Notes: generated by a model from the sequence alone, not told the origin. A stretch of DNA of 36,386 bases from Candidatus Hydrogenedentota bacterium (GCA_029974275.1 JARKSN010000125.1:1-36386), one strand, 5' to 3'. Positions 1 through 36,386 are shown, numbered from the stretch's first letter. Numbers and translations: made by a program.

Positions 1-211
1 TGCGACGAATCCACGCCATCCCGGATCCGTGCGGCCAGAATGCTTCATCCCCAGCATCAACATTGATCATTGCAAGCAGACCCGCCCGGCACAGAGACCG
101 GGCGCTACAAAGACATCAACGATGCCTATTCCCATGCACAATTTCCCTCGGCCTTTTAATGCAATTGCCCTGGTGGCCGAGGCAGGGCAGGCGATCTGGG
201 CGCGCGTGTTG

Positions 212-220
212 TGTTAGCAT
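212..220 (+). promoter_or_regulatory. Putative extended -10 promoter (TGtTAGCAT), 6 nt upstream of ATG 227
   Basis: TGn+TAGCAT at 212-220. No Shine-Dalgarno before ATG 227, which fits a leaderless transcript. Confidence 0.35.
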
Positions 221-226
221 CGTGCC

Positions 227-574
227 ATGCCGAAGCGATCATCGAAAAATCCCGCTGGGCCGCGGCGGACCCTGTTGGAGCCCGATGCCGACGCGCTGGC
301 AATGTTGGCGGCGGCCATCACGGCGGCGGCGGTCATGATCCTGCATTTTCTCCGCGGAGGCGGCCTCGGCTTTGATACGGGAGTGCGCATCGCGTTAACA
401 TTTGTCGTTACGTACGTCGCGGTGTTTTTCTTGTCGCGTTTTGTCATGGACATGTTGCAACGCGAGCTCGGCGATTGGCGGGAAAAACAGCGCGCATCGG
501 AAAGCCAGGAAGAAGAGACCGTCGTCGAGGGCCTGGAAACCGAGGACGCGGAAGACCCGGGAGAACGCATATGA
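227..574 (+). CDS. Small membrane protein (2 TM helices, acidic C-terminal tail)
   Basis: 115 aa with two hydrophobic stretches (ALAMLAAAITAAAVMILHFL; IALTFVVTYVAVFFL). Stop overlaps the next ATG (ATGA, 571-574). Confidence 0.7.
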   Translation: MPKRSSKNPAGPRRTLLEPDADALAMLAAAITAAAVMILHFLRGGGLGFDTGVRIALTFVVTYVAVFFLSRFVMDMLQRELGDWREKQRASESQEEETVVEGLETEDAEDPGERI

Positions 575-1758
575 AGTTTGTTGGAATAGGGCTGGGAGTG
601 GCGCTGCTTGTGTTCGCATTCGTTGCGGCGGCGCAGGCTCCGGATTTGGCCAGCATGGATATTGTCATGAAGTCGGTTCCGGACGGTCCCGTCGCGCGCG
701 TGAACGGCGTCTCGATCGACGCCCGGGAGTTCCGCGGGCTTTATCGCAGCGAGATCGAGCGATGGGCCCAGATGAACCAGCAGAAGGCGGTCCCGGACAA
801 CGTGCGAATAGGGATGGCCATCGCCGCGCTTCGTTCGCTCATCATGCAGGAAATCCTCCGCCAGGAGGCCGCCAAGCGCAAGGTCAGCGTGAGCGAGGAG
901 GACCTTCAAAAGGCGTATGCGGCGGAAATGGACAGCATGAAGAAGGCCTTGGGCCAAGACGGAAAACCCTTGACGGAGGCGGAAGTGCTGCAACAGGCGG
1001 GCACGACGAAAGAGGAAGCCTTGGCGGACCTTCGAAAAGGGCTCATGATTCATAAAGTTCGCGAAGCCTTGGTGAAGGAAGCCAACGTTACGGTTTCGGA
1101 CAAGGACATCGCCGGTTTTTTCGAGGCGAACAAGGATAAGTTTCCGCAGGGCGGCGGGGTTCACCTCAAACAGATATTCATCAAAACGGTTCCGGCCCGT
1201 GGCGATGCCGGCGTCGCGAACCGCAACCAGGCGCGCGACAAAGCCAATACGGCGGCGCAGCGCATCCGGGCGGGCCAGAGTTTCGAGTCCGTCGCCAAAG
1301 ACGTTTCCGAGGGACAGGGCAAGGAGAGCGGCGGCGATATCGGGACCATACCCCTTCGCGAGCTTCCCCCGTTTCTCGGCGAGGCCGCGGCGAAGCTGCA
1401 GCCGGGCCAGATGAGCGATGTCATCGAGAGCGACTATGGATTTCATCTCATCAAGCTGGTGGAGAGTTTCCCGGGCGAAGCTCCCACGCTTGAAAAAATG
1501 GGGCCGGCCATCAAGCGCGAGTTGCTGGAGGAGAAAAGCGAAGAGGTCGTGCAGCGGTTTTGCGCGCCGATCATCGAGAACGAGGGAGCCGTCCAGGAAT
1601 TTCTGATTCCCCAGTTGACCCGGCAGATGAATGCCCGTCCCGATCTTCTCCGGCAGCTTGAAAAAAGCGCGCAGGGCGGCGTGGGGCGCCCGGACGGATC
1701 GGCCTCGGGCGCGCCTAAAACCGCTCCGTCTTCCGCCGGGGAAACGCGAACGAAATGA
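571..1758 (+). CDS. SurA/PrsA-like parvulin (PpiC-type) peptidyl-prolyl isomerase / periplasmic chaperone
   Basis: Signal peptide MKFVGIGLGVALLVFAFVAAAQA; SurA-N-like VARVNGVSI; rotamase motifs HLKQIFI, FESVAKDVSEG, GGDIG, SDVIESDYGFHLIKL. ATGA overlaps at both ends. Confidence 0.9.
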   Translation: MKFVGIGLGVALLVFAFVAAAQAPDLASMDIVMKSVPDGPVARVNGVSIDAREFRGLYRSEIERWAQMNQQKAVPDNVRIGMAIAALRSLIMQEILRQEAAKRKVSVSEEDLQKAYAAEMDSMKKALGQDGKPLTEAEVLQQAGTTKEEALADLRKGLMIHKVREALVKEANVTVSDKDIAGFFEANKDKFPQGGGVHLKQIFIKTVPARGDAGVANRNQARDKANTAAQRIRAGQSFESVAKDVSEGQGKESGGDIGTIPLRELPPFLGEAAAKLQPGQMSDVIESDYGFHLIKLVESFPGEAPTLEKMGPAIKRELLEEKSEEVVQRFCAPIIENEGAVQEFLIPQLTRQMNARPDLLRQLEKSAQGGVGRPDGSASGAPKTAPSSAGETRTK

Positions 1759-3779
1759 TCGTTTGGGCCCTTGTCTGGGCGGCGGCGGCGACACAGGCGC
1801 CGGACTATCGCTGGCCGCTGGACTTGCCTCCGATCGTCACGTCCAGCTTTGGCGAACAGCGTTCCGGGCGTCTTCACACCGGGATCGATTTGCGCGCAAG
1901 GGACATCGGCGCGCCGATCAAGGCGCCGGGGGACGGGTATGTGGCGCGCGTCCGGTGTTCGCCGTATGGGTATGGCAAGGCCGTCTACCTCCAACTCGAC
2001 GACGGCTTCATGGCGGTCTTCGGGCACCTCAGCGACTTCATGCCGGACTTGGGCGCGTATGTCCGTGCGGAGCAACACAGGCGCGGACAATACACCGTTG
2101 ACGTGAATCCGCCGCCCGATCGGTTTCGTGTGCGACGAGGCGACATTGTCGCCTACAGCGGCGACACGGGCGCAGGTCCGGCCCATCTGCACTATGAACT
2201 CCGCGACAAGAGCGAGTGCGCGCTCAACCCACGGACGTTTGGCATCGAATGGCCCGACGCGACCCCTCCGGTCATCCGCCGCATCGCCGTCTATCCCGCG
2301 ACGCCGGAATCGCGCGTCGAGAACGGCTGCCTGCCGGTTGTGCGCGAGGCGAAACGATCGGAAGACGGCGTTTACGTGTGCGACGCCGTGCAGGTTTTCG
2401 GACAAGTCATGTTCGGGGTGGACGTCATCGATCCCGCGAACAACGGCGAAAACGTGTTGGGCGTGCATACGGCCGTATTGCGCGCCGACGGCCGGGACGT
2501 GTTCACGGTCCGCAACGATCGCATCAGCTATGCCCGTCTCGATCACGGAGCCGCGTGCTACGATCGCCGTCTGAACCCAACGGCCCCCTTCCTGCTGTTA
2601 TGGCGCTGGCCCAACAATCGCAGCGAAACGATCGCCGCCAATTCCGGCGACGGACGGATCGAGGCTCCGCGCGAAATGAGCGAGGTCCGCATTGTCGCGG
2701 AGGATTTTTTCGGCCATCGCGCCGAGGCGATCGTTCCCTTGACGCCGGAGACGGCGGACGCATCGGGTCCGGAGGGTGAAGCGTGGAAGGAGTCCGCCGC
2801 TTTGAAAACGCAAACACCGCGATTGTTTTCGAGCGAGGAATGGAATCGCCGAGAAGACGCCGATCCGATCGTATTGGAGCGCCGGGCCATGCCGGGCTGG
2901 ATCGCGCTCGGCATGCGCCATGCCAGCCTTCCGGACGCCGCCCCTCCCCTCTTGCTGTCGATTTCATCGGGCGGCGCCTCCATGCGCGCCCAGGCATTCC
3001 GTTGCGTTTCACCCGGCGTACAGCAGGCCGCCTACGCATTGCCCAGGGAGACGACGTCGGTCACGTTGCGCATCGTCTGGCCCCGTCGCGCGGAGGCAAT
3101 AGAGGATCGCTACGCCGTCTTCACGCGCGGCGCCGCTGCGCGGACGGAATCGTGGGGCGACGTTCGGTTAGAGGTTCCGTCCAATGGCCCATTCGATACG
3201 CTGTGTGTCGTCCATTCGGCGCCAGCCGGAACGCCCGCCCCCCCTGCACGCATGCTGGGGGATCCCTTCCGCCTGGATGCGGGAGATGCCCCGATCGATG
3301 CCCCGCTGACCGTATCGACGACCATTCCGCCCCATGCGGAAAAGCCCGCCCGCGTGCATCTGTATCGCGCATCGGAAAAGGGCTGGTCGCGTCTCGACAC
3401 AGAGCAGCAGGGCGGGCGGCTTGTCTGCAAGGTGCGCGAGCTTGGCGTGTTCGCCGCGATGGAGGACATCGAACCGCCGGTTATCGAATGGATCGAGCCA
3501 ACGCCCGGCGGCGCCGAGACATGGCCTCGTCCCGCGATGCGCCTGCGCGTGGCCGACGCCGCCAGCGGCATTGCGGACATCCGCGCGACCTGCCGCGGAC
3601 GATGGTTGCTGATGGATTATGATCCCGAGAAAAACTTGCTTGTTTGGGCGCGCGACGAAGACCTGACAGGACCGTCTGCGCACATCGAGGTTGTCATAGC
3701 GGACCACGCAGGAAACACGGCTTTCCTGCATCAGGAAATCTGCGAGGCAGCTCCGTCCTGCCCTTCCCAGTCGCAATAG
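1755..3779 (+). CDS. M23 family metallopeptidase with long C-terminal region
   Basis: Zn-binding motifs HTGIDL (HxxxD) and HLHYE (HxH); YGYGKAVYL...FGHLS; N-terminal signal sequence. Confidence 0.85.
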   Translation: MIVWALVWAAAATQAPDYRWPLDLPPIVTSSFGEQRSGRLHTGIDLRARDIGAPIKAPGDGYVARVRCSPYGYGKAVYLQLDDGFMAVFGHLSDFMPDLGAYVRAEQHRRGQYTVDVNPPPDRFRVRRGDIVAYSGDTGAGPAHLHYELRDKSECALNPRTFGIEWPDATPPVIRRIAVYPATPESRVENGCLPVVREAKRSEDGVYVCDAVQVFGQVMFGVDVIDPANNGENVLGVHTAVLRADGRDVFTVRNDRISYARLDHGAACYDRRLNPTAPFLLLWRWPNNRSETIAANSGDGRIEAPREMSEVRIVAEDFFGHRAEAIVPLTPETADASGPEGEAWKESAALKTQTPRLFSSEEWNRREDADPIVLERRAMPGWIALGMRHASLPDAAPPLLLSISSGGASMRAQAFRCVSPGVQQAAYALPRETTSVTLRIVWPRRAEAIEDRYAVFTRGAAARTESWGDVRLEVPSNGPFDTLCVVHSAPAGTPAPPARMLGDPFRLDAGDAPIDAPLTVSTTIPPHAEKPARVHLYRASEKGWSRLDTEQQGGRLVCKVRELGVFAAMEDIEPPVIEWIEPTPGGAETWPRPAMRLRVADAASGIADIRATCRGRWLLMDYDPEKNLLVWARDEDLTGPSAHIEVVIADHAGNTAFLHQEICEAAPSCPSQSQ

Positions 3780-5182
3780 CGCACCATCGCCTCCAAACAG
3801 GGAAGGCCGTCGTGATGCCACATCATGGAGGGACAGGCCATGCGGCCCGGACGGCATACCCGGGTTGCGCCCAGCCATGCAAGACGCTCGGCGATGTCCA
3901 TGCTTTCCGGGGGAGCGGCCTCGATCGCAACGTTCTGGAAGTAACCCAGGAACGGACGCAGAAGCGTTTCGATCTCTTCGATCCCGCTGACGGGAACTAT
4001 CGTGATTGCGCGCCCGAGACAGCTCGGCCGCAACGGACGCCGCCGATCGAGGAGAACCAGAAAACGGTCGCCGTCCCTGCTGGAGAAGAGACGCGTCGGC
4101 TCCCCCATCGCGGCAGCGAGTTCGGCGTCGTCCGCCGCTTGGCAATAGCGCACCGATTCGGCGATCGTGGCCGCGCCGCGCGGCAGGACCGTTTCGATGG
4201 CGCGCAAGGCCGTGGTCAGCGCCGCAGCGAGTTGCGCGGCTTCTTCGCCGTCTTTCTCGATCACGAATATCCAATGCGGCGACAGGCACGCCTGCTGATC
4301 GAACATGGCGGCGTCGTAGGCGAGGCGGGCGGCCAGATCGTCCCGGTTCGCGGCATGGACCGCTGCTGCATCGACGACGACGAATCCAAGCTTGTGGCCG
4401 TGCAAGATCAGCCTTGCGCCAGGAGGCACGCGCGAGGAGATGGAAGCGCAGGTTTCCGCGGAACCGAAGGCGATCACGGCGCCGGCTTCTTGAAACGCGG
4501 CGTTTTCGAGGGATTCGTCGCCGCCATGCCAATAGATCACCGCCATGCAGCGGGCCAGCTCGGGAAGACAACGCGCCAGGGATCGTGCATACGCGGCGGC
4601 ATACACGGGCTCGCTGGCCGAGGGCTTGCACAGGATCGGCGATTTCACCAGCAGGGCGCGCATGAACGGCAGATGACTCAACGCAGGGATGTTGCCCGGC
4701 GATAACGCCAGCGTCAGGTCGGGACCGCAAGCCCGCACATAACCCTTCGCTTCGGGCCGCCAGACGAATTTGTCCAACACGGACGGATCGCCGAATTCGT
4801 TCGCGAGCGCTCGCCACATGTCATCCGCCCGCGAAGAATGCTGTTCGATGCGGACGGATTCGCAGACCATTTCACGCGAAAATCCGGTGACCGCGGCCAT
4901 CGCGTCGATGACGGCGTCATAATCGGGAGCCCGGCGCTCCAGCCACTCCTCGGCGGCCATGTCGAGCGCGTGCACGATTTTTTGGATCGGCATGGCGCGC
5001 AGAACCTCGCGCCCCGCTTGCTTTACGTGCCGCGCCAACGCCGCGACGAGTTCCGGTGTCGCGTGCAGTTGCTGCAGCGCGAGAGAGCCGGAGAGCGACG
5101 TCTCGTGTCGTTCAAGTGGATGCGGCGGCGCAAAATCCTCGGGCAGATAAAAGGCGTCGAGCTGGACAGCGGATTTCGGCAC
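3731..5182 (-). CDS. LuxC-family acyl-CoA/acyl-protein reductase (aldehyde-forming)
   Basis: ALDH-like fold motifs SPGNIP, LLVKSPILCKPS, AFGSAET, HGHKLGF; catalytic Cys in FDQQACLSP; C-terminal GATRVCRPGRM...WHHDG. GTG start 3 nt after the luxE-like stop. Confidence 0.88.
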   Translation of the reverse strand: MPKSAVQLDAFYLPEDFAPPHPLERHETSLSGSLALQQLHATPELVAALARHVKQAGREVLRAMPIQKIVHALDMAAEEWLERRAPDYDAVIDAMAAVTGFSREMVCESVRIEQHSSRADDMWRALANEFGDPSVLDKFVWRPEAKGYVRACGPDLTLALSPGNIPALSHLPFMRALLVKSPILCKPSASEPVYAAAYARSLARCLPELARCMAVIYWHGGDESLENAAFQEAGAVIAFGSAETCASISSRVPPGARLILHGHKLGFVVVDAAAVHAANRDDLAARLAYDAAMFDQQACLSPHWIFVIEKDGEEAAQLAAALTTALRAIETVLPRGAATIAESVRYCQAADDAELAAAMGEPTRLFSSRDGDRFLVLLDRRRPLRPSCLGRAITIVPVSGIEEIETLLRPFLGYFQNVAIEAAPPESMDIAERLAWLGATRVCRPGRMACPSMMWHHDGLPCLEAMVRYCDWEGQDGAASQIS

Positions 5183-5185
5183 GGT

Positions 5186-6301
5186 TCATCTCCGTTGTTG
5201 GGCGAGTTCGTCCACGGTCACGCTGCATCCGCGCGCTTCAACGGCGTCGGGGCGTCCGAGTGCGTGAAACCCTTCCGGGGTCGTGAAGCCGATATCGTCG
5301 GTCTGCACAGCGAAGGGGTGTCCTCCATTGGCCAGATCGAGATGGCGCAGGATGCCGATGCTTCCGTGGGGCAAAACGCGCAGCGTTTGCGGATCGACCG
5401 CGCGCGTTCGCGTCCACGGCGCGTTTTGCTTTCCTTCGCGGCAAGGGCGGGATTCCGCGTGCGCCGCCACATTGTCGTCGTAGAATTGGCTTGCGAGTTC
5501 GGTCATTCCCAGCAAATTCACGCATCGTTCGGGCGGCGCGTCCAAAAAATGACGGAAGGAATCCAGCATGGCTTCCCGGCGCGTTTCCTCACGCTTTCCC
5601 TTGAATCCTCCAGCGTCCATGACGCGGCTCGCCGGCGGCAGCGGAAACCGTTTACCGCGCGCATGAAAGTCGTCGAACAGACGGACAAAACCCAAGGTCG
5701 CGCCGATCAGCGTCACCGGCGTCCCGGCGACGCATGCCGCATCAAGAGCGCGTTCGAGGCGGTCCGTCTCAAGCCCGGACGGGCCAAGAAAAAAATCGCT
5801 GTCCGCGATCCCGTATCGCCGAACGAGACGTTCCATGCCGTAAACCATAATCATATGCGGGGCCATGGCCGGCGCGGGGGCGAGCACAAAAATCGCGGTC
5901 CGGCGCTGTGCGTGATCGGGGAAAAGATAACGCGTCGCGTTGACGTCGATCGCCGCGTCCATCAGGGCAAGATCGGCGCGGCTGAAACACGAAACGCCTT
6001 TGTGCCCCGCGCCGCCGGTCGTGCCGGAGGTGTGGAACCGCCGCACGATGGCGTCCGGCGCGATGTGCAGCTCGGTTCGCTTGAACGCCTCGGTCGGCAG
6101 CGCGGGAATCTCGTCCACGGCATTCAGCCGGTCCAGGCGCGCGCCGCGTGCATCGCACCATCCGCGGTACAGCGGGACGTGCGCGTATTGCAGCCGCGCC
6201 AACGCAAACGCGAGTTCCGTGAAGCGCTCCTCGTCGCTCCGGCCTTCGGCGAGGAACGCGGCAATCTCCGCGAAAAGCGCTTCGCCCCAATCATGCGTCA
6301 C
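5186..6301 (-). CDS. LuxE-family acyl-protein synthetase
   Basis: Motifs IPALPTEAFK, FHTSGTTG, DAGGFKG, LGMTELASQFY, VQTDDIG, and C-terminal GRPDAVEARGCS (acyl-accepting Cys). GTG start at 6301 with a GGAGG SD upstream. Confidence 0.88.
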   Translation of the reverse strand: MTHDWGEALFAEIAAFLAEGRSDEERFTELAFALARLQYAHVPLYRGWCDARGARLDRLNAVDEIPALPTEAFKRTELHIAPDAIVRRFHTSGTTGGAGHKGVSCFSRADLALMDAAIDVNATRYLFPDHAQRRTAIFVLAPAPAMAPHMIMVYGMERLVRRYGIADSDFFLGPSGLETDRLERALDAACVAGTPVTLIGATLGFVRLFDDFHARGKRFPLPPASRVMDAGGFKGKREETRREAMLDSFRHFLDAPPERCVNLLGMTELASQFYDDNVAAHAESRPCREGKQNAPWTRTRAVDPQTLRVLPHGSIGILRHLDLANGGHPFAVQTDDIGFTTPEGFHALGRPDAVEARGCSVTVDELAQQRR

Positions 6302-7520
6302 CGGCGGCGTCCTCCCTCGGCTGAATCGTGCACCACTTTGCGTCCAACATCCGCCAGAGCAGGTCTCGCGCCTTTTCCTCTCCCAATGCGCGCCGCAGAG
6401 CTCCATACGTCGTCGCAGGGCCGTTTTTGAAAAACGGCTCCGCGTCGCGGGCAAGCGCTTCCGGGGCGAAATCCATCGGGGCCAACGGCTCAATCAGATC
6501 GGAGTCGTTCACGTCGGGGTAATCGCTCGCCTCGGGCACAAGGGGAGCGTCAACGGCGGCATAGGCAAAGAGCGGCGCGGCGCATCCGAATTTTTGGCTG
6601 AATACATGCCGATAGGCGGCGAATCCGGCGATGGACCCCTCCGCGATCGCCTTGAGCGCCATTGCCAGCATGCCGGTCGCGTCGCCTGCCGCGAAAACGC
6701 CCGGAAGATTCGTCGCGCCGTCGCGTTGAATAACGACGAAGCCATGCGCGTCGCGTGCGAGACCTTCCGCCGCAACGGTCCGCTCCGGCTTGATCTCAAA
6801 AGCCACGTAGTCCACGAACGCCAATTGACATGGAAAAGCGATCCGCTCCGCGCCACACTCGCATATCGCCTCTTCCAGATCGGACGCGCCGGAAAAACGC
6901 GCGGCGCGGCCGAAAAGGACGTTCTCGTTTTGGAATCGGCGGCGCAGGGCGTCCGAAGGCGATTCGTTCAAGAGAAAGGTGAAACGCGTTTCGGGCCGGC
7001 GCCGGCGAACGGCGTTTACGACGGGCAGCAGATTTTCCGTTTTTGCGTTGCCGATGATCAACACATCCCGCACGTTGCGGCCCGCGCACAATGCTTCCAG
7101 ATGCCGCGGAATGTCGTCGTAGCCGTTGTGGGTCAACGACAGGCCCTTGCGAAAATAATCGGCTTCGTTGGCAAGCCGGCGCAATCCCGTGGCCAGCACG
7201 ACGGCGCGCGCGCGACAGCATTCGCGCCCCTCGCTTTCGAGCGCCCATCGAAAGCCCGCGCGGCGGATCGCGTCGACGGGCGCGGGCGTAATAGACAGCG
7301 AGAGCGTGCGCATCTCGTTCAGGAGATTTTGGATGAGCGGAAGGGGCGTCGGGCCTGTCAATCGCGGTGCGCCCAGCGCGGCCAATCCGCCCGCCGGCGC
7401 GGGATCGAACACGGCAACCGAACAGGGCACGCCGCGATAGGCTTTTACCCATCGTGCGCGAACGGCGGCGGCGAGCCCGGCGGGGCCCGCTCCGATCACG
7501 GCGACGTCGATGTGTCGCAT
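6291..7520 (-). CDS. FAD-dependent pyridine nucleotide oxidoreductase, thioredoxin-reductase fold, lacking CxxC
   Basis: DVAVIGAGPAG (FAD binding), VVLATG, TNLPGVFAAGD. No CxxC at the TrxB position. About 80-aa C-terminal extension. ATG at 7520. Confidence 0.8.
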   Translation of the reverse strand: MRHIDVAVIGAGPAGLAAAVRARWVKAYRGVPCSVAVFDPAPAGGLAALGAPRLTGPTPLPLIQNLLNEMRTLSLSITPAPVDAIRRAGFRWALESEGRECCRARAVVLATGLRRLANEADYFRKGLSLTHNGYDDIPRHLEALCAGRNVRDVLIIGNAKTENLLPVVNAVRRRRPETRFTFLLNESPSDALRRRFQNENVLFGRAARFSGASDLEEAICECGAERIAFPCQLAFVDYVAFEIKPERTVAAEGLARDAHGFVVIQRDGATNLPGVFAAGDATGMLAMALKAIAEGSIAGFAAYRHVFSQKFGCAAPLFAYAAVDAPLVPEASDYPDVNDSDLIEPLAPMDFAPEALARDAEPFFKNGPATTYGALRRALGEEKARDLLWRMLDAKWCTIQPREDAAGDA

Positions 7521-7999
7521 ACGCTCTCCAGATACGGCAGCAGCCCGCCCGCATGAAGCACGGCGGCTAGGTACGGATCGAGCGGATCGACCGCCGCCAA
7601 AACCGAACGGCTCGTGCAGATCACCCGCTGTGCGCGCAGGTCCAGCGCGACACGATCCCCGGTCGCTATCGTGGCACACGCCGCACGATCGAGTCCTGCC
7701 GCGATGGGTAGCCCGCGATTGACGGCGTTGCGAAGAAAAATGCGAGAGACGCTCGCGGCAGCGATCGCTGCGACGCCCGCTTCAATCATGCCGCGCGCCA
7801 CGGACTCGCGACTCGATCCAACGCCGAAATTGCGGCCCGCCAAGATGACGATTCCTGCAAGCGTTCCTCTTTCGCGCTGCCCGGCAAGCACGCCGGCTAC
7901 GCGGCGCCGGGCCTCGAGCGAAAAGTAGCGCGACGGCTGCAGGATGTCCGTATTGACGTCGTCGCCCAGGACCAGCGCGGCGCCTTCGATGACTTCCAT
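7496..7999 (-). CDS. Aconitase-family dehydratase small subunit (LeuD/HacB-like)
   Basis: LGDDVNTDILQPSRY, AGRNFGVGSSRE, SRIFLRNAVNRGLP, GGLLPYL. TGATG overlap with the large subunit. Confidence 0.88.
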   Translation of the reverse strand: MEVIEGAALVLGDDVNTDILQPSRYFSLEARRRVAGVLAGQRERGTLAGIVILAGRNFGVGSSRESVARGMIEAGVAAIAAASVSRIFLRNAVNRGLPIAAGLDRAACATIATGDRVALDLRAQRVICTSRSVLAAVDPLDPYLAAVLHAGGLLPYLESVCDTSTSP

Positions 8000-9225
8000 C
8001 ACAACAATTTCCTCGGGTCCGTTAGTTTTCCCGTCGCCATGGCCGCCGCCGCCGCCGCGTTCACGAGATAGATTTCGGCGTCCGGAGCGCCCATGCGGCC
8101 CTCGTAGTTGCGATTTATGGTGGCGGCGCAACGCTCGCCAGGGGCCAGAACGCCCTTGTCGATGGCGCCACACGGACCACAGCTCGGATTGCCGATGCAC
8201 ACGCCCGCAGCGACCAGCGTTGCGATGTAGCCCGCCTCCAGCGCGGCCAGATAGACTTTCGCGCTGGCAGGGATCGCGATGGCCTTCAGGCCGGGGGCGA
8301 CACGGCGCCCATCGAGGATTGCCGCCGCGACGGCGAAATCTTCGAGCCGTCCAGCGGCGCACGAACCCAGGAAGACTTGATGCAGCGGCAGGCCTTCGTA
8401 TGCGCGCAACGCCGCCACGCGGAACGGACTGCCCGGCAGGGCCACGAGCGGTTCAAGCGCCTCCGCGTCGATGACGATTTCCTCATCGTACGACTCTTCC
8501 GCAATGCCCGGAAGAGGGGGCGCGTTTCCGTCGCGTTCCGCCAAAAACGCCTCGGTGACATCGTCGGGCAGGAACAACGCCGCCTCGGCGCCGCATTCCG
8601 CGATCAGGTTGCAGATTGCGAAGCGGTCGCTTTGGCAGATGCGCGAACGGGTTTCGTCGATGAATTCGATGCCGGCGCCATTCAGTTTTTCCGCGCCGCA
8701 CCGGCGGAAGAGTTCGAGAATGACATCCTTGCCCATGACGCCCGGCGGCAGGCTTCCGGCGATCACGATCCGAATCAGACGGGGCGCTCGCAGGGCGATT
8801 TTCCCCGTGATCAGCGCGCCGTAGACATCCGTGCTGCCGAAACCCGCCGCAAAACAGCCCAGCGCGCCCGCGGTGACGGTGTGGCTGTCGCTTCCGATGA
8901 TAAGCGTTCCGGGAAGCGTCCGCGCGTCCTCCGTCAGGAGTTGATGGCAGATGCCTTCGAAAAGGCGCGGCTCCCATCCCATTGTCGCGCAGAGGTCCTG
9001 GACCATGCGCAACATGGCGGCGCGTTCTATCGTGGCCGGAGGAGCGAAATGGTCCGCCGCGATCAACAGGCGATCCGCCGACAGGGCGATTCCGCCGCGC
9101 CGCCGGATGTCATCTTCCATCAGCGCCAGGGCATACTCCGGCAGCAGCGCCAGATCGGGCGCATACCAGCGATAGGCTCCCGCAGCGGGCCCTGCATCGT
9201 GTCGTTTCAAGATTTCAGTCAGCAC
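7999..9225 (-). CDS. Aconitase-family dehydratase large subunit (short LeuC/HacA-like, [4Fe-4S])
   Basis: ADHFAP, GICHQ, GSDSHT, FLGSC, PSCGPC (three cluster Cys), NRNYEGRMG. 408 aa. Confidence 0.9.
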   Translation of the reverse strand: MLTEILKRHDAGPAAGAYRWYAPDLALLPEYALALMEDDIRRRGGIALSADRLLIAADHFAPPATIERAAMLRMVQDLCATMGWEPRLFEGICHQLLTEDARTLPGTLIIGSDSHTVTAGALGCFAAGFGSTDVYGALITGKIALRAPRLIRIVIAGSLPPGVMGKDVILELFRRCGAEKLNGAGIEFIDETRSRICQSDRFAICNLIAECGAEAALFLPDDVTEAFLAERDGNAPPLPGIAEESYDEEIVIDAEALEPLVALPGSPFRVAALRAYEGLPLHQVFLGSCAAGRLEDFAVAAAILDGRRVAPGLKAIAIPASAKVYLAALEAGYIATLVAAGVCIGNPSCGPCGAIDKGVLAPGERCAATINRNYEGRMGAPDAEIYLVNAAAAAAMATGKLTDPRKLL

Positions 9226-9270
9226 AATGGCCTCATTGGGGCGGCGTCGCGCCTGCCGGAACAGCGCCGT

Positions 9271-10464
9271 TCACGAGGTTTTTTCTCGGGCGATTTCAGC
9301 CGCCAGCTCCCAAAACCGCGACAGGGGAAATCCGAAATTGTCTCGGTAGTGCGCATCCAGCGAGGCATGCAGGCGCCGCGCCGCGCTTTTGTCATGCGCC
9401 AGCGCTTCTTGGCGCACGCGATCGAGCAAACGGCGCAGAAAGGCGTCATCGGAAGGATATGCCGTGCCGTGCAGCAACGCGCGCAGATAATGCGTGCCGG
9501 TTGATTTGCCCAGGACCAATTCCCGCGTGCGGCCTACGATCTCCGGGGCGAGTTCCTCGTAGACGCGCGACGCCTTGAGCAGGCCGTCCACGTGAATGCC
9601 GCTTTCGTGCCGGAACGCGTTGCGTCCCACGATGGGCGTAAGCGGCGAGAGAAACATGCCCGACGCCTTTTCGGCCAGTTCGGAGAGACGCGGCAGTTGG
9701 CGCGGGTCGATTCCGTGTTTGCGTCCGGCGAGGAGCGACAGCGACAGGGCCACTTCATGGAGCGGCGCATTGCCGGCGCGCTCGCCAAGTCCGTTCACCG
9801 TGACGCTGACGATTTCGGCGCCCGCCTCGACGGCCGCCAAGGTGTTGGCCGTGGCCAAGCCAAAGTCGTTGTGACAATGCACGCCCGTCTGGCATCGCCC
9901 CGAAGCTGCGCGGACAACCTCCTCGATCAGCTGCGAGAAGCGCGTCGGCAATGCGGCGCCCACCGTGTCGCACACGAACAGCCGCTCGATCCCCGCGTGC
10001 GCGGCGAAGTCCGCCAGGTCGCACACCAGCGGAACGGTTCCGCGCGAGGCATCTTCCGCGACGAGATTGACCTCGAGTCCCTGCGTATGCGCGTAGGCGA
10101 CGAGTTGTTCGCAGCGTTTTTTGATGGCGGCGGGGGTGGTCGCGAACTTGTGCTCGATGTGGATTTCGGAAAAGGGGAACATCAGGAAGACGCTGCCGGC
10201 TCCGATGGAGGCCGCAAGATCGATCTCTTCACGCACGGCGCGCACGGTCACGCCCACCGCTCCGGTTCCCGCCAGCGCCGCGCATTCGCGGCAAAAATCC
10301 GCGTCTTCCGCCGACGTTGCCGGAATTCCGGCATCCACGATGTCCACTCCGGCGTCCAACAACGCCCGAAACAGCGTGCGTTTCTCATCCCGCGTGAACC
10401 ATACGCCGGGGACTTGTTCCCCTTCGCGCAGCGTGTTGTCGAGAATCGCGACATGGGCGTCCAT
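9271..10464 (-). CDS. Homocitrate synthase / LeuA-family acyl-CoA:2-oxoacid condensing enzyme (DRE-TIM), no C-terminal regulatory domain
   Basis: DNTLREGEQ, AEDASR, CDTVG, HCHNDFGLATAN, GLGERAGNA, FRHESGIHVDG. 397 aa. Confidence 0.9.
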   Translation of the reverse strand: MDAHVAILDNTLREGEQVPGVWFTRDEKRTLFRALLDAGVDIVDAGIPATSAEDADFCRECAALAGTGAVGVTVRAVREEIDLAASIGAGSVFLMFPFSEIHIEHKFATTPAAIKKRCEQLVAYAHTQGLEVNLVAEDASRGTVPLVCDLADFAAHAGIERLFVCDTVGAALPTRFSQLIEEVVRAASGRCQTGVHCHNDFGLATANTLAAVEAGAEIVSVTVNGLGERAGNAPLHEVALSLSLLAGRKHGIDPRQLPRLSELAEKASGMFLSPLTPIVGRNAFRHESGIHVDGLLKASRVYEELAPEIVGRTRELVLGKSTGTHYLRALLHGTAYPSDDAFLRRLLDRVRQEALAHDKSAARRLHASLDAHYRDNFGFPLSRFWELAAEIAREKTS

Positions 10465-10470
10465 GCGTCG

Positions 10471-12171
10471 TTAGGTCCATTCCGGCCGCATAGACGGGCC
10501 TTCCTTGCGCAAAGCCGCGCGCGCGTCGGCATAGCGGTGCTGGTCGTCGATGAGGCGCTGTTCCGTCGCGCATCCGCGCCGTGCGGCGATGGCGCGCCGG
10601 CGTTCGAGACAATGTCGGCGCGATTGTTCCGGCGTGAGGCGTTGCCGCGGGTCCGGCGCGAGAAAACAAAATTCCATGCATTTCAGATGCTGGATGTGGG
10701 CCTCGAAATCCAGAATGCCGCCGTCGTCGCGTTCGTCGCCGAAGTAATCGTTTATCTTGAAGCCGAGCGAGGAATACGTATCCGCATGCGGCCCCCCGTG
10801 CGCGCGGCGGAAGTCCTCGAAACACTGTCGATCGGTGATGATGTTGTAGCGCTCGGGATGTTCGTATTGCGGACTTCCGGGCTCCAATTGCACGGTCCAT
10901 GTCATCAGCCGCCGGATGTTGTCGTATGCGTCGCGCAATTCCGTGATGAGGTCGCGCGTTTCCAGGGCTTCTTTCAGCGTTTCACCCGCCAGCGCGATCG
11001 TGAAAAAGACGTCCGTTTGCACGCCGAGGTCCCGCGCCGTTCGGAGCGAATCGCGCAGTTGATCGTTCGTGTAGAAAAAACCTTTGTTCAGGCGGCGGAC
11101 GCGTTCGTTCCCGGAGTCGGGCGACAGGGCCACGTAGCTGTGTTCCGTCGGGAACGTGCGCGCGAACGTTTCCCAAAAGCGTCGCGTCGGCAGCGCCCAG
11201 CTCTCGAAATAGACGTCCACGGCGACCTTGTCACGGCGCAGTTTCGCGAACAGGTCGACATAATAATCGTCCACCGAGGGGGTCGGGTCAAAACACAAGC
11301 TTATCGTGCGATACCCCGCGTCCACGGCGCGGCGGACGTCGTCGACGACGCGGTCCGGGCTGCGCCAGAGCACGCGGTTGCGGACGTTTGCGCGATGAAG
11401 CGTTCCGGCGCTGCCGCCGCAGTAGACGCACTCCGCATGGCACCCTCGACCGGTGCACAACGGGAAGAAGGTTCGCCCCATGGTGTTGCGGGCCTTGTGT
11501 TCGTCTTCGTCGTATTCTTTCGAGAACGCCAGGGGAAATCCAAACGACGCTATGTAGGTCTCGGCATGCCGGAGCGACGAAAAGTCTGCGAAGACAAGGT
11601 CGTCCAAGTCCGCCTGCTCCGCCACGTACGAGTCGTCGCTGCGGCGAATTTCCGCCCCGTAACGACTATACAGCGACGGCACGCGACCCAAGTCCGGCGT
11701 GTCGCGTTGCAACTGTTCCAGAAGCGCCATCACGGGCGTTTCGCCATGGCCTTGCACGACGGCGTCGACGCACGGAAACGTTCGCAGGATTTCTTCCGCG
11801 AAATACGAAGCCGTCAACCCGCCAAGAAAGACGAATGTTTCCGGCGAAACCGCCTTGATCGCCTTCGCCACTTGGAGAACGTCGTAGGCTTGGTAGTGCC
11901 AATAGAGCGGCAGCCCCGCGGCGGCGATGCGGCGTTCGGCGAATTCGGCGGCGAGCGTGTAGTTGCGATCGAGCATCCATTCCACCCCGAGATGGGCGAT
12001 CTCGGCGCGGAAGCCGCGCCGCCGGGCCTGGTGCGCCAGCGCAAGCAGCCCCATCGGGGCGTAGGTGATGTTGAGAAACTCGCCAAGGGGGAGGTACTCG
12101 TTGGCGCATTTCGGGACATGGACGAAAAGGCAATCCAATTCGTTGTATTTTCCGCCGGAAAAATCCGTCAT
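10471..12171 (-). CDS. B12-binding domain radical SAM protein
   Basis: N-terminal cobalamin-binding-like region (PMGLLALA...FVFLGGLTAS...VQGHGE); GRGCHAECVYC (CxxxCxxC); WRSPDRVVDD; SPDSGNERVR. ATG at 12171 with an AGAAGG SD. Confidence 0.9.
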   Translation of the reverse strand: MTDFSGGKYNELDCLFVHVPKCANEYLPLGEFLNITYAPMGLLALAHQARRRGFRAEIAHLGVEWMLDRNYTLAAEFAERRIAAAGLPLYWHYQAYDVLQVAKAIKAVSPETFVFLGGLTASYFAEEILRTFPCVDAVVQGHGETPVMALLEQLQRDTPDLGRVPSLYSRYGAEIRRSDDSYVAEQADLDDLVFADFSSLRHAETYIASFGFPLAFSKEYDEDEHKARNTMGRTFFPLCTGRGCHAECVYCGGSAGTLHRANVRNRVLWRSPDRVVDDVRRAVDAGYRTISLCFDPTPSVDDYYVDLFAKLRRDKVAVDVYFESWALPTRRFWETFARTFPTEHSYVALSPDSGNERVRRLNKGFFYTNDQLRDSLRTARDLGVQTDVFFTIALAGETLKEALETRDLITELRDAYDNIRRLMTWTVQLEPGSPQYEHPERYNIITDRQCFEDFRRAHGGPHADTYSSLGFKINDYFGDERDDGGILDFEAHIQHLKCMEFCFLAPDPRQRLTPEQSRRHCLERRRAIAARRGCATEQRLIDDQHRYADARAALRKEGPSMRPEWT

Positions 12172-12227
12172 GGCCTTCTCTGGAAATCCGCGAGGATCGG
12201 GGCCGCAAGAAATCTGCCGTTGCTGCA

Positions 12228-12256
12228 AGGATAACGTTGCCGACGAATTCTGTCAA
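12228..12256 (-). promoter_or_regulatory. Sigma70-type promoter for the radical SAM/LeuACD/LuxEC operon
   Basis: Minus strand TTGACA (12256-12251), 17 nt, TATCCT (12233-12228). The -35 overlaps the stop codon of the upstream gene. Confidence 0.65.
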
Positions 12257-13362
12257 TGCGAGACAAGCGCCATCTCCACTTCGCGATCCATGGCGCTCTT
12301 GCTTTCCAGCCAGAACGAGGGGAACGCATGAAGGGCGAGATGATCGACAAGGGCGCTGAGCGAAAAATCGCCGTCGATCCGCAGCCGCGCCAACGCGTCG
12401 GCGTAGAAGATGATTTCCGCGCGACGCACGCCTGGAAACGCGGCGATGCAGTCCTGGACAATGGCGGCGTTTTCGCGGCTGCGGATGTTTGCGATAGAGA
12501 GCGTCACCTGGGCGTCGCGCAGGCCCGCAAGCCCCAGAATCGCCATGGTCGCCGCCTTGGGCGCCAGTTTCAGGCATGCATCAAGCGTCGCTTGACGCAT
12601 GCCTTCTTCGGCGTTGACGCTGTGCACCACGGCATCCACGCTGCGATCGAACAACACCGCGGCATCGGCGCCGCGCAGCAGCCGCGCCGATAGCCGAACG
12701 CTGCACGCCTTTGCGTTCGTCGGGCCCGGATCGATCGCGCTGTAGACCGAGGCGATCAGCGCCATGTCGGCCAGGTTTTCCAAAGCCAGCCGCGCCGCGA
12801 GAGGCGTCTCGGCCACAAGCCGCGCCGCAAGTTCCTCCGAGGAGTAGTGCGCGGCCAGTTCGCGCATGCCGCAAACGTCCATGTGACGGTCCCGCAGGGA
12901 ATGGCACAACGCATCCGCCGCCCAATTTTCCGGAGACGCGACACGAACAGGGGCCTCGTCCGTCTTTTCCCCCATCAACACGACCAGTCGCGGTCGGCGC
13001 GTGAGGGTTCTGGCGAGAATCGCCGCCGTCTCGGCGCAGAAAAGGTCTTTGTTCAGAAAGAGATCGACAGAGACCTCGGTCGCATCCGCGCTGGTATCGT
13101 GGCGCAACAGGTTGTAGGAGAGCACATACCGGCCCGGTGCGTGAATCATGGAGCCGAAAGGGGTCAGGTCGCGCGTGGCGGCTATCTCCTCGAGCGCCTG
13201 TGCGATGGCGTTGCGCTCGGCATTCTCGATGGCCGCGACGCGCCCCGCCGCCCCTATGCCCATCGCCACGCCGTTCGCCTGGATGCGCAACGGCCCCTCG
13301 ACGGCAACGTCTACCGCGCCCGGCGCGGCCACTGCGGCGCCGCATGCCGCGATCGCCGTCAA
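12253..13362 (-). CDS. Exported hypothetical protein, resembles FlgT-N/LPP20-like domain proteins (start uncertain)
   Basis: Open frame between the Zn peptidase and the radical SAM gene. Hydrophobic N-terminus; IQANGVA...AAIENAERNAIAQALE pattern; RPRLVVLMGE. TTG at 13362 is a guess for the start. Confidence 0.55.
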   Translation of the reverse strand: MTAIAACGAAVAAPGAVDVAVEGPLRIQANGVAMGIGAAGRVAAIENAERNAIAQALEEIAATRDLTPFGSMIHAPGRYVLSYNLLRHDTSADATEVSVDLFLNKDLFCAETAAILARTLTRRPRLVVLMGEKTDEAPVRVASPENWAADALCHSLRDRHMDVCGMRELAAHYSSEELAARLVAETPLAARLALENLADMALIASVYSAIDPGPTNAKACSVRLSARLLRGADAAVLFDRSVDAVVHSVNAEEGMRQATLDACLKLAPKAATMAILGLAGLRDAQVTLSIANIRSRENAAIVQDCIAAFPGVRRAEIIFYADALARLRIDGDFSLSALVDHLALHAFPSFWLESKSAMDREVEMALVSH

Positions 13363-13445
13363 CGCAACCAGCCCCCACGGCGCAGCCCTTCTTCGAATGC
13401 GGCTGACGGCGCCGCGTGGCGCCGTGACGTTCGCGACGCGCAGCC

Positions 13446-14159
13446 TCAATTGCGTCCGCGCGCGATCAGCACCATGCGCAGCAGCTGCATGGCCGCCATG
13501 GCTGCGGACGCCACGTAGGTCATCGCGGCGGCGGTCAGAACCTTTTTGGCGCCCCGCAGCTCTTCCGCGTCCAGGTATCCGCCGTTGGCCAAGGCGGCCA
13601 GGGCACGACGGCTGGCATTGAATTCGACCGGCAACGTGACCACCGTGAACAGGACCGCAAACGTGAACAGCCAAATGCCGACCTGCATGAGAAACTGCGT
13701 CGCCGGGAAAATCATCCCCACAAAAAACAGCGGAAACGCCAAGGTCGATCCGATGCTCGACAACGGGTACATCATGCCCCGCAGCGACATGGGGAGGTAC
13801 AGACGGGCGTGTTGCACGGCATGGCCGACTTCGTGCGCGGCAATGCCCAAAGCGGCGATGCTCGATCCGTGGTAAATGTCCTCCGAAAGACGCAACGTCC
13901 GATCGCGCGGATCGTAGTGATCCGTCAATTGCCCCGGAATGGCCTCAAGACCGCACGATCCTTCCGGCCGGTTGTCCGACATCACCAACGGTATCTGCGA
14001 ATCCCGCAAAATAAGCCGCGCAACGTCTGCGCCCGTCAGCCCGCTCCGGGTCGAAATGCGGGAATATTTGGCGTAGGCGGACTTGACCTTGAATTGGGCC
14101 CACAGCGCCAGCAACAGCGCGGGAATCACCAACACGTCGTAAGGGGTGAAATACAGCAT
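13446..14159 (-). CDS. Membrane zinc metallopeptidase (YugP / Zn_peptidase_2-like)
   Basis: GQLTDHYDP, AAHEVGHAVQH (HExxH), TLPVEFNASRRAL, VLTAAAMTYVA. Confidence 0.92.
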   Translation of the reverse strand: MLYFTPYDVLVIPALLLALWAQFKVKSAYAKYSRISTRSGLTGADVARLILRDSQIPLVMSDNRPEGSCGLEAIPGQLTDHYDPRDRTLRLSEDIYHGSSIAALGIAAHEVGHAVQHARLYLPMSLRGMMYPLSSIGSTLAFPLFFVGMIFPATQFLMQVGIWLFTFAVLFTVVTLPVEFNASRRALAALANGGYLDAEELRGAKKVLTAAAMTYVASAAMAAMQLLRMVLIARGRN

Positions 14160-14846
14160 TTACGCATCTCCTTCCGCCGCCCGCGAAACGGGCGGACGCA
14201 TCGCACATTTTCCGTTGAACACCGCTCCTTCCTCTATAACAATGGAGCGGGCCCGAATATCGCCCGTGATCTTCCCCGTAGAAACGAGGTGCAGCTTGCC
14301 CGAGGTTGACACGTTTCCAAAAACCTGGCCCGCCAAAGTCATCCGCCGGCCCGCCAGCGCGTCCGCGTTGATGCGGCCCGTCCGGCTAAGGTCCAAGTCT
14401 TCCGAACACTCCATGCGGCCCTCCACGAGCCCATCGACCTTGCACGATGTCGCGCGCACATTGCCGCTCACCAAGGCGCTTGGCCCGAGAAAGAGGACCC
14501 CGTCGACGATGACATCGCCGTCCACCCGTCCGCATATCTCCGTCTCGGACCCGCCGGTCAACGATCCTTCAATGATGACGCCCTCCGGAATGACCATGCG
14601 TTGCGCTTTGACGTTCTTGGCGCGCCGCATGGCGATATCGTCCACAGTGACATGGGGTTTCCCGGCGGATTCAGCGGCGACATCGTGGCGGCGATTGCTG
14701 CCCCGGCTGGACTGCAGCATCTCCTGGAAACTCTGGTTGATGCGCGCAAACCACGGGCCTCGCTGCGACGCGCGGTTCAGTTCCTCGAACGCATCCAGCG
14801 CATTCGGTTCCGGCCGGCTGTCCGTCTTGTCTGGTTCCTGCGTCAT
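14160..14846 (-). CDS. Bactofilin (polymer-forming cytoskeletal protein) with extended beta-helix
   Basis: Repeated G-x-V/I-x-G-x-V/I windings ending in SIVIEEGAVFNGKCAM; polar N-terminal tail. ATG at 14846, 2 nt after the ATPase stop. Confidence 0.88.
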   Translation of the reverse strand: MTQEPDKTDSRPEPNALDAFEELNRASQRGPWFARINQSFQEMLQSSRGSNRRHDVAAESAGKPHVTVDDIAMRRAKNVKAQRMVIPEGVIIEGSLTGGSETEICGRVDGDVIVDGVLFLGPSALVSGNVRATSCKVDGLVEGRMECSEDLDLSRTGRINADALAGRRMTLAGQVFGNVSTSGKLHLVSTGKITGDIRARSIVIEEGAVFNGKCAMRPPVSRAAEGDA

Positions 14847-14848
14847 GG

Positions 14849-15766
14849 CTATACGTACCCCAACCGGTTGGCGATGTCCGCTACGCACGCGGAAATCTTG
14901 AGTTTCGGGTGGCTGACAATGAACGGCGTCCCCGAGTTTACCGCCTCCGGAACGCACTTATCAAAGTACAAGTACCCGAGATTGTTCACCTCGACCATCA
15001 GTTCCTGCCGGGCCAGTTTGGTGAAAATATTCGCCGCGATCTGGGCCTCATACGCGTTTCGCACGCGATTCACGACGATGCGCGGCTTGACGGAACGAAC
15101 AAGAGAAACGATTTCCCCGCAGATTTGTTTACGAACCTCTTCATCAAACAGCTCGGATCGCCCCACCGTGTCGAGGAAATCCGAAAGCCGCTCGTTCCGT
15201 TTGAGCAACAACCCCACCTCTGGCGACTGGTAGAAGCGCTCGATCTTGCGAAACAGCGCGGCCCGCAAAAACTTGAAGGCATTGTCGATGCTGGTTTTTT
15301 CCGGCGCAACGACCAAAATGCCGTTCGCCTCGGTCATCAGAAAAAAATCCAACGTGTTCAAATGCGCGCCCGCATCCAAGTCCACGACAACTAGGTCCGC
15401 ATCGAGCGCCTTGAGCTCGCGGATCAGGGCGGTTTTTTGCTGATACCGGGGGTTGGCGACGTCCAAGAGCCCTGTCGTGCCGGGAACGAATCTCAAGTTT
15501 TCGTATTGGGTTTCACACACGATGCGCGCCAGGTTTTTGGCGCCTTTTTGATGAAAAAAGTCGTCCAGTTTCGCCCTCGTCTGTATGCCCATCACCGTCT
15601 CGACGTTCGAACAACTCAGATCGGCGTCAAACAGGATGACGCGCCAACCCTTCCGGGCGATTTCGATGGCCAAATTCACCGAAAGACACGTCTTTCCGAC
15701 GCCTCCCTTCCCGCCGCCGATGCAGATGATTTCCGGGGTCCGGCGCGAAGCCTCTGGAACGGCCAT
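14849..15766 (-). CDS. MinD/ParA/FlhG-family P-loop ATPase
   Basis: Deviant Walker A GKGGVGKT, FDADL, VVDLDAG, PEKTSIDNA, IVVNRV. ATG at 15766 with a GAGG SD. Confidence 0.9.
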   Translation of the reverse strand: MAVPEASRRTPEIICIGGGKGGVGKTCLSVNLAIEIARKGWRVILFDADLSCSNVETVMGIQTRAKLDDFFHQKGAKNLARIVCETQYENLRFVPGTTGLLDVANPRYQQKTALIRELKALDADLVVVDLDAGAHLNTLDFFLMTEANGILVVAPEKTSIDNAFKFLRAALFRKIERFYQSPEVGLLLKRNERLSDFLDTVGRSELFDEEVRKQICGEIVSLVRSVKPRIVVNRVRNAYEAQIAANIFTKLARQELMVEVNNLGYLYFDKCVPEAVNSGTPFIVSHPKLKISACVADIANRLGYV

Positions 15767-15845
15767 TTCCTCGAGAAGCCGCAACTGGGGTCTCCCATAT
15801 TCTTCCGGGCATTCGTAGTCCGCCCGAACGTCGCATTCTCCAGAT

Positions 15846-15875
15846 AGGCTATCCCAGGATCTGCGTCCGCGTCAA
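15846..15875 (-). promoter_or_regulatory. Possible sigma70 promoter for the MinD-bactofilin operon
   Basis: TTGACG, 18 nt, TAGCCT on the minus strand. Confidence 0.3.
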
Positions 15876-16103
15876 CCCGGCTCATCGCGTGAAAACACGA
15901 GAACGGACACAGGAAATTGCCGCCGTGAACGCCTTTACGGACCGGCGCGGAGACCACACGCTGAACACGATAGGCCCAAACATCCAGACAGCACACGGTT
16001 CGGCGCGATGGGCCGGCAGACCGGCAAACGGTGCGTCCAACATCGGGTATACTGGGGCCCTGGCGCTTCTGTGCGCGATCCATGGGAGGGAAAACGTCGC
16101 ATC

Positions 16104-17225
16104 ATGAACCCCGCATCCGAACGTCCGCTACGCATTGGCGTGAACACATTGTTTTTGATTCCGCGCGAGGTGGGAGGCACGGAGATATACGTGCGAAGCA
16201 TTCTGCCGGCCTTGCGCGAAGTGGCGCCATCCCTGTCGTTCGTCGTGTTCACGAATCGCGAAAATCATGACTCGTTCGGGGATTATCCTCGCCGGCGCAT
16301 TCCCGTCCACGCGACGTCGCGACCGTGCCGCATCCTGGCCGAACAGACCCTGCTTCCCCTGGCGGCGCGGCGCGCCGGGATCGATGTGCTGTATTCGCCG
16401 GGATACACCGCCCCGGCATGGGCGCCGTGCCCGCAGGTCGTCACCCTGCACGACACGCAGTTCCTCGATTATCCCGAGGATATTCCCTGGCTGGCGCGGC
16501 GCGCCCAGCGCGTGCTCGTCGGGTGCGCGGCGCGGCGTGCGAACGCGATCACGACGGTGTCGCGTTTCAGCGCGGGCCGCATCCGCGAATGTCTCGGCGC
16601 GCCGATGGACAAAATATTCGTGGCGCACTCGTCGTTGTCGGGAGTTTTCGCCCAGCCGCAGCCGTGCATCATGAAAAAGCCGTTTCTGTTGTACGTCGCG
16701 AACACCTATCCTCACAAGAACGCCCGACGGCTGGTCGAGGCTTTTGCGATGATCGCCGATCGCATTCCGCACGACCTCATCCTTGTCGGGCAGCCGCGCG
16801 AGGGCGAACCGCCGCCTCATCCGCGCGTGCGGCGGCTGCATTACATCGACTATCTCGAACTGGCCGGGTTGTTTCAAGGGGCGGACGCGTTGGTGTTTCC
16901 GTCGCTCTACGAGGGATTTGGCCGGCCCATCGTCGAGGCGATGGAGGCCGGCACACGCGTCATTGCCGCGCGGACGGGATCGGCCCCCGAGATAGGCGGC
17001 GCCGCCGCCACCTATTTCGACGGCATGAATGTCGAAGCGATCGCCCATGCCATGCTCGAGGTCTTGCAGGAAACCCCGGAAACGCGCGCCGCGCACATTG
17101 AAGAGGGACGGCGCTGGGCGCGCCGCTACACGTGGCAAGAATGCGCACGGCAGACTCTTGCCGCGTTTCGCCACGCAATGGAGAAGGCGCCTGGGCGCGC
17201 CGCCCCCCGTTCGCCGGTTTCGTGA
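16104..17225 (+). CDS. Glycosyltransferase family 4
   Basis: VGGTEIY, VVTLHD, ITTVSRFS, HKNARRLVEAF, FPSLYEGFGRPIVEAM. Confidence 0.92.
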   Translation: MNPASERPLRIGVNTLFLIPREVGGTEIYVRSILPALREVAPSLSFVVFTNRENHDSFGDYPRRRIPVHATSRPCRILAEQTLLPLAARRAGIDVLYSPGYTAPAWAPCPQVVTLHDTQFLDYPEDIPWLARRAQRVLVGCAARRANAITTVSRFSAGRIRECLGAPMDKIFVAHSSLSGVFAQPQPCIMKKPFLLYVANTYPHKNARRLVEAFAMIADRIPHDLILVGQPREGEPPPHPRVRRLHYIDYLELAGLFQGADALVFPSLYEGFGRPIVEAMEAGTRVIAARTGSAPEIGGAAATYFDGMNVEAIAHAMLEVLQETPETRAAHIEEGRRWARRYTWQECARQTLAAFRHAMEKAPGRAAPRSPVS

Positions 17226-17352
17226 TTCCGGGCCGCGCGATTCGGCCGCGAAGGCAATCTTTGTCACGCATTACAGACGAAAACCGTCTTTGTGGTACTC
17301 TCAGGAGGGGTTGCGCAGGAAAGGCAACGATCGGGCAGGGGTGTTTCTCGTC

Positions 17353-18489
17353 ATGCGGATCATGATTACAGGAGGCGGCACGGGCGGGCACGTCTCTCCG
17401 GCGGTCGCTATTTTGGAGGAATTGCAGCGGCGCGACCCGCGCTTGATCGTGCAGTGGGTGGGGCGCCGCGGCGGGATCGAGGAGGGCGTCTGCCAGAATC
17501 TTGCCGTGCCGTTCCGTGCGTTGCCCGTGGAAGGCTGGCCCCGGGGAAAATCCCTCCGGCGCGTCTGGACAGCGATGAAACTCGGCGTCAGCATCGCGCA
17601 ATCGGCGGTCTACCTGCGTCAATTTCGGCCGCAGCTCGTGCTGGGCGTCGGGGGCTACGTATCGTTGCCGCTGATGTACGCCGCGCAACGCATAAACGCG
17701 CCCACCGTCATCCACGAACAAAATCGGCTGCTGGGCATGGCCAACCGCCTGCTGGCGCCGCGCGCGCGCCGCATTTTTCTAAGTTATCCCGTCACCATCG
17801 GCCCCTATCCCAAAGACCGCGCCGTTATCGCGGGCAATCCTGTCCGGGCGGGATTCATCTCGCCGCCCTCTCGGACTGAGGCGCGCGCAGCCCTGAATCT
17901 GGCGAACGATATCCCGGTGTTGCTGATTTGCGGCGGCAGTCAAGGGGCCCATTCGATCAATGCGGCGGTCGCCGAAGCCTTGCCGCTTTTCCCGGACGGC
18001 TCGGTGCAGGTGCTGTGGATGACCGGCAAAGCCGATCTCGCCATGGCGCGCGCGGCGGCCTCGACGGCGGCGGTGCGCGTCGAAGTGTTCGCATACATCC
18101 AGGAAATGCCCCGGGCATGCGCGGCGGCGGACTTGCTGGCAGGACGGGCCGGGGCTTCGAGCACGGCTGAAGTCGCCGTGCTGGGCAAACCATCGATACT
18201 CATTCCTTTTCCCCATGCCGCGGACAACCACCAAGAACAAAACGCCCGCGCTTTTGAAGAAGCGGGGGCGTCTGTGTTGCTGCTCGACAAGGACTTGACC
18301 GGCAAACGGTTGTATGAGACCGTCCAACGGCTTCTCGCCGATCCAGCGGCTCTGGGCGCGATGGGCGAAGCGGCCCGCAGGCTCGCGAAACCCTATGCCG
18401 CCGAAACCATCGCGGAAGAGATCCTCGCGATCGTATTCGGTCAAGCCAGGGCGATGGAACGCGAAGCGGCCCCAAACGACGCGCCGTAG
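17353..18489 (+). CDS. murG: Lipid I N-acetylglucosaminyltransferase MurG
   Basis: MRIMITGGGTGGH, GVGGYVS, IHEQN, GNPVR, GGSQGA, RAGASSTAE, HQEQNA. Confidence 0.95.
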   Translation: MRIMITGGGTGGHVSPAVAILEELQRRDPRLIVQWVGRRGGIEEGVCQNLAVPFRALPVEGWPRGKSLRRVWTAMKLGVSIAQSAVYLRQFRPQLVLGVGGYVSLPLMYAAQRINAPTVIHEQNRLLGMANRLLAPRARRIFLSYPVTIGPYPKDRAVIAGNPVRAGFISPPSRTEARAALNLANDIPVLLICGGSQGAHSINAAVAEALPLFPDGSVQVLWMTGKADLAMARAAASTAAVRVEVFAYIQEMPRACAAADLLAGRAGASSTAEVAVLGKPSILIPFPHAADNHQEQNARAFEEAGASVLLLDKDLTGKRLYETVQRLLADPAALGAMGEAARRLAKPYAAETIAEEILAIVFGQARAMEREAAPNDAP

Positions 18490-18525
18490 CGCCTTGCCGC
18501 ATACACGGCGCGGGGAACATGGGGG

Positions 18526-18945
18526 TCAGGACGCCATCACCACGCCAATCGTCAAGAGCAGGTTCGCATAGATCCGCTGCTCGCCCGTTACAATCTGCAG
18601 GCACGTGTCCGGCCCGCTGGCCTCCTCGTAAAACTCGAAACGATCGAAACGGGTCAGGTCGAGTTCGGGAAGCATCCTGGCGAATTCCGCGAAAATGGCC
18701 GGATCCGATCCGGAATCGGGCTGCATGACGGCGGCATCCTCGATCGGGACCGCCGTGAGCAAAACATCGAGCACTTCCGTGACGGTTGGCTTGCCCGGGG
18801 CCAGGTTGAGGTACACCAAAGCGGCGTTTTCGCCCACGCGGGTGCTGGCGGGATAGTTGCCGTCCGTAATCAATATTTTGGAGCCATGACCGGCCGCCGC
18901 CAAGGCATCGAGTATCTCGGGATGTATCAGGCGTTGCTTGAGCAT
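18526..18945 (-). CDS. RbsD/FucU family sugar mutarotase/pyranase
   Basis: HPEILDALAAAGHGSKILITDGNYP ... RFEFYE ... TGEQRIYANLLLTIGVV. Confidence 0.9.
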   Translation of the reverse strand: MLKQRLIHPEILDALAAAGHGSKILITDGNYPASTRVGENAALVYLNLAPGKPTVTEVLDVLLTAVPIEDAAVMQPDSGSDPAIFAEFARMLPELDLTRFDRFEFYEEASGPDTCLQIVTGEQRIYANLLLTIGVVMAS

Positions 18946-19017
18946 GCCGCGGATTCCTCCTTTTTCCCTCCGTTTCGTGCAGATGCCCGCCCCGACAAAA
19001 CCGGGCCGGGCAAAGCG

Positions 19018-19046
19018 ATTCTATCGTCCTGCGCCACGGCATGCAA
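19018..19046 (-). promoter_or_regulatory. Sigma70-type promoter for the RbsD/FucU gene
   Basis: TTGCAT, 17 nt, TAGAAT on the minus strand. Confidence 0.5.
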
Positions 19047-19081
19047 GGGGACAAACATGCGGCCCGCTGCACGCCGGGGGC

Positions 19082-19110
19082 TTGCGAATCCCGGCCCCGT
19101 CCGGTACAGT
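19082..19110 (+). promoter_or_regulatory. Sigma70-type promoter for the ABC permease-sulfotransferase unit
   Basis: TTGCGA, 17 nt, TACAGT; divergent from the FucU promoter. Confidence 0.45.
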
Positions 19111-19156
19111 TTTGTGCGAGCGGGACGCCAATCCGCCGGAGGAGAATTGTCAAGCC

Positions 19157-20269
19157 GTGTTCAGGGGCATTTCGGCCATCGTATACAAAGAAATGATTCA
19201 CGTGGCCCGCGATCCGCGGACCCTGTTTCTCATGCTGTTGATCCCAGGCATCCAGCTTACCATCTTCGGCTACGCCATCGATCTGGACGTCCGCAACATC
19301 GAGACCGTGATCTACAACCTCGACGGACGCGCGGAAAGCCGCGCCCTGCTCGACAGTTTTCAAAATTCCGGCACGTTCCACATCGTCGCCACGGCCCGAT
19401 CCGACGAGGCGTTTCAGCGGGCAATCGTCAGCGGACACGCCAAGGTAGGCATCAAAATCCCCCCGGACTACACCGATCGCATCCTGCGCGGAGAGCCCGT
19501 CGCAATCCAAACGCTGATCGACGGCAGCAACTCGACGGTCGCCATGCAAGCCCTCAACGTGACCAACGCCATCGCGCTGCGGAAATCCATCGCGGCGATC
19601 GCAAGCACGTCCGGCCTGAACGCGCCGCCCATCGAAGCGCGCCCGCGCGTGCTGTTCAACCCCGACATGAAAACCGCGAACTTCATGGTGCCCGGCCTGG
19701 TGGGAATCGTGATGCAAGTCGTGACGATGTTCTTGACGGCCTTCGCCATCGTGCGTGAAAAAGAAACCGGCACCCTCGAACAAATCATGGTGACGCCGGT
19801 GTCGCGCCTGGGGCTGATGATGGGCAAACTCGTGCCTTTCGGCATCATCGGCGCGTTCGAAACCTCGATGGTGCTGCTGATCATGCGCTACGTCTTCAGC
19901 GTCCCCATCGCCGGAAACCTCGTTCTTCTGGCGGGATTCTCCCTCCTGTTTCTCTTCACCTCGCTCGGGCTCGGCCTGTTCGTATCCGCCATCGCCCAAA
20001 CGCAAATGCAAGCCGTCCAGCTGGCCTTCGTCATCGTGCTGCCCTCGATCCTGTTGTCGGGCTTCATTTTCCCGCAAGAATCGATGCCAACGCCGATTTA
20101 CGTCATCGCCAAACTCATCCCCGCCACCTACTTCATCCAAATGCTCCGCGGCATCATCCTGCGAGGCGCAGGCATCGCCGATCTCTGGCCGCAGGCCCTC
20201 ATCCTTGCGGGAATGGGACTGACCATCCTTCTGATCAGCGCCACCCGTTTCCGCAAAACCCTCGCATGA
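19157..20269 (+). CDS. ABC-2 type exporter permease (YbhS/YbhR-like)
   Basis: KEMIHVARDPRTL, FGYAIDLDVRNI, FMVPGLVG, IVREKETGTLEQIMVTP, LLSGFIFP. GTG start at 19157 after a GGAGGAG SD. Confidence 0.9.
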   Translation: MFRGISAIVYKEMIHVARDPRTLFLMLLIPGIQLTIFGYAIDLDVRNIETVIYNLDGRAESRALLDSFQNSGTFHIVATARSDEAFQRAIVSGHAKVGIKIPPDYTDRILRGEPVAIQTLIDGSNSTVAMQALNVTNAIALRKSIAAIASTSGLNAPPIEARPRVLFNPDMKTANFMVPGLVGIVMQVVTMFLTAFAIVREKETGTLEQIMVTPVSRLGLMMGKLVPFGIIGAFETSMVLLIMRYVFSVPIAGNLVLLAGFSLLFLFTSLGLGLFVSAIAQTQMQAVQLAFVIVLPSILLSGFIFPQESMPTPIYVIAKLIPATYFIQMLRGIILRGAGIADLWPQALILAGMGLTILLISATRFRKTLA

Positions 20270-20294
20270 CGTCACCCCAACCTCCGAGGAATCC

Positions 20295-21437
20295 ATGAGC
20301 AAGAAAAAACAAAAAGAGCCTTTCATGAGCCACCTGAACCCGCTGGCGGGCGGCTCCTTCACAAACTGGGCGCGGCTGCTCGTCCGCGGCGGCGGCGTCT
20401 CGCCGCGCCATCTGCCCAAAGCTCTGTACGTAACCGCCTCCACCATGATCTTCGCCCCCTTCCGAGTCTGGGAAAAATGGCGCTACGGAGCCGCCATCGA
20501 ACACACCCCGATCGACGCCCCCCCGATTTTCATCCTCGGCCATTGGCGCACCGGCACCACCTTCCTGCACAACCTCATGAGCATGGACCCGCGCCTGGGC
20601 TGCGTGCTCACCTACCAAACCATCGCGCCGGAGTTCTCCCTCGTAAACCAAGGCGCCTTCAAATCGCTCGTCCGCCTGATCCTCCCCCACTACCGGCCCC
20701 AAGACAACGTCGAATACCACCCCGATCTGCCGCAGGAAGAGGAAGTGGGCATCCCCAGCGTTTGCCCCTATTCCTTCTACGCCGGCTACTTTTTCCCGCG
20801 CCTCCAGCGCCCCTACTTCGACCGATACGTCCTCTTCGACGGCATCTCTCCCGAAGAAAAAACGGATTGGCAGCGGGTCTACCTCTACTTCCTCAAGAAA
20901 GCCGCCTACTGCGCCGGAGGAAAACGCTTGCTCCTCAAAAACCCCGTAAACACGGGCCGCGTCAAAGCCCTGCTCGAACTGTTCCCCGACGCGAAATTCC
21001 TCCACATCTACCGGAATCCCTACGTTACCTACCGGTCCACCGTGAACCTCTACCACAAAATGCTTCGCATCAGCGCCTTCCAACCCTACGCGCACGAGGA
21101 AATCGCCGAAAACACCCTGTTGTTCTTTGAAAAAATGATGCGGCGCTATTTCGAACAACGCGCGCTCATCCCCGAGGGAAACCTCGTCGAAATCCGCTTC
21201 GAAGAATTCGAAAAGCGCCCTCTGGAAATGCTGGAAGACGCCTACGCCCGCTTGGCCCTCCCCGGATTCACCGAAGCCGAACCCCGTTTCCGCGCCTACC
21301 TGGCCACCTTGAAGGACTATAAGAAGAACCAATACGACATGGATGCCGCCACCGCCCGCGCCATCCGCGACCGATGGGGTTTCGCCTTCGACGAGTGGGG
21401 CTACGACCTCCCCGCCGAAATGCGTCTGACCGGCTGA
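20295..21437 (+). CDS. Sulfotransferase family protein (PAPS-dependent)
   Basis: 5'-PSB-like PIFILGHWRTGTTFLHNL, PQEEE, LLLKNPVNTGR, FLHIYRNPY (3'-PB-like). Confidence 0.88.
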   Translation: MSKKKQKEPFMSHLNPLAGGSFTNWARLLVRGGGVSPRHLPKALYVTASTMIFAPFRVWEKWRYGAAIEHTPIDAPPIFILGHWRTGTTFLHNLMSMDPRLGCVLTYQTIAPEFSLVNQGAFKSLVRLILPHYRPQDNVEYHPDLPQEEEVGIPSVCPYSFYAGYFFPRLQRPYFDRYVLFDGISPEEKTDWQRVYLYFLKKAAYCAGGKRLLLKNPVNTGRVKALLELFPDAKFLHIYRNPYVTYRSTVNLYHKMLRISAFQPYAHEEIAENTLLFFEKMMRRYFEQRALIPEGNLVEIRFEEFEKRPLEMLEDAYARLALPGFTEAEPRFRAYLATLKDYKKNQYDMDAATARAIRDRWGFAFDEWGYDLPAEMRLTG

Positions 21438-21469
21438 CGCCTCGCGATCGCGCCATGCGATCCCCGAAA

Positions 21470-21498
21470 TTGCTTCCCAAAACGCGCTCGTCTACACT
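21470..21498 (+). promoter_or_regulatory. Sigma70-type promoter for the DUF2961 gene
   Basis: TTGCTT, 17 nt, TACACT. Confidence 0.45.
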
Positions 21499-21554
21499 GC
21501 GCCCCTGCGGATAGGCCGCGTCCGGCGCATTTTCGCCGCTGAAAGGAATGCAAC

Positions 21555-22640
21555 ATGATAGAGATTTATGGTTCCCCCCTGTACAGCCCGACCCTGAAGA
21601 GCCGCGCTATCTGCGCCGAGAACCCGACGGGCGCCCCCGGCGAAGGCGGCAAGGCGCAGCAAGGACGCAAGGGCAGCGCGTTCCTGCCGAATCTCGAAAA
21701 AGGCATGACGTATGCCTTCGCCGAAATCGAGGGGCCCGGGGCCATCCGCCACATCTGGATCACCCTCCCCAAACGCTATCCGCACATGCTGCGCAACCTG
21801 ATCCTGCGCTTCTATTGGGAAGGACAGGAGACCCCGTCCGTGGAGGCGCCGATCAGCGACTTTTTCGGCGTGAGCCACGGACGCACGGCGCCTTTCGAGA
21901 ACGCCTTTCAGCTCATGGCCGAGGGCAAAGGCTTCAACAGCTACTTCTACATGCCGTTTGCGAAGAAGGCCAAACTCACGATCACGAACGAGGCCGAGGA
22001 AGACCTGGGCATGTTTTTCTATCAGGTCGACTACACCCTCGGCGACCCGGTGGACGCCGATACCCCGCTGTTTCATGCCCAATTCCGGCGCGTTGCAAAC
22101 ACGACCCTGTATGAAGATTTCGTGATCCTCGACGGGGTCGAGGGCAAGGGACGCTTCCTGGGAGTGAACTTCGGCTTGATCGATCGCTATGCCGCCTACA
22201 ACGTCTGGTGGGGCGAGGGCGAGGTGAAGATGTACCTCGACGACGACACGGATTATCCGACGATCTGCGGCACGGGATCGGAAGATTACGCGTGCAGCGC
22301 ATGGGGCTTGGGCCAATTCCATGCGCGCGAATGCGGCGCCCCGTTCATACAAGGAGCATACGTGTCCTTCTACCGCTTCCACGTAAGCGATCCCATCTAT
22401 TTCTCAAAACGCATCAAGGTCGCGATCCAGCAAATCGGCAACGACGGCGTGGTCGGCCCCGAGACCGAGGACGGCCGCCTGGGCAAATTCGTCCGCGCCG
22501 GCGAATACAAAAAAGACTACGAAGGCGGCAACTACGAGCGCTGCGACGACGTATGCGCCACCGCCTACTGGTACCAGACCGTTCCGACCGCGCCGTTCCC
22601 CGCGTTTCCCGACAAAGCATTGCGCAGCCACAACCTGTAG
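21555..22640 (+). CDS. DUF2961 / GH172-like glycoside hydrolase
   Basis: ENPTGAPGEGG, GPGAIRHIWIT, PSVEAPISDFFG, NSYFYMPF, WWGEGEVKMYLD, GTGSEDY, ATAYWYQ. Confidence 0.88.
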   Translation: MIEIYGSPLYSPTLKSRAICAENPTGAPGEGGKAQQGRKGSAFLPNLEKGMTYAFAEIEGPGAIRHIWITLPKRYPHMLRNLILRFYWEGQETPSVEAPISDFFGVSHGRTAPFENAFQLMAEGKGFNSYFYMPFAKKAKLTITNEAEEDLGMFFYQVDYTLGDPVDADTPLFHAQFRRVANTTLYEDFVILDGVEGKGRFLGVNFGLIDRYAAYNVWWGEGEVKMYLDDDTDYPTICGTGSEDYACSAWGLGQFHARECGAPFIQGAYVSFYRFHVSDPIYFSKRIKVAIQQIGNDGVVGPETEDGRLGKFVRAGEYKKDYEGGNYERCDDVCATAYWYQTVPTAPFPAFPDKALRSHNL

Positions 22641-22664
22641 CCCCCTGCCTCCGCGCAGGGGGTT
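22639..22664 (+). terminator. GC-rich hairpin directly after the DUF2961 stop (possible terminator)
   Basis: CCCCCTGC-ctccgc-GCAGGGGG, 8-bp stem, only a short T run. Confidence 0.4.
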
Positions 22665-22691
22665 GACACCATGCGACGCCGCTCCTACAAT
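22663..22691 (+). promoter_or_regulatory. Near-consensus sigma70 promoter
   Basis: TTGACA (22663-22668), 17 nt, TACAAT (22686-22691). Confidence 0.65.
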
Positions 22692-22719
22692 GCATTCATC
22701 ACGAAGCGGCGTCGCATGG
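22669..22719. repeat. Perfect 15-bp inverted repeat with a 21-nt spacer containing the -10 box
   Basis: CCATGCGACGCCGCT (22669-22683) / AGCGGCGTCGCATGG (22705-22719). Confidence 0.9.
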
Positions 22720-22836
22720 AACGCACGACCGGAAAACGCAGCAAGGGCGCGGGCACAAGACGCCCGCCAGCCAGGCAAACCAGCGACGCGGAACGTCGGG
22801 CCACGGACTGCTCAGTCAGGAAGGAATCTTCTTGCC

Positions 22837-23607
22837 ATGAAAAAACACGGGGTCGTTTGGGCGGTTTTCCTTGTCTGCGCGGTCATGGCGACCGCTCAGG
22901 AAATGCCGGAGCAAACGGAAGGATCTCCCCCGCCGCCGCTGCCTTCCGCGCCCGACAACACGGCATCTCCGGCGGAACCGGGCGCGACGCCGGGCGAGGC
23001 CCCGCAGCTTTTGCCCGGAGACGTCATCACCCTGAAGAATGGCAGCGTGCTCAGCGGCGTGCAGGTGCTCAAGAAAACCCCCACGGATTACGAAGTGGAG
23101 ATATTGGAAGGATCGGTGACTTTGAGCATTCCGCGAGACCAAGTCAAGTCGATCGAATACGACGCCAAGGAGCCCTCGGAAGACCGCGCCAGGGGCATCG
23201 ATAACACAGGCAAGAAAACGCCCAGCGAATTTCCCGGCCAGCGCATTTCGCCCGCCTTGAGCGCCAAATTGGGCGCGGACCTATCCGACCAACCCATCGT
23301 CTACGAGAACGCGGATCTCGTAGACGTAATGAACGATCTATCCAAACGAACGAGCATCGCCATCGAGGTCGGACAGCCGGCGCTCGACATCCCCGCCGAC
23401 CAACGGAAATGGTCGTTTCAGACACAACCCGGCAAAACGACCCTCTTCAATCTGCTGCGGGACGCAATGCCCAATCGCTTTCCATCGCTCGAAGCCGTCT
23501 TCGCATTTGACAAGATTCTCGTGACGTCGCGGGAAGCGGCCCAAACGCTCAACAAGGCTCCATCGGAAAGCTCCGCTCCGGCCCCGACTCCGCCTGAACA
23601 AAGCTGA
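22837..23607 (+). CDS. Secreted hypothetical protein (Pro-rich linkers; DVITLKNG domain; STN-like C-terminal domain)
   Basis: Signal peptide MKKHGVVWAVFLVCAVMATA; AGGAAGGA SD; 256 aa. Confidence 0.75.
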   Translation: MKKHGVVWAVFLVCAVMATAQEMPEQTEGSPPPPLPSAPDNTASPAEPGATPGEAPQLLPGDVITLKNGSVLSGVQVLKKTPTDYEVEILEGSVTLSIPRDQVKSIEYDAKEPSEDRARGIDNTGKKTPSEFPGQRISPALSAKLGADLSDQPIVYENADLVDVMNDLSKRTSIAIEVGQPALDIPADQRKWSFQTQPGKTTLFNLLRDAMPNRFPSLEAVFAFDKILVTSREAAQTLNKAPSESSAPAPTPPEQS

Positions 23608-23678
23608 TACACGATTCGACGCCTCTCTTGCGGCGCGCTTGTCGAGCGCCGCAAGAGAGACACGCCGTTCGCCCTTCC

Positions 23679-24416
23679 TCACTTTGCCAAAATCTGTTTT
23701 AGGGCGCCAAGTCTGCGCCTTGCCAGCAACCCTGCAAGACCGGCCCCAAGCAACGACATCGTCGCCGGTTCGGGAACGATCACCCCAATGCCCTGTATCT
23801 CGATCACGAGATCGTTGTAGTCGTTGTCATGACGGAGCGAGTTCTGGGGCAAGTCCTCCCACCCAATCAAATAGGTGTTCGCGAGAGGCGTCTTGAACGT
23901 CACCATGTGATCGTGGCCGCCTACATCGTCCTGGTTGCGCCACGCCTCCGAGAAGAAGCGATGCAAGTAGTCGTTGCCGCCGAAATTATAGGTGTCCGTG
24001 CTCGTGCCGGGGTCGATATAGAAACCGAAATTGCCGGCAATCGGGCCAAAAAGGTATTCGGCCTGCGGCAACGATCCCGACCCGCCCGTCACCGAGAAAA
24101 TCGGCGTCAAGGTGGTCACCGGCCCTCCGCCGGTTGGCTGATACCAACCGAACACGTTGTTGAGGCCGGCATAGCGAACGATGAACTTCACCTTGTTGGA
24201 TGTGCTCAACAGGTTGAAGACCTCGTCCGCTCCCGCCTGCGGACTCAAATTGCTGTTTGCATAGTCAGGTCCTCCGTACAAATTGTTGTAAATTTCGTAC
24301 ACATTGAGTTCCGGATCGCCCGGACCCCATATGTCGCTGATTACCGTCGCCGAGACGTTCACGGACCACACGAGTCCTAGCGTCAACAGCACTGCGCCGA
24401 CCCTGCTCTTTCTCAT
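23679..24416 (-). CDS. PEP-CTERM sorting-domain surface protein (DUF4114-like domain)
   Basis: Signal peptide; IGWEDL...DNDYNDLVI; C-terminal VPEPATMSLLGAGLAGLLARRR. GGGAGG SD. Confidence 0.9.
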   Translation of the reverse strand: MRKSRVGAVLLTLGLVWSVNVSATVISDIWGPGDPELNVYEIYNNLYGGPDYANSNLSPQAGADEVFNLLSTSNKVKFIVRYAGLNNVFGWYQPTGGGPVTTLTPIFSVTGGSGSLPQAEYLFGPIAGNFGFYIDPGTSTDTYNFGGNDYLHRFFSEAWRNQDDVGGHDHMVTFKTPLANTYLIGWEDLPQNSLRHDNDYNDLVIEIQGIGVIVPEPATMSLLGAGLAGLLARRRLGALKQILAK

Positions 24417-24519
24417 TTCTCTTCCTCCCATCTCCGTGATTGCTTCGCCGTGGTTTTTACCCGCATACTGCCGCATGGAAAGGCAAACAGCCGCTTCACG
24501 GGATTCATTCCTTAAAATC

Positions 24520-24550
24520 ATTATATTTTTTGTCGTGTTTATTCCCTCAA
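24520..24550 (-). promoter_or_regulatory. Possible promoter for the PEP-CTERM gene
   Basis: TTGAGG, 19 nt, TATAAT in an AT-rich patch. The spacer is longer than ideal. Confidence 0.35.
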
Positions 24551-24712
24551 GCCACGCCCAGAAACCAGAACGAGGAAGAAATCCCGCAAAACCCTGGCTT
24601 CAAAGGGCCAAGTTGCGACGGATAGGGGTTTCGCGATAGGCTCTCGCGTGCGCATGCGCCCCACCGGCGCGGCAATTCAGTGGCAGGCCGAAACATCATC
24701 GAAGAATGGACC

Positions 24713-26434
24713 ATGTGGAAGCAATATGTTGACCCGTTTGACAACATAGCCTTGTCCGCGGCCCTTGCGGCGGCGCCGATCCTCTTTCTTTTTTGGGCGC
24801 TCGCCATACGGCGCATGAAGGGCCATGTCGCCGGTCCGCTCACCCTGGCCTTGGCGTTTGTGCTGGCCGTCGCCGTCTACCGCATGCCCCTTTCCCTCGC
24901 CCTGATCGCGGCGGGACACGGGGCGGGCTTTGCACTCTTCCCGGTGGGCTGGATCATTTTGCCGGCGGTCTTTCTGCACGCGGTCACCCAGCGCACGGGC
25001 CAGTTCGAGGCGCTCAAAGAGTCCATCACGCACGTCAGCGGCGATCGACGCATCCAGGCAATGCTGATTGCGTTCTGTTTCGGCGCGTTGCTTGAAGGAA
25101 CCACCGGTTTCGGCGCGCCGGTGGCGGTCTCCGCCGGCATCCTCGCCGGGCTTGGCTTTCCCGCGATCGAAGCGGCGACCCTTTGTCTGGTGGCCAATAC
25201 GGTCCCGGTCGCGTTCGCGTCGCTGGGCATTCCGATCCTCGTCGCGTCGCAAGTGACGGCGTTGCCGGAGATGGCCATTTCGCAAATGGTGGGCCGCCAG
25301 CTTCCATTGCTCGCGTTGCTCGTTCCCTTCTGGTTGGCGGCGATCATCGACGGGCGCCGGGGATTGCGCGAAACATGGCCCGCGGCGGCGGTTTCGGGCA
25401 GTGTTTTCGCGATCGTGCAATGGTGGAGTTCGAACTACCTGGGCCCTACCTTGCCCGGACTGCTCTCGGCGGCGGCGTCCATCGTGGCGCTGGCGCTGTT
25501 GCTCCGGTTCTGGCATCCGGCCGTCCCCGCTGCGGGCAACGAAGCGCTTGAAGCGCGTCCAGGGTTTCGCCGGCAGGCCTATGGGTGGAGCCCGTACCTT
25601 ATCCTCTGCGTTTTCGTTGCGGTATGGGGTCTCCCCGCAACCAAAGCGCTGCTCGACCAGACCTCCATCGCGCTGCACGTGCCCATCCTGGACGGCGCCA
25701 TTGAGTCGGGCATGACCGGAAAACCTGTTCCCGCGACATTCGCCTTCAACTGGCTCGCGACGCCCGGCACGGCGATCTTCCTCGCCGCGTCGCTCTCGGG
25801 ATTGAGTCAAGGGATCGGCGTAGGCGCCTTGGCGCGACTGTTTGTCAAAACGGCGTGGTCATTGCGGATGGCATTCGTCACGATCGCGGCCATGCTCGCG
25901 TACGCCTACCTCGGCAACGCCTCCGGCATGACCATCACGCTGGGTCTCGCCATCGCCTCGACCGGCGCGCTGTTCCCCTTGCTTTCCCCCGTGCTTGGCT
26001 GGCTCGGCGTGCTGATCACCGGGTCCGACACCTCGTCCAACGCCATCTTTGGAAAACTGCAAAGCGTCACCGCCGACAAGGCAGGGGTCGATCCCGTGCT
26101 GATGGTCGCCGCGAACTGTTCGGGCGGCGTTTCCGGAAAGATGGTGTCGCCGCAATCGCTGGCGATCGCCGCCGCCGCCGCAGGACTCGCCGGAAAGGAA
26201 CCGGACCTCTTCCGCGCCTGTATTCGCCACAGTCTTGTTTTTCTTGCCGCGATCATGGCGTTGACGTTTCTCCAGGCACATGTCCTGAAGGGGATGATAC
26301 CCGACGCGGCGATCGGCTCTTTGGCCGCGCGGCAAGCGCCGGCGCCCTCCCTTGCGTGGGGCATCTTGGCGACCGCGGGAGTCGCGGTTACAACGATTCT
26401 CTTGTTGGCGAAACGCCCCCCCGCCGCATCATGA
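24713..26434 (+). CDS. lctP: L-lactate permease (LctP family)
   Basis: DRRIQAMLIAFCFGALLEGTTGFGAPVA, VANTVPVAF, TGSDTSSNAIFGKLQ, GKMVSPQSLAIA. Confidence 0.92.
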   Translation: MWKQYVDPFDNIALSAALAAAPILFLFWALAIRRMKGHVAGPLTLALAFVLAVAVYRMPLSLALIAAGHGAGFALFPVGWIILPAVFLHAVTQRTGQFEALKESITHVSGDRRIQAMLIAFCFGALLEGTTGFGAPVAVSAGILAGLGFPAIEAATLCLVANTVPVAFASLGIPILVASQVTALPEMAISQMVGRQLPLLALLVPFWLAAIIDGRRGLRETWPAAAVSGSVFAIVQWWSSNYLGPTLPGLLSAAASIVALALLLRFWHPAVPAAGNEALEARPGFRRQAYGWSPYLILCVFVAVWGLPATKALLDQTSIALHVPILDGAIESGMTGKPVPATFAFNWLATPGTAIFLAASLSGLSQGIGVGALARLFVKTAWSLRMAFVTIAAMLAYAYLGNASGMTITLGLAIASTGALFPLLSPVLGWLGVLITGSDTSSNAIFGKLQSVTADKAGVDPVLMVAANCSGGVSGKMVSPQSLAIAAAAAGLAGKEPDLFRACIRHSLVFLAAIMALTFLQAHVLKGMIPDAAIGSLAARQAPAPSLAWGILATAGVAVTTILLLAKRPPAAS

Positions 26435-26469
26435 ACGCAGGGATATGTCGAGGACTGACAAGCCCAAAG

Positions 26470-28713
26470 TCACCCCAGAACGAAACGAATACGGCCGTCC
26501 GCGGCATCGACCACGGCCTTGCCCCCATTTGCCAAGCGTCCAAACAAGATTTCGTCGGCTAACGGGTCCTGTATTTCGCGCTGGATAAGACGGCTCAAGG
26601 GCCGCGCCCCGAAGGTTTCGTCGAAGCCCTGTTCGGCGAGCCACTCGCGCGCGGCGTCGGTCACGGAAAGAACGACTTTCTTTTCGGACAGGCGCGCCTG
26701 CAGTTCACGGACGAACTTGTCGACGATCCGCAACACGATCTCCTTGGGAAGGCTGTGGAACGTCACGATCGCGTCGATGCGGTTACGGAATTCCGGACTG
26801 AACGTTCGCTCGACGGCTTTGGCCCCCCGCGCGGCGCTGTCCGCGCGCGACGCACCAAACCCGATGATGTTGCCGGTCATTTCACGAGCGCCCGCGTTGG
26901 ATGTCATGACCAACACAATGTTGCGGAAATCCGCGCGCTTGCCGGCGTTGTCGGTAAGCGTGGCATGATCCATCACTTGCAACAGGATAGAGAACAGATC
27001 GGGGTGGGCCTTCTCGATCTCGTCCAACAACAACACGCCATACGGATGCCGCCGGACCTCGTCGGTCAACAAACCGCCCTGCTCGAAACCGACATAGCCG
27101 GGCGGCGCGCCGATCAAACGCGAGACGGCGTGCTTCTCCATATACTCGCTCATGTCGTACCGGGCGAAGTGCACGCCCATCGTCTGCGCCAAGCGACGAG
27201 CCACCTCGGTCTTGCCGACGCCGGTCGGGCCCGTGAACAAGAAACAGCCGATCGGCCTTTCCGGCGCGCCGAGTCCCGCGCGCGAACGCTTGATGGCGGC
27301 GGCGACGGCGTGGACGGCTTCGTCTTGGCCGTAGACCGCTTGGAGCAGTTCTTCTTCGAGATTCGCCAATTGCGCCTTGTCGCGCGCGGAAACGCTCCGC
27401 ACGGGAATGCGCGCGATATCCGCCACCACCCGTTCGATATCGCCCGGACGCACGGTGGTCTTGCCGCGCCGCGCCGAAAGCCGCAATGCCGCGCCGGCTT
27501 CGTCGATCACGTCAATCGCCTTGTCCGGCAAGAAACGGTCGTTGATGTGCTTGGCGCTAAGCTCGGCCGCCGCTTCGAGCGCCGAATCGGTGTAGGTGAT
27601 GCCGTGGTGCTCTTCGTAACGCGATTTCAGCCCGCGCAGAATCCGGGCGGTCTCTTCGATGGTGGGTTCCGTCACTTCAATCTTCTGGAACCTGCGGGAC
27701 AACGCCCGGTCTTTCTCGAAAATGTTCTTGTATTCCTCGTAGGTGGTCGATCCGATGCACCGGATTTCGCCCGAGGCCAACACGGGCTTCAGGATGTTCG
27801 AGGCATCCATGGTGCTGTCGGTCGTCGATCCCGCTCCCACAACGGTGTGGATCTCATCAATGAAAAGAACCGTGTTTTTGCGGCTCGCGAGGGCCGAGAG
27901 AACGGCTTTCAAGCGTTGCTCGAAGTCGCCTCGGAACTTCGTTCCCGCCAACAGCGCGGGCAAGTCGAGCATCAGGATTTCCGCCTTGGTCAGAACGTTG
28001 GGGACTTTGCCGTCGTGAATCCGCAACGCCAAACCTTCGACGAGGGCCGTTTTGCCGACGCCCGGCTCCCCGACATAGATGGGGTTGTTCTTCCGGCGAC
28101 GGCACAGCACCTGGAGCGTCCGGCGAATTTCCGGGTCGCGTCCGATCAGGGGATCGATCTTGCGTTCCGCAGCGCGCCGGGAAAGGTTGACGGTATACGC
28201 GGCGAGCACGTCTTGAGATTGCTTCGCGGTTTGCTCCGAGGTTTCGTCGGACCGGCCCGGAACCGAGAGCTCCGGATCGGCCTTCGATATCCCATGTGAG
28301 ATGTAGTGCAGCACATCCAGCCGCGAAAGGCCCTCGCTCGCGAGGAAATACGCCGCATACGAGTCCTTTTCCTCGAACATGGCCGCCAGAATGTCGCCGG
28401 CGTCCACCTGTTTCTTGCTGGCGTAATGCACATGCGTGATGGCCCGTTGCATCAGCCGCTCAAACCCAGCCGTTTGTTGGGGCAGATAGGTCCGTCCGCC
28501 GGGAACCCGCTCGAGGTTGTGTTGAAAAAAGTCTTCGAGCAATTGTTTGAGCGCGACGACGTCGCCGCCGCAATGGGTCACGATATCGCGGCCATAGTCG
28601 TCTTCCAGCAACGCGTAGAGGAGGTGTTCGGGACAGAAATATTCATGGCGCCGTTTGCGGGCTTCCCGCAGGGCCGCGCTCATCGTGTTTTCCAACCCTT
28701 TGCTCAGTTCCAT
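26470..28713 (-). CDS. clpA: ATP-dependent Clp protease ATP-binding subunit ClpA
   Basis: Two AAA+ modules (GEPGVGKT; GPTGVGKT), DMSEYMEKHAVSRLIGAPPGYVG, no ClpB middle domain, downstream of clpS. Confidence 0.95.
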   Translation of the reverse strand: MELSKGLENTMSAALREARKRRHEYFCPEHLLYALLEDDYGRDIVTHCGGDVVALKQLLEDFFQHNLERVPGGRTYLPQQTAGFERLMQRAITHVHYASKKQVDAGDILAAMFEEKDSYAAYFLASEGLSRLDVLHYISHGISKADPELSVPGRSDETSEQTAKQSQDVLAAYTVNLSRRAAERKIDPLIGRDPEIRRTLQVLCRRRKNNPIYVGEPGVGKTALVEGLALRIHDGKVPNVLTKAEILMLDLPALLAGTKFRGDFEQRLKAVLSALASRKNTVLFIDEIHTVVGAGSTTDSTMDASNILKPVLASGEIRCIGSTTYEEYKNIFEKDRALSRRFQKIEVTEPTIEETARILRGLKSRYEEHHGITYTDSALEAAAELSAKHINDRFLPDKAIDVIDEAGAALRLSARRGKTTVRPGDIERVVADIARIPVRSVSARDKAQLANLEEELLQAVYGQDEAVHAVAAAIKRSRAGLGAPERPIGCFLFTGPTGVGKTEVARRLAQTMGVHFARYDMSEYMEKHAVSRLIGAPPGYVGFEQGGLLTDEVRRHPYGVLLLDEIEKAHPDLFSILLQVMDHATLTDNAGKRADFRNIVLVMTSNAGAREMTGNIIGFGASRADSAARGAKAVERTFSPEFRNRIDAIVTFHSLPKEIVLRIVDKFVRELQARLSEKKVVLSVTDAAREWLAEQGFDETFGARPLSRLIQREIQDPLADEILFGRLANGGKAVVDAADGRIRFVLG

Positions 28714-28735
28714 ACTGCCTCCCCAGCGCCGGAGC

Positions 28736-29050
28736 CTATTCGGGCTCCATCGAACACTGCAGGGGATACCCCCTGTCGTGGGCCTGTGCATGCACCGAAG
28801 CGATTTTCGTTTCGGCTACGTCACCCGTGTAAACACCGCAGACGCCGATTCCATTCTTGTGAATCCGGAGCATGATGCGCACGGCGTCTTCGGGCTTTTT
28901 GTGGAAGACGGAGACCAGCATTTCCACGACGAACTCCATCGTCGTGTAGTCGTCGTTGTGCATCAACACGCGGTACATGGGCGGCGGTTTCAGCTTTTGG
29001 CGCGTTCGTTCGAGGACTTCTCCGCCCGTTCCGGGCACGTATTCCGGCAC
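28736..29050 (-). CDS. clpS: Clp protease adaptor ClpS
   Basis: PPMYRVLMHNDDYTTMEFVV...AETK...YPLQCSMEPE. GTG start with an AAGGAG SD. Confidence 0.95.
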   Translation of the reverse strand: MPEYVPGTGGEVLERTRQKLKPPPMYRVLMHNDDYTTMEFVVEMLVSVFHKKPEDAVRIMLRIHKNGIGVCGVYTGDVAETKIASVHAQAHDRGYPLQCSMEPE

Positions 29051-29130
29051 GATCTTCTCCTTCGGGCGCCGGATTCCGGCGCTAACCGCCATATTCGCCG
29101 GGATCATAGCACACGGCGCAGTCCATCCCG

Positions 29131-29208
29131 AAAAATACATAATAAAAACCGGGGCATTTTTCCCTGCGGCGCGCGGCATGCGCTTCGCTTTGGAAAAAAT
29201 GCCCCGGT
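29131..29208 (-). terminator. Intrinsic terminator-like long hairpin between the 62-aa gene and clpS
   Basis: 14-bp perfect IR ACCGGGGCATTTTT (29148-29161) / AAAAATGCCCCGGT (29195-29208), followed on the minus strand by TTTTATTATGTATTTTT. Confidence 0.6.
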
Positions 29209-29267
29209 CTCATTTCGGTGCGCATGCAGCGCCGCGGGGTCGGCGCCCAAACGCGCGAATCAACCCA

Positions 29268-29456
29268 TCACTTGATGTCCGCGATGAAGCTCCGGTAGAA
29301 CCCCGAAAGACCGCCGACCCTGCGGAGCCGGACATCCTGAAGTCTGTACACCTTCAGTTTTGCGACAGCTTCTTTTGCGTCTCGGGCGATCACGGTGCCC
29401 GACTCGACCGTTTCTTCTTGGCGCTTGGTGGACGCCACGTACTCGAACACAGCCAC
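29268..29456 (-). CDS. 62-aa protein resembling the N-terminal cytoplasmic extension of PilC/GspF
   Basis: (M)AVFEYVASTKRQEETVESGTVIARDAKEAVAKLKVYRL...; GTG start with a GGGAGAG SD; own promoter and downstream terminator. Confidence 0.65.
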   Translation of the reverse strand: MAVFEYVASTKRQEETVESGTVIARDAKEAVAKLKVYRLQDVRLRRVGGLSGFYRSFIADIK

Positions 29457-29564
29457 GTTTGCTCTCCCTGACCTGTTGCGACCCCGATTAACGCTACACA
29501 ATAAGGGCTGACGAGTGAAACGGGACACAACCTAATACGGAGCAAAGATCAAAAGGTTCGAATT

Positions 29565-29593
29565 ATGGTATCATCTCTCTTCTCTAGGGTCAA
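29565..29593 (-). promoter_or_regulatory. Sigma70-type promoter for the 62-aa gene
   Basis: TTGACC, 17 nt, TACCAT (preceded by TG) on the minus strand. Confidence 0.5.
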
Positions 29594-29622
29594 GAGGGGA
29601 TCGCGCGCATTGCGATCTCCTC
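29594..29622 (-). terminator. Hairpin downstream of the rhamnose isomerase gene
   Basis: GAGGGGATCGC / GCGATCTCCTC, 11-bp stem with one mismatch; weak U-tract. Confidence 0.35.
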
Positions 29623-29656
29623 GGCATCTTCTTTATTGTGAACATGTTAGAAACGA

Positions 29657-30856
29657 TTATTTTCGTTCCTTCTGGACTTTTTCCAGGTATCCGCTCGCAC
29701 GGAAGGCCAAAATCGGGTCTGGGTCAATCCCCATGTCGAGGCGCACCTGGGCCAACAGCGGGCGCACGTCCGTCTGGTAGGCCTCCTGCAACACCTCTTC
29801 CGCGCCGATAATATCGCCGTTTTGCTGGGCCTGGGTGAGGGCGGCGCGGTCCACCAGCAACGCGCGCGCGTACGCCGTCTGGCAGTTCATGACGGATTGG
29901 ATCATGGCCTCGATCTTCGGTTTTTCGTTGTGGCTCTGGTCGATCATGTATGCGATGTTGGGGCGCAACGCGGGATCGTCTTCGGCGGCGACCAGTTCAT
30001 TATAGATGAGGAAGAGTTCGAACGGGTTGATGCTGCCGACGGTGAGATCGTCGTCGGCATACTTCTTGTTGTTGAAGTGAAAGCCGCCCATCTTGCCCTC
30101 GTCGATCAGGAATGCAACGATGTGTTCAATGTTGGAGCCGAGAGGGTGATGGCCGAGGTCGACCAGCACCTGCGCTCGTTGACCGAGACGCTGACACAGG
30201 ACGTAGGACATGCCCCAATCGCCGATGTCGGTATGGTAGAAGGCGGGCTCGAAAAACTTGTACTCGATGAGCATGCGCATGGTCTCGGGCATGGCTGCGT
30301 AGGCCGCCAGCAATCCCTCGATGAGATAGCGCTTGCGGCGGCGGAAATCGCCCTGGCCGGGATAGTTGGTGCCATCGGCGAACCACAGGCTTTGGATGTC
30401 GGACTTGACCGTCTTGCCGATTTCGATGCATTCGATCAGGTGGTCGAGGGCTTTCCTGCGCACGGCGGCGCTCTCGTTGGTCAAGCTGCCGAGCTTGTAC
30501 TCGTCGTCCTGAAAGAGATTCGGGTTGATCGCGCCGATCCGCACGCCGAGCTGGTTCGCGTATTCGCTGAGCTTGCCGAAGTCGTCGACCTTGTCCCAGG
30601 GGATGTGGATCGCGACGGACGGCGCGACGCCGGTCAGCGTGTGAACCGCGGCCGCATCCTCCATTTTCTCGAAGGGGTTGCGCGGCACGCCCGGCTGGCG
30701 AAAGACCTTGAAGCGCGTGCCCGAATCGCCATAGGCCCACGACGGCGTCTCGATGTGGTGCCTCTTGATGCGTTGCTTGATGCGGTCAAGCGGCCCCACG
30801 CGCTGTTCCAACGCGGCCAATGCGGATGTCAACGTTTTCGGATCGGTGCGTGTCAT
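29657..30856 (-). CDS. rhaI: L-rhamnose isomerase (RhaI type, xylose-isomerase-like TIM barrel)
   Basis: [53 protein letters not shown]...YADDDL, MIDQSHN. ATG at 30856 with an AAGGAG SD. Confidence 0.9.
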
Positions 30857-30914
30857 GCCAGGCTCCTTGTCGTGGAAGGAAAGTCGCCGCTTTCCCCCTC
30901 TGGGCTGTTTGCGG

Positions 30915-32000
30915 TCACGTCGGCGTCCGCGCGAAAAGCGCAGCGCCGAGACAGAAAAATACGGCATTCGCGAACCACGCCGCAACCGCCGGACTCAAGC
31001 GCCCGACATCGCCCAGCCAGATGCCTACTGCATATACGATGAGATAGGCGATGGCGATGACAATGCTTGCGCCAAAGCCGATGGCAAGTCCGCCCCGCCG
31101 GATGCGCAGGGCGAACGGCACGGCCAAGCCGACCATCACGAAACATAGGGCGGGTTGCGAAAACTTGACGTGGTAGTCGACCCATAGGCCGGGTTCACGG
31201 GCGCCGCGGGCCTCGGCGCGGCGGATATCCGCGGCGAGCTGGCGTGCGGTTTTGGTTTCGGGCGGCTCGCGCAGGGCGAACAATTCCTCGGGCGGCTCCT
31301 GGAAGGGCGCGGGCTGCTGCGTAATGCGCATCGCCTCGCGACGCTCGCGCGCCTCGGGCCCGAAAAGATAACGATGTCCGTCCTCGAGAATCCATTGGCG
31401 GCGGTCTGAGTCCCAATAGATGCGCCGGGCGACGATCTGTTCGACCGCGTCGGGCCGGATAGCGTGAATCAGGACATCCTCGCCCGTCAAGGCAATGCTG
31501 TTGAACTTCATGATGTGGCAGGTCCAGTCGCCGGAAAGATTGGCCCAACTCATGCCATCGCGCTTGCCTGCTTCCGGATTTCGGGAAAAGTAGTTTTTTT
31601 GCAGGTCCGTCGCGGTTCGGGCGGCCCTGGCGCCCACGCCTTCTTCCATGGCGAACGCGGCGACAGCCAACGCGATCCCGAGCGCCGCCGGCATCCAGAC
31701 CAAACGTTTCAGGCTGATGCCGCAGGCCAGCGCAGCGGTCACTTCGTTGTTCTGGGCCGCGTCGCCCAGCACGAGCAACACCGCCACCAACATGGACAGC
31801 GGCGCGACGCGATACAGTATCTCCGGCGTCATGGCCGCGTAGTACCGGAGGATGGCGTTCCAGGGAACGTCGTACCGCAGGATCGCATCGCGGCGCTGCG
31901 TGAGCAGATCGATGAGGATGTACAGGCACAACAAGGTGATCAGCGCACGCGCCAACGCGCCGAGATGCCGCGCCAACAAATAGCGATCGAGCGTGGTCAT
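30915..32000 (-). CDS. lptG: LPS export permease, LptG-like
   Basis: [40 protein letters not shown] overlap with lptF. Confidence 0.8.
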
Positions 32001-33100
32001 ATCCGGTCCACCCGGCGCAAGAACCATACGCCCGCTAGCGACAGGACAATGTTGGGCGCCAGTCCGCGCAAAATCGCCTCCTGCAACGACACCAAGGAGC
32101 GGGGCTCCATCGTGACTTTCAAGACGAAGTAAACGAGGAATATCGCCGCGCCAACGCCGAAACTGTACGAACGCCCCCCGTGCTGCGCCCGCACGCCAAG
32201 GGGAGCCGCGACGATGCTCACGGCAAAACACGCCAAGGGAAACGCGAATCGATCTGCGATTTCCCGGCGCCAACTGATCAACTCGTCCCTGTTCTCGCGG
32301 GAGGGGGCCTTATCCGTTTTGTCCGCCCATTCCCGCTCGCCCGCAAACAGGTCTCGCAGGGGAGCCTGACGGCGCAAGCCCGCCGCCGCCTTGACGTGGA
32401 CGTCCGGCGTCGGCAAGGTCCACACGGGGAACGTGCTGCGCATGATGCCGCCGCCCTCTTCGGGCGGAATAATGTGGCCGTCATGCAGTTCGATGCGCTT
32501 GCGTCCGTTCTCTTCGATCACTCGCGCGGTGTTGGCGTAAAAGACCCAAGGGCGGCCCTGCTCGTCGGGACGCAGGATGTCGACCTTGCGCAACGAGCCG
32601 TCCGGATCGCGGGCGCCGATGTAGACGCGCCAGCCCGCGTATTCGTGCATCACCCCCGGCGGAAGCGTGTCGAATCCGATGCGCAACGGCAGTTCGACCG
32701 CCATGATGGCGTAAAGCCTCTGGGCCGCCCACGGCTGCACCCGATCCTGGATCAGCGCCGTACAAACGCTCAGCGCCAGCCCGCCGGCGATCACCGGCCC
32801 CACCACGCGTTTGAGCGGTATGCCCGCCGCGCGCATCGCGGTGATCTCGTTGTGTTGCGCCAGGCGCCCAAACGCCAACAGAATGCCCATGAGATAGGTT
32901 ACGGGAACGATGTACGCCACCAACGTCGGCAAAAAACATGCGGCCAGGCGCGCCACGTCGCCCAACGTCACGAACGCCACGGGCAGTTGATCGGTCCTCT
33001 CGCGCAATTCATTCGCGATGCCCACAAAGCTAATGACCGCGAACGCCAGAATCGACGGCGCGGCAATCTCCTTGAGCACATAGCGGCTGATCCGATTCAC
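31997..33100 (-). CDS. lptF: LPS export permease, LptF-like
   Basis: RISRYVLKEI, GILLAFGRLAQHNEITAMRAAGI, RFAFPLAC...APLG. First of the LptF/G pair. Confidence 0.8.
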   Translation of the reverse strand: MNRISRYVLKEIAAPSILAFAVISFVGIANELRERTDQLPVAFVTLGDVARLAACFLPTLVAYIVPVTYLMGILLAFGRLAQHNEITAMRAAGIPLKRVVGPVIAGGLALSVCTALIQDRVQPWAAQRLYAIMAVELPLRIGFDTLPPGVMHEYAGWRVYIGARDPDGSLRKVDILRPDEQGRPWVFYANTARVIEENGRKRIELHDGHIIPPEEGGGIMRSTFPVWTLPTPDVHVKAAAGLRRQAPLRDLFAGEREWADKTDKAPSRENRDELISWRREIADRFAFPLACFAVSIVAAPLGVRAQHGGRSYSFGVGAAIFLVYFVLKVTMEPRSLVSLQEAILRGLAPNIVLSLAGVWFLRRVDRI

Positions 33101-33135
33101 GTCTCTCTCCTCGTCACACGCACGGAAGAAGCGGC

Positions 33136-33144
33136 ATTATACCA
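33136..33144 (-). promoter_or_regulatory. Extended -10 promoter for lptFG
   Basis: TGGTATAAT on the minus strand, about 35 nt upstream of the GTG. Confidence 0.45.
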
Positions 33145-33227
33145 AAGAGGTCGCGCGATGCGCGCAGTCCTTCCGCAATCCGGAAAGGCGCGGCGTCATG
33201 AAGGCCTAAGCGCCCTCAAGCGGGCCG

Positions 33228-33256
33228 TTGACACGGCGGGCGATATGTAGTATACT
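33228..33256 (+). promoter_or_regulatory. Sigma70 promoter of the ars operon
   Basis: TTGACA, 17 nt, TATACT. Confidence 0.8.
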
Positions 33257-33275
33257 TCGCCATATGACGAAATAT
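33252..33275. promoter_or_regulatory. Putative ArsR operator (imperfect 24-bp palindrome overlapping -10/+1)
   Basis: ATACTTCGCCATATGACGAAATAT matches its reverse complement at 20 of 24 positions. Confidence 0.65.
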
Positions 33276-33284
33276 GGAGGCCCT

Positions 33285-33650
33285 ATGCAGGCGTTGCTGC
33301 GCATCACCAAAGCGTTGGCGGACGAGACGCGGGTCCGCCTGCTCATGGCCCTGGAGAGTCGCGAAGTGTGCGTGTGCCAGCTCATCGAACTGGTGGACAT
33401 GGCCCCTTCGACGGTCTCGAAGCATCTGGCGTTGTTGCGCGCGGCGGGACTCATCGACGGGCGCAAAAGCGGCCGATGGATGCACTACCGGCACGCGGGC
33501 GACGACGCGCCCGAGATGGTGCGCGAGGCGTTGGCGTGGGTGAGAACGGCGTTGCGCAAAAACAAGACGATTATCGCGGACGCGCGCAAACTCGCGGCGG
33601 TGTTGAAGCAGGACGCCGGAGAGCTGAGCCGAAAGCAGTGTTGCCGATGA
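33285..33650 (+). CDS. arsR: ArsR/SmtB family arsenic-responsive repressor
   Basis: KALADETRVRLL, EVCVCQL, STVSKHLALLRAAGLI, GRWMHY; C-terminal CC; GGAGG SD. Confidence 0.9.
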   Translation: MQALLRITKALADETRVRLLMALESREVCVCQLIELVDMAPSTVSKHLALLRAAGLIDGRKSGRWMHYRHAGDDAPEMVREALAWVRTALRKNKTIIADARKLAAVLKQDAGELSRKQCCR

Positions 33651-34114
33651 AGCCGAAGGTGCTGTTTCTTTGCACGGGCAACTCGTGTCGCAGCCAGATG
33701 GCGGAGGGCTGGGCGCGGCATTTGCACGCGGACGCGATCGACGCGTATTCGGCGGGCACTGAGACGCACGGGCTGAATCCCCGCGCGGTTGCCGTGATGG
33801 CCGAAGTCGGCGTGGACATTTCGCGGCATCGATCAAAACGCCTGCGCGAATTTGCGGATGCGTCGTTCGATCTCGTCGTTACGGTGTGCAGCGCGGCGCA
33901 TGAGGGCTGCCCCGTGTTTCCCGGCGCGCCGCGCGTGGTGCATGCGGGATTCGACGACCCGCCAAGGCTTGCGGCTGCTGCACGCACGGAGGAAGAGGCC
34001 CTGGGCCATTACCGTCGCGTGCGCGACGAGATTCGAGACTTCGTGAAAACGTTGCCTGACATCCTGGACGCATCGTGCACCATTCGCTGCTTCCAAGAAA
34101 GGAACCCCTCATGA
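33647..34114 (+). CDS. arsC: Arsenate reductase, thioredoxin-coupled (LMW-PTP fold)
   Basis: LFLCTGNSCRSQMAEG, TVCSAAHEGCP (resolving Cys pair), FDDP, RRVRDEI. ATGA overlaps. Confidence 0.92.
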   Translation: MKPKVLFLCTGNSCRSQMAEGWARHLHADAIDAYSAGTETHGLNPRAVAVMAEVGVDISRHRSKRLREFADASFDLVVTVCSAAHEGCPVFPGAPRVVHAGFDDPPRLAAAARTEEEALGHYRRVRDEIRDFVKTLPDILDASCTIRCFQERNPS

Positions 34115-35037
34115 CGCAGGAAAAAGCTTCTTTGGACCATAACGATCCGGACGCCATCCGCGCCATCGTGCGCGATGGGTATGCGGCCATTGCCCGGCGC
34201 ACAACCGAGGAGACGTCGGAGAAGGCGCCGTGCTGTGCGCCGGCGTCGTCAAATCCGGGTTGCTGTTCGTCCCCGCCCGCACCACAGGCCGCGTCATGTT
34301 GCGGGGCGGGGAAAGGCGGGGAACTGGCGGCGGCGCTGGGCTACGACGCAGGCGAGGTGGACGCGCTTCCCGAAGGCGCGAACATGGGATTGTCGTGCGG
34401 CAACCCGACGGCGATTGCCTCGCTGAAACCCGGCGAGGTCGTGCTCGATCTCGGCAGCGGCGGCGGATTCGACGTGTTTATTGCAGGCCGCAAAGTCGGC
34501 GCGACGGGCCGCGCGATCGGCGTGGATATGACGCCCGAGATGCTGGCGTTGGCGCGGCGCAACACGGCGGGCTATCGCGCCGCCACAGGGCTGGACAACG
34601 TCGAATTTCGCTTGGGCGAGATCGAGCATTTGCCGGTCGCGGATGCGTCCGTCGACGTGGTGATTTCGAATTGCGTGATCAACTTGTCGCCGGACAAACC
34701 CCAGGTATGGCGCGAATTGGCGCGCGTCCTGAAGCCCGGCGGGCGCGTGGCGGCGTCGGATATCGCGTTGCTCAAGCCGCTGCCGGATGCGGTCCGCCAG
34801 ATGGTCGAGTCTCTCGTGGGTTGCGTGGCGGGCGCGGTTCTGGCGGACGAAACCGATCGCATGGCGCGCGATGCTGGCCTTGCCGATGTCGCATTGGCGC
34901 CGCATCCCGATTACATCGAAGCGATGACTTCGTGGGAAGACCCGTTGTATCAGCGGATTGTGGCCGCGCTGCCCAAAGGCGCCAAGGCCAGCGATTATGT
35001 GACCAGCCTCAATGTAAGCGCGCGAAAACCGGCATAA
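34111..35037 (+). CDS. arsM: Arsenite S-adenosylmethionine methyltransferase
   Basis: [42 protein letters not shown]; Cys-rich N-terminus. Confidence 0.92.
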
Positions 35038-35056
35038 CCGTCGAGGAGAATGGCTC

Positions 35057-36298
35057 ATGTCCACACCGACCGCCCCCCCGCCCGAGACCAAGGCGTTGAG
35101 CCTGTTCGAGCGGTATCTGTCGCTATGGGTGTTGTTGTGCATCGGAGCGGGGATCGCGCTGGGGAAACTCGCGCCACAGATCGCGGCGCGCCTCGACGCC
35201 ATGTCCGTCAACGTGAACGGCGCGCCGGTGGTGTCGATCCCGATCGCCATCTGCCTCTTCTTCATGATGTATCCCATCATGGTGAAAATCGATTTTGCGG
35301 AAGTGTTGAAAGCGGGCCGCAGCGTGAAGCCGGTGTTGCTGACGCTATTCGTGAATTGGGGCGTGAAGCCGTTCACGATGTACGCGATCGCCCTGCTCTT
35401 TCTCGGCACGTTGTTCTATGGCTTTATCGGCCCAGATGCGGTGGACCACGTGAAAATGCCGCTGGGGCTCGATCTGCCCGCGGGCGCGATTCATGGCGAT
35501 GGCAGAGTGGTTGAAATCGGCGGCGTGCGCATGCTCGAAGTGCCGTTGTGGCGCAGTTACCTTGCCGGATGCATTCTGTTGGGCATTGCGCCGTGCACCG
35601 CGATGGTTCTGGTCTGGGGCTTTCTCGCGAAGGGAAACGATGGCCATACGCTCGTGATGGTGGCCATCAACTCGTTGTCAATGCTGCTGCTTTACGGTCC
35701 GCTGGGCGGATTCCTGCTGGGCGTCGGGCGGCTGCCGGTGCCGTGGCAGGCGCTGGTGCTGTCGATCGCGATCTACGTGGCCTTGCCCCTCGCGGCCGGC
35801 TACGTGTCGCGCAAACTCATCCTGCGGGCGAAGGGCGAAGCTTGGTTCAAGGAACGTTTCCTTCACTTCCTCACGCCGATCACGATCATCGCGCTGTTGC
35901 TCACGCTGATCCTGCTCTTCTCGTTCAAGGGCGAGGTGATCATCTCGAATCCGCTGACAATAGTATGGATCGCGATTCCGCTGTTCCTGCAAACGCTGCT
36001 GATCTTTGCCTTGGGGTATGCGCTTGCGCGCATGCTGCGTCTGCGCTACGAAGACGCAGCACCGTCGGCCCTCATCGGCGCTTCGAATCACTTCGAGGTC
36101 GCCATCGCGACGGCCACCATGCTCTTCGGGCTCTCGTCCGGTGCGGCGCTGGCAACCGTGGTGGGCGTGTTGATTGAGGTGCCGACCATGTTGTTGCTGG
36201 TAAAGGCGTGTGTGGCGTCGCAAGGGTGGTTCGCCCCGAAACGCCCGCAGGGCTATCGCATTAAAAGTCACATAGCCAGGAGGATTTCCTTGAGGTAG
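35057..36298 (+). CDS. acr3: Arsenite efflux transporter Acr3 (C-terminal ~16 aa supplied by IS sequence)
   Basis: [53 protein letters not shown]. Confidence 0.92.
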
Positions 36299-36386
36299 TC
36301 GTTGTCCCATCCGGCGATTTTTCGTTTTCCTTTGATGCTGGCTTTCTTGGTGGTGTTGGCTTTGAGCGCGTTCAGGGCGATTTTTC
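36248..36386 (-). mobile_element. End of an ISAs1-family insertion sequence (truncated by the window edge)
   Basis: Terminal CAGGGCTATCGCATT (ISAs1-type CAGGG end) at 36248, 20 nt beyond the transposase stop; drop in GC content. Confidence 0.8.
36268..36386 (-). CDS. ISAs1-family transposase, C-terminal fragment (partial)
   Basis: Minus frame reads [38 protein letters not shown], matching the ISAs1 C-terminal IALN..SIK.KR..AGWD..YL pattern. Not in the supplied ORF track. Confidence 0.82.

Follow-up and report, generated by a model that had tools for sequence, protein, structure and literature searches.

A conserved, horizontally mobile gene cassette that links an alkylmalate-synthase-like protein and LeuCD-like subunits with LuxE/LuxC in uncultured bacteria

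The window analyzed in this work, 36,386 nucleotides of DNA from a Candidatus Hydrogenedentota bacterium, carries on its minus strand seven co-oriented genes that span positions 3731-12171, according to a listing of open reading frames with start codons picked from the translations (Table 1). In gene order, the junctions are gaps of 6 and 45 nt, overlaps of 1, 25 and 11 nt, and a 3-nt gap; both the arrangement and all six sizes reported in the initial annotation were reproduced from recomputed coordinates. The families named there were likewise recovered by Pfam and NCBIfam (B12-binding/Radical_SAM, HMGL-like/HCS_D2, Aconitase, Aconitase_C, Pyr_redox_2, LuxE, and LuxC). On the other hand, position 12256, given there as the end of the operon, belongs to a promoter-like hexamer and coincides with no gene end. 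The sequence of the postulated promoter is indeed present, in the 82-nt gap between the stop codon of the upstream gene and the first gene of the operon. Nonetheless, sites of this type occur twice in the region 3400-12700 versus 1.8 times expected from shuffled sequences, so the match by itself does not exceed chance, and the sole argument for a candidate promoter here is its position. At the opposite end of the operon, the final 49 nt of the LuxC-like gene overlap the convergent gene of an M23 peptidase (1755-3779).

Table 1. Genes and promoter-like site of the cassette, with positions counted from the first nucleotide of the window
Feature	Position	Strand	Remarks
B12-binding radical SAM protein (B12-rSAM)	10471-12171	-	566 aa; ATG start; ORF opens at TTG 12228
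HCS-like synthase	9271-10464	-	397 aa; DRE-TIM (LeuA/HCS) superfamily
LeuC-like large subunit, aconitase-family hydro-lyase	7999-9225	-	408 aa
LeuD-like small subunit	7496-7999	-	167 aa
Flavoprotein, thioredoxin-reductase fold	6291-7520	-	409 aa
LuxE-like acyl-protein synthetase	5186-6301	-	371 aa; GTG start
LuxC-like acyl-thioester reductase (aldehyde-forming)	3731-5182	-	483 aa; GTG start
Sigma-70-like promoter match, TTGACA-N17-TATCCT	12228-12256	-	10/12 positions match

The seven genes are inherited together as one conserved unit, as had been proposed: the full set recurs at 42 further distinct genome places found in three scans, so the association is beyond chance. The carriers, all of them metagenome-assembled genomes, are labelled Myxococcota, Gemmatimonadota, Thermodesulfobacteriota and Wallbacteria. 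Among the 80 loci fetched with the B12-rSAM, 21 contain all seven genes. The order of the modules varies and their linkage is kept (loci L013, L023, L033, L042, L202 and L225). The 224 loci of the three scans collapse to 176 distinct places, and a core of five genes (alkylmalate-synthase-like, LeuC, LeuD, LuxE and LuxC) is present at 58 of them and constitutes the universal part of the cassette. The core is accompanied by both the B12-rSAM and the flavoprotein at 42 places (at 16 of these also by U32-family genes), by the flavoprotein only at six (one with U32), and by an SBP-like protein in place of the B12-rSAM and the flavoprotein at ten; the flavoprotein and the SBP-like protein never co-occur in the census. 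Thus, the linkage postulated in the initial annotation stands, but the unit is smaller than envisaged: two of the seven, the B12-rSAM and the flavoprotein, are accessory parts, for tailoring or as alternatives. Similarly, the seven families are correct, but many anaerobes add an eighth, U32, found at 17 of the 58 core places in total. No eighth family is common to all 26 type-A sources, in which the inserted genes are unrelated ones, and neither a substrate transporter nor a regulator is conserved among the type-A neighbourhoods.

A search for separate housekeeping leu genes recovered, outside the cassette, an equivalog leuA (G000:C19, 655.8 bits versus the cut-off of 598.7) and an equivalog leuC (C146, 761.7 bits versus 560.25); the genome also contains LeuB-like genes (C91 with 286.9 bits, C287 and C61). 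The LuxC family is present in one of the 135 genomes of the phylum, namely the window's own, and therefore the cassette was acquired horizontally. No ortholog of the B12-rSAM was found in 40 relatives, and the flanking ParA-bactofilin-Zn-peptidase genes are syntenic in relatives that do not carry the cassette. We regard the operon as a horizontally mobile cassette whose product would be a specialised small molecule; amino-acid housekeeping is not its role. DNA of the window is present in wastewater, sludge and digester metagenomes. Absent from the papers searched, as the initial annotation had anticipated, the cassette is an orphan carried by dozens of uncultured bacteria. Thus, none of the three findings named beforehand as fatal to that annotation was obtained: the set recurs in other genomes, the leu genes are separate, and a published match was not found in the literature searched.

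The synthase combines the DRE-TIM HMGL-like fold with the post-HMGL domain, as do members of the HCS family (Pfam HMGL-like, PF00682, 228.2 bits; HCS_D2, PF22617, 61.2 bits), and its best match in the PDB is 6KTQ (224.8 bits). Every NCBIfam equivalog remains below its cut-off, including nifV (347.5 versus 462.9 bits) and leuA_bact (251.5 versus 598.7 bits). The specificity positions (T73, N133, V135, F163 and S220) were mapped on 6KTQ and 3RMJ by pairwise HMMER alignments and compared with the table of a single paper (Table 1 of PMC12961565). In that table, the residues of HCS that grip the side chain of 2-oxoglutarate are His, Arg, Thr, Ser and His, those of the IPMS pocket are Leu, Glu, Ser, Asn and Glu, those of HphA are A,D,A,M,S, and those of a homologue proposed to act on aryl-2-oxoacids are A,N,A,F,S. 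The window synthase shares none of the five tabulated residues with HCS and none with IPMS; together with the nifV and leuA_bact scores, this rules out homocitrate synthase (LysS/NifV) and 2-isopropylmalate synthase (LeuA), respectively. Its pocket, T,N,V,F,S, agrees at three of five positions with the aryl-2-oxoacid homologue and at one of five with HphA, as far as the residues of the table are compared. Position 1 is always S (24) or T (two) in the 26 type-A sequences; none has His or Leu there. The term "homocitrate-synthase-like" used initially is thus appropriate for the fold and misleading as to specificity. We predict that the protein is an alkyl- or arylmethyl-malate synthase, neither homocitrate nor isopropylmalate synthase, with a pocket that, by the tabulated residues, appears closest to HphA-type arylpyruvate enzymes.

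The LeuC-like subunit (Pfam Aconitase, 238.1 bits; PRK00402, 370.7 bits, below the cut-off of 385) retains three Cys ligands of a [4Fe-4S] cluster, C289, C349 and C352, invariant in 26 sequences. In the LeuD-like subunit (Pfam Aconitase_C, 44.1 bits) the loop that, according to work on M. jannaschii, reportedly sets the substrate specificity reads YFSL. It is mostly [FY][FY]SL in the 26-sequence alignment, commonly [FY][FY]SLD in the family, but L011 and L042 have H as the first residue and L041 has T in place of L; further forms are seen in the five-gene-core variants. In solved relatives the same loop reads YLVY (3VBA), YLRT (2PKP) and YNLT (1V7L). The window sequence corresponds neither to YLRT of homoaconitase, whose arginine is absent, nor to YLVY/YLVM of IPM isomerase. 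As the LeuD loop and the synthase residues, in terms of the published table, match neither type, chemistry of the lysine, leucine or coenzyme-B kind on those substrates is unlikely: in our alignments both proteins are devoid of the residues predicted to recognise 2-oxoglutarate/homoaconitate or 2-oxoisovalerate/isopropylmalate, and an aryl- or indolyl-pyruvate would fit better. A LeuB-type dehydrogenase was found in none of the clusters (26 type-A sources, variants scanned). Of the 2-oxoacid chain elongation postulated initially, only the condensation and the isomerisation or dehydration are therefore encoded, and elongation as such is not shown.

The LuxE-like protein (Pfam LuxE, 49.5 bits; 7XC6 chain E, 53.9 bits) possesses a C-terminal (R/K)GC(S/A) motif with C359 invariant in 22 sequences, which agrees with the TRxxKGCxLS motif containing Cys364 of P. 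phosphoreum LuxE (PMC9157457). It is predicted to adenylate its substrate and then to acylate itself on the C-terminal Cys. C299 of the LuxC-like protein (Pfam LuxC, 264.3 bits; 7XC6 chain A, 73.7 bits) does not vary among 22 sequences, and the pair thus has both the acylated-Cys motif of LuxE and the catalytic Cys of LuxC. In these features, and in the adjacency of genes from the same two families, it resembles the LuxC-LuxE fatty acid reductase of luminous bacteria (7XC6). It differs in scores far below the equivalog cut-offs (LuxC-like 103.2 versus 750 bits, LuxE-like 57.3 versus 550) and in that neither LuxD nor LuxAB is found in the operon or among conserved neighbours. The substrate is probably other than myristate.

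The B12-rSAM (Pfam B12-binding, PF02310, 43.2 bits; Radical_SAM, PF04055, 58.3 bits) exhibits the B12 domain, the CxxxCxxC motif and the fold of class B cobalamin-dependent radical SAM enzymes. The Cys residues of the motif (C244/C248/C251), as well as C498/C502/C521, are invariant in 26 sequences; judging from the alignments, the Fe-S, thiol and radical SAM catalytic residues of the cassette are all conserved. The nearest folds to its AF2 model (pLDDT 90.7) according to Foldseek are TsrM (E = 2e-20), MgmA, CysS and TokK, methylases of solved structure with which the modelled protein shares the three-domain fold, CxxxCxxC and the N-terminal B12 domain; it differs from them in sequence (15-17% identity) and in a C-terminal region of its own with three invariant Cys. 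The nearest family, TIGR04190 (Ta0216 family), is functionally uncharacterised, and the score of 187.6 bits versus the cut-off of 500 denies membership. We predict that the B12-rSAM is an accessory tailoring enzyme of the cassette. Its nearest paralogues outside the clusters adjoin amine-oxidase-type flavoproteins at 26 of 43 loci, MMPL at 14 and an LpxL-type acyltransferase at 7, and their neighbours also include FabA-like, SDR and acyltransferase genes. They adjoin LuxC in L065, L068, L069 and L070 (the last locus begins within LuxC), in the first three together with LuxE, and in the tree they nest among the cluster-associated rSAMs.

The flavoprotein (Pfam Pyr_redox_2, 46.7 bits; AF2 model with pLDDT 88.7) has an extra C-terminal domain of ~90 aa, and its best Foldseek matches are low-Mr TrxR, FFTR and FNR2 (17-23% identity). 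Low-Mr thioredoxin reductase was rejected as an assignment: the fold agrees, but the redox CxxC is absent from the window protein and 17 aligned orthologues, and TRX_reduct scores 50.8 bits versus the cut-off of 343.45. The second dinucleotide motif is degenerate. The SBP-fold protein of the ten core places is cytoplasmic.

Genes linked to variants of the five-gene core suggest aromatic substrates. The cyanobacterial operon (L306) opens with a ScyB-equivalog tryptophan dehydrogenase (641.7 bits versus the cut-off of 600), with no same-strand ORF of at least 60 aa in the 778 nt before it; it contains an AetF-like tryptophan halogenase (942.7 bits to 9VWW), and DAHP synthase and TrpE (851.2 versus 739.15) come after. 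Another variant (L282) encodes a HisC-type aminotransferase (322.5 versus 276.55), a FAD_binding_3 monooxygenase and a Methyltransf_2 O-methyltransferase. Acidobacterial variants have a HisC-type aminotransferase, in some with an O-methyltransferase and a flavin monooxygenase, and at 17 loci of Saccharothrix/Actinosynnema an O-methyltransferase follows LuxC. The variant synthases are only ~40% identical, with I/V/M at pocket position 4 versus F/Y in the window type, and the seven-gene clusters are linked neither to genes that would supply aromatic precursors nor to a transaminase gene, which counts against an aromatic reading. An aromatic substrate of the window-type cassette is suggested by analogy to the variants.

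The best explanation, to which we assign an even chance of being right, is that an arylpyruvate and acetyl-CoA yield an arylmethylmalate and that isomerisation, tailoring and reduction of the latter lead to an aldehyde; in general terms, a modified aldehyde is probably made from an aromatic 2-oxoacid. We infer the product as well as the step order. An aromatic amino acid would give phenyl-, hydroxyphenyl- or indolyl-pyruvate, to be condensed with acetyl-CoA to 2-(arylmethyl)malate, and LeuCD would dehydrate or isomerise the latter to arylmethyl-maleate or a 3-substituted malate. LuxE may then adenylate one carboxylate and hold the acyl moiety in thioester linkage to its C-terminal cysteine, from which LuxC would release it reductively as the aldehyde. 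The B12-rSAM could introduce a methyl group or form a C-C bond, perhaps with the intermediate still tethered to LuxE; the flavoprotein (in other lineages the cytoplasmic SBP-fold protein) presumably carries out one further, unnamed step, and in many anaerobes the U32-family proteins might add hydroxyl groups. Several observations speak against this explanation: LuxC/LuxE classically act on fatty acids, the rSAM paralogues reside in lipid-like clusters (MMPL, LpxL-type acyltransferase, FAS-like), and the missing LeuB-type dehydrogenase bears on the choice of the carboxylate reduced and on elongation.

It is conceivable, albeit unlikely, that a branched or elongated aliphatic acid, built by the synthase and LeuCD, is methylated or cross-linked by the B12-rSAM and reduced by LuxE/LuxC, in the manner of the lux fatty acid reductase, to an aldehyde that is a lipid precursor or a volatile. 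The homology of LuxC/LuxE to the fatty acid reductase agrees with this, as do the MMPL, LpxL-type and FabA-like genes next to the rSAM paralogues, their proximity to LuxC at four loci and their position in the tree. However, the window cassette encodes no FAS, ACP, acyltransferase or exporter, the core variants bear tryptophan/aromatic genes and O-methyltransferases rather than lipid genes, and the synthase pocket is like those tabulated for aryl-2-oxoacid enzymes. We see a similarly small probability for a homologation resembling the Hph pathway of cyanobacteria, in which HphA (benzylmalate synthase), HphCD (isomerase) and HphB (dehydrogenase) yield homophenylalanine and homotyrosine. Here the synthase and LeuCD, completed by the housekeeping LeuB-type dehydrogenase and an aminotransferase, would make a homo-aromatic amino acid or 2-oxoacid, and reduction of its alpha-carboxylate by LuxE/LuxC would give an (amino)aldehyde that cyclises or dimerises. 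According to PMC12961565, the Hph pathway starts with enzymes of the same two kinds, namely a LeuA-type synthase and an isomerase of the LeuCD type, which serve a 2-oxoacid of specialised metabolism; the LeuB-like genes of the genome and the HisC-type aminotransferase or tryptophan dehydrogenase linked in the variants also suit this scheme. Yet Hph clusters encode HphB, whereas such a dehydrogenase is linked at none of the places examined, and an aminotransferase or dehydrogenase at the start of an operon could equally supply the 2-oxoacid. The cassette further differs in its additional LuxE/LuxC, B12-rSAM and flavoprotein, in pocket positions 1 and 3 (S/T and V versus A and A in the tabulated HphA homologue), and in the expected product, an aldehyde instead of an amino acid.

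A catabolic module of anaerobic, syntrophic or wastewater bacteria, in which the enzymes would run in the degradative direction on an aromatic or alkyl-substituted acid (aldehyde oxidation, hydration and lyase cleavage), seems quite improbable. Syntrophorhabdus and Syntrophaceae MAGs among the carriers and the metagenomic occurrences of the window DNA would be in line with it, as would the name of the TIGR02087 family, which joins LeuD-type small subunits with DmdB. DmdAB hydratases have a role in fermentative breakdown. Nonetheless, LuxE spends ATP to activate a free acid, i.e. works in the biosynthetic direction (PMC9157457), linked genes such as those of DAHP synthase, TrpE, a halogenase and O-methyltransferases are typical of biosynthesis, and a conserved substrate transporter or regulator is missing. 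We strongly disfavour, as extremely improbable, paralogous genes of leucine, lysine or coenzyme-B-type elongation with unrelated neighbours: the likeness to LeuA/NifV and LeuCD is at the family level, but equivalog leuA and leuC are located elsewhere, the tabulated specificity residues and the LeuD loop mismatch, all scores are below the equivalog cut-offs, the distribution is patchy and horizontal, and the linkage to LuxE/LuxC is strict at 58 places.

Phosphonate pathways of the phosphinothricin/pantaphos type likewise join, in one cluster, a LeuA-like synthase, an aconitase-family enzyme and either a flavin enzyme or a P-methylase of the B12-rSAM class. The cassette differs from them in that the cluster encodes no PEP mutase, with 0 matches to TIGR02320 in its own genome (100% complete), and the PhpK-family score is negligible (19.3 bits). 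The U32-family genes, absent from the window and without an NCBIfam match, follow LuxC, singly or in pairs, in clusters of Thermodesulfobacteriota, and belong to the same family (peptidase U32) as UbiU/UbiV, described as O2-independent hydroxylases in PMC6747719 and PMC10990095.

The seven co-oriented genes postulated in the initial annotation are all present as minus-strand open reading frames (ORFs) in the window (see the table), with start codons chosen from the translations and confirmed by a script. The junctions are as described there, namely a 6-nt gap, a 45-nt gap, overlaps of 1, 25 and 11 nt, and a 3-nt gap, and each of the proposed gene families was confirmed by Pfam and NCBIfam. The predicted promoter TTGACA-N17-TATCCT does exist, directly following the stop of the gene upstream of the operon, but it cannot be regarded as significant by itself, as it matches at 10 of 12 positions and two such sites were found against 1.8 expected. 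An Rfam scan of the window and 12 cluster loci at the gathering score revealed no riboswitch or other element near the cassette, the sole match being a tRNA in one locus (L027). The 473-aa ORF directly upstream of the operon has no Pfam or NCBIfam match; because a gene 26-27% identical to it occupies the same place after the Zn-peptidase in three of eight relatives, we consider it native and external to the cassette. At the other end, the LuxC-like gene and a 674-aa M23-peptidase gene converge and overlap by 49 nt. Far from the cassette, three ORFs are arsenic-related by appearance, with a low-molecular-weight phosphatase/ArsC-type domain, a SAM methyltransferase (Methyltransf_31) and an SBF/Acr3-type permease.

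Coordinates of the features discussed in the window, in its genome (G000) and in loci fetched from other genomes (L-numbers)
Sequence	Feature	Positions	Strand	Start codon
Window	B12-radical SAM protein (rSAM)	10471-12171	minus	ATG
Window	HCS-like synthase	9271-10464	minus	ATG
Window	LeuC-like	7999-9225	minus	GTG
Window	LeuD-like	7496-7999	minus	ATG
Window	Flavoprotein	6291-7520	minus	ATG
Window	LuxE-like	5186-6301	minus	GTG
Window	LuxC-like	3731-5182	minus	GTG
Window	TTGACA-N17-TATCCT	12256->12228
Window	473-aa ORF	12253-13674
Window	M23-peptidase gene	1755-3779	plus
Window	Overlap of LuxC-like and M23-peptidase genes	3731-3779
Window	Three arsenic-like ORFs	33368-36298	plus
G000, contig C122	Three TIGR04190 matches	15843-22130
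L306 (Xenococcaceae)	Variant operon	779-13968
L068 (Thermodesulfobacteriota)	Lipid-like cluster	2831-20119
L215, L216, L219 (Bacillaceae)	Thiamine operon, each	~3250-15500
L224-L250 (Saccharothrix/Actinosynnema)	Variant clusters	~7460-11900

The cassette is not a housekeeping one but a horizontal acquisition. Outside it, the genome (100% complete, 342 contigs) contains equivalogs of leuA (contig C19, 655.8 bits) and leuC (C146, 761.7 bits), as well as LeuB-like genes on C91, C287 and C61, so the separate leucine genes for which the initial annotation had advised a search do exist. A ClpC-like gene places the contig in Candidatus Hydrogenedentota (best named matches 66-69% identical), and relatives without the operon share the synteny of the ParA-like, bactofilin and Zn-peptidase genes that lie upstream of it. 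The rSAM, which scores 1326.6 bits against itself, reaches no more than 46.4 bits in 40 relatives from the same family or order, and a LuxC-family profile matched only one of 135 genomes of the phylum (one of 86 among the high-quality ones), namely the window's own. The M23/SurA flank was not found within the 20-kb stretches of the relatives that keep the ParA-bactofilin-Zn-peptidase genes, so the exact borders of the insertion were not located. DNA nearly identical to that of the window occurs in wastewater, activated-sludge and digester metagenomes, with at least 0.50 of the sampled words in four runs from three studies. The TIGR04190 profile of B12-radical SAM proteins has 12 matches in this genome, three of them close together on a single contig.

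Conservation was assessed by three scans of contigs from one genome per species (one with an rSAM alignment and two with LuxC alignments), followed by tblastn with the window proteins at E <= 1e-6; loci sharing at least 1 kb at 99.5% identity or more were merged, which gave 176 distinct places from 224 loci. The synthase, LeuC, LeuD, LuxE and LuxC occur together in 58 of the 176 fetched places, 42 of which also have the rSAM and the flavoprotein, as in the window, and 16 of these 42 a Peptidase_U32 (U32) gene as well. Ten of the 58 contain a gene with the fold of solute-binding proteins (SBP-like) and neither the rSAM nor the flavoprotein, and six possess the flavoprotein without the rSAM; some of these contigs stop at the cluster. 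No place had both the flavoprotein and the SBP-like gene, and the rSAM was never present without the flavoprotein. Whole modules change their order: synthase-LeuC-LeuD precedes the rSAM in L023, L033, L037 and L042, flavoprotein-LuxE-LuxC lies upstream in L013, and the rSAM comes last in L202, L212 and L225. Of 24 loci examined in the Thermodesulfobacteriota clade, 15 have one or two U32 genes behind LuxC. When the window and 25 loci of the same seven-gene type (type-A) were compared all against all, no eighth common family emerged, further components being antisense to the seven genes. Inserts found in some clusters (AAA_14/DUF4143, HepT/MNT, metallophosphatase) were scanned and dismissed as toxin-antitoxin or other unrelated genes. 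Joint conservation, for which the initial annotation had advised a check, is borne out, all seven genes being found together in 42 other genome places (at least 43 with the window), and their linkage stands; the pathway unit itself, however, is not the seven-gene set but a mobile, conserved five-gene core with exchangeable accessories.

According to the record titles, the seven-gene form is carried by Myxococcota, Gemmatimonadota, Thermodesulfobacteriota and Wallbacteria, with some records labelled Alphaproteobacteria or Enterobacterales, and the five-gene core additionally by Acidobacteriota, Actinophytocola, Mycoavidus and one Xenococcaceae cyanobacterium. The labels of carriers, most of them uncultured, also take in Actinomycetota, Cyanobacteriota and Pseudomonadota, and the window genome is Hydrogenedentota-like. 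The contig of a Binatia locus (L040) stops after five of the seven genes, and a UBP16 locus (L241) has a partial set with no match to the rSAM or LeuD. In records not marked as metagenome-assembled genomes (MAGs), only LuxE-LuxC pairs or variant (type-B) clusters were seen (Methylobacter, Saccharothrix, Robertmurraya); that of Mycoavidus cysteinexigens (L312) is a MAG. Full-text searches of openly accessible papers yielded no account of such a cluster, in agreement with the initial annotation, whose author knew of none with this combination. The finding is real, and the cluster represents an orphan pathway with a wide distribution. LeuA/LeuCD-type condensation and LuxE/LuxC-type carboxylate reduction, two enzyme logics whose union was not reported in the literature searched, are combined in it. 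Having no PKS, NRPS or terpene core, it would probably be overlooked by cluster finders built on such cores, as the initial annotation suggested.

All seven proteins fall below the curated cut-off of every NCBIfam equivalog model. The synthase scores 347.5 bits with nifV (cut-off 462.9) and 251.5 with leuA_bact (598.7), LuxC 103.2 (750), LuxE 57.3 (550), and the rSAM 187.6 with TIGR04190 (500). The best solved relative of the synthase is the Sulfolobus homocitrate synthase (HCS; 6KTQ, 224.8 bits). Table 1 of PMC12961565 gives five pocket positions as H, R, T, S, H in HCS, L, E, S, N, E in IPMS, A, D, A, M, S in HphA, and A, N, A, F, S in an HphA homologue for an aryl-2-oxoacid. The mapping of these positions is validated by 6KTQ and the IPMS 3RMJ, which carry the tabulated residues at all five columns. 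The window synthase has T73, N133, V135, F163 and S220; in a set of 26 type-A synthases, the first position holds S (24) or T (2), the third V (23) or A (3), the fourth F (14), Y (8) or another residue (4), and the fifth T (20) or S (6). At these five positions, type-B enzymes show T,[HNGS],[VI],[IVM],[TS]. The loop of the LeuD-type small subunit, which sets substrate specificity, reads YFSL in the window and commonly [FY][FY]SL(D) in both cluster types, with few variants, as compared with YLRT in the M. jannaschii homoaconitase 2PKP and YLVY in the isomerase 3VBA. Consequently, the synthase is excluded from both HCS and IPMS (no shared pocket residue out of five, scores below cut-off), the LeuCD pair from the homoaconitases by its loop, and LuxE and LuxC from the genuine Lux proteins by their scores; a phosphonate pathway is excluded by the lack of a PEP mutase in the cluster and the genome. 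The lysine- or leucine-like chemistry considered initially is therefore disfavored by the predicted pocket and loop, and the chemistry of the cassette is probably aromatic instead.

Catalytic residues are kept: the three cluster cysteines of LeuC, C299 of LuxC, CxxxCxxC and three more C-terminal cysteines of the rSAM, and the C-terminal (R/K)GC(S/A) motif of LuxE, which agrees with TRxxKGCxLS in P. phosphoreum LuxE, where Cys364 is the acylated residue according to the available text of PMC9157457. The rSAM model (pLDDT 90.7) is nearest to the cobalamin-dependent methylases TsrM, MgmA, CysS and TokK, followed by AprD4 and OxsB, all at 12-17% identity, which makes the fold class clear but not the reaction. 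The model of the flavoprotein (pLDDT 88.7) shows a low-Mr thioredoxin-reductase fold with an extra C-terminal domain, no CxxC and a degenerate second dinucleotide motif; its invariants are R21, R23, K26, D237, Y238 and an LFAY motif, and in the ESM Atlas it falls into generic FAD/NAD(P) oxidoreductase clusters.

Clues to the substrate come from the variant loci, of which the low-GC ones were annotated cleanly. The operon of a Xenococcaceae cyanobacterium MAG (L306) begins with a tryptophan dehydrogenase (ScyB equivalog, 641.7 bits versus a cut-off of 600), preceded by 778 nt that contain no same-strand ORF of at least 60 aa, and continues with LuxE, LuxC, the synthase, a 655-aa protein matching AetF over its whole length (942.7 bits), LeuC, LeuD, an SBP-like protein, a DAHP synthase and an anthranilate synthase (TrpE, 851.2 bits versus 739.15). 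AetF is a tryptophan 5,7-dihalogenase according to the available text of PMC10306068; its homologue shows no similarity to the window flavoprotein in BLASTP. The starting amino acid of this operon is clearly tryptophan, and the product is probably a halogenated indole-derived compound. In Chloracidobacterium (L282), a HisC-type aminotransferase (322.5 bits versus 276.55) precedes the synthase, LeuC, LeuD, LuxE, a 604-aa beta-propeller protein, LuxC, an FAD_binding_3 monooxygenase, a Methyltransf_2 O-methyltransferase and an SBP-like protein; the 604-aa protein, with its beta-propeller repeats, is not homologous to the 655-aa protein of L306. Mycoavidus has the order LuxE, LuxC, synthase, LeuC, LeuD, SBP-like protein. 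The SBP-like protein, conserved in 14 loci and assigned by the ESM Atlas to generic solute-binding clusters, has no signal peptide and is nearest among solved structures to ferric-ion-binding proteins (35 bits); it thus probably acts in the cytoplasm, as an enzyme or a binding protein. In 17 Saccharothrix/Actinosynnema loci, LuxC is followed by an O-methyltransferase. Nearby in this group (L224-L250) are a glyoxalase-fold gene, a protein kinase and an MFS gene, and L232 has LuxE and LuxC in one 921-aa open frame, a possible fusion or an effect of ORF calling in GC-rich DNA.

Together, the genes of the variant clusters and the comparison of the synthase pockets indicate that at least some members start from an aromatic amino acid, used via its 2-oxoacid. 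For the window type, an aromatic substrate would be an extrapolation from these variants: its synthase is ~40% identical to the type-B enzymes, differs from them at position 4 and has no linked gene for aromatic supply. An aliphatic substrate remains a serious rival because of the contexts of rSAM paralogues and the rSAM tree. In the wider clade of the rSAM, other members adjoin amine-oxidase-type flavoproteins (26 of 43 loci), MMPL (14), U32 (11) and LpxL-type acyltransferases (7). In four Thermodesulfobacteriota MAGs (L065, L068, L069, L070), the neighbors of such a member are LuxC, with LuxE beside it in the first three, FabA-like, SDR and acyltransferase genes, and two more B12-radical SAM genes, in what looks like a lipid cluster. 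In the rSAM tree (FastTree, 95 sequences), the window belongs to a well-supported 34-row clade of the Myxococcota/Gemmatimonadota type, and the cluster rSAMs of Thermodesulfobacteriota make up a separate clade of 13 rows in the opposite half, among non-cluster paralogues; the branching order is tentative, as the tree is midpoint-rooted and has several long branches. The label "cluster" requires 8 changes on this tree, versus a mean of 31.4 after shuffling.

The lipid-like clusters of the four MAGs are large and co-oriented, and comprise three B12-radical SAM genes, LuxE, LuxC, SDR, DUF3592, U32, MMPL, an amine-oxidase-type flavoprotein, LpxL-type and FabD-like acyltransferases and an ATP-grasp gene; the FabA-like gene is in L069, and upstream, the opposite strand encodes a thioesterase and a glycosyltransferase.

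If the aromatic reading is adopted, the synthase would condense an arylpyruvate with acetyl-CoA to 2-(arylmethyl)malate, LeuCD would turn this into a maleate or a 3-substituted malate, LuxE would form an acyl-AMP and then a thioester with Cys359, and LuxC would release the aldehyde. One may speculate that the flavoprotein, or the SBP-fold protein as its non-homologous stand-in, adds a sixth core step, either redox chemistry or ring closure and aromatization of a reactive cis-formyl-acrylate or hydroxy-aldehyde. The B12-radical SAM protein could methylate or make a C-C bond, perhaps on a tethered intermediate; its solved relatives CysS and TokK were crystallized with pantetheinylated substrates, according to the entry titles. 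The U32 proteins could hydroxylate without O2, the role described for this family in the available text of PMC6747719 and PMC10990095. It is tempting, if rather improbable, to consider a benzannulation, in which the aldehyde that LuxE/LuxC make from one carboxylate of the arylmethylmalate closes a new six-membered ring on the aromatic nucleus with the aid of the flavoprotein or the SBP-fold protein, to yield naphthoate- or carbazole-carboxylates. In the futalosine pathway, two SBP-fold enzymes, MqnA and MqnD, take part in forming naphthoate. Such products would be finished without O2 by U32 hydroxylases and the B12-radical SAM methylase in anaerobes, and by the flavin monooxygenase and the O-methyltransferase in aerobes; many uncultured phyla would then have a route, independent of O2, to a redox or signal molecule of the quinone-like or carbazole type.

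The LeuA/LeuCD-type condensation acts here on a non-canonical, probably aromatic, 2-oxoacid, and the tailoring sets look exchangeable: carriers labelled as anaerobes have the B12-radical SAM protein and U32, and the Chloracidobacterium-type clusters the flavin monooxygenase and the O-methyltransferase. This resembles ubiquinone synthesis, which has aerobic and anaerobic versions. The identity of the product would assign functions to the TIGR04190-like B12-radical SAM clade, to a protein of the thioredoxin-reductase fold without redox cysteines and to a cytoplasmic SBP-fold protein, and would give the abundant bacteria of wastewater, sediment and marine habitats a further class of metabolites.

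LuxE-LuxC pairs also occur outside the cassette. In Robertmurraya korlensis, Bacillus coreaensis and R. beringensis (L215, L216 and L219), a pair 30-33% identical to that of the window lies within a thiamine operon of the order thiM-thiE-thiD / thiG-thiH-luxE-luxC-ABC transporter with an NMT1/ThiY-type binding protein-SDR-tenI-thiF. Each locus carries two TPP riboswitches, with thiG immediately behind one of them (65.6-83.4 bits versus a gathering score of 54.3), which suggests that the Bacillaceae pair may perform a thiamine-related carboxylate-to-aldehyde(-to-alcohol) step, perhaps in salvage; a full-text search found no paper linking LuxE/LuxC to these thiamine genes. A thiamine role was considered for the window cassette on account of these riboswitch operons, but it is unsupported, as its genome has ThiC and ThiG. 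A flavoprotein-LuxE-LuxC-U32-U32 module without the synthase or LeuCD, which may be a remnant or an independent use, is found in a Desulfobacterium sp. TRIP AH-1 scaffold (L173/L270) and in Desulfobacteraceae UBA5623 (L174); in L173 it has an ISL3 transposase upstream and a different, 444-aa B12-radical SAM protein downstream. In Methylobacter sp. and M. luteus (L293, L301), LuxE-LuxC, again without the synthase or LeuCD, is flanked by an AMP-binding ligase, an HD-domain protein and a cytochrome P450.
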